Positions 1-42,559 of a stretch of 42,559 nucleotides of DNA are shown here, one piece after another. Under the pieces are notes generated by a model. It saw nothing but the letters and a program-made list of their open reading frames with translations. It was not told the DNA's origin and searched no databases. The position numbers and the translations under genes are program-made. Numbering within the stretch: the stretch's first letter is position 1; each line of letters opens with the position of its first letter. The stretch lies in the sequence record SRR20825019_475; one strand, 5' to 3'.

Positions 1-622
1 CCACCGGCGTCAGCGCATTGCCGCGCGCCAACCCGAGCTCCTGCAGCAGCGCCACGGATTCGGTATCCATATAGCGCTCGATGCCGGAGATTCCCTGGTT
101 GTCCACGTTGGTGGCCCCCAGGATGTGCGAGGCCTCCCGTATCCCGGGGTAGAACCGTTTGGATTCGGTGATGAAGTCGATGCCCGGAATGCCCAGCCGC
201 ATGACCTGCTGCTCAATGGCCGGCGTCAACTCCCGCTTCACCCAGACGAAACCCTGCTCGCCGGTCAGCCGGTTGCGCAGCCAGGTCTCATCGAGATCGG
301 GCAGCACAGTGCGCAATTTCCCCACCGCCTCCTCCACGTCGATGATGCGGCGCGGCTCGGCGTAGAGCGAGGGCACACGAATATCGACCGCCATCTCCAG
401 GCCGTTGCGGTCGAGGATCGGCGGTCTGGTGGCGGTGATGGCGTCACGCGTCTGGCCCTCGATGGTCTGGTCGGTCTCGACCATGCCCAACTGCACCAGC
501 CGCCCGCCGACCATGACGAAGCCGAGCACGACGCCCAGGATCATCCAGCGGATGCGCGACCGCGTGAGGTCGCCGCGCTGCTTGCGGGCGCCGTCGAGTG
601 CGATGGTCTCGGCCATTGCCAT
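1..622 (-). CDS. ftsI: Class B penicillin-binding protein, FtsI/PBP3-like (5' part only; runs off the left edge; absent from the ORF track)
   Basis: Manual translation from ATG 622 (GGAG upstream): MAMAETIALDGARKQRGDLTRSRIRWMILGVVLGFVMVGGRLVQLG...RPPILDRNGLEMA...SLYAEP...GFVWVKREL...ESKRFYP...SHILG...DNQGISGIE. This is an N-terminal TM followed by PBP-dimer domain motifs (RxxIxDRNG, RxYP, GxxGxE). There is no ftsL or mraW upstream, so it is probably an accessory paralog. Confidence 0.85.
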   Translation of the reverse strand, partial: MAMAETIALDGARKQRGDLTRSRIRWMILGVVLGFVMVGGRLVQLGMVETDQTIEGQTRDAITATRPPILDRNGLEMAVDIRVPSLYAEPRRIIDVEEAVGKLRTVLPDLDETWLRNRLTGEQGFVWVKRELTPAIEQQVMRLGIPGIDFITESKRFYPGIREASHILGATNVDNQGISGIERYMDTESVALLQELGLARGNALTPV

Positions 623-635
623 GGTCGTGGCTCCA

Positions 636-1883
636 TCAACTCTCGAACGTGACCTTGCCCGCCATGTCGAATTCGTAGACGTCGTCCCGGAAGCTGACGA
701 TGCCCTGCCTGTTGGCCCAGGCCGAGATATAAGTCGTATGGATCTCGACCGGATTGCGGACATCCACGTCGGTCCGAGCACCGTTGTTGAAGACATCCGC
801 TATTTCCGTGAGCCCCCAGTCGCCGTTGTCGCGCAGGACCCAGGCCACGAAATCCTGCACCTGGTCGACGCGGACGCAGCCGGAGGACAGGAAGCGGGCA
901 TTGTCGCCGAACAGGCCTTTGGTCGGCGTGTCGTGCAGGAACACGGAATGCGGGTTGTGGAAATTGATCCTGACATTGCCCATGGCGTTGAGCGGTCCTG
1001 GGTCCTGCCGGAAGCGGTAGTTGACCGCCTGCTCGGTCTGCCAGTCGATGTCGGTCGGCTGCAGTTCCCGCCCGTCGCCGTCGTAGATGCGGATGCCCTG
1101 CTCGGTGAGGTAGTTCGGGTTCTCGTTCATGTATTTGATGAGATCGTTGCGGATGATCGAAACCGGGACGTTCCAGAACGGATTGAAGTTGATCTGGTGG
1201 ATGCGGCTCTTGAGGATCGGCGTCTGCCGGTCGATGCGCCCCACCACGGCGGTGTGGCGGCGGGAGACCATGCCGCCCTCGACGATTTCGATGAAAGCGG
1301 CGGGGATGTTGACCACGACATAGCGGTCGGCGAGACGGGCCGCCATGTTCTGCACCCGCAGCAGATTGAGGCGCAACTGGTGCAGACGCGTTTCCGCGGG
1401 GACGTTGAGGGCGTACCAGGTCGCTTCGTCGACCTGCCCGCTCACCCGCAGGCCGTGCCGGGCCTGGAAACGGCGCAGCGCCGCATCGGTGGGCGCGTCG
1501 AAGACCTGGTCGATGTGGTCCACCATGGCCATGTCGGCAGAAGCGAGAAGACGACGCTTGAGCTGGATCACCCCGTCGCGGGAGACGCCCATGGTGACGC
1601 CGTAGGTCTCCTGCGGCACCTGTTCCCAGCCGCCGGCCAGCACGAATGGTTCGTATTGGACGATCGCCATCTGCAGGTTGTTGGCGGTCTCGTAGGAGAG
1701 GATGGGCTCCACCGTGTCTATGGCCTGCAGCGCCGCGGCGCTGTTGGCCTCGCGGTCCGCGTCCGTGAGGGAGCGGTCGCGGTTCATCATGCTCCAGAGC
1801 GATTGGGCGTAGGTCGGCGAGGCGAACGGCAAGGTCGCCGCCAGTCCCAGGGGAAAGAGTCGAATGAAGTCTCTGCGTTTCAT
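636..1883 (-). CDS. Tat-exported L,D-transpeptidase (YcbB/LdtD-like) with peptidoglycan-binding domain
   Basis: Start trimmed to MKRRDFIRL (twin-arginine signal). PG-binding segment ALRRFQARHGLRVSG; YkuD catalytic motif VFLHDTP...FLSSGCVR. Confidence 0.9.
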   Translation of the reverse strand: MKRRDFIRLFPLGLAATLPFASPTYAQSLWSMMNRDRSLTDADREANSAAALQAIDTVEPILSYETANNLQMAIVQYEPFVLAGGWEQVPQETYGVTMGVSRDGVIQLKRRLLASADMAMVDHIDQVFDAPTDAALRRFQARHGLRVSGQVDEATWYALNVPAETRLHQLRLNLLRVQNMAARLADRYVVVNIPAAFIEIVEGGMVSRRHTAVVGRIDRQTPILKSRIHQINFNPFWNVPVSIIRNDLIKYMNENPNYLTEQGIRIYDGDGRELQPTDIDWQTEQAVNYRFRQDPGPLNAMGNVRINFHNPHSVFLHDTPTKGLFGDNARFLSSGCVRVDQVQDFVAWVLRDNGDWGLTEIADVFNNGARTDVDVRNPVEIHTTYISAWANRQGIVSFRDDVYEFDMAGKVTFES

Positions 1884-2012
1884 GGTGCGGTCCAATGGAT
1901 TCCGGTCCGAATGGGCGACGAATGCGCGCTCGATGGCCGCAATCGTCGATTGCTCGCTCGTCCAGCCGCAAGGCCGCGGAGCCGCTCGGCTCCTTCGGTT
2001 CACGGCTGGCGC

Positions 2013-2354
2013 TCAGGCGGCGCGCGGAGGCCGGAAAGGCTTGGACGGAGGCTTCGGCAGGTCGGCGGCATCCCGAGGATTGCCATGGGCGACCCGGGCG
2101 GAACCGTCCCAGAGGATCTGTTGGAAGGCAGTCGTGGGCAGGAACGCGACCACGGAGCAGCACGGGGTGGAATGGATAGGTTCGGTGCCGGAGCCGATTT
2201 CGGGCGCTGACGTGTGCGCGACCGCGTTCGCGACGCCGGTTCCGGACTCGACCGCAACCGGCTGGTGCAATGCGATCACCAGCGCCAATATCGCGATGAG
2301 AGCGGGCAGCACCCTGCGGCCTAAATCCAACACATCTTCACCCAGCGGACGCAC
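2013..2354 (-). CDS. Small secreted protein with HSTPCC and Pro-rich C-terminus (PKPPSKPFRPPRAA); DUF2946/CutF-like leader ORF candidate
   Basis: Hydrophobic N-terminal stretch, low-complexity linker, Cys pair and a Pro-rich/RPP tail. It is the first gene of the ldt-ftsI unit. Start codon uncertain. Confidence 0.55.
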   Translation of the reverse strand: MRPLGEDVLDLGRRVLPALIAILALVIALHQPVAVESGTGVANAVAHTSAPEIGSGTEPIHSTPCCSVVAFLPTTAFQQILWDGSARVAHGNPRDAADLPKPPSKPFRPPRAA

Positions 2355-2598
2355 GAGGTCATATCAGCGGATCATCGTTATCGTACGGTTAAATCCGGCG
2401 ATATTGGGGAATGGACGTCGTTAATGACAATATCGCCCGAGCCGGAGCGCGGTGTTCCCCGAGATTGCGCCGGGCGCGCCGATGGCATGGCTAACAGTCC
2501 GTGAAGCAACCGACTAAAACTCGATTCAAAATTGCTTCGTAGTTTTTCGATCAGGGCAATTCGCGACGCCCATCGTGGTCTCCATCAGGGAGATCGTG

Positions 2599-3222
2599 AT
2601 GATGAAAGCTGCTGGCACCATTCTATCGGCACTTGTCGCGATAGTTTTGTCGTTGAGCGTTGCCGCACCGGCAGCCGCGAACGAAGGACACCCGGCCTTC
2701 GCCTCGATAGGCGACCGGACGTCGATTCCCTTCGGCCATGCCGAATTCTGCCAGCGCCGGCCTTCCGAATGCCAATCCACCGACATGGTCCGGAGCGTTG
2801 CGCTCGATGAAGCGCTCTGGCGCGACCTGCTGGAGGTCAACTACCACTACAATGTCGCCATCCAGCCTATCAGCGACCAGGATTTCTACGGCGTCGAGGA
2901 ATTCTGGACCTATCCCACCGACGGGTACGGCGACTGCGAGGACTATGCGCTGGCCAAGCGCGCTGCGCTGATAGAACGCAACTGGGCTCCGTCCACCTTG
3001 CTGTTGACCGTGGTGACTCAGCCCAACGGGGATGGTCATGCCGTGTTGATGGTTCGGACCGACAGGGGCGATTTCGTCCTCGACAACCAGGCGGCCGAGA
3101 TCAAGCTGTGGACCGATACGCCCTATACCTATCTGAAGCGTCAGAGCCAGGCCCATGCCGCCCAATGGGTCGACATCCTCGGCGGGCGGAATGGCACGAC
3201 GACGGTGACGGCGGGCTACTAG
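2599..3222 (+). CDS. Transglutaminase-like cysteine peptidase (BTLCP, peptidase C93 / LapG-like)
   Basis: GGGAG RBS, signal peptide, and C-H-D triad in GDCEDYALAK...GHAVL...VLDN. Start is 2599 or 2602. Confidence 0.9.
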   Translation: MMKAAGTILSALVAIVLSLSVAAPAAANEGHPAFASIGDRTSIPFGHAEFCQRRPSECQSTDMVRSVALDEALWRDLLEVNYHYNVAIQPISDQDFYGVEEFWTYPTDGYGDCEDYALAKRAALIERNWAPSTLLLTVVTQPNGDGHAVLMVRTDRGDFVLDNQAAEIKLWTDTPYTYLKRQSQAHAAQWVDILGGRNGTTTVTAGY

Positions 3223-3230
3223 GCTAGGGC

Positions 3231-3250
3231 GAGCGAAGCCTGTTTCGCTC
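3231..3250. terminator. Stem-loop after the BTLCP stop
   Basis: GAGCGAA-gcctgt-TTCGCTC, between convergent genes; no clear U tract. Confidence 0.3.
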
Positions 3251-3527
3251 CCGGGGTGCTGCCTTCGCTTCTCGCATCGAACCCTGTCGGCTTGCACGGT
3301 GATAACGGGGTGCTGTGGCAGCCTCGAACCAGCGACGAAACCTGTCCGCGGCTTCACGGTGCTTTGAAGTCGCCGTCGTTGCGGAACGACGAGACGGAGG
3401 TCAGCATGGGCCGTTCAATTCCGGCGGTGCGTCTTGCGTATTTTCGATGTGGTCCTGCTCGTGCTGGGGGCGATGACGGTCTTCATGCTCGCCTCGTGGA
3501 TGCCCATGCATCCGCCGCACCATTCGC

Positions 3528-4595
3528 TCAGCGGTGTCGAGCCAGGTATCTTCGCAGCAGGTGATCGACGATGACGGCGGCGTCCACGCTGACCCCCATC
3601 ACCAGCCCCGAGGCCCGGTTCCTCTGCCAGGGCAGCCCGACGAAATAGAGACCCTCTACGGGAGATATGCCGTCGTCGTGCCGCACGACGCCGTTCTCGT
3701 CCAACACGTCCCCGACGTCGATGAGGGACCAGTCCGCTCTATAGCCGATCGCCCACACGACGGCGGCGGGCCGCACCGAGGATCCGTCCGCGAAGCCAAC
3801 CATGCCGGCGGCGACGCCCGTGGCGCGCGGCTTGATCCGGATCCCCGCAGCAGCGAGATCGCTCAGCGCCCGCTCCCTATCGGGGAACGGATCGCTCCGC
3901 CGCATCGCCCTTCCGCGCAGGGATCGCGTCGGCGCCCGGACCAGTCCGGTGACGTCCAGCCACCACCAGAGGCTCTTTCCCAACAGGCGTTCGGGCAGGA
4001 GCCGTCTCGGTCGCCCGGTGGCGAGAACGACTTCGCGCTTGGGTCTCGCCAGCACGGCGATATCGCGCCCGCTGGCGCCGTCGCCGACGACCAGGAGCGG
4101 CCCCGGCGGCAGATGGCTGCCGTCGCCGAATTCCTCGGCAGGCATTGCCGCTACCTCGGACGGGAGCGCCGCGGTCCAGGAGGGGACGATCGGGTCACGG
4201 AACGCGCCGGTCGCCATGACGACCGCATCGGCGGCGATGGTGTCGAAACCGGAACCTGAGACGATAAATCGGCCCCGGCTATCCCGGGTGATCGAGGCGA
4301 CCGCGGCCCGGTGCTCTACGGGCAGGCGGAAGCGTGCGGCATAGGCTTCGAGATAGTCGGCGAACTCGTCCTTGTCGGGATATCCGGTCGGCTCCCCGGC
4401 CATTGCCATCCCGCCCAGGCCGCTATAGGCGCGCGGCGTGAACAGCGTCAGCCCCTCGTATCGCCGTCTCCAGGAATCGCCTGTGCGATCCCCGGCATCG
4501 AGTATAACGAAATCCAGGCCGGCATCGGCGAGCAACCGTCCTGTCGCAAGGCCCGCCTGGCCGGCGCCGATGACGACGACGTCGAGCCGCTTCAT
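3528..4595 (-). CDS. Flavin-dependent monooxygenase/oxidoreductase (CzcO/ArsO-like)
   Basis: GAGQAG FAD motif, GDSWRRRY, ATG motif, second dinucleotide motif GDGASG, C-terminal GLYFVG. Last gene of the P-type ATPase operon (ATGA overlap). Confidence 0.85.
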   Translation of the reverse strand: MKRLDVVVIGAGQAGLATGRLLADAGLDFVILDAGDRTGDSWRRRYEGLTLFTPRAYSGLGGMAMAGEPTGYPDKDEFADYLEAYAARFRLPVEHRAAVASITRDSRGRFIVSGSGFDTIAADAVVMATGAFRDPIVPSWTAALPSEVAAMPAEEFGDGSHLPPGPLLVVGDGASGRDIAVLARPKREVVLATGRPRRLLPERLLGKSLWWWLDVTGLVRAPTRSLRGRAMRRSDPFPDRERALSDLAAAGIRIKPRATGVAAGMVGFADGSSVRPAAVVWAIGYRADWSLIDVGDVLDENGVVRHDDGISPVEGLYFVGLPWQRNRASGLVMGVSVDAAVIVDHLLRRYLARHR

Positions 4596-5185
4596 TGGAT
4601 GAGGCGCCGCAGCTTTTGGAGGCGCGTCTCGAACGGTTCCTCGCCATCCAGCGTGCCGAAGAAGGCGCCTTCGGCATCGGCGAGATGGACGCTGGCGCTG
4701 TGCTCCATCGTGTAGTCACCGCCTTCGATCGGAACCTTCTCGAAAAAGATATAGCGGGCCTTGGCCATGCTCGATACGTCCTCGACGGTCCCGGTCAGGC
4801 CGACGATGCGGTCGTCGAAATAGTCGACGTAGTCCTTCATCGTCGCCACGTCGTCGCGTTCGGGATCGACGCTCACGAAGACGACCTGCAATCGGTCGGC
4901 GTCCGGTCCGAGCGCTTCCAGCAGCGCCGACATTTCCGACAATGTGGTCGGGCAGACGTCGGGACATTGCGTGAAACCGTAGAACCAGGCCGATGGCTTG
5001 CCGAGGAAGTCGGCTTCCGTAACCTTCTCGCCGTCCTGGTCCACCAGCGTGAACGGCGTCGCATAGACGGTCTGGCCGGCGTCCGTCGATGCAGTGCGCG
5101 GGACGAAATACAAATAGGCCAACCCGGCTCCCGCCACCACGGCGAGAGACCACAGGACAATACGAAGGAGGCGCAGGGATCTCAC
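4592..5185 (-). CDS. SCO1/SenC family copper chaperone
   Basis: N-terminal TM, GFTQCPDVCP (CxxxC), SVDPERD, and the His ligand in YTMEHSA. Confidence 0.93.
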   Translation of the reverse strand: MRSLRLLRIVLWSLAVVAGAGLAYLYFVPRTASTDAGQTVYATPFTLVDQDGEKVTEADFLGKPSAWFYGFTQCPDVCPTTLSEMSALLEALGPDADRLQVVFVSVDPERDDVATMKDYVDYFDDRIVGLTGTVEDVSSMAKARYIFFEKVPIEGGDYTMEHSASVHLADAEGAFFGTLDGEEPFETRLQKLRRLIQ

Positions 5186-5661
5186 TGGGCGTGTTCCCCG
5201 TGGCCGGGCGCTCGGGTGGTCGAGCGCTCTTCTATCCTGAAGGTGACCTCGACCCGCCCCGCCTTCTCGAAGACGAGAGTGGCCGGCAGCTCGTCGCCGA
5301 CGACATAGCGCTTGTCGGGGCCGATGAACATGGCGTGCGTGCCGTCCGAGCCGAGCCAGACCATCTCGCCGGCGGGCAGTTCGATGCCATCGGTCAGAGG
5401 CTGCATGCGGGCGATGCCGTCGGTCACCACCGACCGATGCAGTTCGACCTTCTCGGCGGCGGTGCTCTCGATCCCGATCAGTCGATCGTCCTCGTCGCCT
5501 TGATTGTACAGCGACACGTAGCCGCCGAGCACGCGTGCGCTCGGTGGCGCCTCCTCGATCATCGGGTGATCGATGTAGATCGCCCCGGCATCGAAATCAT
5601 GGGCAATGGCCCCGGGAGTGATGGCCAACGCCGCGATGGCGATCAGGAGAAGTCTTTTCAT
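5182..5661 (-). CDS. Periplasmic copper chaperone PCu(A)C
   Basis: Start trimmed to the MKRLLLIAIAA signal peptide. Exact H-x10-M-x22-H-x-M motif (ELH...ARM...GTHAM). Confidence 0.92.
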   Translation of the reverse strand: MKRLLLIAIAALAITPGAIAHDFDAGAIYIDHPMIEEAPPSARVLGGYVSLYNQGDEDDRLIGIESTAAEKVELHRSVVTDGIARMQPLTDGIELPAGEMVWLGSDGTHAMFIGPDKRYVVGDELPATLVFEKAGRVEVTFRIEERSTTRAPGHGEHAQ

Positions 5662-5825
5662 TGCGATACCTGTTCGGTGGCCGGCGGCGTGGCGACTTGC
5701 GCGTCGTGGCCGCCCGTAAGTCGAAAGAGGATGCCCGGCAGGAACGCATAGGCAACCAGCGCGAGCATCAGGAGCCATAGCGTCCATTGGAAGATGCGGA
5801 GAACCAATGGCGGCTTAGTCTGCAT
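5658..5825 (-). CDS. 55-aa single-pass membrane protein (below the ORF-track length cut-off)
   Basis: MQTKPPLVLRIFQWTLWLLMLALVAYAFLPGILFRLTGGHDAQVATPPATEQVSQ*. Its stop overlaps the PCuAC start (ATGA) and it fills the operon gap. Confidence 0.65.
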   Translation of the reverse strand: MQTKPPLVLRIFQWTLWLLMLALVAYAFLPGILFRLTGGHDAQVATPPATEQVSQ

Positions 5826-5858
5826 GGTGCCCGCCGGATTTGAATGCGTCGCGAAGTC

Positions 5859-6323
5859 TCATGAGGTTTCTGTTTCCCGGGGCTTGAGATTGGCGCCCGC
5901 GCGACCGAGCGCATCGCCCAGGGCGAGCAGCACCGCTCCGGCGATCCAGACATGGGCGAGGTTGAGGCGAACAATGGGCGCGGAGACGGGCCCGATCGAT
6001 ACCAGCGTCGTCATCGTTCCGTTGAAGACGATCTCCAGCAGATTGGCGGCCCCGCCCGCCAGCAGCGCCGCGCCGGCCAGATGCTCGACGATGCGGTGGC
6101 TGCTGCGGAGCCGGATCAGAACCACGAGGGCAATGATCGTCACGGAGAGTGTCGGCCAGACCGGCAGCGCGGCGTTCGGGCGAACCAGATAGTCGATCGC
6201 GATCCCGGGCAGAAGAGCGTGGAAGCTGTCCATCGCCCCCACCAGCTCCGCGGCCAGGGTTCTCGAGGCCAAGTCGAGGGCCATGAGCCAGACGAACACG
6301 AAATACGGCACTATTCCCTTCAT
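5859..6323 (-). CDS. Signal peptidase II (LspA)-like membrane protein with degenerate catalytic motifs
   Basis: LspA-like topology and motif spacing: DLASR (cf. DQxSK), GGAANLLE (cf. GGAxGNLxDR), GTMTTL (cf. GxVxDF), LNLAH (cf. FNxAD). Coupled to the ATPase stop. Confidence 0.7.
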   Translation of the reverse strand: MKGIVPYFVFVWLMALDLASRTLAAELVGAMDSFHALLPGIAIDYLVRPNAALPVWPTLSVTIIALVVLIRLRSSHRIVEHLAGAALLAGGAANLLEIVFNGTMTTLVSIGPVSAPIVRLNLAHVWIAGAVLLALGDALGRAGANLKPRETETS

Positions 6324-8605
6324 GCACGGGGTCCGATCCCCTTCCAGGCCAGCAATCGCATGGCGTTGGCGGTGACGAGGACGGTGGCGCCGGTATCGGC
6401 GAGGATGGCGGGCCAGAGCCCGGTGATGCCGATGACCGTCGTCACCAGGAACACCGCCTTGAGGCCGAGCGCGATGGTGATGTTCTGGCCGATATTGGCC
6501 ATGGTGGACCGCGACAGGACCATCATGTTGGCGATATCGGTCACCCTGCCGTGCAGCACGGCGGCGTCGGCGGTTTCGAGCGCCACGTCGGTGCCGCCGC
6601 CCATGGCGATGCCGATATCCGCCGCGGCCAGCGCGGGCGCGTCATTGATGCCGTCCCCGACCTTGGCGACGATCCGACCCTGTGCCTTGAGCTCGCCGAC
6701 AATCCGCTGCTTGTCCTGCGGCAGCAGCTCGGCGCGCGGTTCGATGCCGAGCCCGGCACCGATGGCTGCGGCTGTTCGCTTGTTGTCTCCGGTCAGCATC
6801 ACAATCCCGGCGCCGAGGCGCTTGATTTCCGCAAGACCGGAGCGGGCGTCGTCGCGCGGTTCGTCGCGCATGGCGATGATGCCGGCGGTCGTGTTGTCGA
6901 CGAGCAGCACCGAGGCGGTCTTGCCCTCGTCGTTGAGCTTTTCGATCCGGGCCATCAGATCGCCGGCGACGCCGGCCATTTGGGTCGCGGCCTTGGGCGA
7001 GCCGAGGAACAACTCCTTGCCATCCACGGTACCGACCACGCCCTTGCCGCCGACCGCACCGGCCTTGTCGGCCCGGGCCGGATCGATCCCGTCCGCCTTG
7101 GCGCGGGCCAGGATCGCCGTGGCGAGCGGATGGCTCGATCCGACCTCGAGCGCCGCCGACAGCGCGAGAATCTCTCGCTCCGACCTGCCGACGCCGATGA
7201 TGTCCGTGACTTTGGGCCTGCCTTCGGTCAGCGTGCCGGTCTTGTCGAGCGCCACCATGTCGATCTTGCCCAATTGCTCGAGTACCGCGCCGCCCTTCAT
7301 GAGAAGGCCGCGACGGGCACCCGCGGAAAGCGCGGCGGCGATGGCGGCGGGCGTCGAGATGACCAGGGCGCACGGGCAGCCGATCAGAAGCACGGCAAGA
7401 CCCTTGTAGACCCATTCGCTCCAGGGCTCGCCCAGGAACAGGGGTGGCAGCACGGCGATGAGCGCAGCCACGACCATGACGCCGGGCGTGTAGTATTTGG
7501 AGAAGCGGTCGATGAAGCGTTCGGTGGGCGCCTTGGATTCCTGCGCCTCCTCCACCAGGGCGATGATGCGCGAGATCGTGTTGTCCGCCGCCGCCGCGGT
7601 GACCCGGATGCGCAATGCGCCTTCCTGGTTGATGGTGCCGGCGAAGACCTGATCCTCGGCCTGCTTGCGCTTGGGCACGGATTCGCCGGTGACCGGCGCT
7701 TCGTCCACGGCACTGTCGCCGGAGACGACGACGCCATCGGCAGGGACGCGGTCGCCCGGTCGCACCAGAACCACGTCTCCCACGGCGAGCTGGTCTGCGG
7801 GGACTTCCACGACCTTGTCGCCCGCTTCCCGCAACGCGATGCGCGGAACCAGGTTGGCCAACGCCTTGATGCTGGCCCGCGCCCGCCCGGTTGCGACGCC
7901 TTCCAGCAGTTCGCCGACGAGGAAGAGCAGCACGACGATCGCCGCTTCTTCCGCCGCGTTGATGAAGACGGCACCGATGGCAGCGACGGTCATCAGCGTT
8001 TCGATGGAGAACGGGCTACCGTTGATCGCGCCCATCCAGGCGCGCCGGGCGATGGGGATCAGCCCGACGAACATGGCAACGATGAAGGCCCACTGCGCGA
8101 TAGCGGGGATGAGCTGGCCGGCGATGAAGGCCAGAGCCACGGCGACGCCGCACAGGATCGTCAGCTTGGCCTTGGTGGACTGCCACCAGGGTCCGTCCTC
8201 GAAGCCGTGGTCGTGGCCGTGCATGCCTGACAGCGCGTCGGCCCGCTTCGGCTTTTCCGACGGGCCGTGATCGTGGTCGGCATGGTCGTGTCCCGAGTGA
8301 TCATGCTCCGCATGGTCATGACCGGAATGGTCGTGGCCGGCATGATCATGAGCCTCCTCGCTCTTGTCGGCTCCCGCGCTGCGCGCCGGCAATGGCGCCG
8401 TCTTGTAGCCGAGGCTCGACACCTTCTGGGCGATGGCGCCCAGGTCGGCATCCGTGTGCTTGACGGTCATGGAGGCGCCCACGACGGAGACCGAGACGTC
8501 TTCCACGCCGGGCAGGCGTCGCACGGCGGTATCCACCTTGGAGGCGCAGCTCGCGCAATCCATGCCCTCGACACGGAAGCGTGACGTTTCAATCCTTGCC
8601 GACAT
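6320..8605 (-). CDS. zntA: Heavy-metal-translocating P1B-type ATPase (Zn/Cd/Pb, ZntA/CadA type)
   Basis: AGGAG RBS before ATG 8605. GMDCASC metal-binding domain, His-rich linker, TGES, CPC, DKTGT, HP, GDGINDAP; Lys in LGLK and Asp in ADTG are typical of P1B-2. Confidence 0.95.
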   Translation of the reverse strand: MSARIETSRFRVEGMDCASCASKVDTAVRRLPGVEDVSVSVVGASMTVKHTDADLGAIAQKVSSLGYKTAPLPARSAGADKSEEAHDHAGHDHSGHDHAEHDHSGHDHADHDHGPSEKPKRADALSGMHGHDHGFEDGPWWQSTKAKLTILCGVAVALAFIAGQLIPAIAQWAFIVAMFVGLIPIARRAWMGAINGSPFSIETLMTVAAIGAVFINAAEEAAIVVLLFLVGELLEGVATGRARASIKALANLVPRIALREAGDKVVEVPADQLAVGDVVLVRPGDRVPADGVVVSGDSAVDEAPVTGESVPKRKQAEDQVFAGTINQEGALRIRVTAAAADNTISRIIALVEEAQESKAPTERFIDRFSKYYTPGVMVVAALIAVLPPLFLGEPWSEWVYKGLAVLLIGCPCALVISTPAAIAAALSAGARRGLLMKGGAVLEQLGKIDMVALDKTGTLTEGRPKVTDIIGVGRSEREILALSAALEVGSSHPLATAILARAKADGIDPARADKAGAVGGKGVVGTVDGKELFLGSPKAATQMAGVAGDLMARIEKLNDEGKTASVLLVDNTTAGIIAMRDEPRDDARSGLAEIKRLGAGIVMLTGDNKRTAAAIGAGLGIEPRAELLPQDKQRIVGELKAQGRIVAKVGDGINDAPALAAADIGIAMGGGTDVALETADAAVLHGRVTDIANMMVLSRSTMANIGQNITIALGLKAVFLVTTVIGITGLWPAILADTGATVLVTANAMRLLAWKGIGPRA
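8267..8350 (-). repeat. Coding 15-bp tandem repeat giving (HDHxx)5-HDH in the ATPase N-terminal linker
   Basis: HDHAG HDHSG HDHAE HDHSG HDHAD HDH. Confidence 0.85.
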
Positions 8606-8634
8606 CGCAGTCGCTCCTTGCAATTCTGCGAGCA

Positions 8635-8665
8635 GGCCTACATGCTCTAGCTACTATAGGAGCAA
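8635..8665 (-). promoter_or_regulatory. MerR-type (CadR/PbrR/ZntR) promoter-operator for the ATPase operon
   Basis: Minus strand: TTGCTC, 19-bp spacer CTATAGTAGCTAGAGCATG, then TAGGCC. Contains the dyad CTATAG-N3-CTAGAG and is divergent to the merR-family gene. Confidence 0.85.
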
Positions 8666-8672
8666 GCGGAAA

Positions 8673-9101
8673 ATGAATAACGGGATTGCGATCGGCAAGG
8701 TGTCGGAGGCAAGTGGGGTGAAGGTCCCCACCATTCGCTATTACGAGCAGATCGGCCTGCTGCCGGCACCGCCGCGCACGGACGGCGGGCGTCGGACCTA
8801 CGACAGCGCGGACACGGAGCGGCTGACCTTCATCCGCCATTCCCGCGAGCTCGGCTTCGATATCGACGAGATCAAGACCCTGCTGGAACTGCAGGATTCG
8901 CCGGCCCAGTCGTGTGAGCAGGCCGATGGGATCGCCAAGGCCCACCTGGTGGAAGTCAGGAAGAAGATCGCCAGCCTCACCGCGTTGCAGTACGAGCTGG
9001 AGCGCATGGTCGAGGGCTGCAGCCACGGTCGCGTCGAGACCTGCCGGGTCATCGAGATCCTGGCCGATCACGGCAAATGCCGGTATCACGGTGAGACCTG
9101 A
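8673..9101 (+). CDS. MerR-family metal-sensing regulator (CadR/PbrR/ZntR-like)
   Basis: Start trimmed to MNNGIAIG. HTH motif TIRYYEQIGLL...RRTY, LGFDIDEI; three sensor Cys (QSC, GCSHGRVETC); His/Cys tail. Confidence 0.93.
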   Translation: MNNGIAIGKVSEASGVKVPTIRYYEQIGLLPAPPRTDGGRRTYDSADTERLTFIRHSRELGFDIDEIKTLLELQDSPAQSCEQADGIAKAHLVEVRKKIASLTALQYELERMVEGCSHGRVETCRVIEILADHGKCRYHGET

Positions 9102-9248
9102 CACCCGGCCTGCGACAGTTCAGCGCAATACGGTCGGAACCGCGCCGAAACGCACCACGTCAGAACGACATCACGTGGTCGTGAACGTAGCCGCCGATTG
9201 TCCGCCTTTTTCTATGCCTTCAAATTCCAGCCGCGAATCGCGGGGGTC

Positions 9249-11204
9249 ATGACGGGGCAGATGCTGGGCGGGCACAAGAAATCGGGAAGGCGGCGCGTCG
9301 GGACTTTCGACGGGCTCGCCGCACGGGCCCTCGGCTATAGGGACGAGGCGGCTCTCACCACGCGTTCGGCGGACGGAAAAGAGCCCGGGTCGCGGGAACT
9401 GAGCGGCGCCTGGCTCGCCGGCACCGTCCTCACGGGTCTCACATCGGTCCTTCTCATGGGGGCTGCGCTTTACGTGTCGTTCTCGGATCTCGAGGGCTAC
9501 TCGACCGCCTACAAATCGCTCGAGGTCGAACGCGATGTGCCGCCGGCTGCCGCTGACGGCAAGACGAGCAGGGCGCGACCGGTGCTGGAGACGCGGTCCG
9601 ACCGGGAGGTCGTCTTCGCAAGCGTCATGGCCAGCGACGGGGCTTCGGAGGTCATCCGCAACGCATCCTTCGTGCGGGTCTCGGCCACCCTGGCCACCTC
9701 GCAGACCGCCTTGACGGACGATGTCGTCGCCTTTTCGCCGGAGAACTATATCGAGGCGCTGCCGGACGATGCCTTTTACGCGGTGGCGCAGCAGATCAGC
9801 ACCGACGTCTTGGGAGCGCCTTCGGCGGAGGTGAGCATCAGCTATGCCGCCCTCCCGTCCGGCTACGTGCCGCGGCGGGCGATCAGCGATGCCGTCGCCG
9901 CCGCCTATGTGGGCGCGACTTCATGGGGCGACTATTCCGAGCCGGGGGTCGCGATGGCCTATTTCGGATCGGAGGCGACCGCGCGAGCCGGCGCGCCGCT
10001 GGCCGGAATGGCCGAAAACGTCACCGTCGTGCCCAAGACGACAGTGGCCGAGGGCAGCAGGGCGACGTCCGAACGCATCGTCAAGCTCGACGCCGCCGCG
10101 CCGCTCCTCGACGCGCTGGTCTCAAATGGCTTCACAAGGGGCTCGGCAGCGGAGGTGCAGGAGATGATCCGCAACCTCTATAGGCTCTCGACCCTGAAGG
10201 CCGGATCGCGCCTGCGCATCCTGCTCGGCCCGTCCGGCAATGGCGGGGGACACGTTCCCTACCGGCTCAGCATCTATCTGCACGACGACGCCTCCAACAG
10301 CGATCGGCACGCGGTCACCGTCGCCCTGACCGATACCGGTCGCTACGTCGTGGCCCTCGCGCCGCCGGACATCCCCTTCTCGGAGGAAAGCACCGAGCAG
10401 ATCGATGTGGCCAATCTGCCCAGCATCTACCAGTCCATCTGGGAGACGGGCCGCCGCAACGGGGTCGCCGACGAGGTCATCTCCCAGATCGTGGCCCTCG
10501 TCGCCTATGACGCCGACCTGACCCGCCGCGTGCAGCCCGGTGACGGGATCGAGTTGCTCACCGCCGCGCCCGAGGGTGGCGCGAGCGAGCAATTGCTCTA
10601 TGCCGCGATATCCCTCGGCAATGCGGAGCGCCGGTTCTATCGCTATGTCGGGCCGGACGGCACTGTCGCGTTCTTCGACGAGCAGGGCGAGAGCGGCAAA
10701 CGCTTCCTGCTGCGTCGTCCGCTGGAGGGCGGCGGTCGCCTCACCTCTGCCATGGGGACGCGCATCGACCCGTTCAACGGCGGCAATGCGAACCACGAGG
10801 GGACGGATTTCGCCGCCCCGCGCGGCACGCCGATCTATGCTGCCGCCGATGGCGTCGTCGACATGGCGCAGTGGTATTCCGGTTACGGACGATACGTGCA
10901 GATCAAGCACCTGAACGGTTATCAGACCGCCTATGCGCACATGAACGCCATCGCCGATGGCATCGTCCCCGGCACCCGCGTCCGCCAGGGTCAGGTCATC
11001 GGCTATGTCGGCTCGACGGGCCGATCCACCGGCAATCACCTGCATTTCGAGCTGGAGATCAACGGACGCATCGCCGATCCCCTGGAGATCAAGCTGCCCC
11101 GGGCGAAGACCCTGCCGCCCCAATACATGGAAGACCTGCGCCGGACCATGGAACAGGTTCGGTCCATCATGGACATGCCGGCGGGCGGCTCCACCCACGC
11201 CTGA
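9249..11204 (+). CDS. Membrane-anchored M23 metallo-endopeptidase (MepM/RgsM-like)
   Basis: N-terminal TM (WLAGTVLTGLTSVLLMGAALYV). LytM motifs HEGTD, YAHM, GSTGRSTGNHLHFE. Start is 9249 or 9261. Confidence 0.9.
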   Translation: MTGQMLGGHKKSGRRRVGTFDGLAARALGYRDEAALTTRSADGKEPGSRELSGAWLAGTVLTGLTSVLLMGAALYVSFSDLEGYSTAYKSLEVERDVPPAAADGKTSRARPVLETRSDREVVFASVMASDGASEVIRNASFVRVSATLATSQTALTDDVVAFSPENYIEALPDDAFYAVAQQISTDVLGAPSAEVSISYAALPSGYVPRRAISDAVAAAYVGATSWGDYSEPGVAMAYFGSEATARAGAPLAGMAENVTVVPKTTVAEGSRATSERIVKLDAAAPLLDALVSNGFTRGSAAEVQEMIRNLYRLSTLKAGSRLRILLGPSGNGGGHVPYRLSIYLHDDASNSDRHAVTVALTDTGRYVVALAPPDIPFSEESTEQIDVANLPSIYQSIWETGRRNGVADEVISQIVALVAYDADLTRRVQPGDGIELLTAAPEGGASEQLLYAAISLGNAERRFYRYVGPDGTVAFFDEQGESGKRFLLRRPLEGGGRLTSAMGTRIDPFNGGNANHEGTDFAAPRGTPIYAAADGVVDMAQWYSGYGRYVQIKHLNGYQTAYAHMNAIADGIVPGTRVRQGQVIGYVGSTGRSTGNHLHFELEINGRIADPLEIKLPRAKTLPPQYMEDLRRTMEQVRSIMDMPAGGSTHA

Positions 11205-11379
11205 TGGCATCTCGGGATTTCATCCGAGAAGACCGCCCCACCTGACGACATTGCTGTCGGATTCCAGCTGCCTATGCTGTCAAAGGCAAGACGCTGCCAG
11301 TCTATATTGTGCTGGGTCCACCTATGAGAACGATTGACACAATCGCAATCCTTCGCCGGTAATCAGGTAAAATACTCGC

Positions 11380-12768
11380 GTGGGGACGGCGAAAATGGAT
11401 TGGAAGACGCTCACAACCAAAGATCGGTTCTATCAGGATCGAATGGACGGAGCGGATAATCCTGACGCTGAAGGTTTCACGCTGTTTCAACAGGATGCGC
11501 AAAGGATACTGTACAGCAGTGCTTTTCGTCGGCTGCAGGGCAAGACGCAAGTCCATCCCTTTCCGAGCTTTGACTATCTGCGGACGCGACTGACCCACAG
11601 CATCGAGGTCGCCAATGTCGCCCGGTCGATAGCAACGAGAATAGCGGACATCCTTCAGAAGGATGACGATACGGTGAACCCAGTCGATTGGGGCGACATC
11701 GTATACTGCGCGAGCCTCATCCACGACATCGGGAATCCGCCTTTCGGCCATGTCGGCGAGTACGCGATCCAGTCATGGTTCGAAGACAACAAGGAAAAGG
11801 GAGCGATCGGCGACGTTCTGGGCGACGAGCGATATGCCGGGGATTTTTTGGGCTTCGAGGGTAATGCCCAGGTTTTCCGTGTCGTCACCCGCCTCGCCGG
11901 CTGGCGGGAGCAGGGGGGGCTGCGGTTGACCAATTCCGTGCTGGCATCATTCATCAAGTATCCCTATGGATCGACCAAACGCTTCTCGTCCCGCTACAAG
12001 TCGCCGGGAAAATCGAAGTTCGGCTTTACATGGGACGACAGGGATGCTGCCGCGGAGGTGTTCAAGTCTGTCGGGATACCCCATAAGGAGCAGGAAGGAT
12101 ATGCAAGGCATCCCTTCGTGCATATCCTCGAGGCAGCCGACGACATCTGCTACCGCACGACCGATATCGAGGACGCTTTTCGGATAGGCCACCTGCAATT
12201 CAAGGCCGCGGAAACATTGCTTCGTCCGTTGGCGGAGAAAGGCGGCGATCCCAAACGGTATAACGAAATCCCGGAAGCCGAGGAGCAGGATAGGATCGCC
12301 TACCTGAGGTCCGGAGCGATCGTGGGTCTCTCGAAGATCGCGGTTCGCCGTTTCATCGATATGAAGGATACGATCGAGGCGGACAGCCTGGGGCAGGACC
12401 TGATCAAGGATCCCAACGTGGCCGGTGATCTGGAGGCGATCGCCGAGGCCTGCAGGGACAAGGTCTACAAGGAACGGCGAAAGCTCGAGACCGAGAGCGC
12501 CGGCATAACCATTCTATCCTATCTGCTCGAGCATCTGACCGGCATGGCCATGTCGAAGGCATCGGGCAAGGATCTCAAGACCAAGGAGCGCCATCTCTAC
12601 GATCTGCTCCCGAGCCACTCCCGGGCCGCTTTGGATGCAGCCGGCCTAAACAAGTACAAGGCGCTTCTGGTCATCACGGACTACATCTCGGGGATGACCG
12701 ATCGTTACGCCCACGAACTGTTCCTGAAGCTCAACGGCACCAGCCCGCTGATAGGGCGGATGACCTGA
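11380..12768 (+). CDS. dgt: dGTP triphosphohydrolase (HD superfamily), possibly anti-phage
   Basis: FRRLQGKTQV, RTRLTHSIEV, HDIGNPPFGH, FEGNAQ, EAADDICY, DYISGMTD. Start is GTG 11380 or ATG 11395. Confidence 0.92.
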   Translation: MGTAKMDWKTLTTKDRFYQDRMDGADNPDAEGFTLFQQDAQRILYSSAFRRLQGKTQVHPFPSFDYLRTRLTHSIEVANVARSIATRIADILQKDDDTVNPVDWGDIVYCASLIHDIGNPPFGHVGEYAIQSWFEDNKEKGAIGDVLGDERYAGDFLGFEGNAQVFRVVTRLAGWREQGGLRLTNSVLASFIKYPYGSTKRFSSRYKSPGKSKFGFTWDDRDAAAEVFKSVGIPHKEQEGYARHPFVHILEAADDICYRTTDIEDAFRIGHLQFKAAETLLRPLAEKGGDPKRYNEIPEAEEQDRIAYLRSGAIVGLSKIAVRRFIDMKDTIEADSLGQDLIKDPNVAGDLEAIAEACRDKVYKERRKLETESAGITILSYLLEHLTGMAMSKASGKDLKTKERHLYDLLPSHSRAALDAAGLNKYKALLVITDYISGMTDRYAHELFLKLNGTSPLIGRMT

Positions 12769-12769
12769 T

Positions 12770-13009
12770 TCAGGAGTTGACGAGTTCTTCGCGGTGCTTT
12801 TCGACCAGCGTGCTCGCCAACTCGATCAAGGCGTTGTTCACGTTGGTGCCGGCGAAGTCGTTTCCTATCGTCGCGTAGAGCCGCCCCACGACGGTGTCCA
12901 TCGCCGCGGTCGTGTTGATCGGCTGATTGTGGGACTGCGCTTCTTCGATTCGCTTCAGGGTTCCATCGACGATCTGACGTGCAATGGGTGAGAGCTCGGA
13001 CCTGGACAT
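12770..13009 (-). CDS. 79-aa hypothetical helical protein
   Basis: ATG with AGGT upstream, plausible composition, stop abuts the dgt stop, SOS box upstream. Confidence 0.6.
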   Translation of the reverse strand: MSRSELSPIARQIVDGTLKRIEEAQSHNQPINTTAAMDTVVGRLYATIGNDFAGTNVNNALIELASTLVEKHREELVNS

Positions 13010-13039
13010 CGCTAAACCTGTCTTGCTCGGACTGATTTG

Positions 13040-13054
13040 GAACGTTACCGGAAC
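13040..13054 (-). promoter_or_regulatory. Alphaproteobacterial LexA (SOS) box
   Basis: GAAC-GTTACCG-GAAC, read as GTTC-N7-GTTC on the minus strand, about 30 bp upstream of ATG 13009. Confidence 0.7.
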
Positions 13055-13299
13055 ATGAATACCATGGAACGGCGACCGAATCTTCTACCGAGATGCGTCT
13101 GCATTATTCTATCCCCACATTTCGGTTAGCAAATGCATAAATCAACGGGCCGCCGATAACAGTTTCTTGGACGATCAATGGTCGTGACCACGAACGCGTT
13201 CCACGGAGTGCTGCAGTTGCCGGCGTCGAGGCGGCTGTTCCTGCGGTCGGCACAGGGCTGCTTTGGGCAAGGTGTGCCCGCCCCGGTTGTGGTTTTCCG

Positions 13300-14697
13300 T
13301 CACCGTTGGTCGAGTCGGGTCTTCTGGACCCCGATAGCTCTTTGACCCGCCATGACGAAATCCACGATGGATGTCTTGAAGGCGTCGTAGTCCTCCTCGT
13401 CGCCCATCCCCATCGATACCCCCAGAGCTCTCGCGATAGGCACGAAAAGGGCTATTGCGATCCAGATGACGTTGGATTGATCTGTCTCTCCGGGCTGTGG
13501 CGCCGCCAGATCGAAATAGGAGTGATGGCTCTTGCCGGGGTGGATCTCCGCTTCGTCGCGCAGGGTGAGCGCCAGTCCTTGCTGCTCGTACTCGTCCAGC
13601 ACATGGGTAGCGTCGAAGAAGGGGATGGTCCTCCACACGCCTGCGATCCTGATCTTGACGGCCATCTTCTCGGTCCAGCCGAATTCCTTAGCCAAGGCCA
13701 GGTGCTTCCGGGCCAACGCCATGAGAACGATCATCAGCAGGTTCAGGTCGATGACTGTCGGATCCTTGTAGCGCTGCTGGCGGCAAAGCCCGATGAAACG
13801 ATCGGCGTGATCGTAGCCCCGGAACAACGCGTGCAGGCTCGCGAGATTGCCGCCGCGGAATTTCGGCAGGGGGACGACGATCTCGCTGCAGAAGTCCGTC
13901 CGCAGGGTCCATGTGAGCGTCAGGGACTGGGGGTCGGTGATTTGGGCCTGTCGGCAGACATAGGCGCCCGTGGTGCGATAGACGTTGTCGAAGGAGAGCG
14001 TGAAGTCGCCGCTCGTATCCCGCATTATCTCCCGGATCTTTCCGATGGGGACGTCCTTCACGGGTTCATGGTCGCCCCAGAAATCGGCGATGAGGAAGAT
14101 GCGGACATGCGCGACGTCTTCCTCGGCCTCGGAAGTCTCGAGATCGCGGTTCGTCCATTCCGCAAAATGGTCGGTGACCTTGGTGGAGCGTGCCGACAGA
14201 AGATCGAGCATGTGGCGATCCGTTTCGTGACGCGGTTCCGAGCCGTCCGCCACGCGCCTATAGATCCGGCCATCCTTGTGGATGAACGGAGCATCGGCGC
14301 CCCATGGAACTCGGACGGCGACCACGCAGCGATCTTCCGGCAGACCGATGCCGGGCTCGGGACCGAACAGCGCCTTCGCCTCGAAATACGGCGTCGGCTG
14401 GATATGGTTCGCGGCGCTCTGGCGAATGCGCTGCAGCAGGGCGTCGGCCTCCTGTCGCGGGATGCCCGGGAATTCGCCCGCGACGGCATCATCCTTGGAC
14501 TTCTCCGCAATTCCGTAGAAGATCCATCCCCCATAGGTATTGGCGAACGCGGAGATGGACTTTGCAACGGCGCCCGCATTCGACACCTCCCTCTTGTACT
14601 CGACGTACCACCCCTCTGCTACGCCCCTGAGAACGGCGAGGTCGGCGGGTACGATGTCGACAATACTCTTCGAGAACGGGTTGAAGTCGTGACGCAT
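13300..14697 (-). CDS. Schlafen/AlbA_2 domain protein with uncharacterised C-terminal region
   Basis: EGWYVEYKRE...AKSISAFANTYGGWIFYGI...IYRRVADGS matches the AlbA_2 signature. Confidence 0.85.
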   Translation of the reverse strand: MRHDFNPFSKSIVDIVPADLAVLRGVAEGWYVEYKREVSNAGAVAKSISAFANTYGGWIFYGIAEKSKDDAVAGEFPGIPRQEADALLQRIRQSAANHIQPTPYFEAKALFGPEPGIGLPEDRCVVAVRVPWGADAPFIHKDGRIYRRVADGSEPRHETDRHMLDLLSARSTKVTDHFAEWTNRDLETSEAEEDVAHVRIFLIADFWGDHEPVKDVPIGKIREIMRDTSGDFTLSFDNVYRTTGAYVCRQAQITDPQSLTLTWTLRTDFCSEIVVPLPKFRGGNLASLHALFRGYDHADRFIGLCRQQRYKDPTVIDLNLLMIVLMALARKHLALAKEFGWTEKMAVKIRIAGVWRTIPFFDATHVLDEYEQQGLALTLRDEAEIHPGKSHHSYFDLAAPQPGETDQSNVIWIAIALFVPIARALGVSMGMGDEEDYDAFKTSIVDFVMAGQRAIGVQKTRLDQR

Positions 14698-14787
14698 GGG
14701 TGCACCTGTGCGAACGGCAGCCTCTGCCGGGCCGGCTCGAAGCTGCCTATGTCAGGCGAGTCGAGCAAGTACGGTGGAAAACGGCGG

Positions 14788-15564
14788 CTAGACCCGATCG
14801 TCCGATGCTGCAGGACAGGCGCCGAGGGGATCGAGCGGGTTGGTACGCGGATCATTGCGGTTGAACACGTAGCGCTTTTCGCAGACGTCCCAGTTGGGCG
14901 GCTTGCGGTTCCGATCGAAGAGATCGGTGCCTTCCTTGAGGTTGGCCCAGAAGGCCGCGTGCGGACTTGAGGCATTGGCCGCCATGTTGGCGTCCGTCAT
15001 GCGGAAGGGCAGCAATTGCACCTGGAAGGAACGATTGCCTCCCGTGAAGGATTCGCGCGCCAGGGCGTAGATTTCCTTGATCTGGTCGTTGGTCACGGCA
15101 TAGCAGCCCACCGACTTGCAGTCGCCGTGGATCATGAGGTTGGTGCCGGCGCGGCCCCAGGCACGGTCGAACTTGTTCGGGAAGCCGACGTTGAACGACA
15201 GCCAGTAGGACGATTTCGGGTTCATCAGCCCAGGCGTGACGTCGTAGAAGCCCTCGGGGGACTGGTAGTCGCCTTCGCGGAACTTGGGTCCGAGCTCGCC
15301 CGACCAGTTGCAGATCTCGTAGGTCTTGAACAAGACATAATCGCCAGTATTGGTCCGCTTCCAGACCTCCAGTTCCGAGCTCTGCTTGTAGACGCGGATC
15401 ACCATGGGCTCGGTCGGCGACGATCCCATCGCCGCCAGGCGTTGCACCGTGTCGCGGCTGAGCGGGACCATATGGCGGTTGTCCCCGACGAACTGGCTGC
15501 TGCACGCCGAGAGGACGATCACGGAGATCAGAAGGACGAGGGCCCGGAAGGCGAAGCTTGGCAT
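14788..15564 (-). CDS. L,D-transpeptidase-family lipoprotein (YafK/LdtF/DpaA-like)
   Basis: Start trimmed to MPSFAFR (alternative 15579). Lipobox LSAC, IRVYKQSSELEVWK, GPKFREGDYQSPEGFY, IHGDCKSVGC. Confidence 0.88.
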   Translation of the reverse strand: MPSFAFRALVLLISVIVLSACSSQFVGDNRHMVPLSRDTVQRLAAMGSSPTEPMVIRVYKQSSELEVWKRTNTGDYVLFKTYEICNWSGELGPKFREGDYQSPEGFYDVTPGLMNPKSSYWLSFNVGFPNKFDRAWGRAGTNLMIHGDCKSVGCYAVTNDQIKEIYALARESFTGGNRSFQVQLLPFRMTDANMAANASSPHAAFWANLKEGTDLFDRNRKPPNWDVCEKRYVFNRNDPRTNPLDPLGACPAASDDRV

Positions 15565-15695
15565 GGCGGTCCCGTTCATTTTTCGGCAACCATATGGCGG
15601 CGGGGTTACCGGAAGGTTTTCCGTGCCGCAGATGTGATCGACGACAGCCGAAACCCTCCTTACCATCCGGTCGTACGAGCCGAGAGGAAAAGCCG

Positions 15696-16004
15696 TTGCG
15701 AACCGCGCCGATCGCCGACCGTGTATTGTGCGATATGTCGGAGATATTCCGTCTGCTGGGTGACCCCACAAGGCTCGGGATATTGCTGTGCTGCCTCGAG
15801 GAAGCGAAGGCCGTTGGCCGGATCGCGGACGAGCTCTCGCTCCAGCAGACCTCGGTGAGCCGCCACCTGCGTCTGTTGCGCGGTGCCGGGCTCGTCGCTC
15901 GCGAGCGGGACGGCAAGCGGGTATTCTACAGGGTCGGGGACGACCATGTCAGAAGCATTCTGGCAAATGTCGTCGCCCATCTCGACGAAGAAGCCGACGT
16001 TTGA
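15696..16004 (+). CDS. ArsR/SmtB-family metalloregulator, alpha5 (SmtB/CzrA) type
   Basis: GAGAGG RBS then TTG. FRLLGDPTRL, SVSRHLRLLR, RDGKRVFY; exact D-x-H-x10-H-x2-E site (DDH...HLDE). Confidence 0.9.
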   Translation: MRTAPIADRVLCDMSEIFRLLGDPTRLGILLCCLEEAKAVGRIADELSLQQTSVSRHLRLLRGAGLVARERDGKRVFYRVGDDHVRSILANVVAHLDEEADV

Positions 16005-16036
16005 TTGCGGGCGGGAGGGACCCGCGCGAGGCTTCC

Positions 16037-16954
16037 TCACTCCTTACGAACGAGGTCCGTGTCGTGTTCGATGCCGTCAGCGGCCTCGATCTCGATGGTC
16101 GCGTGGTCGATGTCGAAATCGTCGTGCAATTCCCGCTTCAGCCGTTCTTTCAGCGCGGTCGCCGCGGATAGTTCGGGCTCATCGACGATCAGGTGGACTT
16201 GCAGAGCGGTCCGATCCTCGCTGATTTGCCAGACGTGGAGGTGATGCACGTCCGATACGCCGGCAGTGCCTTGCAGCCTTGCGACCAGTTCGTCGTGGTG
16301 GAAACCTTTCGGCGCGCTGTCCATCAGCACCGCGATCGCCTCGCGGATTTCCCGCGACGCATGGATGAGGACGTAGACCGCGATCATGGCGGTGACGACG
16401 GGGTCGATCCATGAGACAGCCGGGCCCCAGACCATGATCGCGACGCCGCTGGCTATCACCGCCACCGTGGCTAGGGCATCGGCGATCATGTGCAGGAAGG
16501 TGCTGCGCACGTTGAGGCTGCCGAGATCCTTGCGCAACACCCAGGCGGCGGCGACGTCCTCGACGAAGGCGATGGCTCCCACGATCAATACCGTCGTGGC
16601 CACGACTTCTGTCGGCTCGAACAGGCGGGAACCCGCTTCGTAGAGCAGGTAGAGGCCGATCATGATGAGCGCAGTGAGGTTGATGAGCGCTCCGACCGTC
16701 TCGGCCCGGGCATAGCCGAAGGTCCGCTTTTCGTTGGCGGCGCGCCTGGAGATGCGCCAGGCGATATAGGAGACCAGCACCGCTCCGGCATCGGAGAGAT
16801 TGTGCGCTGCGTCGGCGATAAGCGCCAGCGAACCGGAGAAAACGCCGCCGACGACTTCGGCGGCGGTAATGCCCAGGTTCAGCGCCAGGGCGATCAGCAG
16901 ACGGCGGCCACGATCGGGCGATCGAGCCGCCGTTTCTCTTTGCATGTGAGCCAT
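16037..16954 (-). CDS. czcD: Cation diffusion facilitator (CzcD/ZitB-like)
   Basis: SLALIADAAHNLSD and FLHMIAD (HD-HD site), TFGYARAE, VHHLHVW, HATIEIE. Confidence 0.93.
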   Translation of the reverse strand: MAHMQRETAARSPDRGRRLLIALALNLGITAAEVVGGVFSGSLALIADAAHNLSDAGAVLVSYIAWRISRRAANEKRTFGYARAETVGALINLTALIMIGLYLLYEAGSRLFEPTEVVATTVLIVGAIAFVEDVAAAWVLRKDLGSLNVRSTFLHMIADALATVAVIASGVAIMVWGPAVSWIDPVVTAMIAVYVLIHASREIREAIAVLMDSAPKGFHHDELVARLQGTAGVSDVHHLHVWQISEDRTALQVHLIVDEPELSAATALKERLKRELHDDFDIDHATIEIEAADGIEHDTDLVRKE

Positions 16955-16988
16955 TCGAGCCTCCTCGGAGCCTCAACGCATCCGGACG

Positions 16989-17642
16989 CTAACTGGTTTT
17001 CTCCACCTCGGCGGCGACGAGGTCGGCCAATTGCTGCGGACCGAAATCGACGAGTTCCTGCCCGTTCACGTAGAAGGTCGGCGTCTGCGCGATGCCCAGC
17101 GCCTCCAGATCCGTCATCTCCTGCCGCAGGGTCGCGGTCACGTCCTCGCCCTGTGCATCGGTGCGCGCCCGGGAAAGATCGAGGCCGGCTCCCGCCGCGG
17201 CTTGCCAGGCGAGATCGAGATTAGGCGCCCCATGGGCGGCCCAACTCGGCTGCGCGGCCAGCAATGCCTCCAGCACCGGCAGGAAAAGGTTCTGCTTGCG
17301 CGCCGCTTCGAGGATGCGGACCGCCTGGTCCGACCCTTCGTGCAGCGGAGCATAACGCAGCACCAGTCGCACACGGTCCGGATCACGGTCCATGATTTGC
17401 TTGACGATGGGATAGAACGCCCGGCAGGCCTCGCAAGAGGGGTCGAACCACTCGACGATCGTCACCGGCGCGTTCTGGGGACCGATCACGGGCGAGTTGA
17501 ACCGCACCAGGTTGGACGGTGCGACGGGTTCGGCGGTGGCGGCACGCGGGTTGCCGGCGAATTGCGGATAGAGGATCGCCCCGATGGCGAGAACGAGGAC
17601 GGCGACTGCCGCGGTGGCAAGGACCACTAGGCGACGATTCAT
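16989..17642 (-). CDS. DsbA-family thioredoxin-fold protein (BdbD-like)
   Basis: Start trimmed to MNRRLVV (overlaps the dsbB-like stop). TM, DPSCEAC, cis-Pro loop QTPTF. Confidence 0.9.
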   Translation of the reverse strand: MNRRLVVLATAAVAVLVLAIGAILYPQFAGNPRAATAEPVAPSNLVRFNSPVIGPQNAPVTIVEWFDPSCEACRAFYPIVKQIMDRDPDRVRLVLRYAPLHEGSDQAVRILEAARKQNLFLPVLEALLAAQPSWAAHGAPNLDLAWQAAAGAGLDLSRARTDAQGEDVTATLRQEMTDLEALGIAQTPTFYVNGQELVDFGPQQLADLVAAEVEKTS

Positions 17643-18070
17643 GAGGGGCGACTCCGGTTGACGAGTAAAAGGCATAGTAGGATGGCGGCGAAGGCCGACA
17701 AAGACAGCAGAGGCAGCGGGACGACGCTGAACAGGGTCATGGCTTCGTCCGAACAGGACGGACCCGTAGCGGTGCAGGGCTGAATGGCCTCAGGGACGAT
17801 GCCGTAGAACAGGAGGGAATGGAACGCGGCGAAGCCGAATCCGGCGATGGCCAGCGGGGCCGAATGCAGGATCGCGTTCCGGTCCGAGAGGAACGCGCCA
17901 ACGCCCAAGGTGATCACCAGGGGGAACATGGCGATCCGTTGGTACCAGCAGAGCACGCACGGCGCCTGTCCCATCACCTCGCCGATGAACAGGGCGCCTA
18001 GCGTCGCTACCAGGGCGACGGCCCATGCCGAGAAGAGCCAGGTCCAGGATCGATCATCTGTTGCGGACAT
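17639..18070 (-). CDS. dsbB: Disulfide bond formation protein B family (DsbB/BdbC-like)
   Basis: Four TMs, PCVLCWYQR, second Cys pair PCTATGPSC. Confidence 0.9.
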   Translation of the reverse strand: MSATDDRSWTWLFSAWAVALVATLGALFIGEVMGQAPCVLCWYQRIAMFPLVITLGVGAFLSDRNAILHSAPLAIAGFGFAAFHSLLFYGIVPEAIQPCTATGPSCSDEAMTLFSVVPLPLLSLSAFAAILLCLLLVNRSRPS

Positions 18071-18093
18071 GCGGGACTCCGAATTGCGCGCGC

Positions 18094-18124
18094 AACCTAC
18101 GACCTCAAGCCGCTAGAGGAGCAA
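18094..18124 (-). promoter_or_regulatory. Second MerR-type promoter-operator, for dsbB-dsbA-czcD
   Basis: Minus strand: TTGCTC, 19-bp spacer CTCTAGCGGCTTGAGGTCG, then TAGGTT. Same -35 and geometry as 8635-8665. Confidence 0.8.
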
Positions 18125-18328
18125 GACAAAATTGTCGCAGTCTGCTCGATAGCAATCCTGATTTCGGGAAAAAGTGGTGTGGCCGAAAACCATTTGTCGT
18201 CAGCGCAACCCTCAACTTCACGCCTACACTGATCGCGTCAACGGACCATCTTTCAACTGCTTAATCCCGGTTAGCGTAGGTCCACCGCTAGGTTGACCAA
18301 GCTCCCTCGACATTGCGCAAGAGATCCG

Positions 18329-18353
18329 TTATGCAAATGACTTGCAATTGCAT
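18329..18353 (+). promoter_or_regulatory. Putative Mur/Fur-type box upstream of mntH
   Basis: TTATGCAAATGACTTGCAATTGCAT contains the palindrome TGCAA-N5-TTGCA, resembling rhizobial Mur sites, immediately before mntH. Confidence 0.6.
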
Positions 18354-18365
18354 ATGTGGATTGTC

Positions 18366-19709
18366 ATGAAGGGTCCTTTGTCACCTTACAGTTCGGGCTG
18401 GCGCAGCGGCGGCGGCGATCCGTCATTGGTGGACGTTCATCGCAGTGTGCCGGTGGCTGCAAAGGGATCGGTCTGGCGCCGGGCTACTGCTTTCTTCGGT
18501 CCCGGTTATCTCGTGGCAGTGGGGTATATGGACCCGGGCAATTGGGCGACATCGCTGGCCGGGGGGTCACGCTTCGGCTACACGTTACTTGTCGTGGCCT
18601 TGGTCTCCAACGTAATGGCCATCATCCTGCAATCGCTCTGTGCCCGCTTGGCTATCGGTTCGGGCCGTGACTTGGCTAGAGCCTGCCGTGACGCTTTTCC
18701 GCTCCCGGTGGGCTTCGTGCTCTGGATCATGGCGGAGATCGCTATTGTAGCCACAGACATCGCCGAGGTGATCGGTACGGCAATTGGGCTCAATCTTTTG
18801 TTCGGTATCCCGCTTGAGCTCGGCGTAGTTATTACTGCGCTCGATGTGTTCCTTATTCTCTATCTGCAAAGGTTGGGATTCCGCTGGGTCGAGGCACTGA
18901 TAATTGCTCTCCTCGCCGTCATTGCGGTCTGCTTCGTGATACAGATCGCTCTCGCCGACCCAAATTGGAGCGATGTCATTCGCGGTTTTGCGCCGACCAC
19001 AGAAATCCTAACAAATCCGGACATGCTCTATCTGGCCCTGGGCATTCTCGGGGCCACGGTGATGCCCCATAATCTGTATCTGCACTCGGCCATCGTGCAA
19101 ACCCGCGATTACGGAGATAGCCTCCCCGAGAAACGCGAAGCACTGAAATTCGCCACGATCGATTCCACTGTGGCGTTGATGTTTGCACTGCTGGTCAACG
19201 CGTCCATCCTCATCCTAGCAGCGGCCACCTTTCACACGACCGGGCGCACGGAAGTTGCCGAAATTGGAGAGGCGCATGCATTGCTCGCGCCCATGCTCGG
19301 CGCCGCGATTGCGCCTACGCTGTTCGCCGTGGCGCTCCTATGCTCAGGGATCAACTCCACGGTGACGGCGACGCTGGCTGGGCAGATCGTCATGGAAGGG
19401 TTCTTGCGGTTTCGAATGGCACCATGGCTAAGAAGGCTGGTCACTCGCATCTTGGCGATCGCTCCCGCCGCTTTGGTCACCATATGGTATGGCGAGAGCG
19501 GAACAGCCCAGTTGCTTATCCTCAGCCAAGTTGTGCTCAGCATGCAGCTTTCATTTGCGGTGATCCCGCTCGTCCTCTTCACTGCTGATCGACGGAAGAT
19601 GGGAAGCTTAGTTGCACCGTTTTGGCTGATAGTGGTTTCTGGCCTCATCGCCATCACTATTGCAGGTCTTAATTTGAAGCTTTTGTGGGATTTCAGCAGA
19701 GGAGGCTAA
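18366..19709 (+). CDS. mntH: Nramp-family divalent metal (Mn2+) transporter
   Basis: [36 protein letters not shown]. Start trimmed to ATG 18366. Confidence 0.95.
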
Positions 19710-19778
19710 CATGGAAAGAAAGTTCTTGAGTTGACCCGAAGTTTGGCCAGCCGTTTACGTCGCAGTGCCACCCCTTGA

Positions 19779-20024
19779 TCCGAGATCGTCTAGCGCCTCA
19801 CTGGGAGCAATGGCCATTTGAAGGGCGTTGTTGAGATTGAGGCAGGACGACCCTGTCTCGATGTTGCCCGGCAACTTTTTCCATTGGAGAAGGGCGTGGT
19901 GCAGGCAAAAAAGACACCGATCCACGACCGCCTGGATCACTGTCTTGAGGACCTGGACGGGCCATTGAGCCAGGAGCCTCAGCGCCCGATAGACGAGTCC
20001 AAGGAAATAGTGAAGTATCTTTGA
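19779..20024 (+). pseudogene. Decayed CsoR/RcnR-family (NreA-like) metal-sensing repressor
   Basis: SEIV*RLTGSNGHLKGVVEIEAGRPCLDVARQL...IHDRLDHCLE...EIVKYL. In-frame TAG at 19791 (and TGA at 19776), no start codon, and expected His positions altered. Confidence 0.75.
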
Positions 20025-20089
20025 TATTCACGGTTCCCGGCTGACCGTGGCTGGGGTCTAAAATACGTTCTGCTTACGGCTGTGACCTG

Positions 20090-20460
20090 ATTGCCGGTTG
20101 CGGCGAGAAGCTCGGCAAAAGCTGCGGCGGTTTGATAGCAAAGCGAGGAGTGCGGCCCGCGTCGCAACGAGATCCTCCACCCGTTCGGCCATGGCGCTGC
20201 AAGTATAGTCGAGGCCGAAAGGACAGGCTCTCACTCAAGAGCCCGTCCCGAATCCCCCCTAAAGCTCTCGACGTACCGTTCTGCATCGGCTTGCTCGGCG
20301 CGATGTAGCTTTATTCGACGCCATAGTCCTCCCATCGAGCCAGGTTTGCGTTCGAGCTCTTCTTCCCGGTAGAGCCGATGGATGCGGTTGATCCCTGACA
20401 TCTCGCCCTCACGCCGCAGCAGGATGAGCAGTCAACGATAGCCGAACCGGCAGCTGGCTC
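20090..20460 (-). mobile_element. IS3-family transposase (OrfB) relic with stops, frameshifts and an internal deletion
   Basis: Minus-strand fragments RFGYR*LLILLRREGEMSGINRIHRLYREE, DYGVE*SYIAPSKPMQNG/VESF, IRDGLLSESL and PHSSLCYQTAAAFA match the IS3 HTH_21 and rve_3 regions. Confidence 0.8.
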
Positions 20461-20464
20461 GGTT

Positions 20465-21568
20465 CTAAATCTCGAAGTTCCGCAACCTTTCCCCGGCAGA
20501 CAGAAAAGGTCGCGGATCAATGGCACCGTTCTGGTCACGCACCTCGAAGTGCAGATGTGGGCCTGTCGACCGCCCCGTGGAGCCCACCAAGGCAATCTGC
20601 ATGTGCGCCTCGACCTCGTCACCCTCTTCTACCGTAGCTTGAGACAGATGCGGATAACGGGATATCAGGCCGGAAGGGTGCATGATCTCGACGACCCTAC
20701 CGTAGTCTCCCTTCCAGCCGACAAACGTCACAATTCCCCGTCCCGCACTTCGCACCGGTGTACCGGTCGGCGCGGGAAAATCCATACCGGAATGAAAGGC
20801 GCTCCGGCCAGTAAAAGGGTCCTGCCGCGTACCGAAGCCCGAGCTGATCCGTGACGTTTCGAGAGGATGATGGATAGGCACGTCATCCATCGCACGAAGC
20901 GCGTCATGAAAGCGATCCAACGCCTCAATGGTCTGGCCGATATCGATAAAGCCAGCGTCGGCGCGTTCAACAGCAGGAAAAAAAGGCCCGCCTCGAGCGA
21001 GGTCGACTATCCCCGGCGCATATCCGACACCCCCAAGCTCGGCGATGATCGTGTGGGTCGAGCGATTCACGGCGTCGGACAGGAACGCTACTGCCGCGAT
21101 CAGCTCACGCTCCATAATCCGAAGTTCACTGTCTACTACATTAAGTTCGTCGACATTGTTAATTATTCTCTGTCGCCCAGCGGGCTGCGTGTCGAGCGAC
21201 ACAATGCCCAAATCTGCAATTGTTTCCGCGACCGCCATCACTGGACGAAGCTGCTCTCCGATCTGCTCCTGCAAATCTGAAATTTCTTGAATTCTAGTGG
21301 CGGAGCTGCCGGCAGTTAAGATTTCGCGGGACCGTAATCGCTCGACAGCGGAATTAAGTTGGCTGATCCGATGGCCATAGGCGGCCGATATCTCTGTTCG
21401 CGTATCCCACAATTCCACTATGCCTGTGCTACGAAGCAACATGGATACGGTCATGCTGTTCGTGACCAGCAGACTACCAAGCACCACCCAGTGAACAAGA
21501 CGAATCTGCATAACTGCTGGGTGTCCGATGGACCGATCTAAGCTACGACTTCGAGTATCGCTAGCCAT
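20465..21568 (-). CDS. Second M23 metallo-endopeptidase (TM, coiled coil, LytM domain)
   Basis: SSGFGTRQDPF, FHSGMDF, GSTGRSTGPHLHFEV. Visibly lower GC than its neighbours. Confidence 0.88.
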   Translation of the reverse strand: MASDTRSRSLDRSIGHPAVMQIRLVHWVVLGSLLVTNSMTVSMLLRSTGIVELWDTRTEISAAYGHRISQLNSAVERLRSREILTAGSSATRIQEISDLQEQIGEQLRPVMAVAETIADLGIVSLDTQPAGRQRIINNVDELNVVDSELRIMERELIAAVAFLSDAVNRSTHTIIAELGGVGYAPGIVDLARGGPFFPAVERADAGFIDIGQTIEALDRFHDALRAMDDVPIHHPLETSRISSGFGTRQDPFTGRSAFHSGMDFPAPTGTPVRSAGRGIVTFVGWKGDYGRVVEIMHPSGLISRYPHLSQATVEEGDEVEAHMQIALVGSTGRSTGPHLHFEVRDQNGAIDPRPFLSAGERLRNFEI

Positions 21569-21628
21569 GGTTAACAAACCAGAAATCGTGCCCGCACGGG
21601 CCGCTCACCGGGTGCTCAGGCCGGAGCG

Positions 21629-21922
21629 CTAGTACTCGTCCGGATCGTTCTTTTGGGCGTACTCCACCCCGGGCACGCCTCCGTCCAAACCCAGGAAGAC
21701 GATACCCTCCGCTTCGAGAGCGTCCCGTACAGCCTGAATGCTCGCCGGCGTGACGCGGTCGTCGCCGGTTTCGATCGCCGCTACTGTGCGTCGAGCGATG
21801 CCGCTTCGTTCGGCCAGTATCTGCTGGGACCAATCCAGCAAAGCCCGGGCGGCTCTTATCTGCGCGGCATTGGGTTGGGCAAGGGTCAAGCTCGAGGTCC
21901 GTCGAATCGATTCCAAGGGCAT
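21629..21922 (-). CDS. XRE-family HTH transcriptional regulator
   Basis: AQIRAARALLDWSQQILAERSGIARRTVAAIETG...ALEAEGIVF. Start trimmed to MPLESIR. Confidence 0.88.
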   Translation of the reverse strand: MPLESIRRTSSLTLAQPNAAQIRAARALLDWSQQILAERSGIARRTVAAIETGDDRVTPASIQAVRDALEAEGIVFLGLDGGVPGVEYAQKNDPDEY

Positions 21923-21989
21923 CTTACCGCCACCATACGGCTCGTGTTGCACAAAATGTGCAAATGGACTTGACAAAGCCTGGCTGTTC

Positions 21990-22004
21990 CTATAGTGACT
22001 AGAG
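21990..22004 (+). promoter_or_regulatory. Third CadR/PbrR-type dyad, overlapping a TTGACA...TATAGT promoter candidate
   Basis: CTATAGTGACTAGAG versus CTATAGTAGCTAGAG at the ATPase promoter (13/15, both arms identical). TTGACA at 21970-21975. Confidence 0.55.
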
Positions 22005-22130
22005 TTATGGAAGCTGCGTGCGTTCACAGAAGGTGAACGCCGATCAAGACCTTCCCTCTCTCGTGCTCTTGCGCACGACCTCCCAGTTTCAGCGTCAGAG
22101 GACTTGTCCTAAAAGACAAGGAGAAGGTTC

Positions 22131-22658
22131 ATGCATCATCCTGTTGCCGTCATGGCTCGTGAAGAAGCCGATCGCTCCGAAGCGCGTTCACGGCAGTTGC
22201 GCCGTCGCCTCTCCGGTCAGCTGTTCAACATCCTCGGGGAATCGAAAGAGGTCGTGGTGGTCGGTAGCGATCCGCTCCTCGTCCACTACACCCGGGCGGA
22301 GGGCTTGGATCCGGAATCGTTGGCCGCCTGCCAGATCCTGATCGACGGAGCGCCGGTCACGATCGTAGGTGTTCCCAATCGCATCTGGTACGGCTCCGTC
22401 ATGCGGGACGTCCATCGCGTCAAGCGGAACATGTTGGCCTCCGGCAGGTCTTGCATTCTCGTGCCCCAGCGCGCGCTCGAAGGAATTGCGAGGCTGCACT
22501 CCCGCCCGATCGCGGAGCGTGATCCGCAAATCCTCCTGCAGGCGATACGTACGGCTCCGCTCCTGCGCGATATCGATGCCTGCCGGTACGGGCGAGGCCA
22601 TGACCCGGTCGGCTGCCTCGCCGTCGAACTCGCGACCGGTACGCCCTGCCTGGGTTGA
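22131..22658 (+). CDS. Hypothetical protein, paralog of the next ORF (degenerate TnsA-like fold suspected)
   Basis: AGGAGAAGG RBS. Gapless 56-aa alignment to 22845-23456 (GLxP..L...V.VP.R......M......K......GR...LVP). Confidence 0.7.
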   Translation: MHHPVAVMAREEADRSEARSRQLRRRLSGQLFNILGESKEVVVVGSDPLLVHYTRAEGLDPESLAACQILIDGAPVTIVGVPNRIWYGSVMRDVHRVKRNMLASGRSCILVPQRALEGIARLHSRPIAERDPQILLQAIRTAPLLRDIDACRYGRGHDPVGCLAVELATGTPCLG

Positions 22659-22844
22659 GACCAAGCCTCATCACCGCGATACGCCACTATGTCCTTTCGC
22701 TGACCTATACCCAGCGAGGTGGCGGAGCTTTGGCCTGACCTCGGCCACAAGCACCTGACGCCTACCGAATTCCGCCACCTTCGATCGGCGGCTCGCCGGT
22801 CCGATCAAGTTTAACCCAATTCCGACGAACCAAGGAGATGTCCC

Positions 22845-23456
22845 ATGCTGGAGGCCAATTCCGCTCGCGTGCAATCCGAACCCTGCAAATGGCGTTCGCA
22901 ACAGGAAAGGGAGGGGAAATCCCTGCGCCGTGCCGCCGAGGCGCTCGTCATGGCGTATCCCGGCATCCGTCGCTTGCCGGATGATCACGGCATCGAGGAA
23001 ACCGCAGCCGAACTGGGGCTCGAACCTCACGAACTCGTGGTGGTGCCTGTGGCTGTCGGCCATCGCGCGGTGGACCTCGTGGTGGTGCCCACCCGGACGA
23101 GGCGTCGGGGTGGAATGCTCCTCTTCTTCGAATTGAAAGCCTCTGCGGAGACGATCGGTCGTACCGTGGTCCTGGTACCGGAGAGCTTCGTCCGTCGCGA
23201 GCCCCGCTTGACCAACGCCTTCGTCATCGCAGAGGCGGCGCAGGCCGCCGTGGGCGCGACCGATCGTATGAGGATGCTTGTTCATCTCATCGAGAACGGC
23301 GGCAGCGCGCCCCTGCTCGACCTAGCGGGCCTGGTCAGCAGCGCCGATCCGGTGGCGGGAGTGCTGGGACTGGTCGTGGAGGGCGGTCTGCACATGGACC
23401 TCGACGCCAGGCTTATGCCTTCCAATCAGGTCCACCTGGTGGAGCCGGGCCTATGA
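22845..23456 (+). CDS. Hypothetical protein resembling TnsA without the PD-(D/E)xK catalytic motif
   Basis: AAGGAG RBS. C-terminal half (VPESFVRREPRLTNA...GLHMDLDARLMPSNQV) parallels the TnsA C-terminus in this window (LLCIDIAGRLAPESMV). Confidence 0.7.
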   Translation: MLEANSARVQSEPCKWRSQQEREGKSLRRAAEALVMAYPGIRRLPDDHGIEETAAELGLEPHELVVVPVAVGHRAVDLVVVPTRTRRRGGMLLFFELKASAETIGRTVVLVPESFVRREPRLTNAFVIAEAAQAAVGATDRMRMLVHLIENGGSAPLLDLAGLVSSADPVAGVLGLVVEGGLHMDLDARLMPSNQVHLVEPGL

Positions 23457-23794
23457 GCGGTGACAACGGCGACCCCGTCGACTTCCTGGGGGCCGACCCT
23501 TTGGCGACCGCCGAGCTGCTGGAGGACCTGGCCGCTGACCTTCGCGGCCTTGCCGCCGGCTCTCTTCCCTCGCCCGGGCGCCTGCGGGAAGCACCGCATC
23601 TCCGGCGCTGGGGCTTCGCGCCGAGGAGCGCGCTCTGCCTGGCAGGCACGGCATACGGCCACCCGCGGATCGTCGCCGGCAGGGAATGCGTGACGTCCGA
23701 GATCTTCGCGATCGCCCGGGACCGCAGTTGGGCAAGGACCCTATCGCGCTACTACCAATTGGGTCCTCCGAAGGTCTTCGGCCTGGACGAGTGA
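23453..23794 (+). CDS. DUF6634-like protein
   Basis: CLAGTAYGHPRI...VTSEIFAI...WARTLSRYYQLG pattern, family recalled from memory. ATGA-coupled to the previous ORF. Confidence 0.7.
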   Translation: MSGDNGDPVDFLGADPLATAELLEDLAADLRGLAAGSLPSPGRLREAPHLRRWGFAPRSALCLAGTAYGHPRIVAGRECVTSEIFAIARDRSWARTLSRYYQLGPPKVFGLDE

Positions 23795-23809
23795 GCAGAG
23801 GTGCCAGGC

Positions 23810-25798
23810 ATGTTCGACCACGACGAAGACGATTTCCCTTTTCAGCACGGAGACGACGAGATGACGATCGGCAGGAAGGATGAGGGACTGACGGTCCGGC
23901 AGGCGCTGGCCGAACTGGCGGTGAAAGGTGCGATCTCGACGGATCTGCGCAAGTCCTTGATCAAGGGGGAACTGCGCTCGATCGTGCTGGTCGTGCCGTC
24001 CGCCGAGTGGACCAACATGGCCGGAGGAGCGGTGGAGGATATTCACGACCGCATCTACGCGTTCTGCAAGGCTTCGGGGAAGAAAGAAGCGGAGGACGCC
24101 AGTGCCATCAACAAGGCCCTTGCTGCCGGCAGGACGGTCGTGGCCGTGACGCCGTCCGTGCGGACGTTGCCGGCGATCTTCAAGACGGTCGCATCGGAGA
24201 CCATCGAGGTCCCGCCGCCAAGCGCAGCTCTGGTGGCCCAATTGGTCCGCAGGTTCTCGGTGGGTCGCTTGCCATCCTCCTTTTCGAGGCTCGACACCTC
24301 GGTCCTCGACTTCGACGAGCTGTGCGGGCTTGTGGAGAAGGGCGCCGACGCCGCGGTGACGGCGGAACGCATCGCCAATGCCATCTCGGCGAAAACGCGC
24401 ACGGCTCGTGTCGGCGAAACCCTGCCGGATCTGGAGGTGGCGGTCGAATTCGGCGATGCGCGGCTATGGGCGATCGATCTCAAGCAGGATCTGTCCGATA
24501 TCAAAGCCGGGATCATCGGCTGGTCGGAGGTGGACAAGGGCTGCGTCCTCCATGGACCGCCCGGGACGGGCAAGACCACATATGCCCGTGCGCTGGGCCA
24601 GTATCTCGGCATTCCCGTGGTTATCGGGAGCGTGTCGGAGCTGTTCGCGTCCAGCGCGGGATATCTGGATTCGGTGATCAAGGCCCAGCGAGCCCTTTTC
24701 GAGCGTGCGATGCAGCAGGCGCCGGCCGTCCTGTTCCTCGATGAGATCGACCAGATGCCGGATCTCGACCAGATCTCCCAGCGCGGCAAGGACTGGTGGA
24801 GCCCGGTGGTCGCCGACTTCCTTCAGTTGCTCGACAGTGCCGTGTCCGACAGGGATGGTCTGATCGTCATCGGCGCAACGAACCGCGTCGAGGCCCTGGC
24901 ACCGGCTTGCCTGCGTCCCGGGCGGCTGGAGCGCTCGATCTATCTGGGACCGCCCGACGAAACAGGAGCAGCGAGGGTCCTGCGTCATCACCTCGGGCCT
25001 TCTCTCGCCGATGCCGATCTCTCTCCCATGGCGAGCATCTGCTCGGCTCGCAGGATGACAGGGGCCGACATCATGGACCTCGTGAGATCGGCCAAGCGGC
25101 TGGCAAGGCGCGAGAAGCGCGAGATGTCGTTGTCCGATCTGACTGCGCGGCTCGTGCCGCCGTACGAATTGACCGAGGCCCAACGAAGTCGCGTGGCTCT
25201 GCACGAGGCAGGACATGCGGCCATCGCGGCCCTGCATTTTCCCGATCGGCTGGTGTCCGTCAGCATCGACCCCTTTGGCGGCGGCATCGCCTCGGGTGGT
25301 CACGTGCGAGTCGAAATCCCCGATGACCTTCTCGAGACGAAGTCCGACCTCGATCGGCGGGTGGAGATGCTGCTCGCGGGCCGAGCGGCCGAGATCGCCT
25401 TTCTAGGCGAGGCATCATCGGGATCGGGTGGTTCGGAGACCAGTGATCTCGGGCTCGCCATGCGAATGCTCGCGGCGGCGCATCTGTCGTTCGGCACTGC
25501 GGATGCCCCGCGTTGGCGATGCGAGCCCGAAAGGGCGATGGACATGCTGCGACTGGACCCTAGGACAATGTCCCAGGTCGAAACGGAGCTTGCGAAGCTG
25601 GCGGCGTCGGCCATCGACCTGGTGCGCTCCCGCCGAAGCGAGATCGAGACCTTGGCCGGCGAGCTCCTGTCCCGCTCTACGTTGTCGGCTGCGGAAGTGC
25701 TGACGATAGTGCGCAAGGGCGAATCGGCGTCCACGAACCTCGTATCGCGAAGGTTCGAATCGAACGAATCGACGCTGCCTTGGACCGAATCGGCGTGA
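23810..25798 (+). CDS. Soluble FtsH-like AAA+ ATPase / M41 zinc protease
   Basis: Walker A GPPGTGKT, Walker B LFLDE, SRH GATN...LRPGRLE, HEAGH, LAGRAAE, GGSETSD. No TM segment. Confidence 0.9.
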   Translation: MFDHDEDDFPFQHGDDEMTIGRKDEGLTVRQALAELAVKGAISTDLRKSLIKGELRSIVLVVPSAEWTNMAGGAVEDIHDRIYAFCKASGKKEAEDASAINKALAAGRTVVAVTPSVRTLPAIFKTVASETIEVPPPSAALVAQLVRRFSVGRLPSSFSRLDTSVLDFDELCGLVEKGADAAVTAERIANAISAKTRTARVGETLPDLEVAVEFGDARLWAIDLKQDLSDIKAGIIGWSEVDKGCVLHGPPGTGKTTYARALGQYLGIPVVIGSVSELFASSAGYLDSVIKAQRALFERAMQQAPAVLFLDEIDQMPDLDQISQRGKDWWSPVVADFLQLLDSAVSDRDGLIVIGATNRVEALAPACLRPGRLERSIYLGPPDETGAARVLRHHLGPSLADADLSPMASICSARRMTGADIMDLVRSAKRLARREKREMSLSDLTARLVPPYELTEAQRSRVALHEAGHAAIAALHFPDRLVSVSIDPFGGGIASGGHVRVEIPDDLLETKSDLDRRVEMLLAGRAAEIAFLGEASSGSGGSETSDLGLAMRMLAAAHLSFGTADAPRWRCEPERAMDMLRLDPRTMSQVETELAKLAASAIDLVRSRRSEIETLAGELLSRSTLSAAEVLTIVRKGESASTNLVSRRFESNESTLPWTESA

Positions 25799-26070
25799 CG
25801 TCTCAGCCCTTTGGGCGTGTGCCATCTCGCCGCTTTTCATTCCCGATCGGGAAAGTTTCTCGTGGCGACGAGCACGCAGAGGCCTTCCGAAGGAGGTGCA
25901 GTGCTGATTCTTTTTTGCCCTGGAAGAACGAGGGCGAAAATGACATCTGCGACCGTCGTGAACGGCGTCACGACATGCGATCGCGGGCAGTAATTTCCGG
26001 ACCGGGATCGCCTATTGACACAGCCGTGACGCAAACCCGAGGCTCTTAAACCATTACATTAAGAAACGCC

Positions 26071-26150
26071 CACAAGCCGAGTCATGACTCCGAAATCCGC
26101 CTCCGAATCAAACGGAGGGGGCTTGCGCACCGGTCGATTTGAGTCATGAT
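26071..26150. promoter_or_regulatory. GAGTCATGA sites upstream of tnsA resembling the transposon-end motif
   Basis: Palindrome GAGTCATGACTC at 26079-26090 and GAGTCATGAT at 26141-26150; compare GACTCATGATT at the element end. Confidence 0.45.
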
Positions 26151-26480
26151 CGTGAGGCTTCAACGTTGCCGACGTTTTCCAAGATACCGGTCGTTGGCGA
26201 AGGAAAGGTGAACGCAAAAACGGAAACGCCCCGGATTGCTCCAGGGCGTTAGAATACCGAGACCCGGCACGTGTTTGGAAAACACCAGGTCAATCCCACC
26301 GCCGAAAGGCGACAAATCGCTTGGAAAGGCCTGGCAGCCGATCCTAGCAAACGGAACGACCAAGGCCGTTCCCGCACACATAGGCCCGTCCCACAAAGAC
26401 AGGAACCACACACATGCACGGCGAGTATCCGCTGGGCGCCTTTTCGCGTCAAGCACTTTCCGGGCATGGAAGGAGAAACC

Positions 26481-27329
26481 ATGCCTAAGAGTATCAAGCC
26501 GCCGCGGCGCGGCGAACTGCTGTCTGATCAGCTTCTGCTCGAAGACCATCAGATCTTCGCCCGCATCTTCGTCGCCGAGGACGGCGGTCCTATCCGCACC
26601 CTGATCACCGGGCGCGAGCACCATGCCACGGGACGCTTCGTCTCGGTCAAGGCCGGGCACCGTGCGTTGCCTTGGGAATCGCTGCGCGGCGAACTGTCCG
26701 CGCTCGAACTGATGGAGGCGGCGCCTCCGGTCCATAGGATGATGGCGCAGCCGCACCGCCTTGAAATGATCATCGAGGGTGTTCCCGCGCCATTGGTGTT
26801 CTTCCCCGATCTGCGCCTGACCGTTGACGCACGCTTTGCGTCCGCACTGGCCGGTGGCGTACCGTTTCTGCTCGCCTGCGCCGAATGGCGTCCCGACGCG
26901 TCCACGGCGGGCGACACCCGCGAGTTGATCGTGGAGGTGAAGACCGCGAACGACCCGCGCAACGCCGATCCGGTCTACCAGTCAAAGCTCGCCTTGGCCG
27001 AGGAGGTCTACGGCAGGATTGGTTGGCAGTTCTTCCAATTCGTCGATCCCACCGGGCCCGGCTACTCCCGCATCGCCCATGCGGTGCGCGAGATCGTGCT
27101 CGACCACGACGTCATCGTCTCGCCCCATGAGGTGCATCTCGCCCAGAAGGCGCTGAGCGACGGCCCGACGACGCTGGATGCGGTCTTGGATGCTCTCGGC
27201 GGCAACGTGGCGGCCATCCAGAAGGCCTGCGCGCTTCATGTCCGCCGCCTGCTCTGCATCGACATCGCCGGACGGCTGGCGCCGGAGTCCATGGTGTTCC
27301 CTATGGGTTCGATCGGAGGCGCGGCATGA
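26481..27329 (+). CDS. tnsA: TnsA-like endonuclease of a Tn7-like transposon
   Basis: AGGAG RBS. TGRFVSVK, WESLRGE, AQP, FFPD, IVEVK (PD-(D/E)xK), and a C-terminal winged-helix-like region. Confidence 0.88.
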   Translation: MPKSIKPPRRGELLSDQLLLEDHQIFARIFVAEDGGPIRTLITGREHHATGRFVSVKAGHRALPWESLRGELSALELMEAAPPVHRMMAQPHRLEMIIEGVPAPLVFFPDLRLTVDARFASALAGGVPFLLACAEWRPDASTAGDTRELIVEVKTANDPRNADPVYQSKLALAEEVYGRIGWQFFQFVDPTGPGYSRIAHAVREIVLDHDVIVSPHEVHLAQKALSDGPTTLDAVLDALGGNVAAIQKACALHVRRLLCIDIAGRLAPESMVFPMGSIGGAA

Positions 27330-27544
27330 GTCAGGTCTTCCAATCCCCCCGCGCCTTTCCGGTGCACTTCGTGCTGGTCGACGATGATGGGTTGCCTTGG
27401 CTGGGCACGCTGGTGGCCGTGACGGTGGAAGGTTACGCGTTCCATATCGACGAGATCGATTCCGAGATCGTGTTGTCCGAGGAAACCCTCGAGGACATGT
27501 TCGACCGGGATGCCGCCGTCGAGATCCAGGGGGCGCCGTCATGA
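27326..27544 (+). CDS. 72-aa acidic protein resembling the N-terminal domain of the adjacent TnsB
   Basis: GGAGG RBS, ATGA overlaps with both tnsA and tnsB, and by-eye alignment to TnsB residues about 15-68. Confidence 0.8.
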   Translation: MSQVFQSPRAFPVHFVLVDDDGLPWLGTLVAVTVEGYAFHIDEIDSEIVLSEETLEDMFDRDAAVEIQGAPS

Positions 27545-29859
27545 GGCCGTCCTGGATCACCATCGACGTCGAGGCCGGCGAGACCTATTGGCTCACGCTG
27601 CCCGACCGCACGTTCCTCGCCACGTTCGAGAAGGTCACGCTCCAGCACCAACTGCGCTTTTCGGACGAGCAGCTGGACATGCCCGTCGATATCGCTCCGC
27701 ACCTCTTCGAGAAGATGCGGAGCGACGGGCGCGCCGTTCGCATTCCCAAGGGCAGCATCCCGAGCCGGAAAAAATCCGCCTTCGAGCTCGGCGACGTCCA
27801 TCCCTCGACCCTTCTCGATCCCGAGGAACGCGGCATCGGCGACAAGGAGCGCAAAGAACGGCTGGCCCAGTGGCAGAAGTTCGAGCGCGCGCGGACGCTG
27901 GCGTGGTGCGCATCGGAATACGACGCCACTCCTCACCTGGGCCGCGGGCACAACTGCATCGACGACCACTTCAAATCCAAGGACGTCAAGAAACGCGCCT
28001 GGGAGTTAGGCTTCGTGTGGCGTCCCGACGCGGCCACGATCCTCCGCGCCATCGATGCCTGCGGCGTGCCTGGGTCGCGCCCCGTCTCGGCGTTCTTCGA
28101 CAAGCGGGGCAAGCACGACCGGAGCAAGCGCTATCCGGAAGTTTTGCTGACGTGGGCCAAGGAAAGCATCGACGCTTACTGGGCATCGATCACCGAGCGC
28201 TACTGCGACGTGCGCGAGAGCTTCTACAAGAAGATCGACGAGGAGAACGAGGAGCGCGTCAAGCAGGGCCTCGAGAAATTGCCCCGAATTTCGCCCGAGA
28301 CCTTCCGCAAGTGGGTTGACGAAGAGGAGTCATGGTGGACCTGGTCGACCCGCTACGGCGAGAAGGCGGCCAACGCCCGCTACAAGGGTCGGGGCGTCCC
28401 GATGGAGGCGTCCCGCCCCCTCGAACTGGTGCTCATTGACCATACCCGTCTCGACGTGTGGGCCGTGGTCGAGGACCAATATGGTCGCCTCGTCATGACC
28501 GAACGTCCATGGCTCACCCTGGCCATTGATGTCTATAGCCGAATGATTCTCGGCGCGGTCCTGAGCTTCGAGCCGCCGAGCGTCTACAGCGCCATGCTCT
28601 GCCTGCGGCAGATCGTTCGAGCCAAGGACTTCCTCATCGAGAAGTACGGCCACCATAAGGGGGCGACGGACGGCTGGGGCAAGCCTACGACCATCGTCAT
28701 GGACAATGCCTGGGAGTTCTCCGGCATCTCCATGCAGTCGGTATGCGAGGCGGCGGGCATCCACGTCGTCTGGGCGCCGGTCGGCACGCCGACGTTCAAG
28801 GCGATCGTCGAGCGCTTCTTCCGCACCCTCAACGAAATGGTGTGGCACCGCCTCGGCAGCGGCATCCCGTTCAAGCCGCAGGTCATGCAGGAACTGGGCC
28901 TCGATCCCAGGGCGAAGGCGCTGTTCCGGATCGACTACCTCACCGCCAGGATGTGGGACGGCATCGTCAACATCTATCACGTCGAGCCTCATTCCGACCT
29001 AAACATGGCGCCCGCTGAACGCTGGTCAATGGGCGTCCAGGCCAAGACCCGTCCTACGATGGACGATGTGGGTGCCTTGGACAAGATGCTCGGCAATGTC
29101 TCGCGTTGCGTCCTGAGCGCCGAGGGCGTCTCCGTGAATGGCCAGCGCTTCCACGAGCCGGCGACCACGACGGCCTTGCTGGAGAACCTGCTGAAGTACG
29201 GCGCCAAGCGTTCGCGCCGCAAGGGCTTCGGCTCCAGCGGCACGGTGGCTGTGATCGCCAACTGGGATCGCGTGGATGCCAGCCATGTCCATGTCTGGGA
29301 TTTCTCCAACAATACGTCGGTGCGCCTGCCCAACGTCGACAAGCACGTGCACGGGGTCCCCGGTGTCGACGGAGCACCGGCCCAGGGATTGAGCTGGGCT
29401 GTGGTGGACGCGATCAAGGCGTTCGCCGCCGAACGCAACATGGCTTTCCACAGCCCCCAGGAAAAGGCTGCGGCCCGGCACGCCTATTACCACGAAATGC
29501 CGGAGAAGGTTGCGGCCATGCCGTTCAACGCCGCCCGGCACTACGCCGCCGAGATCGATCGTAGCCCCAGTCTGGTCGATGGCGACACCGTGATCCAGCA
29601 TGCCGTGCCGGCGACGCCGAAGGGTGCCGCCGCCGAGACACCGCGTGAATTCTCGGCGGCACACCGAACCGGCGAATGGGCACCGCCCAAGGCGCCGTCG
29701 CGGGGGCGGAAGAGCCGGTCTTCGGGATCGAAGGGCCGATCCGCTCCGCCGTCCGCGTCGCCGCCGAAGCCGCCCGAAACGCATCCCGCCCCTGCCGACC
29801 TATCCAACCACATCCTGAATTCCGCTGCTGCTCTAGATGCGCTCGCGGACGACCTTTGA
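27541..29859 (+). CDS. tnsB: TnsB-like DDE transposase
   Basis: Start trimmed to ATG 27541. LIDHT, RPWLTLAIDVYSR, VMDNA, KAIVERFFRTL, YHVEPHS; Pro/Ser-rich C-terminal tail. Confidence 0.92.
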   Translation: MRPSWITIDVEAGETYWLTLPDRTFLATFEKVTLQHQLRFSDEQLDMPVDIAPHLFEKMRSDGRAVRIPKGSIPSRKKSAFELGDVHPSTLLDPEERGIGDKERKERLAQWQKFERARTLAWCASEYDATPHLGRGHNCIDDHFKSKDVKKRAWELGFVWRPDAATILRAIDACGVPGSRPVSAFFDKRGKHDRSKRYPEVLLTWAKESIDAYWASITERYCDVRESFYKKIDEENEERVKQGLEKLPRISPETFRKWVDEEESWWTWSTRYGEKAANARYKGRGVPMEASRPLELVLIDHTRLDVWAVVEDQYGRLVMTERPWLTLAIDVYSRMILGAVLSFEPPSVYSAMLCLRQIVRAKDFLIEKYGHHKGATDGWGKPTTIVMDNAWEFSGISMQSVCEAAGIHVVWAPVGTPTFKAIVERFFRTLNEMVWHRLGSGIPFKPQVMQELGLDPRAKALFRIDYLTARMWDGIVNIYHVEPHSDLNMAPAERWSMGVQAKTRPTMDDVGALDKMLGNVSRCVLSAEGVSVNGQRFHEPATTTALLENLLKYGAKRSRRKGFGSSGTVAVIANWDRVDASHVHVWDFSNNTSVRLPNVDKHVHGVPGVDGAPAQGLSWAVVDAIKAFAAERNMAFHSPQEKAAARHAYYHEMPEKVAAMPFNAARHYAAEIDRSPSLVDGDTVIQHAVPATPKGAAAETPREFSAAHRTGEWAPPKAPSRGRKSRSSGSKGRSAPPSASPPKPPETHPAPADLSNHILNSAAALDALADDL

Positions 29860-29866
29860 GGTAACC

Positions 29867-30865
29867 ATGACCAAGACGCTTACCAACTCCGAGATCCTCG
29901 CCGTGTTCCGCAAGCTCAGGGTCAAGCACCCCCGTCTCGACATCGTCACGGAGGTTTGCGACGACCTTCGCGCCACGATCACCGACGATGAACCCAAGCA
30001 GTTCGGCACCCTGTTCGCACCCAGCCACGTCGGTAAGTCCACCGCGGTCAAGAACTACCAGGAAAAAGTCGCAGTGCCGGAAGCGATTTCCCGAGGGCTG
30101 GTTCCAGCCGATCTGCCCCTCGATGAACAGGTCCGCCTCCAAAAGCTCGTCGTGCATGTCACGCTGGAAGGCGGCGCGACGCCTCGTTCCCTGTGCGCCG
30201 ACATCCTGGCTGCCCTCGGCGATCCCCGCTCCGCCCGGGGATCGAAAAACCTGATGCTCCGCCGTGTGTATGACCTCCTGTCCACTCTCGGCGTGGAACT
30301 GCTTGTTATCGACGAGATCCAGCACTTGGCGGTCTCCAAGCACCGCATGTCTGAGGATGCGGACCTGCGCTCGATCGAGCGCTCCAGGACCAGCGAAGTG
30401 ACTGACACGTTGAAGGCCATGCTCATCCGCGGAGTGGTGCCTATGCTGTTCGTCGGCATCGAGGAGGCACGGCCCTACCTTCTCGACGACATCCAGCTTG
30501 CGCTGCGCTGCCATGAGGAGATCGACTTCGGTGAATTGTCCTGGGAGGATACGCAGGAGCGTCAGGTCTTCCAGGATTTCGTCGGACGCCTCGGCATTCA
30601 TCTGGCCAAGGAGGGGTTGTTCCCGCAAAGGGCAGATTTCCTGAACGCGGATATCCCGGCGGCCTTGCACGAGGCTTCGCTCGGTCGTCTGGGCATCGCC
30701 TGCCGCATCGTCGCCAAGGCCTGCATGCATGCTGCCAAGGCCAAGGCGGATACTGTGACGCGCGAGCACCTGTCCAAGGCGGTCGATACCTTCGCGATCC
30801 CGCGCGGCATCGTGAAGACCAACCCCTTCAAGCGCGGCGGCGACGCCCGACTGGTGGCCGCATGA
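29867..30865 (+). CDS. tnsC: TnsC/TniB AAA+ ATPase
   Basis: GAGG RBS. Walker A APSHVGKS, Walker B LLVIDEIQH, QLALR, C-terminal NPF. Confidence 0.9.
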   Translation: MTKTLTNSEILAVFRKLRVKHPRLDIVTEVCDDLRATITDDEPKQFGTLFAPSHVGKSTAVKNYQEKVAVPEAISRGLVPADLPLDEQVRLQKLVVHVTLEGGATPRSLCADILAALGDPRSARGSKNLMLRRVYDLLSTLGVELLVIDEIQHLAVSKHRMSEDADLRSIERSRTSEVTDTLKAMLIRGVVPMLFVGIEEARPYLLDDIQLALRCHEEIDFGELSWEDTQERQVFQDFVGRLGIHLAKEGLFPQRADFLNADIPAALHEASLGRLGIACRIVAKACMHAAKAKADTVTREHLSKAVDTFAIPRGIVKTNPFKRGGDARLVAA

Positions 30866-32796
30866 CGCTTCCTGTCTCCGTCCTGCCCCATGGCGACGAG
30901 CATCTCCCGGGCCTGGTCGTCCGCGCGGGCAATCTCATGGGCTACGATCTCACCAGCGATGTCCTCATCCCTCTGGGATACAAGTCCCGCGCTGAATCCA
31001 TCGCGTCCGCGCCCGGTTTGAAGTTTCCCCTTGCGGATCATCTGGGATGCCGCGTCGAGGATATTTCGCCGCTCTTCCTCGATCAGGCCGGGCGTTCCGG
31101 CTGGTTGCGGTTCTTCGGTGCCGAGATTCGCGCGATCCACCGCGAGGTGACCGTGCGCCGCATCGCGCCCGGGACGCTCGCGACATGCGGATACCACAAG
31201 GCGGCCTGGCAGATCCGTGCCTTCGGCTTCGATCCGGCAACGGGCGAGCGCCTGATCTCGGAGTGTCCGGTCTGCGGGACGACGTTGGGCTGGGTGCGGG
31301 TCCGCGATCTGGCGTTCTGCGACCGCTGCGATCGGGTGGACGACCATGGGTTCGTTCGCTCCAAGGTCGATCTGCGGGATTGGCCACAGGAGAAGGTGGA
31401 GGTGGAGGACATGGAGGCCTTGCGCTTCGTGACCTCGCTCGTCGATCCCGATCCTGCCGTCAGGGCAGCTTACGCGCCGGCGCTGCACCCCGATATCGAA
31501 ACGGATCGCGGATCCCTGTTCGAGTTCGCGATCTCGATCGCGAGCGCCATGACGCAGGACCCGAAACGCTCGGTCACGTCGGTGGCCAAGCCCGGGAGCC
31601 GCGAGATGTTCGATCGCATCGAACCCGATGTCCTCGCCAAGGCGGGCCGCGTGGTCCTGTCTTGGCCCGATGGGTTTCACGACCTCTGCTCGCAAGCCCG
31701 TGATTCCGCGAGCGAACGCAGCGGCCATTACGGCGTGAAGAAGGAGATCGGATCGCTCTATGCCCTGACCACGGACCGCGCGCTCCCTCCCGAACTGCGT
31801 GCCGCTGTGCGGAAGTCCGTCGAGGACGACATGGCCATGACCGCGGTCAGTCTGCCCACCGTGCGCAAGGGCAGCTATCGCAATCGCTCCGATCTCCTGA
31901 CGGCCTACGAGGCCGCCAAGGAATTCGGCATCCGCCCGAAGCTGTTCAAGATTCTGGCCGGGCATCCGGAGGTGCGCGTCATCCGCAATGCGGGATCGAA
32001 GAACTCCCCTATGCTGTTCGAACGCGCACAGATCGCGATGATCGCCGCACAACGCGCGGACATGGAGGCCGCCAGTTCGGCTGCCGTCCGCCTCGGCCTA
32101 CCGACCGGGGCGATGGCCGAGCTGGCGGAGGCCGGACTAGTGGATACTGTTGGAGGTCCGGTCCTGATGCTCGCGGTGGGCAAGGAATACTACACGCGTT
32201 CTAGCGTCAACCGGCTGGTGGACCGCCTGGAATCGAAAGTGTTGCCCGCGGTACCGCCATCCACCTATATCCGCTTGACCAAGGCGGTCTACAGGTTGCC
32301 GCCCGGGCCGAAACCATGGGCGGGCATCATCGCCAGGGTGATCGACGGGACCATCCCAGTGCACCGTATCGACGGCAGGCTGACCGGCACCATGACATCG
32401 TTGGCGGCGCCGGATTTCGAAACCGTCGTAGCAGCAGTCGGGCGGCATGCCGGTTCTGATGAAGCCCGTGACGGTCTGCTCACCCACATAGAGGCGTCGG
32501 TCCTACTTGGCGTCACCGAGCCAATGGTTGGTCGCTTGGTCCTTCGACGGCTGCTTCCCGTCAAGGCCAAAGGCCAGGTTTCGATTGCCCGGGCCGACGT
32601 GTTCGCCGTGGCGCGAAAGTGGATGTTCACGAATGAAGCCTCGCGGCGCCTCGGCGTTCCGAACCGCCTGGTGCGCACCACCCTCGCCAAGTTCGGAGTC
32701 CACCCGAAGCACGAACTTCGTGAGCGGCAGCAGCTCGTCTTCGCGCGTGAAGAAGTCGAGCGCGTGCTCGAGACCGTGGTGAGCACCGCCGCCTAG
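30862..32796 (+). CDS. tniQ: TniQ/TnsD-like target selector with tandem C-terminal HTH modules
   Basis: N-terminal LPVSVLPHGDEHLPGLVVR, AWQ...LISECPVC...FCDRC. Repeated EAxxxLG-type HTH motifs in the C-terminal half. ATGA-coupled to tnsC. Confidence 0.85.
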   Translation: MTLPVSVLPHGDEHLPGLVVRAGNLMGYDLTSDVLIPLGYKSRAESIASAPGLKFPLADHLGCRVEDISPLFLDQAGRSGWLRFFGAEIRAIHREVTVRRIAPGTLATCGYHKAAWQIRAFGFDPATGERLISECPVCGTTLGWVRVRDLAFCDRCDRVDDHGFVRSKVDLRDWPQEKVEVEDMEALRFVTSLVDPDPAVRAAYAPALHPDIETDRGSLFEFAISIASAMTQDPKRSVTSVAKPGSREMFDRIEPDVLAKAGRVVLSWPDGFHDLCSQARDSASERSGHYGVKKEIGSLYALTTDRALPPELRAAVRKSVEDDMAMTAVSLPTVRKGSYRNRSDLLTAYEAAKEFGIRPKLFKILAGHPEVRVIRNAGSKNSPMLFERAQIAMIAAQRADMEAASSAAVRLGLPTGAMAELAEAGLVDTVGGPVLMLAVGKEYYTRSSVNRLVDRLESKVLPAVPPSTYIRLTKAVYRLPPGPKPWAGIIARVIDGTIPVHRIDGRLTGTMTSLAAPDFETVVAAVGRHAGSDEARDGLLTHIEASVLLGVTEPMVGRLVLRRLLPVKAKGQVSIARADVFAVARKWMFTNEASRRLGVPNRLVRTTLAKFGVHPKHELRERQQLVFAREEVERVLETVVSTAA

Positions 32797-32850
32797 CAGG
32801 GCGCCGTCCGCCACCTAAACGATTGATCGAAATCGCCGGTTTCTGTTCTA

Positions 32851-32880
32851 TGGTCGGGCCTTCGCCCGGCCATTTTTCTT
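32851..32880 (+). terminator. Rho-independent terminator of the tns operon
   Basis: TGGTCGGGC-cttc-GCCCGGCCA followed by TTTTTCTT. Confidence 0.65.
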
Positions 32881-32902
32881 GGCCTGCGCGGCACCGCAGG
32901 CC

Positions 32903-33062
32903 ATCGACTCGTATTTGCCTGTCGAAACGTCGATTATCGACTCATGATTGCTGGTCGCGTACTTGGGATCGACTCAGAATTCCCTGTGGCGTTGACTCAG
33001 AATTTTCCTGCCGTCATTGAATCCAAAGGGTTTTTTCGACTCAGGATTTATAGGTCCTGACA
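32903..33062 (-). repeat. Transposon end: five putative TnsB-binding repeats plus a TGT terminus
   Basis: GACTC cores at 32906, 32939, 32971, 32994 and 33038 (consensus tcGACTCAgrATT). Read inward, the terminus is TGTCAGGA-CCTATAAATCCTGAGTCGA, starting at 33062. Confidence 0.75.
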
Positions 33063-33330
33063 TATCTCAATTGCCTTGCGTGAAGAGCCGTTCTGGCTCA
33101 CATCGCGCTCAGTTAAGTTTGATGAAACATCCCAAAATGACAGTTCTTCAGCAATTCGTTGACATTGTTCCTTCGCCTGATGGAACTCACGTCAGATTTT
33201 AATTGATTGCCGAAGTCGTTTCCGAGAATCAATATTTGGCTGTTCTCTGTAGAGGGAGTTCTCGCGATCAGGGCGGTTCTTGCTATGACAGACGATATGA
33301 GAATGTGTATCCAATGGGGCTTTGGGCGTC

Positions 33331-33969
33331 ATGATCATTAGAAAAATTGGCAGTAGTTGGCGCCATTACCTTGGCGCTGTCTTGGCGACGGTATGGTTTT
33401 CGAGCCAGGCCTATGCTCTGGAATTCTCCAGCCACCCCAATGCGGCGAGTATGCCCGCTGTCACCGCAATTCTCGCGGAAGGCGATATCAGGGAAGGTGA
33501 CGTCGAACGACTGTCTGAGTACTTATCGACTGCCGTCATACGGGAAACCATCGCGATCTATCTCGCCAGCCCTGGTGGTTCTCTCTACGAAGGCATGCGG
33601 CTAGGTCGGTTCTTCAAAGAACACAATATCAAGACAGTCGTAGAGGGCGACAGAGTTTGCGCAAGCGCTTGCGCCTTGGCCTTTCTCGGTGGACGAGATA
33701 ATGCGGGTAAGCCTTGGCGTTCAAGTTCATCGAACAGCATGCTTGGCTTTCACGCTTTCTATTCTGATATCGCCCCTCAGGACGAGAATGAAACACAACT
33801 GGTTGTGTCGCATGTGCTTGAGTATGGACATGAGGTGGACGCCCCGCTGGAGATATTGATCCTGAATTTCGCAACGCCGTCGGACTCGATGTACTGGCTG
33901 AGTGCGCAAGAGATTTGCTCTTTGGGCATTAAGCTCTGGGATGTGCCTGGAAATCAATTCACTTGTTGA
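33331..33969 (+). CDS. Exported ClpP/crotonase-fold protein (COG3904-like)
   Basis: Signal peptide ending AYA, LASPGGS, CASACALAFLGG, LGFH. Low GC. Confidence 0.75.
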   Translation: MIIRKIGSSWRHYLGAVLATVWFSSQAYALEFSSHPNAASMPAVTAILAEGDIREGDVERLSEYLSTAVIRETIAIYLASPGGSLYEGMRLGRFFKEHNIKTVVEGDRVCASACALAFLGGRDNAGKPWRSSSSNSMLGFHAFYSDIAPQDENETQLVVSHVLEYGHEVDAPLEILILNFATPSDSMYWLSAQEICSLGIKLWDVPGNQFTC

Positions 33970-34108
33970 GTTGGTAGTCGTGATTTCCTGCATCATGCTT
34001 TCCCGACGCCTCTGCCATTGTGTTATTTCTTGAAGTGGTCGGTCTCCCCGAATTCTTCACCCCTCGCTAACCCTTTCACCTCCTGCGCCAATGCGTCACG
34101 ATTTACTT

Positions 34109-34137
34109 CGTTCAGTTCATTCAGTATGGACTGAACG
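34109..34137 (+). promoter_or_regulatory. 12-5-12 inverted repeat, probable operator of the GbsR/MarR regulator
   Basis: CGTTCAGTTCAT-tcagt-ATGGACTGAACG (one mismatch), just upstream of the RBS. Confidence 0.65.
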
Positions 34138-34154
34138 ACAGAACGAGGTGTGGC

Positions 34155-34622
34155 TTGAGCGCGACGACGCAGTTTATCGAGGAAATGGGGCTGATAGCCC
34201 AGGAGCGGGGGGAATCGCGGATTTCCGGTCGCCTGATCGGCCTGATGGTGGTCGAGGGGCAGGAGCTCAACCTCGTGCAGATCAGCGAGAAGCTGGCGAT
34301 CAGCCGAGCCAGCGCGAGTACCAATGCACGCGACCTGGCGCGCAAGGGCATTCTCAAGTTGCGCACCCATGCCGGGGACCGGCAGGATTATTACCAGCTG
34401 GTCAGCCTCAGTGAAATCGATGTGGTGGGCGACCTTGCCGCGCAATTTGAGCGACAAGCGCAAACAATAAAAAACTGTGTCGAGGCTATGCAGGTCGAGA
34501 ACGCCGAGGCGGCCCGGCGCGCGGCGGTGGTCCAGAACTTTCTGGAAAAGTCTGCCGATATCCTGACCCATTGGGTGACGACGCTCCGCGCTGCGGACGA
34601 GCATGAGAAGGACGAAAAATGA
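34155..34622 (+). CDS. GbsR/MarR-family transcriptional regulator
   Basis: GAGGTG RBS then TTG. FIEEMG...SRISGRLIGL...ISRASASTN...GDRQDYY. Confidence 0.88.
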   Translation: MSATTQFIEEMGLIAQERGESRISGRLIGLMVVEGQELNLVQISEKLAISRASASTNARDLARKGILKLRTHAGDRQDYYQLVSLSEIDVVGDLAAQFERQAQTIKNCVEAMQVENAEAARRAAVVQNFLEKSADILTHWVTTLRAADEHEKDEK

Positions 34623-35815
34623 CCGACGCGCAGACCAAGCCCGAATGGGCACAGAGCCGCCGCGAAAAGGAAAATGCCGCGCGCGTGGCGCAGGGTCTCA
34701 AGCCCAAGCGCCGGATCATGCCCTGGATTGTCCTGGCGGTGATCATTGCCGGGGTGGTGGGTTTCGTGGTGCTGCGGCCGGCCGAGGCTCCGGTGGGCGA
34801 GGTGGCGGAGACCGGACCGGTGGTGATGCAGGTCCGGCGGTCCGAGACCACGTCCATTGCGCCCGATACGCTGCGCGAAACGGTCAAGGTGACTGGTACG
34901 CTGGTGCCGGCGCGTCAGTCCGACGTGGCCTCGCAGGCATCGGGCCGGGTTATGGCCGTCATGGTGCGGCCGGGTGATACGGTCCGCGAGGGCGATGTGC
35001 TGGCGCAGATCGATCGGGCACCGCTCGAATTGCAGCTCAATCAGCAGCGCGCCACGGCCAATGCGACCCGGGCGCAGCTCAATTCATCCGAGCAGAGCCT
35101 GACGCGCACCGAAGAGCTGGCCCGACAGGGGCTGGCCAGTCCCTCGACGCTGGACCAGGCGCGCTCGTCGACCGAGGCGCTGCGCGCCAATCTGGCGGCG
35201 CTGGAAAGCGCAGTGGAGTCGGCGGAACTGGCGCTGAACAATGCAACGGTCAAATCGCCGCTTGATGGCGTGGTCTCGTCGCGCTCGGTGGATAGTGGGC
35301 AGACGGTTTCGGCCGGCACGCCCCTGTTCACCGTCGTCAATCTTGACGAAATGGAGTTCGATGCGACGGCGTCGGTCACGTCGAGCGCCCGTGTCGCGCC
35401 CGGCCAGCAGGTGACCGTCGACGTCACCGGGCTCGATGGCCAGAGCTTTAATGGCACCGTCACGCGGGTCAATCCGGTCTCGCTGAGCGGTACGCGCACC
35501 GTGCCGATCTATATCGAGCTCAGCAATGAAGGCGGGGAATTGCGCGGCGGCATGTTTGCCACCGGGCACATCACGGTTGAGCAGGCTGAGGACGCTATCG
35601 CGGTGCCCGCCGCAGCTTTGCGTGAGGATGCCGAGGGCCAATTCGTGCTCAAGCTGGTGGATGGCACGCTTGAGCGCCAGGGCATCGAAATGGTGCGCGA
35701 ATGGGAGCGTGGCCGGCTGATCGAAGTGACGGGTCTCAACGCCGGAGATGTGATCGTTTCGGCGCCCTTGTCCGAGCTTGAGGCCGGCAACGCCTACACA
35801 CTCGTGGAGGGATAA
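34619..35815 (+). CDS. RND efflux periplasmic adaptor (MFP)
   Basis: TM, lipoyl half-motifs SGRV...PGDTV..G.VL and SPLDGVV...GQTV..GTPLF, alpha-hairpin, LRGGMF. Confidence 0.93.
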   Translation: MTDAQTKPEWAQSRREKENAARVAQGLKPKRRIMPWIVLAVIIAGVVGFVVLRPAEAPVGEVAETGPVVMQVRRSETTSIAPDTLRETVKVTGTLVPARQSDVASQASGRVMAVMVRPGDTVREGDVLAQIDRAPLELQLNQQRATANATRAQLNSSEQSLTRTEELARQGLASPSTLDQARSSTEALRANLAALESAVESAELALNNATVKSPLDGVVSSRSVDSGQTVSAGTPLFTVVNLDEMEFDATASVTSSARVAPGQQVTVDVTGLDGQSFNGTVTRVNPVSLSGTRTVPIYIELSNEGGELRGGMFATGHITVEQAEDAIAVPAAALREDAEGQFVLKLVDGTLERQGIEMVREWERGRLIEVTGLNAGDVIVSAPLSELEAGNAYTLVEG

Positions 35816-35818
35816 GCC

Positions 35819-38800
35819 ATGTTTCTGACCCGTATCAGCGTCAATCACCCCGTGTTTGCGACCATGATCATGGTCGCGATCATGGTCTTCGGTGTCTATT
35901 CCTATCAGCGCCTGCCAATCGAGCAATTGCCCGATATCGACTTTCCGGTCGTGGCCGTCGTCGTCAGCTATCCCGGCGCCTCCCCTGAGGCGGTCGAGGC
36001 CGATGTGATCGAACCCATCGAGGATGCGGTCAATACGATTGCCGGGCTCGACACCATCCAGTCCACCGCACAGGCCGGCCAGGCCATGGTGCTGATGATC
36101 TTCAATCTCGAAGCGGATTCTCAGCAAAAGGCGCTCGACGTTCGCGACAAGCTTGACCCCGTAAAGGCAGCGCTGCCCGATGGGGCAGGGGATCCGCGCG
36201 TGCTGCGCTTTGATCCGAGCGCCCTGCCGGTGCTCTCGCTGGCTGTCAGCTCGGACACGCTGTCGGATCGGGACCTGACGGCGTTGACCGAAGATGTCAT
36301 TGCCCGCCGCATTTCAAATATTGACGGCGTGGGCAGCGCGACCGTGGTCGGTGGCGTGCCGCGTCAGCTCAATATCGAGATCGACCCGGACCGGCTGGCC
36401 GCGTTCAATATCAGCCCGGGCTCCGTGGTTTCGGCGCTGCAGGCAGCCAATAAGGACCTGGCGGCCGGCTCGATTACCCAGGACAGCATCGTCCAGTCGA
36501 TCCAGGTGCTGGGGCGGCTCGAAGACGAGCAGGACTTCTATGAGGTCACCGTGGGCAACCAGGGTGGCCAGCCGGTCACGCTGCGCGATGTGGCCACCAT
36601 TGTCGATGGGACCGGCGAGGCTTCAAGCCTGGCCATTCTGAATGGCCAGCGGGCCCTGGCGGTGGACATTCTCAAGACCCAGGGCGCCAACACCGTCGGC
36701 GTTGCCGAGGAAATCCGTCACACTATTGATGATTTGCTCGAAGGCGAATTGCCCGAAGGGGTCAATATCGAGGTCGTGGTCGACAATGCCGAACCAGTGG
36801 AAAATTCCTTCCACGCGGTTCAGAACATGCTGATCGAAGGCGCGATCCTGGCCGTTGTCATCGTGTTCCTGTTCCTCAATTCCTGGCGTTCTACCGTTAT
36901 CACCGGGCTGACGCTGCCGATCTCGATCATTGGCACGATGATCGCGCTCAACTTCCTCGGCTTTACGCTCAACATGATGACCCTGCTGGCGCTGTCGCTG
37001 GCCGTGGGCATCCTGATCGACGATGCCATCGTGGTGCGCGAGAACATCACCCGGCATCTGCACATGGGCAAATCGCACAGGCAGGCGGCGTTTGACGGTA
37101 CCAATGAAATCGGCCTGGCGGTGATGGCAACGACCTTGTCCATAGTGGCGGTGTTCCTGCCTGTCGCCTTCATGGACGGGATCATGGGGCGCTTCTTCCT
37201 GCAGTTCGGCGTCACCGTTTCGGTGGCCGTGCTGATCTCGCTGTTCGTGGCCTTCACGCTCGACCCGATGATGTCGAGTGTCTGGTATGACCCGGCGGCC
37301 AATCCCAATGCCAAGCGCGGGCCGATCGGCCGGGCGGTGCATCAGTTCGACCGGCTCTTCACCTGGTTCACCCAGGGCTATCGTCATCTGATCCGCTGGG
37401 GGCTGAAGTTCCGCAAGTCGGTGCTGCTGATTGCGCTGATGTCCTTTGTCGGCACCTTCTTCCTGTTTCCACAGGTGGGTGTGGAGTTCATCCCGGTGAC
37501 GGACAATGGCAATTTCACCATCTCGGTGGAAACGCCGTCCGGTTCCTCCAAGGAGGCGACGGCGGCCAAGCTCTATCAGGCCGAAACGGTCATCAATAGT
37601 TTCCCCGAGGTCGAGACGATCTATTCCACCATTGGTGGCGGGGTGGCTGCTGCCGGGGCCAATTCGGGCACCATGACAGTGACCCTGGTCGACAAGGCGC
37701 TGCGCGACATCACACCGGTCGAGCTGATGCCGCGGGTCCGCGCGGCGCTGGAGGCGGTGCCAGGCGCCACCTTCCAGGTGTCGGCGGCCTCCGGCATGGG
37801 CGGGAGTTCGGCGCCGGTCTCGGTGACGCTTTACGGCGACAGCTTTGAAGTGCTTGGCCGGCTGGGCGACGAGCTCGAAGCCAAGATGGCCGAAATACCG
37901 GGCCTGATCGATATTTCATCGAGCCTGGATGAAGCGCAGGCGGTTGTCGGCATTCGCATCAATCGCGACCTGGCCGACGATCTTGGCGTGTCCATGGGCC
38001 AGATTGCGGCCACGCTTGGGCCGTTGATTGCGGGCGAGGATGTGGCCGACTGGACCGCCCAGAACGGCCAGGTCTATTCGGTGGTGGTGCGTCTGCCTGA
38101 ATCCCTGCGCAACGATGCGACTTCGCTGGCAAACCTGCCCATCGCTCAGTCCGGCGCCACTGGTTCAAGCCAGATGGTGACGCTCGGCCAGATCGCTGAC
38201 GTTGTCGAAAGCGTCGGTCCGGCGACCATCAACCGGCAGGATTTGCAGCGTGGCGTCACCATCGAAGCCCATCTCGAAGGGGTGGAATTGGGGACCGTGA
38301 CGCCGCAATTGCAGGCCGCGGTGGCCGCATTGACGCTGCCCACCGGCTACAGCACCTCGTTCGGCGGCGATGTCGAGCAGATCGGGGAAACCATGGGCGC
38401 GGTCGGTTCGGCGCTGCTGCTGGCGGTGATCTTCATCTACCTGGTGCTGGCCAGCCAGTTCGGCAGCTTCCTGCAACCGATTGCCATCATGGGCTCGCTG
38501 CCACTGGCCCTGATCGGGGTGATGGTGGGATTGCTGGTTGGCGGCTCGACGCTCAACATGTTCTCGGCCATCGGGTTCATCATGCTGATGGGCCTGGTGG
38601 TGAAGAACGCGATCCTGCTGGTCGACAATGCCAATCAGCACGTCAAGGAGGGCTGGAACCTCTATGAGGCGCTGGTGGAAGCGGGTTCGACGCGGTTCCG
38701 GCCGATCATCATGACGACGCTGGCGATGATCTTCGGCATGTTGCCGCTGGCCCTCAACCTGCATGGCGGCAGCGGCGAAAATGCCCCAATGGCCCATGCG

Positions 38801-38947
38801 GTGATCGGCGGGTTGATCAGTTCGACGGCGCTGACGCTGCTCGTGGTGCCGGTGTTGCTGACCTATATCGACCAGTTCAGCCGGTTCACCCGCCGCTTCC
38901 TGCCCAAGGCGCCGAATGATGGCGAACATGCGCAAGCGCCAATGTAA
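35819..38947 (+). CDS. RND efflux permease (AcrB/AcrD/AcrF family)
   Basis: 1042 aa; YPGASPE, IDDAIVVRENI, VKNAILLVD, RFRPIIMTT. Confidence 0.96.
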   Translation: MFLTRISVNHPVFATMIMVAIMVFGVYSYQRLPIEQLPDIDFPVVAVVVSYPGASPEAVEADVIEPIEDAVNTIAGLDTIQSTAQAGQAMVLMIFNLEADSQQKALDVRDKLDPVKAALPDGAGDPRVLRFDPSALPVLSLAVSSDTLSDRDLTALTEDVIARRISNIDGVGSATVVGGVPRQLNIEIDPDRLAAFNISPGSVVSALQAANKDLAAGSITQDSIVQSIQVLGRLEDEQDFYEVTVGNQGGQPVTLRDVATIVDGTGEASSLAILNGQRALAVDILKTQGANTVGVAEEIRHTIDDLLEGELPEGVNIEVVVDNAEPVENSFHAVQNMLIEGAILAVVIVFLFLNSWRSTVITGLTLPISIIGTMIALNFLGFTLNMMTLLALSLAVGILIDDAIVVRENITRHLHMGKSHRQAAFDGTNEIGLAVMATTLSIVAVFLPVAFMDGIMGRFFLQFGVTVSVAVLISLFVAFTLDPMMSSVWYDPAANPNAKRGPIGRAVHQFDRLFTWFTQGYRHLIRWGLKFRKSVLLIALMSFVGTFFLFPQVGVEFIPVTDNGNFTISVETPSGSSKEATAAKLYQAETVINSFPEVETIYSTIGGGVAAAGANSGTMTVTLVDKALRDITPVELMPRVRAALEAVPGATFQVSAASGMGGSSAPVSVTLYGDSFEVLGRLGDELEAKMAEIPGLIDISSSLDEAQAVVGIRINRDLADDLGVSMGQIAATLGPLIAGEDVADWTAQNGQVYSVVVRLPESLRNDATSLANLPIAQSGATGSSQMVTLGQIADVVESVGPATINRQDLQRGVTIEAHLEGVELGTVTPQLQAAVAALTLPTGYSTSFGGDVEQIGETMGAVGSALLLAVIFIYLVLASQFGSFLQPIAIMGSLPLALIGVMVGLLVGGSTLNMFSAIGFIMLMGLVVKNAILLVDNANQHVKEGWNLYEALVEAGSTRFRPIIMTTLAMIFGMLPLALNLHGGSGENAPMAHAVIGGLISSTALTLLVVPVLLTYIDQFSRFTRRFLPKAPNDGEHAQAPM

Positions 38948-38955
38948 GTCGACAC

Positions 38956-38986
38956 GCGCCCGGCCCAGTGCCGGGCGCTTGCTTTT
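38956..38986 (+). terminator. Rho-independent terminator
   Basis: GCGCCCGGC-ccagt-GCCGGGCGC followed by TTGCTTTT. Confidence 0.7.
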
Positions 38987-39168
38987 GGCGGGGGAGCAGC
39001 GTATCCGGTCAGGGCCGGTCTGCAGTTCACCGAGGCGTCGCCGTCCCGACAAGGGAAGCTAAACCTGCCTGATCTCGATCTTCGACCCGCACTTTCCTCG
39101 TGCCCGTCGCAAGCCGGCGACCACCGACACTGCCCTTCAGGCAGCTCTGGGCACGCTGAGGATGCGCC

Positions 39169-39690
39169 ATGTCGAGACAGATTCAATCCCTGACCATTCC
39201 CGATCTATCGGCTTTCGCCAAATCGCTGCGGACGCAGCTTGCAGCCGTCGATGACACGCCCAGCCATGTCGAAGTTCTGACCATGCTGGCGCGGGCCGCG
39301 GGGTTCCGCAACTACCAGCATTTCAAGGCGGCCAGTGCGGAGCGGTCACCGGCCGAACCCGTGGATTTGGCGCTGGTGGAGAAAGTGTCCCGGCACTTCG
39401 ATGCCCAGGGTGTGCTGATGCGCTGGCCTTCGCGGAACAGCCTGCAGCCGCTTTGCCTTTGGGCACTTTGGGCCAGGATGGAGCCGGGGCGGGAATATGC
39501 CGACCGGGAAAATACCGAATTACTCAATGGCCTGGCCAGCTTTGGCGACCACGCCCTGTTGCGCCGTGCTCTGGTGGATATGGGCTATGTCGCGCGGACG
39601 CGCGACAGCCGCACCTATCGGCGCATCGAACAGAAGCCGCCCGCGGAACTGTCCGCATTGCTGCGGCGCATCGCGCTCATCCAAGGCTAG
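39169..39690 (+). CDS. DUF2087 domain protein
   Basis: ARAAGFRNYQH N-terminal part; RWPSR...EYADRE...FGDHALLRRALVD.G...R....TYRR. Confidence 0.8.
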   Translation: MSRQIQSLTIPDLSAFAKSLRTQLAAVDDTPSHVEVLTMLARAAGFRNYQHFKAASAERSPAEPVDLALVEKVSRHFDAQGVLMRWPSRNSLQPLCLWALWARMEPGREYADRENTELLNGLASFGDHALLRRALVDMGYVARTRDSRTYRRIEQKPPAELSALLRRIALIQG

Positions 39691-39905
39691 ACGCGTTTGG
39701 AAATACGCTGCATGGCAACCTTGGAGACAAGGTTGCCAATCGCCACTGCCTGGTTCTGCTGGATTGCCGCGAGGCTATTGGCGAGGGCGGCCTGCTTTTG
39801 CGCCATGGCCAAAGCCTCGGCCCTGCGGCCACGCTGATACTGCAGCCGCTCGTAGGATGAGAGCTCATACATGTTGAAGCGCGTAATCTTGCCTGAATAG
39901 CTCAT
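39687..39905 (-). CDS. 72-aa hypothetical protein, tandem paralog 1
   Basis: Clear similarity to 40021-40242 (LSxYERxQYQRxRRA...GNLxSKxAMQRISK). Confidence 0.85.
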   Translation of the reverse strand: MSYSGKITRFNMYELSSYERLQYQRGRRAEALAMAQKQAALANSLAAIQQNQAVAIGNLVSKVAMQRISKRV

Positions 39906-40020
39906 GGCGCAAGCCTGAACCTTGGCGCTTTACGGCAAGTAAATTTGTTCGGTCTGTTTTGTGGCGGTTGCGCAGTGCTTCGCTCGACCAAACAGGTTTG
40001 CCAGTAAATCCGATGGATAT

Positions 40021-40242
40021 TCAGGCGGTCTTGGAGATGCGCTGCATGGCCATCTTGGAAAACAGATTGCCGGTTTCCACCGCGCTGTTGCTCTGGATCG
40101 AGGCGAAACTGTTCGCCGTGCTGGCATTTTTTTGGGCGATCTCGGCGGCGGCGGCCCGGCGCTCGCGCTGATACTGGATCCGCTCATAAGGAGAGAGCTG
40201 ATGCATATTGTATCGGTTGATCTTGGTGCTGCCGTAAGCCAT
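40021..40242 (-). CDS. 73-aa hypothetical protein, tandem paralog 2
   Basis: Paralog of 39687-39905 with the reading frame conserved. Confidence 0.85.
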   Translation of the reverse strand: MAYGSTKINRYNMHQLSPYERIQYQRERRAAAAEIAQKNASTANSFASIQSNSAVETGNLFSKMAMQRISKTA

Positions 40243-40263
40243 GCCACAAGCTTCGCCGATTAT

Positions 40264-40280
40264 GGTTAATCGGGTCTTAA
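40264..40280 (-). promoter_or_regulatory. CtrA binding site
   Basis: Minus strand TTAA-GACCCGA-TTAACC, matching the TTAA-N7-TTAAC consensus; the second TTAA is 23 nt before the ATG. Confidence 0.7.
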
Positions 40281-40303
40281 ATGGTTAGCGACCGGTAAAG
40301 GCG

Positions 40304-40915
40304 TCAGTGCTGGGTGACGACGAGGCCCGCGGCACCGGCCATCATGGCGCCGGCTGTCTTGTTCAGGCGGCCAAGGGCTTTTTCGCTGCGGAACATGTCG
40401 CGCGCGGCAGAGGCCAGCCAGGCATAGCCGCAGCCGATCAGCAGCAGCACGACGACAACGATCGCGGTCAGCTCGATAAAGGCGACCGGGTTCATCTCAC
40501 CCAGCGGCACGACTGTCGGCAGGATCGCCAGATAGAAGACAATGGTCTTGGGATTGCCCATGGTCAGCGAAAATCCGGCCAGGAACGTCTTCCAGCGGCC
40601 TTCGTTCTTGGGTTTCATCTGTTCGGAGCCGGGGCGGGCGGTCCAGAACTTATAGGCGATATAGAGCAGATAAGCCGCGCCGGCCCAGCGCACGATGGTG
40701 AAGACCGGGCCGAACCAGGTGGCGATGGCGGCCAGGCCAAAAACGGCAAAGAAGAAATAAACCAGATCGCCGGCCAGAATGCCCAGCACCATGGGGAAGG
40801 CCCCCTTGAAGCCGCCGCCAAGGGCGCGGGCGACCACAGCGGCAACGCCCGGGCCGGGCACCAGAACGGCGATGGCATAGGCGATGGTGAAGGCGGAAAG
40901 GGTGAACAGGTCCAT
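40304..40915 (-). CDS. LysE/RhtB family translocator
   Basis: Start trimmed to MDLFTL. VPGPG, GAAYLLY, GNPKTIVFY. Confidence 0.92.
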   Translation of the reverse strand: MDLFTLSAFTIAYAIAVLVPGPGVAAVVARALGGGFKGAFPMVLGILAGDLVYFFFAVFGLAAIATWFGPVFTIVRWAGAAYLLYIAYKFWTARPGSEQMKPKNEGRWKTFLAGFSLTMGNPKTIVFYLAILPTVVPLGEMNPVAFIELTAIVVVVLLLIGCGYAWLASAARDMFRSEKALGRLNKTAGAMMAGAAGLVVTQH

Positions 40916-41099
40916 GGCGAGCATCCGATAATATCTGGCGGCGGACATTATCCCTGCGCCGGACACTTGGCCAGCGGGAGGTTGACGCAGGCGCTGGTTC
41001 GACTATTTAAAAGCTATCGCAACTCGACCGGAAGGTTCCCAATGGATCGCATCCTCTCAGCAACGCCCATCTGCCTTGCCCTTGAGGATTTGACGAACC

Positions 41100-42559
41100 A
41101 TGCCTTCCGTGACGCTTTCGCGACTGACCTATACCGGCCCTGACGGCCAGCCCCTTTTCACCAATCTCGATCTGACCTTCGGCACCGGTCGTACCGGGCT
41201 TGTCGGCCGCAACGGCGTGGGCAAGACCACGCTGCTGCGCCTGATAACCGGCGAGCTGACTCCGGGTTCCGGGACCATCAATCTGGTTGGCCGGGTCGGT
41301 GTGCTGCGTCAGTCCGTTCAGCCTGGGCCCGATGAAACCATTGCCGATCTGTTTGGTGTGCGGGCCGCGCTGGACCTGCTCGCACGCGCCATGGTCGGCG
41401 CGGCGGGTGCGGATGAATTGGCGGAGGCCGACTGGACGCTGGACGCGCGTCTGGCAGAGGCGCTCGAAACGCTGGCGCTGGATGTCGGACCTGACACCTT
41501 GCTTTCGACGCTCTCCGGCGGCCAGCGTACCCGAGCGGCGCTGGCGGCCCTGGTGTTCGATGTGCCCGATCTGATCCTGCTCGACGAGCCGACCAATAAT
41601 CTGGACACAGATGGTCGCGCTGCGGTCGCCGCGATGCTGGAGCGCTGGCGAGGTGCTGCCATCGTTATCAGCCACGACCGCGATCTGCTTGACCGCATGG
41701 ATGCCATCGTCGAGCTGACCAGTCTCGGGGCCACCACCTATGGCGGCAATTTCAGTCATTACCGGGAGCGGAAGGCCTCGGAGCTCGCGGCGGTCCAGCG
41801 CGACCTCAGCGTCGCCGAGCGGCAGGTGCGCGATGCGGCGCGCGCGGCGCAGGATGCTCGGGAGAAACAGGACAAGCGCGATGCGGGTGGGCGTCGCAAA
41901 GGCGCAAAGGGCGATATGCCCAAGATCGTCATGGGCGGCCTCAAGCGGCGCGCCGAAGCGACTGCGGGTGGGCTGGATTGGCTGGCGGAGAAGCAGGCCG
42001 ATGCGGCGCAGATGCAGGCAATCGAAGCGCGCTCGAAAATCGAGGTGCTGGCACTCTTTGCGGTGAAGCTGGCGCCGAGCGGGCTGCCGGCGGGAAAGGT
42101 GGTTCTGCGCGCCAGCGACCTTTCAGGCGGCTATAACCCGGAGCGACCGGTCATCAGCAATGCCAGTCTTGAAATTATCGGGCCAGAGCGTGTCGCCATC
42201 ACCGGACCGAACGGGTCGGGCAAGACCACGTTGCTCAAGCTGCTGACCGGCGCCTTGCAGCCGAGTGGCGGTAATGTGCAGGTTGGCGGGCCGATGGCGC
42301 TGCTGGACCAGCAGGTTGGGTTGCTGGAGCGGACCGACACGATCCTGGCCAATTTCCAGCGGCTCAATCCGGACAGTGCGATCAATGACTGTCGGTCAGT
42401 GCTGGCTGCGTTCAAGTTCCGCAATGACGCGGCCTTGCAACGCGTGGGCACATTGAGTGGCGGGGAAATGCTGCGCGCGGGTCTGGCCTGCGTGCTGGGC
42501 GGCAAGACCCCACCCATGCTGGTGGTTCTGGATGAGCCGACCAACCACCTCGACATCGA
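41100..42559 (+). CDS. ABC-F family ATP-binding protein (3' end beyond the window; absent from the ORF track)
   Basis: Manual translation MPSVTLSRLTY...GRNGVGKT...LSGGQ...LLDEPTNNLD...SHDR, then a linker, then GPNGSGKT...LSGGE...VLDEPTNHLD. Two nucleotide-binding domains, no TM. Confidence 0.92.
   Translation, partial: MPSVTLSRLTYTGPDGQPLFTNLDLTFGTGRTGLVGRNGVGKTTLLRLITGELTPGSGTINLVGRVGVLRQSVQPGPDETIADLFGVRAALDLLARAMVGAAGADELAEADWTLDARLAEALETLALDVGPDTLLSTLSGGQRTRAALAALVFDVPDLILLDEPTNNLDTDGRAAVAAMLERWRGAAIVISHDRDLLDRMDAIVELTSLGATTYGGNFSHYRERKASELAAVQRDLSVAERQVRDAARAAQDAREKQDKRDAGGRRKGAKGDMPKIVMGGLKRRAEATAGGLDWLAEKQADAAQMQAIEARSKIEVLALFAVKLAPSGLPAGKVVLRASDLSGGYNPERPVISNASLEIIGPERVAITGPNGSGKTTLLKLLTGALQPSGGNVQVGGPMALLDQQVGLLERTDTILANFQRLNPDSAINDCRSVLAAFKFRNDAALQRVGTLSGGEMLRAGLACVLGGKTPPMLVVLDEPTNHLDI

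Follow-up and report, generated by a model that had tools for sequence, protein, structure and literature searches.

A conserved operon of predicted TnsA-derived pseudo-nucleases and a soluble FtsH-like protease directly upstream of tnsA in a Tn7-like element

Four co-oriented genes, encoding two small TnsA-like proteins (orfA and orfB), a DUF6634 protein and a soluble FtsH-like protease, form a conserved and previously undescribed operon (hereafter, the module) that is physically tied to tnsABC-tniQ. In the window, the whole 42,559-nucleotide stretch of DNA analysed here, the module lies inside a Tn7-like element, directly upstream of tnsA. No published description of such an operon was found in literature searches. 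Among the Devosia loci compared on genome contigs, the order XRE, orfA, orfB, DUF6634, FtsH-like, tnsA, tnsB, tnsC, tniQ-like was detected at eight out of eight, with the genes from orfA through the tniQ-like gene co-oriented and the XRE gene divergent. The initial annotation had described four ORFs at 22131-25798, a divergent XRE regulator next to them and a position directly upstream of tnsA, and all of these were recovered, the regulator as an HTH_3 gene on the minus strand. Tentatively, we regard the module, together with the divergent XRE gene, as an accessory operon of large Tn7-like transposons that form a clade in Devosia and other Hyphomicrobiales. The locus comprises:

21629-22027, minus strand: XRE-type HTH regulator (Pfam HTH_3, E = 2.8e-8)
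22131-22658, plus strand: orfA, 175 aa, a C-terminally shortened, diverged paralog of orfB, predicted to be a dead TnsA-like protein
22845-23456, plus strand: orfB, 203 aa, predicted TnsA homolog without catalytic residues, with a restriction-endonuclease-like core and a C-terminal winged helix
23453-23794, plus strand: DUF6634 protein, 113 aa, its start overlapping the orfB stop (ATGA)
23801-25798, plus strand: soluble FtsH-like protease, 665 aa, with a degenerate AAA+ D1, an AAA+ D2 and an M41 zinc peptidase
26040-26095, no strand assigned: palindromes CTTAA...TTAAG and GAGTC-N-GACTC, candidate operator or promoter region
26215-26452, minus strand: candidate small RNA gene with structured hairpins, convergent with the operon and upstream of tnsA
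26481-27329, plus strand: tnsA, 282 aa, E...PD...E-V-K intact, with conserved RBS and ATG
27397-29859, plus strand: tnsB, rve/DDE transposase, 820 aa (Pfam rve 31.5 bits, just below the 32.6 cut-off)
29837-30865, plus strand: tnsC, TniB-type AAA+, 342 aa (Pfam AAA_22, E = 9.8e-19; TniB, E = 8.5e-14)
30862-32796, plus strand: tniQ/tnsD-like target selector, 644 aa, with HTH_17 at its C-terminus and tblastn homology to proteins of loci L003, L077 and L082
32904-33062, plus strand: transposon end with five ~21-nt direct repeats (TCGACTCAGAATT-type) and the terminus ...GGTCCTGACA

Positions 1-33062 of the window are 95%–98% identical to the D. sediminis genome, with the exception of a variable stretch at 18140-21612. 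The 98% identity ends exactly at 33062, the flank beyond has only scattered 73%–80% matches in D. sediminis, and a matching inverted end lies ~48 kb away in that genome, 14 bp from tRNA-Met. The window TnsA scores only 13 bits on Tn7_TnsA-like_N, a Pfam model whose cut-off is passed by the L003 and L077 TnsA proteins with which it aligns; a GTG at 26271 was considered as its start and rejected for the ATG at 26481 with its conserved RBS. TnsB is 29%–45% identical to the TnsB proteins of related loci, and the tniQ-like protein has no Pfam TniQ match, its L082 homolog passing the TniQ cut-off with 45.9 bits.

orfA and orfB had been proposed as paralogs on the basis of 16 identities over an ungapped 56 aa and a shared DPV motif, and the same counts were obtained here. 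Residues 58-113 of both proteins share 16/56 identities without gaps, a number reached by only one of 300 orfB shuffles, BLASTP gave 19/64 identities (E = 1e-4), and each protein has a single DPV motif (residue 158 in orfA, 168 in orfB), which sits within the conserved family motif H-x-D-P-x-x-A-V-L. This pairwise signal alone is borderline, and the paralogy is settled by the profile match, in which an HMM of 76 orfB-family proteins matched orfA with E = 9e-23; the orfB-family HMM also matched D. sediminis orfA (E = 9.8e-20). Close homologs of orfA were found in only 5 clusters, and it had no Pfam, NCBIfam or PADLOC match, while the orfB family spans 218 representative clusters at E ≤ 1e-3 and matched no Pfam model.

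The resemblance of orfB to TnsA, and the lack of PD...ExK in both ORFs, had likewise been noted earlier, and both points held. An hhalign comparison of the orfB family with 10 TnsA proteins gave a probability of 98.4% (E = 5.8e-15, 176 columns), and an HMM from TnsA proteins alone matched orfB (E = 6e-7). The AF2 model of orfB (pLDDT 79) had fold matches (VIA) to Vsr (Z 7.0), the TnsA N-domain (Z 6.0), VRR_NUC (Z 6.0) and the TnsA C-domain (Z 5.2), and residues 137-203 matched many winged-helix chains (VIA). The nuclease-fold core and C-terminal winged helix of TnsA (PDB 1T0F, 9BW1; Pfam Tn7_TnsA-like_N) are homologous to the orfB family, whose post-core segment (LVPE...R.PRL.NA) is aligned to TE...P...NA of TnsA. 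Unlike TnsA, however, orfA and orfB match no Pfam TnsA model, are shorter (~175–203 aa versus ~270–280 aa) and adjoin a protease gene, at a locus where a true TnsA is also encoded. TnsA E-V-K was aligned by hhalign to V-V-P in orfB and TnsA PD to non-acidic residues, the PD aspartate being lost, and D77 of orfB is unconserved among 17 close homologs. Because V-x-P stands at the E-x-K of TnsA, the orfB family is predicted to consist of dead TnsA homologs, and, as judged from their sequences, orfA and orfB are shortened, TnsA-derived, catalytically dead pseudo-nucleases.

The protease had been described as a TM-less AAA+/HEAGH protein, which agrees with its Pfam domains (AAA, E = 3.4e-27; Peptidase_M41, E = 8.4e-14), arranged as D1 (residues ~22-245), D2 (~245-450) and M41 (~457-634). 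GPPGTGKT is found at 252, DEID at 314 and HEAGH at 468, and an SRH region is present beside Walker A and Walker B. D2 aligns to VAT/Cdc48 and FtsH, and the model of D1 (pLDDT 86) had Foldseek matches to Rpt, FtsHi, RFC and p97 (best E = 7e-4). Because the highest 19-residue Kyte-Doolittle mean is only 1.37, the protease is predicted to lack a TM helix; it scores 150 bits on the FtsH equivalog model, against a cut-off of 600. FtsH and its relatives (bacterial FtsH, mitochondrial i-AAA, plastid Ycf2-FtsHi) share the classic-clade AAA+ with Walker A, Walker B and SRH followed by the M41 HEAGH, whereas the module protease is without the transmembrane/periplasmic N-terminus of FtsH and has in its place another AAA+-like domain that is degenerate and lacks a P-loop, resulting in a Cdc48-like two-tier layout. 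By its motifs, the protein appears to be an FtsH-type machine with D1 dead, D2 active and the M41 zinc site intact, and the protease looks active. Three D1-type proteases are encoded in the D. sediminis genome, and Tns-adjacent proteases occupy at least two places in the FtsH-like tree. The assignment of the small gene preceding the protease gene as DUF6634-like also stood (PF20339, E = 2.6e-6, 27.8 bits, above the cut-off of 27), and the protein scores 0.92 to DUF6634 clusters in Atlas. An FtsH-like gene adjoins DUF6634 in seven of 13 other DUF6634 loci, and small DUF6634 genes are often found beside soluble FtsH-like proteases of this type.

A dedicated transposon-associated system, as first suggested, is only partly reflected in the gene neighbourhoods. 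tns genes adjoin the module at the eight Devosia loci and at four more distant loci of other families (L076, L077, L078 and L080), in which an orfB-family gene and the FtsH-like gene are followed by tnsA or tnsB, and in which the FtsH-like and TnsB proteins are only ~30% identical to those of the window. However, no Tns match was found in the 20-kb stretches of half of the 14 FtsH-like loci reached with the orfB profile (L073, L075, L083-L087), nor at six of the seven reached through DUF6634, and an orfB-family gene was absent beside five of these seven DUF6634-anchored proteases. Among Devosia, the tns cassette has been exchanged (TnsB ~45% versus 29% identical to that of the window), with the module ~50% identical throughout. 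In L002 and L006, module DNA is 95% identical and the tns cassettes are unrelated from the tnsA ATG onward, so the module does not co-evolve tightly with one Tns set.

The spacer between the protease gene and tnsA is conserved at all loci as far as the tnsA RBS and ATG. Its palindromes were conserved in a MAFFT alignment of the window and five loci irrespective of tns type, which makes 26040-26095 a candidate operator or promoter region. For the candidate small RNA, a scan called a sigma-70-like promoter at 26452-26424 and an intrinsic terminator (stem 26250-26225, then a T run), both conserved in sequence at all loci, and Alifold detected compensatory changes in 14/66 pairs across six sequences. 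The only Rfam match was BjrC68, at 22 bits under the gathering score of 39, and in the L002 genome a repeated hairpin motif is confined to the small-RNA locus.

It is possible, and we propose with reserve, that the module is a transposon accessory in which TnsA decoys guide an unfoldase-protease. The dead TnsA proteins would retain the surfaces with which TnsA docks on transposase, TnsC or transposon DNA, and would serve as adaptors or decoys that supply the FtsH-like unfoldase-protease with a transposition-complex component or its regulator. Remodelling or degradation of that component could limit transposition or clear a very stable post-transposition complex; the XRE regulator would control the operon, and the convergent small RNA may act as a gate on transcription reading through to the tns genes. 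Host ClpX clears the stable post-transposition complex of MuA, and this AAA+ unfoldase acting on a DDE transposition complex offers a functional model for the module protease. According to one report on a Tn7-like CAST (PMC10055298), ClpX led to ~100-fold more genomic integration, and its authors proposed disassembly of the post-transposition complex by ClpX. ClpX comes from the host, falls in a different AAA+ clade and acted without its peptidase, whereas the module machine would be element-encoded, with its own protease and TnsA-derived partners.

The main rival to guided proteolysis in transposition, which we consider doubtful, is that the module is self-contained defence, abortive-infection or addiction cargo of mobile elements with no transposition role, in which the dead, winged-helix-bearing nuclease would sense foreign DNA or protein, the FtsH-like protease would be the effector, and DUF6634 an inhibitor or adaptor. 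Defence systems are abundant in Tn7-like cargo, and such a role would fit the loci without tns genes, the retention of the module while the tns cassette is swapped, its several copies per genome (as for the D1-type proteases of D. sediminis), the tyrosine integrase adjoining L073, the HTH-M78 gene adjoining L075, and the fusion of an orfB-like domain to DUF4357 in L086 (2.4e-8, under the cut-off). The AAA+ core also matches models of IetA (1.8e-20; NCBIfam IteA 3.3e-19), the FtsH-related AAA+ ATPase that is paired with the protease IetS in the anti-plasmid and anti-phage system IetAS. This match, however, spans no more than residues 247-454, the generic AAA core, and falls far short of the curated cut-off (69 bits against 510), and the module differs from IetAS in having the protease as a fused M41 domain and in its partner genes. 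In addition, orfA, orfB and DUF6634 matched none of 5027 PADLOC models, the place directly upstream of tnsA and the conserved spacer are kept across lineages with TnsB ~30% identical, and the transposon's own TnsA appears to be the ancestor of orfA and orfB.

Two further readings concern regulation and the position of the module. An ImmR/ImmA-like switch, in which XRE would repress the operon and tns genes, dead TnsA would sense a signal, and the FtsH-like protease would destroy XRE or another regulator and so turn transposition on, seems improbable. On mobile elements, ImmR/ImmA-type switches combine an XRE-family repressor gene with a neighbouring zinc metalloprotease gene, a pairing shared with the module; ImmA cleaves ImmR in ICEBs1, and lambda CII and Xis are substrates of E. 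coli FtsH. A divergent XRE gene lies beside the module at the eight Devosia loci, L073-L078 and L084, and conserved palindromes occur in both the XRE-orfA and FtsH-tnsA spacers, but no operator common to the two spacers was found, and XRE was undetected at several FtsH-like loci. Moreover, an ATP-dependent M41 machine with two AAA+ rings, rather than a small M78/COG2856 peptidase, would be heavy machinery for one repressor, and the module has extra TnsA-like and DUF6634 genes. Far less likely still, and contradicted by our data, is a module outside the transposon that is a conserved attachment site for different Tn7-like elements, as glmS, the target of Tn7, is for that element. The co-oriented order of target gene then tnsA resembles glmS-Tn7R, and the same module precedes two unrelated tns cassettes. 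Nevertheless, inverted end-repeat copies were absent between the protease gene and tnsA at nine of nine loci, as were those of either end-repeat type within 20 kb upstream, and the L002/L006 identity break falls exactly at the tnsA ATG, leaving no space for a transposon end. The high-identity block common with D. sediminis spans the module, and the second end is the distant one beside the tRNA gene.

XRE homologs at other loci align only from residue ~51 onward, and the true start of the window regulator is probably the ATG near 21922, resulting in a protein of ~97 aa. A candidate plus-strand promoter (TTGACA-15 nt-TATAGT), read by eye and uncalled by the promoter scan, lies inside the long version of the XRE ORF.

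Between 21.6 and 25.8 kb lie four ORFs in one orientation and, divergent from them, an HTH_3 (XRE) gene; together they form the module considered here, and transposition genes follow directly:

21629-22027, minus strand: XRE regulator gene
22131-22658, plus strand: orfA
22845-23456, plus strand: orfB
23453-23794, plus strand: DUF6634 gene
23801-25798, plus strand: FtsH-like protease gene
26481-27329, plus strand: tnsA
27397-29859, plus strand: tnsB
29837-30865, plus strand: tnsC
30862-32796, plus strand: tniQ-like gene
32904-33062: transposon end

This order, from the XRE gene to the tniQ-like gene, recurred in all eight Devosia-type loci (one-genome-per-species contigs from six named Devosia and two MAGs), so that the layout given in the initial annotation, a module co-oriented, divergent from an XRE regulator and upstream of tnsA, is retained throughout. 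Synteny of the module is thus conserved inside a Tn7-like element. The window encodes a Tn7-like core set of TnsA (282 aa, E...PD...E-V-K intact), TnsB with a DDE (rve) domain, and an AAA+ TnsC. The GTG at 26271 is not the true start of tnsA; the gene begins instead with the ATG at 26481, which follows a conserved ribosome-binding site (AGGAGAA). TnsA proteins of the Devosia-type locus L003 and of L077, a locus found with the orfB profile, pass the Pfam cut-off; TnsB scored 31.5 bits against rve, 1 bit under the cut-off, and TnsC matched TniB (8.5e-14) and is of the TniB/AAA_22 type. The 644-aa tniQ-like product, which ends in an HTH_17 domain, had no match to the TniQ Pfam model, against which its homologs scored 17.4 bits (L003), 19.8 bits (L077), and 45.9 bits (L082, also found with the orfB profile, which passes); homology among these four proteins was seen by tblastn.

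The products of orfA (175 aa) and orfB (203 aa) had been described as TnsA-like pseudo-nuclease paralogs, an observation that is real and now better founded than it was from the window sequence alone. The ungapped 56-residue alignment proved exact (residues 58-113 of both, 16 identities, a count reached by 1 of 300 shuffles), BLASTP aligned the two proteins at E 1e-4, and each carries one copy of the later DPV motif. Close homologs of orfB form 17 clusters, Devosia-like wherever named, and a profile built from these clusters retrieved 218 representative clusters of ~200-aa proteins (E<=1e-3; 1.84 billion representatives searched). An HMM of 76 orfB-family members matched orfA at E 9e-23. In hhalign, the orfB family aligned to ten TnsA proteins, all from these Tn7-like loci and two of them passing Pfam Tn7_TnsA-like_N, with 98.4% probability (E 5.8e-15) over 176 columns that span the nuclease core as well as the C-terminal domain; orfB therein has a restriction-endonuclease-like alpha/beta core homologous to that of TnsA. 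Conversely, an HMM built from TnsA proteins alone matched orfB at E 6e-7. The suggested resemblance of the C-terminal half of orfB to the TnsA C-terminus is also borne out, with residues ~121-203 aligning to the TnsA C-domain in hhalign, indicating a C-terminal winged-helix domain, of which orfA retains only part, DPV included.

The catalytic residues of TnsA, E...D...(E/Q)-x-K, are absent from orfB: E-V-K falls over V-V-P and the aspartate of PD over non-acidic residues in the hhalign alignment, and D77 of orfB is not conserved among 18 sequences. Pairwise alignment places T-I-V-G-V-P-N of orfA opposite D-L-V-V-V-P-T of orfB, which agrees with the reported absence of PD...ExK from both ORFs. 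Curated Pfam and NCBIfam TnsA models matched neither protein, and none of the 76 family members matched TnsA models at E<=0.01; one matched HTH_20. The kinship is settled because the profile evidence is decisive, and it shows orfA and orfB, as judged from sequence, to be TnsA descendants that have lost the active site. This assigns TnsA ancestry to a protein family, so far unnamed, of about 218 representative clusters.

Structural comparison was less conclusive. The AF2 model of orfB (pLDDT 79) has a restriction-endonuclease-like core plus a winged helix, and VIA-align matched it to Vsr (Z 7.0), VRR_NUC (6.0), the TnsA N-domain (6.0; 1t0f_A, 95 residues aligned, rmsd 3.6), and the TnsA C-domain (5.2; 9bw1_M residues 178-260), with many winged-helix chains also at Z 5-6.7; values of Z below 8 are common for unrelated folds, and the sequence profile is the real evidence for kinship. 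Foldseek against PDB returned no match at E<=0.001, with TnsA (1t0f_B) only at E 0.12. A structural likeness to TnsA thus appeared in VIA-align at Z values typical of common folds and fell short of significance in Foldseek; the predicted orfB structure agrees with the sequence result and gives no proof of it.

The 665-aa module protease comprises an AAA and a Peptidase_M41 domain (Pfam 3.4e-27 and 8.4e-14), with GPPGTGKT at 252, DEID at 314, and HEAGH at 468. Aligned to VAT and FtsH chains, residues 245-450 (D2) constitute an AAA+ module of the classic clade, complete with both Walker motifs (A and B), SRH, and arginine fingers, followed at 457-634 by the M41 domain with HEAGH, the succession of AAA+ and HEXXH-bearing M41 domains that characterizes FtsH. 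No N-terminal membrane anchor of the FtsH type was found: the highest 19-residue hydropathy mean was 1.37 and no TM helix was predicted, in keeping with the annotation of a TM-less AAA+/HEAGH protease. Whereas the N-terminal anchor of FtsH consists of two TM helices and a periplasmic domain, residues 22-245 of the module protease (D1) were modelled (pLDDT 86) as a second AAA+-like domain without a P-loop, with Foldseek matches to Rpt subunits, FtsHi, RFC, and p97. Because D2 and M41 are present, no membrane helix is predicted, and D1 is AAA+-like, the protein is predicted to be a soluble two-tier FtsH-type machine, and it is apparently active. It fell far short of the FtsH equivalog cut-offs (TIGR01241, 150.5 bits vs 600; PRK10733, 105 vs 1008). 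The N-domain as a word-based query retrieved only five proteins, and a D1 profile run class-wide matched 10 of 401 genomes at E<=1e-5, over most of its length only in G001 (the D. sediminis genome, nearest to the window and used for comparison with it) and G973; the rest matched it partially, in open frames of ~800-990 aa.

The DUF6634 gene, whose start overlaps the orfB stop, encodes 113 aa. Its identification as DUF6634-like stands: the protein passes the PF20339 gathering cut-off marginally (27.8 bits vs 27), backed by a match to three DUF6634 clusters in the Atlas (score 0.92) and by alignment with 20 homologs. The module provides a first context for this domain.

Both ends of the element could be placed. 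On the tns side, five direct repeats of ~21 nt lie downstream of the tniQ-like gene, with the terminus ...CCTGACA at 33062, exactly where 98% identity to D. sediminis ends. Window positions 1-33062 are 95-98% identical to that genome except for a variable stretch (18140-21612), and the right flank gives only scattered 73-80% matches; a block of at least 33 kb, ending at a Tn7-type end, was therefore exchanged between two Devosia lineages. The far end, which lies beyond the window, was located in the D. sediminis copy: the repeats recur there as two inverted units at a distance of ~48 kb, and the 3' end of a tRNA-Met(CAT) gene is 14 bp off (L014 17255-17415; G001:C8 ~564.25-564.41 kb). Read by eye, its terminal 27 nt share 19 of 27 positions with the tns-side end, with equal second-site spacing; the element thus has inverted ends with several repeats of the transposase-binding type. 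No clean 5-bp target-site duplication was seen by eye at this copy (flanks GAAAT and AATTG), which later rearrangement or misplaced termini could explain. Between the protease gene and tnsA, none of the loci has an inverted copy of these repeats, and with the far end ~48 kb away the module is therefore internal to the element. At one end the tns operon points outward, and the cargo, including a CDF transporter, DsbA, DsbB, MntH, and an M23 peptidase, lies entirely upstream of tnsA, a Tn7-like layout.

We also considered the module as an attachment site and rejected this, as k-mer searches of the window and the eight loci found no inverted repeats between the protease-tnsA spacer and the tniQ-side end, nor does the end motif of loci whose tns genes are of the second type (type-2 loci) have an inverted copy within 20 kb upstream. 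Of the two ends, the one remote from the tns genes adjoins tRNA-Met, opposite to the situation of Tn7 at glmS. A spot of cargo replacement borders the XRE gene on its left, where mntH and the M23 peptidase gene (18140-21612) correspond to ~1.8 kb of unrelated sequence in D. sediminis (L001 6984-8773). The metal-related cargo block with the CDF transporter (4628-16828) occurs in opposite orientation and adjoining the XRE gene in L002-L008 (positions 1-8564), which indicates inversion or rearrangement within the element. Just outside the transposon end (33063-34000), GC drops to 0.50 vs ~0.63, and a 215-aa ORF without a Pfam match precedes an RND efflux operon.

The tns genes of the Devosia loci are of two types. 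TnsB is ~45% identical to that of the window in L002 and L004 and ~29% in L003 and L005-L008, the module is ~50% identical across both types within Devosia, and L002 and L006 are 95% identical as far as the ATG and unrelated beyond it. Two tns types behind a constant module, with an identity break at the ATG, mean that the tns cassette was exchanged by recombination behind the module. In type-2 loci, the conserved RBS and ATG start an additional ORF of ~150 aa ahead of tnsA:

L003 13598-14050: additional ORF before tnsA
L005 13572-14027: additional ORF before tnsA
L006 13608-14048: additional ORF before tnsA
L007 and L008 13537-13992: additional ORF before tnsA

This ORF had no Pfam match; to the eye, its sequence LLVDCCRID...RPYL.AVMDT is reminiscent of the segment around the first aspartate in DDE transposases.

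More widely, DUF6634 turned up in 7 of the 401 genomes that sampled the phylum, and frequently a genome had multiple copies. A homologous soluble protease adjoins it in 7 of 13 further loci, only one of which (L030) has a TnsA-like gene. The orfB profile matched 20 of 401 genomes of the order; 14 of the 18 loci it fetched encode an FtsH-like protease, beside which an orfB-family gene lies in 13. Tns matches occurred within the 20-kb stretch at seven of these 14 loci, and the window-like layout (protease, then tnsA or tnsB) at four (L076, L077, L078, L080; two other families). The eight Devosia loci and four distant ones tie the module physically to tns genes; the seven FtsH-like loci that lack a Tns match speak against a strictly dedicated transposon-associated system. 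The tns-adjacent label needs two changes on a tree of 29 proteases inferred by maximum likelihood.

Among the neighbours other than tns genes are a tyrosine integrase at L073 and, at L075, an HTH-M78 protein. At L075, a second, tns-free D. sediminis locus (G001:C11:226000-245999), two FtsH-like proteases flank an orfB-family gene (14712-15359), with XRE-like and HTH-M78 genes close by and a third DUF6634 copy ~12 kb off. L086 carries two divergent genes, 8449-9873 (minus strand) and 10259-11416 (plus strand), whose products join an orfB-like domain to a DUF4357-like segment at the C-terminus; each gene adjoins its own FtsH-like protease gene.

Regarding function, the unfoldase ClpX provides a precedent, both in Mu and in a Tn7-like CAST. 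Because of this precedent, the TnsA ancestry of orfA and orfB, and the fixed place before tnsA across lineages with ~30% identical TnsB, we tentatively favor a transposition-linked role, quite conceivable if short of probable, in which orfA and orfB would act as TnsA decoys or adaptors feeding a transposition component to the unfoldase-protease. The study of that CAST documents the ClpX precedent and proposes that clearing the very stable post-transposition complex is a bottleneck (PMC10055298). A fuller version is more doubtful: that this Tn7-like clade encodes its own ATP-dependent unfoldase-protease, with inactivated TnsA duplicates as substrate-recognition adaptors, so as to disassemble or destroy its own transposition complex without host ClpX, and that the pair of decoy and protease has since spread to other mobile elements. 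We know of no earlier mobile element that supplies its own unfoldase-protease and directs it with inactivated versions of its nuclease subunit. If the transposition-linked role is true, the module would be the first such case and a possible source of accessory factors; programmable DNA-insertion tools are built on Tn7-like elements.

Self-contained defence or addiction cargo would suit the abundance of tns-free loci and the exchange of the tns cassette, a possible but rather unlikely reading that would make the module an undescribed system built on a soluble two-tier FtsH-type protease; however, PADLOC recognizes only a generic AAA core, since orfA, orfB, and DUF6634 match none of the PADLOC-DB 2.0 defence models and the protease matches only via the AAA cores of IetA and TRIP13. 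The divergent regulator could instead pair with the protease as an XRE/protease derepression switch, which we consider improbable: ImmR/ImmA switches combine an XRE repressor with an M78 (COG2856) peptidase, whereas the module protease is of the M41 type and no operon gene encodes an M78 domain. A literature search found no description of DUF6634 or of such a module (Tn7-like plus FtsH-like protease, inactive TnsA paralogs, M41/FtsH-like defence), although supplements of Tn7-like cargo surveys, outside its coverage, might list such genes. The module is a variation on Tn7-like biology and may represent a new protease-based system.

The protease-tnsA spacer is conserved block-wise in all loci, up to the RBS and ATG, and holds one further feature:

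26215-26452, minus strand: candidate small RNA gene, with conserved sigma-70-like promoter, short-hairpin array, and conserved intrinsic terminator

The minus-strand promoter (TTGACG-17-GATACT) accounts for two of the blocks, its -35 and -10 boxes, and the minus-strand terminator for a third; in the hairpin array between them, compensatory changes occur at 14 of the 66 pairs predicted (six sequences). Together these features make up a candidate small antisense RNA, about 200-300 nt long and convergent with the operon, found also at L002 13248-13545, L003 13244-13547, and other loci, the window version being ~80 nt shorter. Rfam gave only BjrC68 (22 bits, below the gathering score of 39). A genome-wide REP element was rejected, as an 18-nt motif had three hits in the L002 genome, all at the locus. 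Many array hairpins have GNRA-like loops in the Devosia loci L002-L008. One marine metatranscriptome contains a contig identical to 22020-22668, which may stem from DNA carry-over, and an activated-sludge transcriptome yielded short contigs on orfA, the protease 3' end, the spacer, and tnsA, where carry-over is likewise possible; these RNA-library contigs are no proof of module transcription. The XRE-orfA spacer (21947-22120) contains three palindromes, TTGCACA-AAA-TGTGCAA, GTTCAC-N5-GTGAAC, and CTTGTC-N6-GACAAG, the last lying over the orfA RBS, which are possible operators.

Follow-up and report, generated by a model that had tools for sequence, protein, structure and literature searches.

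A Tn7-like transposon beside tRNA-Met genes in Devosia-type Alphaproteobacteria

Introduction

Tn7 has one of its ends just upstream of tnsA and its cargo downstream of the tns genes. The element described here appears to share with Tn7 a heteromeric TnsA+TnsB transposase, an AAA+ TnsC and a TnsD-type selector that would read the 3' part of a conserved gene, as well as a 5-bp target duplication and ends with several sites in an asymmetric arrangement; in both, transcription of the tns genes runs away from the attachment site. Tn7 TnsB is nonetheless a distant match to the TnsB of our locus (30 bits), and the prototypic Tn7 layout differs from the one seen here: no site array is found 5' of tnsA in the analyzed DNA, and it is the cargo that separates this gene from the attachment-proximal end. 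Unlike Tn7, the element is without a TnsE that we could find, its target is not glmS, and its proximal end has fewer sites (three vs five), which are spaced rather than overlapping. Orientation control combined with an end asymmetry opposite to that of Tn7 could be a property of this group.

Two further groups bear comparison. The closest solved TnsB relatives belong to the I-F3 CRISPR-associated transposons (CAST), with Tn6677 at 102 bits and PseCAST at 96 bits; VchTnsC matches our TnsC at 42 bits, both proteins being of the short type (about 340 aa), and the predicted fold of the TniQ core is nearest to I-F3 TniQ. Unlike I-F3 CAST, the locus has no cas genes or CRISPR array that could be found in the analyzed DNA, and its selector carries a roughly 300-aa extension of TnsD type with several helix-turn-helix motifs, presumably binding DNA itself. 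With Tn5053/Tn402 the locus shares a TnsC that matches the TniB Pfam family and the order transposase, ATPase, TniQ. Unlike Tn5053/Tn402, a TnsA-like gene is present, neither a resolvase gene nor a res site lies beside tniQ, no gene at all separates tniQ from the end, and the target is a fixed chromosomal site rather than a plasmid res site.

A tRNA-targeting clade with fused TnsAB is described from cyanobacteria, with PmcCAST/Tn7744 and McCAST/Tn7575 as examples (PMC9881144, PMC11406308). It has in common with our element a large TniQ-domain protein with C-terminal DNA-binding domains and single-orientation insertion downstream of an intact tRNA gene; its termini are not always TGT/ACA (PMC11406308). 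Unlike that clade, our element has separate TnsA and TnsB, no second TniQ and no CRISPR-Cas that we found, targets tRNA-Met(CAT), carries same-direction sites at each end and resides in Alphaproteobacteria; insertion is 10-14 nt past the tRNA gene, vs 29 +/- 1 bp reported for McCAST (PMC9881144). A preliminary description of the locus had called its layout non-canonical. This holds for the position of the cargo, whereas the genes point the same way with respect to the target as those of Tn7, under the gene-polarity convention for Tn7-like elements set out in PMC11406308.

Results and discussion

An overlapping five-gene operon abuts the distal end

Our window is the whole stretch of 42,559 nucleotides analyzed here (record SRR20825019_475). 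Its five core genes, tnsA, a 72-aa ORF, tnsB, tnsC and a tniQ-like gene, all lie on the + strand, are all open and follow one another with ATGA-type overlaps (Table 1). The tight coupling first proposed for them was borne out: judging by the overlaps, the five genes are translationally coupled, and behind them come a terminator and five CGACTC-core repeats. A similar hairpin stands ahead of the end repeats in a related genome, G111.

Table 1. Features of the window discussed in the text (positions in nucleotides)
Feature	Position	Strand	Remarks
Part of the probable Tn7-like element inside the window	1-33062	.	Cargo, core genes, distal end
Soluble FtsH-like AAA+/M41 protease gene	23801-25798	+	Pfam AAA, Peptidase_M41
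tnsA-like endonuclease gene	26481-27329	+	282 aa
Small ORF	27326-27544	+	72 aa; no family assigned
tnsB, DDE transposase	27541-29859	+	772 aa
tnsC, short AAA+ regulator	29837-30865	+	342 aa
tniQ-like, TniQ/TnsD-like target selector	30862-32796	+	644 aa
Intrinsic terminator after operon	32850-32873	+	10-pair stem, 7 GC pairs, T-run
Transposon end, five TnsB-type sites	32903-33062	+	Closing ...ACA
Right copy of 5-bp target duplication, TATCT	33063-33067	+	Same letters flank far end
Chromosomal DNA, follows tRNA-Met in empty site	33063-33100	+	Homology to G100

TnsB scores just below the cut-off of Pfam rve (E 2.2e-07, 31.5 bits, cut-off 32.6), and its catalytic D, D and E columns align with those of its best solved relative, the TnsB of Tn6677 (E 1.8e-28). 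TnsC exceeds the cut-offs of both Pfam AAA_22 (E 9.8e-19, 68.4 bits) and TniB (E 8.5e-14, 51.9 bits) and matches VchTnsC with an E of 6.8e-10; its relatives align only from residues 6-15 onward, and the true start of tnsC may be the second ATG, at about 29867. The TniQ-like protein finds no match to Pfam TniQ and a weak sequence match to the TniQ of 7u5d (E 0.015), while the ten best Foldseek matches of its AlphaFold model (pLDDT 75.5) are all I-F3 TniQ chains (E 1.2e-04 to 2.8e-03; TM 0.36-0.42 on target). It consists of a TniQ core with a CxxC...CxxC motif, whose zinc-finger cysteines C135, C138, C153 and C156 are invariant in the family alignment, and a long C-terminal region with several helix-turn-helix modules, including a Pfam HTH_17 at 539-585. 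The TnsA-like protein has no Pfam match and reaches 19.7 bits against NCBIfam TnsA_like, where the cut-off is 110. The best match of its model (pLDDT 64.9) is Tn7 TnsA (Foldseek E 4.4e-03; VIA Z 8.1, rmsd 7.2, 195 aligned), and residues E66, D110 and E152-x-K154 are invariant in 8/8 family members. We assign these two identities with moderate confidence, from moderate-confidence models, weak-to-moderate fold scores, motifs and gene position.

As initially noted, cas, CRISPR and tnsE are missing from the window: in a scan of the larger ORFs, 35 from the window and 10 from G001, Pfam reveals neither Cas nor TnsE-like families, and no CRISPR-like array is seen in the window. Rfam gives no match within 25.7-33.1 kb.

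At the distal end, CGACTC cores start at 32905, 32938, 32970, 32993 and 33037, and the terminus reads ...CCTGACA, with its last base at 33062. Allowing up to two mismatches, the 12-mer repeat matches the window six times vs 2.85 expected, with 4/6 matches inside 32938-33048, all on the + strand. The breakpoint previously placed at 33062 proved exact: the alignment of the window with G001 breaks off there, similarity to G081 halts at the same base, and three different flanks follow the terminal ACA in the window, G001 and G081. Relatives with 45% TnsB identity retain both the number of sites and their spacing, which is 44/23/32/33 in the window and 43/23/32/32 in G050. TGT did not hold up as a general terminal triplet, since other ends of the family begin TGA, TAA or TAT; the distal terminus of G111, for instance, reads ...ATA instead of ...ACA. 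Relatives with 42-47% TnsB identity carry a toxin-antitoxin-like pair between tniQ and the end, and they lack the 72-aa ORF, their tnsA overlapping tnsB directly. Both the 72-aa ORF and an end placed directly after tniQ are confined to the sublineage of the window.

Complete copies place the far end next to tRNA-Met

The other end had been expected to the left of the window. A weight matrix derived from the five sites of the window, and circular for those five, detects no inverted site of at least 11 bits anywhere in the window, and in G001, G081 and G111 the second end lies about 41 kb upstream of tnsA; in G001 an exact 12-mer search for it found no match and the weight matrix located it. The complete sister copies are 48-50.5 kb long: 47,976 bp in G001 and in G081 and 50,508 bp in G111, flanked by the perfect duplications CAATT, TCTCA and CTCTG, respectively. 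In them, tnsA is separated from the target-proximal end by about 41 kb of cargo, in agreement with the earlier claim that the cargo lies upstream of this gene.

Perfect duplications are also present in G045 (GGCGT) and G229 (TGGCT), while that of G050 has one mismatch (GGCGT/GACGT). Overall, the 5-bp duplication is perfect in 6/7 elements, a count that includes the organism of the window, for which TATCT had been predicted. In runs X19-X21, which contain every sampled word (100%) of the right junction of the window, the far end and a tRNA-Met gene stand side by side on one contig in each run; on that strand the five flanking letters are AGATA, i.e., TATCT in window orientation. The prediction is thereby confirmed at the far end, in contigs from runs that are possibly the window's own source.

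Measured from the tip, both ends have cores at 21/65/88 nt, and two additional sites at 120/153 nt occur at the distal end only. The ends are asymmetric, with five sites distal and up to three proximal, the first three being equidistant from the tip. All three proximal cores are found in G111 and G045, and those at 21 and 65 in G001 and G229, the third site of G001 being degenerate by eye; at its distal end, G229 has four exact cores and a fifth that reads GAATC. A two-site pattern search returned no proximal end for G037 and G232, and the proximal-end search took in neither G167, G227 nor G086.

A tRNA-Met(CAT) gene abuts every proximal end located (7/7), always the three-site end. In G001, G081 and G111 this end lies 14 nt past the CCA end of the tRNA gene, and the spacer between CCA and duplication is 9 nt in six elements and 7 nt in G045. 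Insertion occurs in a single orientation, downstream of the CCA end. The tns operon occupies the target-distal end, its transcription pointing away from tRNA-Met; the wider family (42-47% TnsB identity) shares this tRNA and this orientation as well as the 5-site/3-site ends. The window begins inside its element, whose target-proximal end, like the tRNA-Met gene, is beyond the left edge. Comparison with related genomes, suggested at the outset, uncovered an empty site: the closest host relative, G100, which is 93-95% identical to the right flank of the window, has tRNA-Met directly followed by the homologue of the window from 33063 onward.

A TnsD-directed transposon and rival explanations

The element presents TnsB, TnsC, TniQ/TnsD-like and TnsA-like proteins, asymmetric ends, a target duplication and a fixed, oriented site, all hallmarks of Tn7-like transposons. 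We conclude that it is a real, new member of the TnsD-directed, tRNA-targeting Tn7-like transposons, and we are highly confident that the window up to 33062 represents the right-hand part of a large cut-and-paste transposon of this kind in Devosia-type Alphaproteobacteria hosts. In the proposed mechanism, the TniQ/TnsD-like protein would recognize the tRNA-Met(CAT) gene and, by homology, recruit the short AAA+ TnsC, which would in turn activate a TnsA+TnsB heteromeric transposase bound to the ends. Insertion takes place 9 nt plus the 5-bp duplication downstream of the tRNA CCA end, in one orientation, with the cargo between the target-proximal end and tnsA; in the sublineage of the window, the terminator alone separates tniQ from the distal end.

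The window copy might have kept this anatomy as a fossil, now immobile and retained for its cargo. In favour of this, the terminus of G111 is aberrant, and the cargo is a mosaic of blocks at 88-99% identity with a 3.5-kb vs 1.8-kb replacement at 18140-21612, which points to recombination rather than repeated transposition. We nevertheless regard a fossil as unlikely: the five core ORFs are open with their catalytic motifs kept, duplications are perfect in all but one of the seven elements, and the G001 and G081 copies, with their different duplications, are 99.66% identical over 48,105 bp, whereas the neighbouring chromosomal DNA is at 80-87%. The window is itself 96% identical to these two copies over 1-18139 and 98% over 21613-33062, and their flanks are unrelated to the window or just 80-87% identical. 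Apparently, the element has been mobile recently.

Islands driven by an integrase usually sit at tRNA genes, and the cargo is island-like, as would be expected if an integrase-type genomic island occupied the tRNA gene and the Tn7-like genes were passengers or relics without a role in its placement. This reading is very improbable, as no integrase is found among the 10 ORFs (at least 130 aa) of the 16.6 kb beside the G001 tRNA or among the 35 window ORFs scanned, the tRNA 3' end is not repeated at the borders, the 5-bp duplications keep a fixed distance from CCA and vary in sequence from genome to genome, and inverted multi-site ends match at both borders. Least credible of all is a small transposon without cargo, about 7 kb long, with its second end at ~25.8-26.5 kb and ordinary chromosome to the left: it has the precedent of the end upstream of tnsA in Tn7, and the 680-bp gap at 25799-26480 contains two GAGTCATGA words (at 26080 and 26140, considered as a nearby left end and dropped), but no inverted site in the window scores at least 11 bits, similarity to G001/G081 runs left to position 1 while the right flank is unrelated, and the duplications pair 33062-type ends with ends 48 kb distant.

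Accessory genes of the tRNA-Met family

Returning to the Tn7-like transposon, the 72-aa ORF is joined to tnsA and tnsB by ATGA overlaps and has a homologue in G111 (56% identity), with a dN/dS of 0.38 in its own frame vs 1.27 and 1.45 in the other two (one pairwise comparison). Searches of Pfam, NCBIfam and the ESM Atlas (best score 0.82) found no family, and PADLOC gave no match. BLASTP finds nothing between this ORF and the N-terminus of TnsB, where a profile comparison gives a weak match (probability 31%, E 5e-4, 44 columns). The ORF could have arisen as a copy of the TnsB N-terminal domain and then diverged, and by analogy with Mu repressor and MuA its product could regulate or inhibit binding to the ends.

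Upstream of the operon, the FtsH-like protease has Walker A, Walker B and HEAGH motifs and no obvious N-terminal membrane segment in its sequence. Homologues (35-50% identity) lie just 5' of tnsA in G037, G045, G050, G111 and G167, some 1.4 kb 5' of the tnsB match in G086, and within the element but 22 kb away in G229; the protease gene is linked to the tns operon across the family. Having co-diverged with the tns genes, it could encode a dedicated factor for remodelling or turnover of the transpososome, as ClpX does for Mu. That the 72-aa ORF, the protease and the reversed end asymmetry together amount to an accessory control of Tn7-type transposition undescribed elsewhere is a speculative idea to which we give little credence.

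The remaining cargo, in which genes for metal homeostasis and resistance and for defence stand out, includes a Cu P-type ATPase, MerR, SCO1, PCuAC, a CDF transporter, a DsbA-like protein, Nramp, M23 peptidases, a dGTPase-type defence gene and a Schlafen/AlbA_2 protein.

Distribution and significance

Our findings add to Alphaproteobacteria a cleanly delimited Tn7-like family, apparently recently mobile, with a new fixed attachment site at tRNA-Met(CAT), 10-14 nt after CCA; the general picture of the Tn7-like mechanism is unchanged. With a single protein selector and well-defined minimal ends, the family lends itself to comparative work on the reading of tRNA genes by TnsD-type selectors and on the way in which orientation follows from end asymmetry. 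Such elements apparently carry 48-kb blocks of copper, zinc, manganese and defence genes between Devosia-type species. For annotation, a cargo upstream of tnsA and an operon abutting the distal end call for caution in this family.

The suggestion of a little-described alphaproteobacterial lineage is plausible: TnsB relatives are present in 22/243 genomes of the host family, and we found no published description of the element, although such elements may already be among those tabulated in the supplements to PMC8649781 and PMC10293859. A search for related loci by TnsB returned one locus, in a record titled Devosia sediminis MSA67. G001 yielded one TniQ homologue, and in a class-wide sample the selector was found, besides G001, in 3/400 genomes at 25-27% identity. 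No route of transfer between cells was found: the best TnsB match in a plasmid collection is 33% identical and no close relative, and no second targeting pathway was seen. In 18 metagenome runs, 26-30% of the sampled words of 32700-33900 were present.

Distal terminus and sister copies

The preliminary description placed an element end at position 33062, and comparison with sister copies upholds it. In G001, the nearest genome compared, window positions 1-18139 recur at 96% identity and 21613-33062 at 98% (about 99.3% from 23.5 kb on), and the alignment ends precisely at 33062. G081 also carries element DNA, and after the shared ...ACA the three sequences continue as TATCT... (window), CAATT... 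(G001) and TCTCA... (G081) and are unrelated beyond: one terminus, three different flanks. The window's right flank, with RND efflux and other genes, shows only 72-80% similarity, to scattered places in G001.

Near-identical copies of the element occur in diverged genomes. Because the G001 and G081 copies share 99.66% identity across 48,105 bp while the chromosomes around them share 80-87% and are arranged differently, their sequences point to recent, independent arrival. Separately, G001 C8:496137-510119, beside the distal end, is homologous (80-87%) in inverted order to G081 C1:1386356-1399772, on the tRNA side; the two genomes differ in how the tRNA-Met locus, or the element-bearing segment, is arranged.

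Insertion next to a tRNA-Met gene

A weight matrix built from the window's five sites, used to look for the far end, picked out no inverted site in any part of the window and two in G001, 48 kb off, where the element ends in ...GCGTCA and a tRNA-Met(CAT) gene follows 14 nt on. The expectation that the cargo lies upstream of tnsA and the other end outside the window therefore holds. In window orientation the junction consists of tRNA-CCA, 9 nt, 5 nt, the element and the identical 5 nt. The duplication is CAATT in G001 and TCTCA in G081 (both elements 47,976 bp), and CTCTG in G111 (50,508 bp), whose TnsB is 79% identical to that of the window.

The window's own right junction is present in three sequencing runs, X19-X21, in which the words sampled from window 32700-33900 were all recovered (100%); these runs may be the window's source. 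One contig per run crosses the spacer, with 76 nt of the element's terminus on one side and 58 nt of tRNA gene on the other. Compared with the G001 proximal end, the spacer reads, in window orientation, CCA + TTGTCTTCA + TATCT / element, its 14 letters being hand-assembled from the G001 difference tables. TATCT, the duplication predicted from 33063-33067, is thus matched by the same five letters at the far end.

An empty site, the comparison proposed for checking the breakpoint, agrees as well. In G100, the closest host relative, which matches window 34056-42559 at 93-95% identity, the homologue of window 33063 onward comes straight after the tRNA-Met gene and includes the window's GAGCCGTT..GGCTC hairpin; this genome (88% complete) gave no TnsB match. 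Directly right of the element, the window has a low-GC stretch with a 215-aa ORF, absent from the G100 empty site and from a further genome, G036, which may have been left behind by an earlier element inserted at this attachment site.

The transposition module

The tightly coupled tnsA-small ORF-tnsB-tnsC-tniQ unit proposed earlier, with its terminator and five repeats, is borne out by the ORF overlaps, the hairpin and the CGACTC cores (see table). The 42.6-kb window contains six matches to the 12-mer repeat consensus when up to two mismatches are allowed, versus 2.85 expected; four of these fall inside 110 nt, all on one strand. A search of the window found no CRISPR-like array.

Features of the window (window coordinates)
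Feature	Position	Strand	Remark
Lower-GC block (0.57-0.62)	11000-16500		about 99% identical to G001; neighbouring blocks about 95%
dGTPase-type defence gene	11380-12768		in lower-GC block
Schlafen/AlbA_2 gene	13300-14697	-	in lower-GC block
Replacement segment, 3.5 kb	18140-21612		different 1.8-kb segment in G001/G081
Nramp transporter gene	18342-19709		in replacement segment
M23 peptidase gene	20465-21577	-	in replacement segment
FtsH-like AAA+/M41 protease gene	23801-25798		HEAGH intact
Terminator-like hairpin	26250-26225	-	gap upstream of tnsA
Terminator-like hairpin	26422-26405	-	gap upstream of tnsA
Promoter-like site	26452-26424	-	gap upstream of tnsA
tnsA-like ORF, 282 aa	26481-27329	+	stop/start codon overlap with next ORF
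Small ORF, 72 aa	27326-27544	+	stop/start overlaps on both sides
tnsB, 772 aa	27541-29859	+	in overlapping chain
tnsC, 342 aa	29837-30865	+	in overlapping chain
TniQ-like ORF, 644 aa	30862-32796	+	last of overlapping chain
Terminator-like hairpin and T-run	32850-32873		after the five ORFs
Five direct repeats, CGACTC core	32905, 32938, 32970, 32993, 33037 (starts)		3' of hairpin
Element terminus ...CCTGACA	33062 (end)
Low-GC stretch (0.50), about 950 bp	33100-34055		directly right of element
215-aa ORF	33322-33969		weak Clp-protease match only
COG3860 RNA motif (Rfam)	39016-39070		74.6 bits
DUF2087 gene	39169-39690

TnsB has an rve core (Pfam) with aligned catalytic D, D and E; its best solved-structure match is Tn6677 TnsB (E 1.8e-28, 102 bits), followed by the TnsB proteins of PseCAST (96 bits), ShCAST (53 bits) and Tn7 (30 bits). 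TnsC is a short AAA+ protein (AAA_22, TniB) with VchTnsC as nearest solved relative. The 644-aa protein has no Pfam TniQ match, HTH_17 at 539-585 being its sole Pfam match. When eight family members are aligned, CxxC...CxxC is invariant and an N-terminal DE motif is conserved, and the ten best Foldseek matches of its AlphaFold model (pLDDT 75.5) are all I-F3 TniQ chains (E 1.2e-04 to 2.8e-03). In the model, the C-terminal 300 residues form several small HTH modules with BldC-, RacA- and SoxR-type matches, a predicted architecture that is TnsD-type as set out in section 10 of PMC10293859. For the 282-aa protein there is no Pfam match and the NCBIfam TnsA_like score is far below threshold. The best match of its model (pLDDT 64.9) is Tn7 TnsA (Foldseek E 4.4e-03; VIA Z 8.1, rmsd 7.2, 195 aligned), and E66, D110 and E152-x-K154 are invariant in 8/8 members; with this moderate support we accept it as TnsA-like.

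The window, G001, G081 and G111 are the sole carriers of the 72-aa ORF; elsewhere among the relatives tnsA and tnsB overlap directly. The ORF is probably a real gene, since its dN/dS is 0.38 in its own frame versus >1 in the others (one pairwise comparison); no family was detectable, and its likeness to the TnsB N-terminus is weak.

The window, G037, G045, G050, G111, G167, G086 and G229 share a gene for a soluble FtsH-like protease with no obvious membrane anchor, and in most family members it lies just 5' of tnsA. These proteins share 35-50% identity, a divergence similar to that of TnsB, and G100 has just a 33% match across the AAA domain. The gene may be cargo that has long been linked to the tns genes, or it may serve the transposition module as an accessory. 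Minus-strand signals in the gap upstream of tnsA may belong to a short antisense or divergent transcript; DNA upstream of 26447 lacks conservation in G111.

Layout and ends across the family

TnsB matches at E 1e-30 or better were found in 22 of 243 host-family genomes, full-length with 42-99% identity in 11, and the order tnsA-tnsB-tnsC-tniQ is kept in the seven relatives examined. One account (PMC11406308) calls the end that precedes the tns genes the right end by convention, and places the Tn7 attachment site outside it. As in Tn7, the window's operon reads away from the target (the tRNA), and the polarity is therefore canonical; unlike Tn7, the element has ~41 kb of cargo between the target-proximal end and tnsA. 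This placement, with the operon adjoining the distal end, is conserved across the family. The end directly 3' of tniQ is not: the 42-47% relatives examined have a 173-aa ORF and a gene pair in between, which we read as toxin-antitoxin-like. Of the non-canonical layout originally described, the cargo placement stands and the end after tniQ is limited to a sublineage.

Measured from the tip, the first three cores lie at 21, 65 and 88 nt at both ends, and the distal end has two additional cores at 120 and 153. Distal ends of G050 and G045 have five sites at the window's spacing; that of G229 has four exact cores at matching positions and GAATC as the fifth. Proximal ends contain all three cores in G111 and G045 and those at 21 and 65 in G001 and G229; in G001 we read a degenerate third site. 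The proximal-end survey left out G167, G227 and G086, and the pattern search found no such end in G037 or G232. In G050, G045 and G229 the proximal end adjoins tRNA-Met(CAT), with duplications of GGCGT/GACGT (one mismatch), GGCGT (7-nt spacer) and TGGCT, respectively. Terminal triplets vary across the family (TGT, TGA, TAA, TAT), in agreement with a statement in PMC9881144 that TGT/ACA termini are not universal; TGT does not hold as the terminal triplet of the family.

At locus L084, G045 has a second, window-type proximal-end sequence (TGACGTGACCAGAAA..CTGAGTCG) in the same orientation, 145 nt inside the end of a 45%-type element (about 146-200 nt in). The arrangement suggests that elements have accumulated one after another at the tRNA-Met site, or have recombined with each other.

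Mechanism and relation to known elements

The comparisons show how the ends are built, that the site and orientation of insertion are fixed, that 5 bp are duplicated and that the catalytic motifs are intact. From homology to Tn7 and Tn6677 we expect the selector to bind the tRNA gene in its 3' part and TnsC to connect it with TnsA+TnsB that have assembled at the ends; cutting would affect both strands (cut-and-paste), and joining would occur 10-14 nt after CCA. We found no TnsE-like pathway, close plasmid-borne relative or second TniQ. Accounts in PMC8649781, PMC9881144 and PMC11406308 already describe tRNA targeting directed by TnsD, cargo with metal resistance and large Tn7-like islands; a literature search outside the supplementary tables of the large censuses turned up neither a described Devosia element nor such a tRNA-Met site. 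The element belongs to a known kind of Tn7-like system, with a conserved variant cargo placement.

Cargo

Genes in the window's cargo encode a Cu P-type ATPase, MerR, SCO1, PCuAC, a CDF transporter, a DsbA-like protein and Nramp; two M23 peptidases, a dGTPase-type defence gene, Schlafen/AlbA_2 and the FtsH-like protease complete the list. Beyond the window, the G001 copy adds a PBP transpeptidase, CDF, ZIP, a multicopper oxidase, a C-5 methylase, a HEF_HK/response-regulator pair and AbiU2. No recombinase was found among the scanned ORFs of the window and this part of G001.

Between copies, the cargo is mosaic. A segment with the Nramp gene and one M23 gene stands in place of a different one in G001 and G081, and the lower-GC block with both the dGTPase-type and Schlafen genes resembles a defence islet that was exchanged on its own. 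Outside the element, a COG3860 RNA motif lies upstream of a DUF2087 gene, a known association.

What the first reader, a model, noticed from the sequence alone, without database searches (positions are those of the whole stretch)
27326..27544. Stand-alone copy of the TnsB N-terminal domain encoded between tnsA and tnsB
Seen: the 72-aa ORF has its own GGAGG and ATGA overlaps on both sides. It aligns by eye to the start of the adjacent TnsB: FVLVDDDGLPWLGTLVAVTVEG-YAFHIDEIDSEIVLSEETLEDMFDRDAAVEI versus YWLTLPD-RTFLATFEKVTLQHQLRFSDEQLDMPVDIAPHLFEKMRSDGRAVRI. That is about 13 identities with a matching hydrophobic pattern, and the small copy is much more acidic. Inference: an old, retained domain duplication acting as an extra transposase subunit, a TnsA-TnsB adaptor or a decoy inhibitor. 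I know of no such subunit in characterised Tn7 systems.
Basis: partly seen in the sequence, partly recalled or inferred. Interest (0 to 1): 0.8.

Follow-up and report, generated by a model that had tools for sequence, protein, structure and literature searches.

The report
Stand-alone copy of transposase SH3-like domain
A small, very acidic gene wedged between the two transposase genes of a Tn7-like jumping element in Devosia bacteria is a free-standing, diverged copy of the first domain of the transposase itself, an extra part not described for this transposon family, whose role is still only inferred.

Summary
The 72-codon ORF at 27326-27544 is real. It has a GGAGG and ATGA overlaps on both sides. 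It is a gene under purifying selection: six protein variants of 72-73 aa down to 54% identity, dN/dS 0.31, an in-frame indel, and GC3 like its neighbours.

Pairwise similarity to TnsB is not significant. Profile against profile is clear: hhalign E 4.2e-6 over 59 co-linear columns, score 31.8 against a maximum of 18.6 in 120 column shuffles. AlphaFold models of ORF72 and of TnsB residues 1-80 have the same strand/helix order. Both match the N-terminal SH3-like subdomain of E. coli Tn7 TnsB (7pik), but only at middling Z (5.2-7.4).

The ORF is narrowly distributed. It occurs in 3 of 109 Devosia genomes, the same three whose TnsB is at least 79% identical. It was found in 0 of 18 more distant sister loci.

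Function is inferred only. I think it is most likely a trans-acting modulator of transposase assembly. The one complex prediction gave no answer.

The parts
26481..27329 (+). tnsA-like gene (282 aa from the ATG at 26481; the mechanical ORF starts at GTG 26271). Its stop overlaps the ORF72 start.
   Evidence: The window's own protein has no Pfam hit at E<=0.1 and only a sub-threshold NCBIfam TnsA_like hit (E 2.4e-4, 20.7 bits against a cut-off of 110). 8 of 12 aligned family members hit PF08722 Tn7_TnsA-like_N, best E 2.5e-7. P109, D110 and K154 are invariant and E152 nearly invariant in the 12-sequence alignment. Reading these as a PD-(D/E)xK motif is my inference.
27315..27319 (+). GGAGG ribosome-binding site, 6 nt upstream of the ORF72 ATG
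   Evidence: A GGAGG is also present at the equivalent place in L104.
27326..27544 (+). ORF72: stand-alone, acidic (pI 4.05) SH3-like small beta-barrel protein, paralogue of the TnsB N-terminal subdomain
27541..29859 (+). tnsB-like DDE transposase gene (772 aa)
   Evidence: rve domain, E 1.9e-7, 31.7 bits against a cut-off of 32.6. Family profile against PDB: Tn6677 TnsB E 2.3e-53, PseCAST TnsAB 1.4e-48, ShCAST TnsB 4.6e-21, E. coli Tn7 TnsB 1.1e-14.
27541..27750 (+). coding region of the TnsB N-terminal SH3-like subdomain (residues about 1-70), the presumed source of ORF72
29837..30865 (+). tnsC/tniB-like AAA+ gene
   Evidence: PF13401 AAA_22 E 9.8e-19 and PF05621 TniB E 8.5e-14
30862..32796 (+). 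large target-selector-like gene in the tniQ/tnsD position (644 aa). The name rests on position only.
   Evidence: Only C-terminal HTH_17 (E 1.3e-5, below cut-off) and MerR_1 hits; no TniQ family hit
32903..33062 (+). probable transposon end: directly repeated TCGACTCAGAATT-like sites (32903, 32937, 32969, 32992, 33036) and a terminal ...CCTGACA ending at 33062
   Evidence: In one search, 5 matches in the window at up to 2 mismatches (4 of them here) against 0.76 expected. Near-identity to G001 stops at window 33062 and to G004 at 33075. That these are TnsB-binding sites is inference.

Best explanation
ORF72 is a real, translationally coupled gene. It encodes a free-standing, strongly acidic copy of the SH3-like N-terminal subdomain of the adjacent TnsB transposase. 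It arose by duplication of that domain in one Devosia sub-lineage of a divergent alphaproteobacterial Tn7-like family (tnsA, tnsB, tnsC/tniB, tniQ-like). It has since evolved about twice as fast as the TnsB domain while staying under purifying selection.

Inferred mechanism: in E. coli Tn7 TnsB, the SH3-like subdomain packs against the catalytic domain of a neighbouring TnsB protomer on the transposon end and touches DNA phosphates. ORF72 keeps the hydrophobic core of the fold. It has replaced the conserved arginines of the TnsB domain with non-basic residues and carries a conserved acidic surface. So it most likely acts on protein rather than DNA, as a trans-acting mimic that occupies or competes for an SH3-docking surface in the transposase complex and so tunes (caps, limits or completes) transpososome assembly.

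My estimates: real gene 0.9; homology to the TnsB domain 0.8; the protein-level modulator role 0.4.
For: Gene: six variants of 72-73 aa, 54-99% identical, with 24 invariant columns. dN/dS against the L104 copy is 0.31, compared with 0.13 for tnsB and 0.15 for tnsA. There is a 3-nt in-frame indel between the window and L023/L001/L002. GC by codon position is 0.67/0.34/0.81, like its neighbours. GGAGG and ATGA overlaps are conserved in L104.

Homology: hhalign of A3 (6 ORF72 sequences) against A4 (17 TnsB N-termini) gives Prob 86.9, E 4.2e-6, 59 columns, residues 10-69 against 11-70. 120 column shuffles give mean 10.3, sd 2.0, max 18.6, against the real 31.8; the reversed profile gives 11.4. A TnsB-N-terminus HMM places ORF72 at rank 40 of 5001 (itself plus 5000 shuffles), in register. 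The ORF72 HMM's best hit outside its own clade (L037, E 0.14) falls inside that locus's TnsB reading frame.

Charge: ORF72 has 15 D/E and 2 K/R; the four other variants computed have pI 4.06-4.26. D19, D21, E35, E47, E52, E56 and D60 are invariant. The nearly invariant TnsB R60 and R67 align with ORF72 F59 and E66.
Against: Pairwise similarity is at chance level. DNA similarity between ORF72 and the tnsB 5' end is not significant: score -28 against a codon-shuffle mean of -40, sd 6.7, max -20. The ORF72 profile is shallow (Neff 1.7) and hhalign probability is 87%, not above 95%.

The ORF72 HMM scores its own TnsB N-terminus at only -0.7 bits. Its best single hit is a 39%-identity relative, P0053 (7.8 bits, E 0.018). 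So descent from its own neighbour, rather than from another element's TnsB, is not shown.

The gene is missing from all 18 more distant family loci, so the family transposes without it. No partner or activity has been shown. Residue-level mapping onto the Tn7 K34, G35 and L43 positions was not done.
Confidence: 0.55

Rival explanations
1. ORF72 is the same duplicated SH3-like domain, but its partner is not TnsB. It bridges or regulates TnsA or TnsC, for example by occupying the place next to TnsC where the TnsB SH3-like domain sits in the assembled transpososome.
For: The gene lies between tnsA and tnsB with 4-nt overlaps on both sides. [quoted passage not shown] The acidic surface would suit a basic DNA-binding face of TnsC or TnsA.
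Against: No test was made with TnsA or TnsC. In the passages read, TnsA contacts the RNase H-like part of TnsB, not the SH3-like subdomain. tnsA-like proteins have the same length with and without ORF72.
Confidence: 0.2
2. ORF72 is a small beta-barrel protein unrelated by descent to TnsB (convergent fold, or captured from elsewhere). The profile match reflects a generic beta-beta-beta-beta-alpha-beta pattern.
Against: The hhalign match covers the whole domain co-linearly at E 4.2e-6, including the helix motif E-x-M and A-V-x-I. The only invariant TnsB N-terminal column (F40) aligns with an invariant ORF72 residue, F39. No Pfam or NCBIfam family and no other protein family was found for ORF72. 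Among 1.84 billion representatives, one hit is an ORF72 homologue (P0125); of the other three, two are InlB B-repeat proteins and one a Reg_prop/FlgD_ig protein, and I set all three aside as spurious. The gene sits directly in front of the one gene that carries the matching domain.
Confidence: 0.12
3. ORF72 is a duplication remnant with no role of its own. It is carried along because it maintains translational coupling between tnsA and tnsB.
For: It has a narrow distribution (3 of 109 Devosia genomes). Selection is more relaxed than on its neighbours (0.31 against 0.13-0.15). The family works without it.
Against: dN/dS is well below 1 at dS 0.92. Length is kept at 72-73 aa in six variants down to 54% identity. 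Seven of the 24 invariant residues are acidic, including ones that differ from the TnsB domain. A mere spacer would not keep its amino-acid sequence.
Confidence: 0.08
4. ORF72 is a chance open frame in GC-rich DNA and is not translated.
For: Many spurious ORFs exist in this 64% GC window. No Pfam or NCBIfam hit.
Against: Codon-position GC matches real genes, and there is an in-frame indel. dN/dS is 0.31. Orthologues are conserved. The Shine-Dalgarno and overlaps are conserved. The fold is predicted with confidence, pLDDT 77.
Confidence: 0.03

Closest known systems
SH3-like subdomain of DNA-binding domain 1 of E. coli Tn7 TnsB (PDB 7pik; Kaczmarska et al. 2022, PMC9308760, passages read)
   Same: Small beta-barrel with a C-terminal helix. 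ORF72 and the Devosia TnsB N-terminus both align to 7pik N-terminal residues: 3-62, rmsd 2.1-2.2, and 1-68, rmsd 2.7 (one search's row gives range 1..138). The domain is present in some TnsB lineages (Tn7, I-B1 and I-B2 CAST) and absent in others.
   Different: ORF72 is not part of TnsB. It is a separate 72-aa polypeptide with its own start and stop, lacks the HTH that follows the subdomain in TnsB, and is strongly acidic. No sequence-level match to 7pik was obtained: the PDB profile search with the N-terminal alignment gave only E 0.36 to an Spt5 KOW chain.
Phage Mu repressor Rep versus MuA transposase N-terminal domain
   Same: A separately encoded small protein shares the N-terminal domain of the element's own DDE transposase (a relative of TnsB) and regulates transposition. 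The text of PMC3820752 says that MuA and Rep both bind the Mu ends. Its reference list cites Harshey 1985 and Mizuuchi 1986 on the repressor-transposase N-terminal homology (passages and reference titles only).
   Different: Per PMC9308760, the MuA N-terminal domain is a winged HTH involved in DNA binding, so competition for DNA sites is a natural model there. ORF72 copies only the SH3-like subdomain, has no HTH and is acidic, so competition for DNA sites is unlikely. Mu Rep is not encoded inside the transposase operon (recalled).
   Same: A short protein that shares part of the transposase acts in trans, as a competitor or as a poison of multimer assembly.
   Different: Those proteins are made from the transposase gene itself (frameshifting, alternative starts, deletions). 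ORF72 is an old, separately evolving paralogous gene with about 22% identity to the domain it came from.
Tn7-like / Tn5053-like heteromeric transposition modules (tnsA, tnsB, tnsC/tniB, tniQ/tnsD)
   Same: Gene order, DDE transposase related to solved TnsB proteins, AAA+ TniB-like regulator, TnsA-like endonuclease family, and an element end with repeated sites and a terminal ...ACA.
   Different: There is an extra gene between tnsA and tnsB. The whole family is divergent: the window's TnsA misses Pfam, and no TniQ family hit was obtained. The tns operon reads toward the identified end rather than away from it, unlike Tn7 as I recall it.

Membership tests
TnsB N-terminal SH3-like subdomain (as in Tn7 TnsB DBD1) | Sequence homology to the N-terminal domain of TnsB proteins | tested here: met
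   Profile-profile E 4.2e-6, Prob 86.9, 59 co-linear columns. Real score 31.8 against a maximum of 18.6 in 120 column shuffles. The pairwise comparison alone fails.
TnsB N-terminal SH3-like subdomain (as in Tn7 TnsB DBD1) | SH3-like small beta-barrel fold superposable on 7pik residues about 1-65 | tested here: met
TnsB N-terminal SH3-like subdomain (as in Tn7 TnsB DBD1) | Covalently joined to the HTH of DBD1 at the N-terminus of TnsB | tested here: not met
   ORF72 has its own start and stop, and TnsB keeps its own copy. It is therefore a paralogue of the subdomain, not a TnsB.
TnsB N-terminal SH3-like subdomain (as in Tn7 TnsB DBD1) | Contacts the catalytic domain of a neighbouring TnsB protomer and DNA phosphates | not testable with these tools
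   No usable interface model was obtained, and residue equivalents of Tn7 K34, G35 and L43 were not mapped. The conserved TnsB R60 and R67 are F59 and E66 in ORF72.
Tn7-like heteromeric transposase module | DDE TnsB related to solved TnsB proteins | tested here: met
   E 2.3e-53 to Tn6677 TnsB and 1.1e-14 to E. coli Tn7 TnsB. The rve hit is just under the Pfam cut-off.
Tn7-like heteromeric transposase module | TnsA-type PD-(D/E)xK endonuclease next to tnsB | tested here: inconclusive
   8 of 12 family members hit PF08722, but the window's own protein does not at E<=0.1. Its NCBIfam TnsA_like hit scores 20.7 bits against a cut-off of 110. P109, D110 and K154 are invariant and E152 nearly invariant.
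Tn7-like heteromeric transposase module | AAA+ TnsC/TniB and a TniQ/TnsD target selector | tested here: inconclusive
   TniB and AAA_22 are met. The 644-aa protein in the tniQ position gave only HTH hits and no TniQ family hit.
Stand-alone transposase-domain regulators (Mu Rep type) | Shares the transposase's sequence-specific DNA-binding domain and competes for its sites | tested here: not met
   ORF72 covers only the SH3-like subdomain, has no HTH, and has a net charge of about -13. It resembles this class in logic, not in mechanism.

The most novel reading that the evidence does not exclude
ORF72 is a natural sixth transposition protein of a Tn7-like element. It is a trans-acting regulator built from the transposase's own SH3-like subdomain. 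It binds the SH3-docking surface on TnsB (or the adjacent TnsC face) and so sets how far TnsB arrays or the transpososome can assemble. That would be a self-encoded brake or licensing factor of a kind not described for Tn7 or CAST systems.
Probability: 0.3. Interest if true: 0.7.

Novelty: new variant of a known kind. Interest (0 to 1): 0.55.

Why it matters
Tn7-like elements and their CRISPR-associated relatives are under intensive structural study and are being engineered as insertion tools. The SH3-like subdomain of TnsB is one of their least understood parts: it is present in Tn7 and type I-B systems and absent in type I-F.

A lineage that has split off a second, free copy of this subdomain and kept it under selection is a natural experiment on what the subdomain does in trans. 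If it modulates TnsB assembly, it would be a small, portable handle on transposase activity. If it has no effect, it is a tidy example of a domain duplicate born by a short duplication at a translationally coupled gene junction.

Caveat: it is rare, found in 3 of 109 Devosia species genomes plus three further metagenomic protein variants and one 96%-identical metagenome contig. Nothing about its activity has been shown.

Tried and rejected
1. Complex prediction of TnsB 1-700 with ORF72: verdict 'no answer', score 0.00 in both runs, alignments not used, controls not run. It counts neither for nor against binding. TnsA and TnsC were not tried because the cap is one job.

The window's own assembly is not held, so G001 and other handles were used.

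3. Pairwise BLASTP and Smith-Waterman of ORF72 against TnsB were not significant. The DNA-level alignment of ORF72 against the tnsB 5' end was not significant.

4. The word-based protein search with ORF72 alone found only its own 97% cluster. The full HMMER scan found one true homologue plus three long proteins that I set aside as spurious: two InlB B-repeat proteins and one Reg_prop/FlgD_ig protein.

5. The JGI metagenome scan gave one true copy (96%) and two false positives that lie antisense to a longer ORF.

6. The ESM Atlas look-alike search gave nothing above 0.82, no lead.

8. PDB profile search with the TnsA alignment gave only spurious kringle matches. With the TnsB N-terminal alignment it gave nothing below E 0.36.

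9. RNA evidence: one 151-nt contig from an aquatic metatranscriptome library covers 27258-27405, across the tnsA/ORF72 junction, at depth 2. The tool warns that DNA can be present in such libraries. Parts without cover mean nothing. This is not used as evidence of expression.

10. The second transposon end was not found in the window. There is no inverted copy of the TCGACTCAGAATT motif, and matches to the terminal 13-mer are at chance level.

11. The unrelated 102-aa ORF between tnsA and tnsB in L024 shows no similarity to ORF72 or to the TnsB N-terminus (hhalign P 0.59 and 0.43).

So the contexts of the metagenomic variants P0125, P0136 and P0137, and of the TnsB relatives P0008-P0010 (60-72% identity), could not be read. 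P0125 and the TnsB relative P0006 (87%) are linked only by the same longest-contig length, 16,840. P0136 and the TnsB relative P0134 (a member of the 79% cluster) are linked only by the same longest-contig length, 21,745.

13. Supplementary files of the papers were not available. Domain boundaries and alignments of TnsB SH3-like subdomains in the supplement of PMC9308760 (Data S2) could bear on the residue mapping.

Full report
OBSERVATION. The 72-codon ORF at 27326-27544 (+) exists as described. GGAGG lies at 27315-27319, 6 nt before the ATG. The upstream gene's TGA (27327-27329) overlaps that ATG. The ORF's own TGA (27542-27544) overlaps the ATG of the next gene at 27541. As a pairwise match it is at chance level. 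BLASTP gives E = 18. 9% of 2000 shuffles reach the score against TnsB 1-90, and 42% of 500 reach it against the whole protein. The acidity claim holds: 15 D/E and 2 K/R, pI 4.05, against 11 D/E and 9 K/R, pI 5.54, for TnsB 1-72.

CONTEXT. The ORF lies in an operon with four other genes.
- A TnsA-like gene, 26481-27329.
- A 772-aa DDE transposase, 27541-29859. Its rve hit scores 31.7 bits against a cut-off of 32.6. The family profile hits solved TnsB proteins: Tn6677 2.3e-53, PseCAST TnsAB 1.4e-48, ShCAST 4.6e-21, E. coli Tn7 1.1e-14.
- A TniB/AAA_22 ATPase, 29837-30865.
- A 644-aa protein in the tniQ position, which gave only HTH hits.

The window's TnsA-like protein misses Pfam, but 8 of 12 aligned family members hit PF08722. 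P109, D110 and K154 are invariant and E152 nearly invariant. The window is 99% identical over tnsB to a Devosia sediminis contig.

Near-identity to two Devosia genomes covers window 6467-18139 and 21613-33062/33075. It stops just after a cluster of direct TCGACTCAGAATT-like repeats (32903-33048) and a terminal ...CCTGACA at 33062. I take this to be one transposon end. The other end was not found in the window.

IS IT A GENE? Yes.
- Protein searches found five further variants: P0004, P0125, P0136, P0135 and P0137. All are 72-73 aa and 54-99% identical, with 24 invariant columns.
- One variant is readable in its genomic place (G522, L104/L129), where TnsB is 79% identical. It sits between tnsA and tnsB with the same GGAGG and ATGA geometry.
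- Against that copy, dN/dS is 0.31 at dS 0.92. The values for tnsB, tnsA and the TnsB N-terminal 72 codons are 0.13, 0.15 and 0.14.
- The window and the L023/L001/L002 copies differ by a 3-nt in-frame indel. GC by codon position (0.67/0.34/0.81) matches the neighbouring genes.
- The protein evolves faster than its neighbours: 62% identity in the codon alignment, against 79% for TnsB in the same pair.

IS IT A COPY OF THE TnsB N-TERMINUS? Single-sequence tests are only suggestive.
- A profile HMM of 30 TnsB N-termini ranks ORF72 40th of 5001 (itself plus 5000 shuffles), in register.
- hhalign of ORF72 alone gives P 0.0075.

With profiles on both sides the match is clear.
- The comparison of 6 ORF72 sequences with 17 TnsB N-termini taken from loci gives Prob 86.9 and E 4.2e-6. 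It covers 59 co-linear columns, residues 10-69 against 11-70.
- 120 column shuffles of the ORF72 alignment give mean 10.3, sd 2.0 and max 18.6, against the real 31.8. The reversed profile gives 11.4.

AlphaFold2 models agree. ORF72 (pLDDT 77.4) has E14-18 E24-32 E37-41 E46-50 H52-60 E64-67. TnsB 1-80 (pLDDT 79.2) has E15-19 E24-32 E38-42 E48-51 H53-62 E65-68.

Foldseek gives both models only weak Tudor/PWWP/KOW hits. With VIA-align, both match the N-terminal residues of E. coli Tn7 TnsB (7pik).

WHAT IS THAT DOMAIN? Passages of Kaczmarska et al. 2022 (PMC9308760) describe Tn7 TnsB DBD1 as an SH3-like subdomain plus an HTH. The SH3-like part contacts the catalytic domain of the TnsB protomer in the neighbouring module (L43/L525 interface, tested by mutation). 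It also touches DNA phosphates (K34, G35). It is present in type I-B1 and I-B2 CAST TnsB and absent in the other TnsB proteins that paper compared. PMC13598128 (one passage) confirms its absence in PseTnsB. [quoted passage not shown] The Devosia family's N-terminal domain has no sequence match in the PDB, and the family-to-PDB alignments start only at profile position 178. So its equivalence to the Tn7 subdomain rests on the predicted fold and on its position.

DISTRIBUTION AND ORIGIN.
- The ORF72 profile finds a match in 3 of 109 Devosia species genomes. These are the same three whose TnsB is at least 79% identical to the window's.
- Among 20 family loci scanned in six frames, it matches 2 (L023, L104) at E < 1e-40. 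It matches 0 of the other 18 at E < 0.1. Those 18 include 16 loci with full-length TnsB at 29-46% identity and two more distant ones (L035, L037). The best of them (L037, E 0.14) falls inside that locus's own TnsB frame.
- In most of those loci the tnsA stop overlaps or abuts the tnsB start. The exceptions are a gap of about 75 nt in L026/L107, a tnsA frame in two pieces in L038, and an unrelated 102-aa ORF in L024.

So the gene was gained within this family, or lost everywhere else, which is less parsimonious. A duplication of the first 215 nt or so of tnsB at an ATGA junction would recreate an ATGA at both ends of the new ORF, as observed. That is my inference. DNA similarity is gone. The ORF72 HMM is not closer to its own neighbour (-0.7 bits) than to other clades (best P0053, 7.8 bits). 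So capture from a related element cannot be excluded.

HOW IT MOST LIKELY WORKS (inference). ORF72 keeps the core positions of the fold. F39 aligns with F40, the only invariant column of the TnsB N-termini. M58, A64, V65 and I67 align with M59, A65, V66 and I68. It has replaced the nearly invariant TnsB R60 and R67 with F59 and E66. It also carries seven invariant acidic residues, and all variants computed have pI 4.05-4.26.

A domain that has lost basic residues and turned acidic is a poor DNA binder. It is a plausible binder of a basic protein surface. The one documented protein partner of this subdomain is the catalytic domain of a neighbouring TnsB. So my leading model (about 0.4) is a trans-acting mimic that occupies or competes for that docking surface and tunes TnsB array or transpososome assembly. 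It could cap it, limit it, or fill the vacant site of a terminal protomer. A TnsC- or TnsA-directed adaptor is the main rival (about 0.2). What is shown: the gene, the selection, the homology at profile level, and the shared predicted fold. What is inferred: the origin by local duplication, the partner and the effect.

COMPARISON AND NOVELTY. The logic has precedent: a small protein shares the transposase's own N-terminal domain and acts in trans. Mu Rep and MuA are one case (passages and reference titles only). IS1 InsA, IS911 OrfA, Tn5 Inh and P-element KP are others that I recall but did not look up. The part copied here differs. It is not the sequence-specific DNA-binding module, and it is an old separate gene rather than a by-product of the transposase gene.

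Four full-text searches returned no paper describing a gene between tnsA and tnsB or a free SH3-like Tns protein:
- TnsB / N-terminal domain / TnsA / transpososome;
- Tn7-like / SH3-like / TnsB;
- 'between tnsA and tnsB';
- Tn7-like / Devosia.

I judged this from listings and abstracts, and from passages of the four papers opened. Subscription journals and supplements were not searchable. I rate the finding a new variant of a known kind, interest 0.55. It is well supported as an entity, rare, and functionally untested.

LIMITS. The ORF72 alignment is shallow (6 sequences, Neff 1.7). The models could not be superposed on each other. The genomic contexts of three metagenomic variants could not be read. 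The single complex job gave no answer. The RNA-library contig over the tnsA/ORF72 junction does not show expression.

Noticed in passing
window 23801-25798 (+); also L025 68-1804, L026 3846-5624, L030 3799-5706, L031 3828-5705, L124 13915-15684: A 665-aa FtsH-like protein (AAA E 3.4e-27 plus Peptidase_M41 E 8.4e-14) lies upstream of tnsA on the same strand. Homologues at 32-39% identity lie upstream of tnsA in 5 of 18 sister loci searched. Several of the others have too little upstream flank. It looks like a conserved accessory or cargo gene of this transposon family, or a preferred neighbour.
   Followed up: partly
window 32903-33062: A cluster of direct TCGACTCAGAATT-like repeats and a terminal ...CCTGACA lie exactly where near-identity to the Devosia genome G001 stops (G004 stops at 33075). 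This is probably one transposon end with TnsB-binding sites. The tns operon reads toward this end. The second end is not in the window.
   Followed up: partly
window 18139-21613: The DNA shared with G001 and G004 (about 97-98% identical) is interrupted here by about 3.5 kb that differs. The corresponding gap in G004 and G001 is about 1.8 kb. This is a cargo replacement or indel inside the large shared region. The GC fraction is lower here, 0.56-0.59.
   Followed up: no
L024 6615-6923 (Bradyrhizobium niftali contig): A different 102-aa ORF sits between tnsA and tnsB of a 43%-identity sister element and also ends in an ATGA overlap with tnsB. It shows no similarity to ORF72 or to the TnsB N-terminus (hhalign P 0.59 and 0.43). 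Its GC3 is 0.68, against 0.71 and 0.75 for its neighbours. Whether it is a gene is open. If it is, the tnsA/tnsB junction may be a recurrent site for small accessory genes.
   Followed up: partly
TnsB residues about 36-38 (window 27646-27654) and relatives: Most family TnsB N-termini have a conserved Gly in the turn before the invariant Phe (consensus G-x-L-x-F). The window's TnsB and its three relatives at 72-87% identity (P0002, P0006-P0008) have Q-H-Q or Q-H-T there. Only P0007's element was shown to carry ORF72, and the context of P0008 is unknown. ORF72 itself keeps an invariant E-G-Y at the aligned place. This is a single position and may mean nothing.
   Followed up: no
L038 6112-6935 (Aliirhizobium terrae chromosome): The tnsA-like frame of this sister element is in two overlapping pieces (166 and 130 aa). 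It is probably frameshifted.
   Followed up: no
window 33322-33969 and 34155-38947: Just outside the presumed element end lies a low-GC (0.50) 215-aa ORF. It is followed by a 155-aa ORF, a 398-aa ORF and a 1042-aa ORF with many hydrophobic stretches. From the translations alone I guess a small regulator and two efflux-pump components. No family search was run, and the names are my guess.
   Followed up: no
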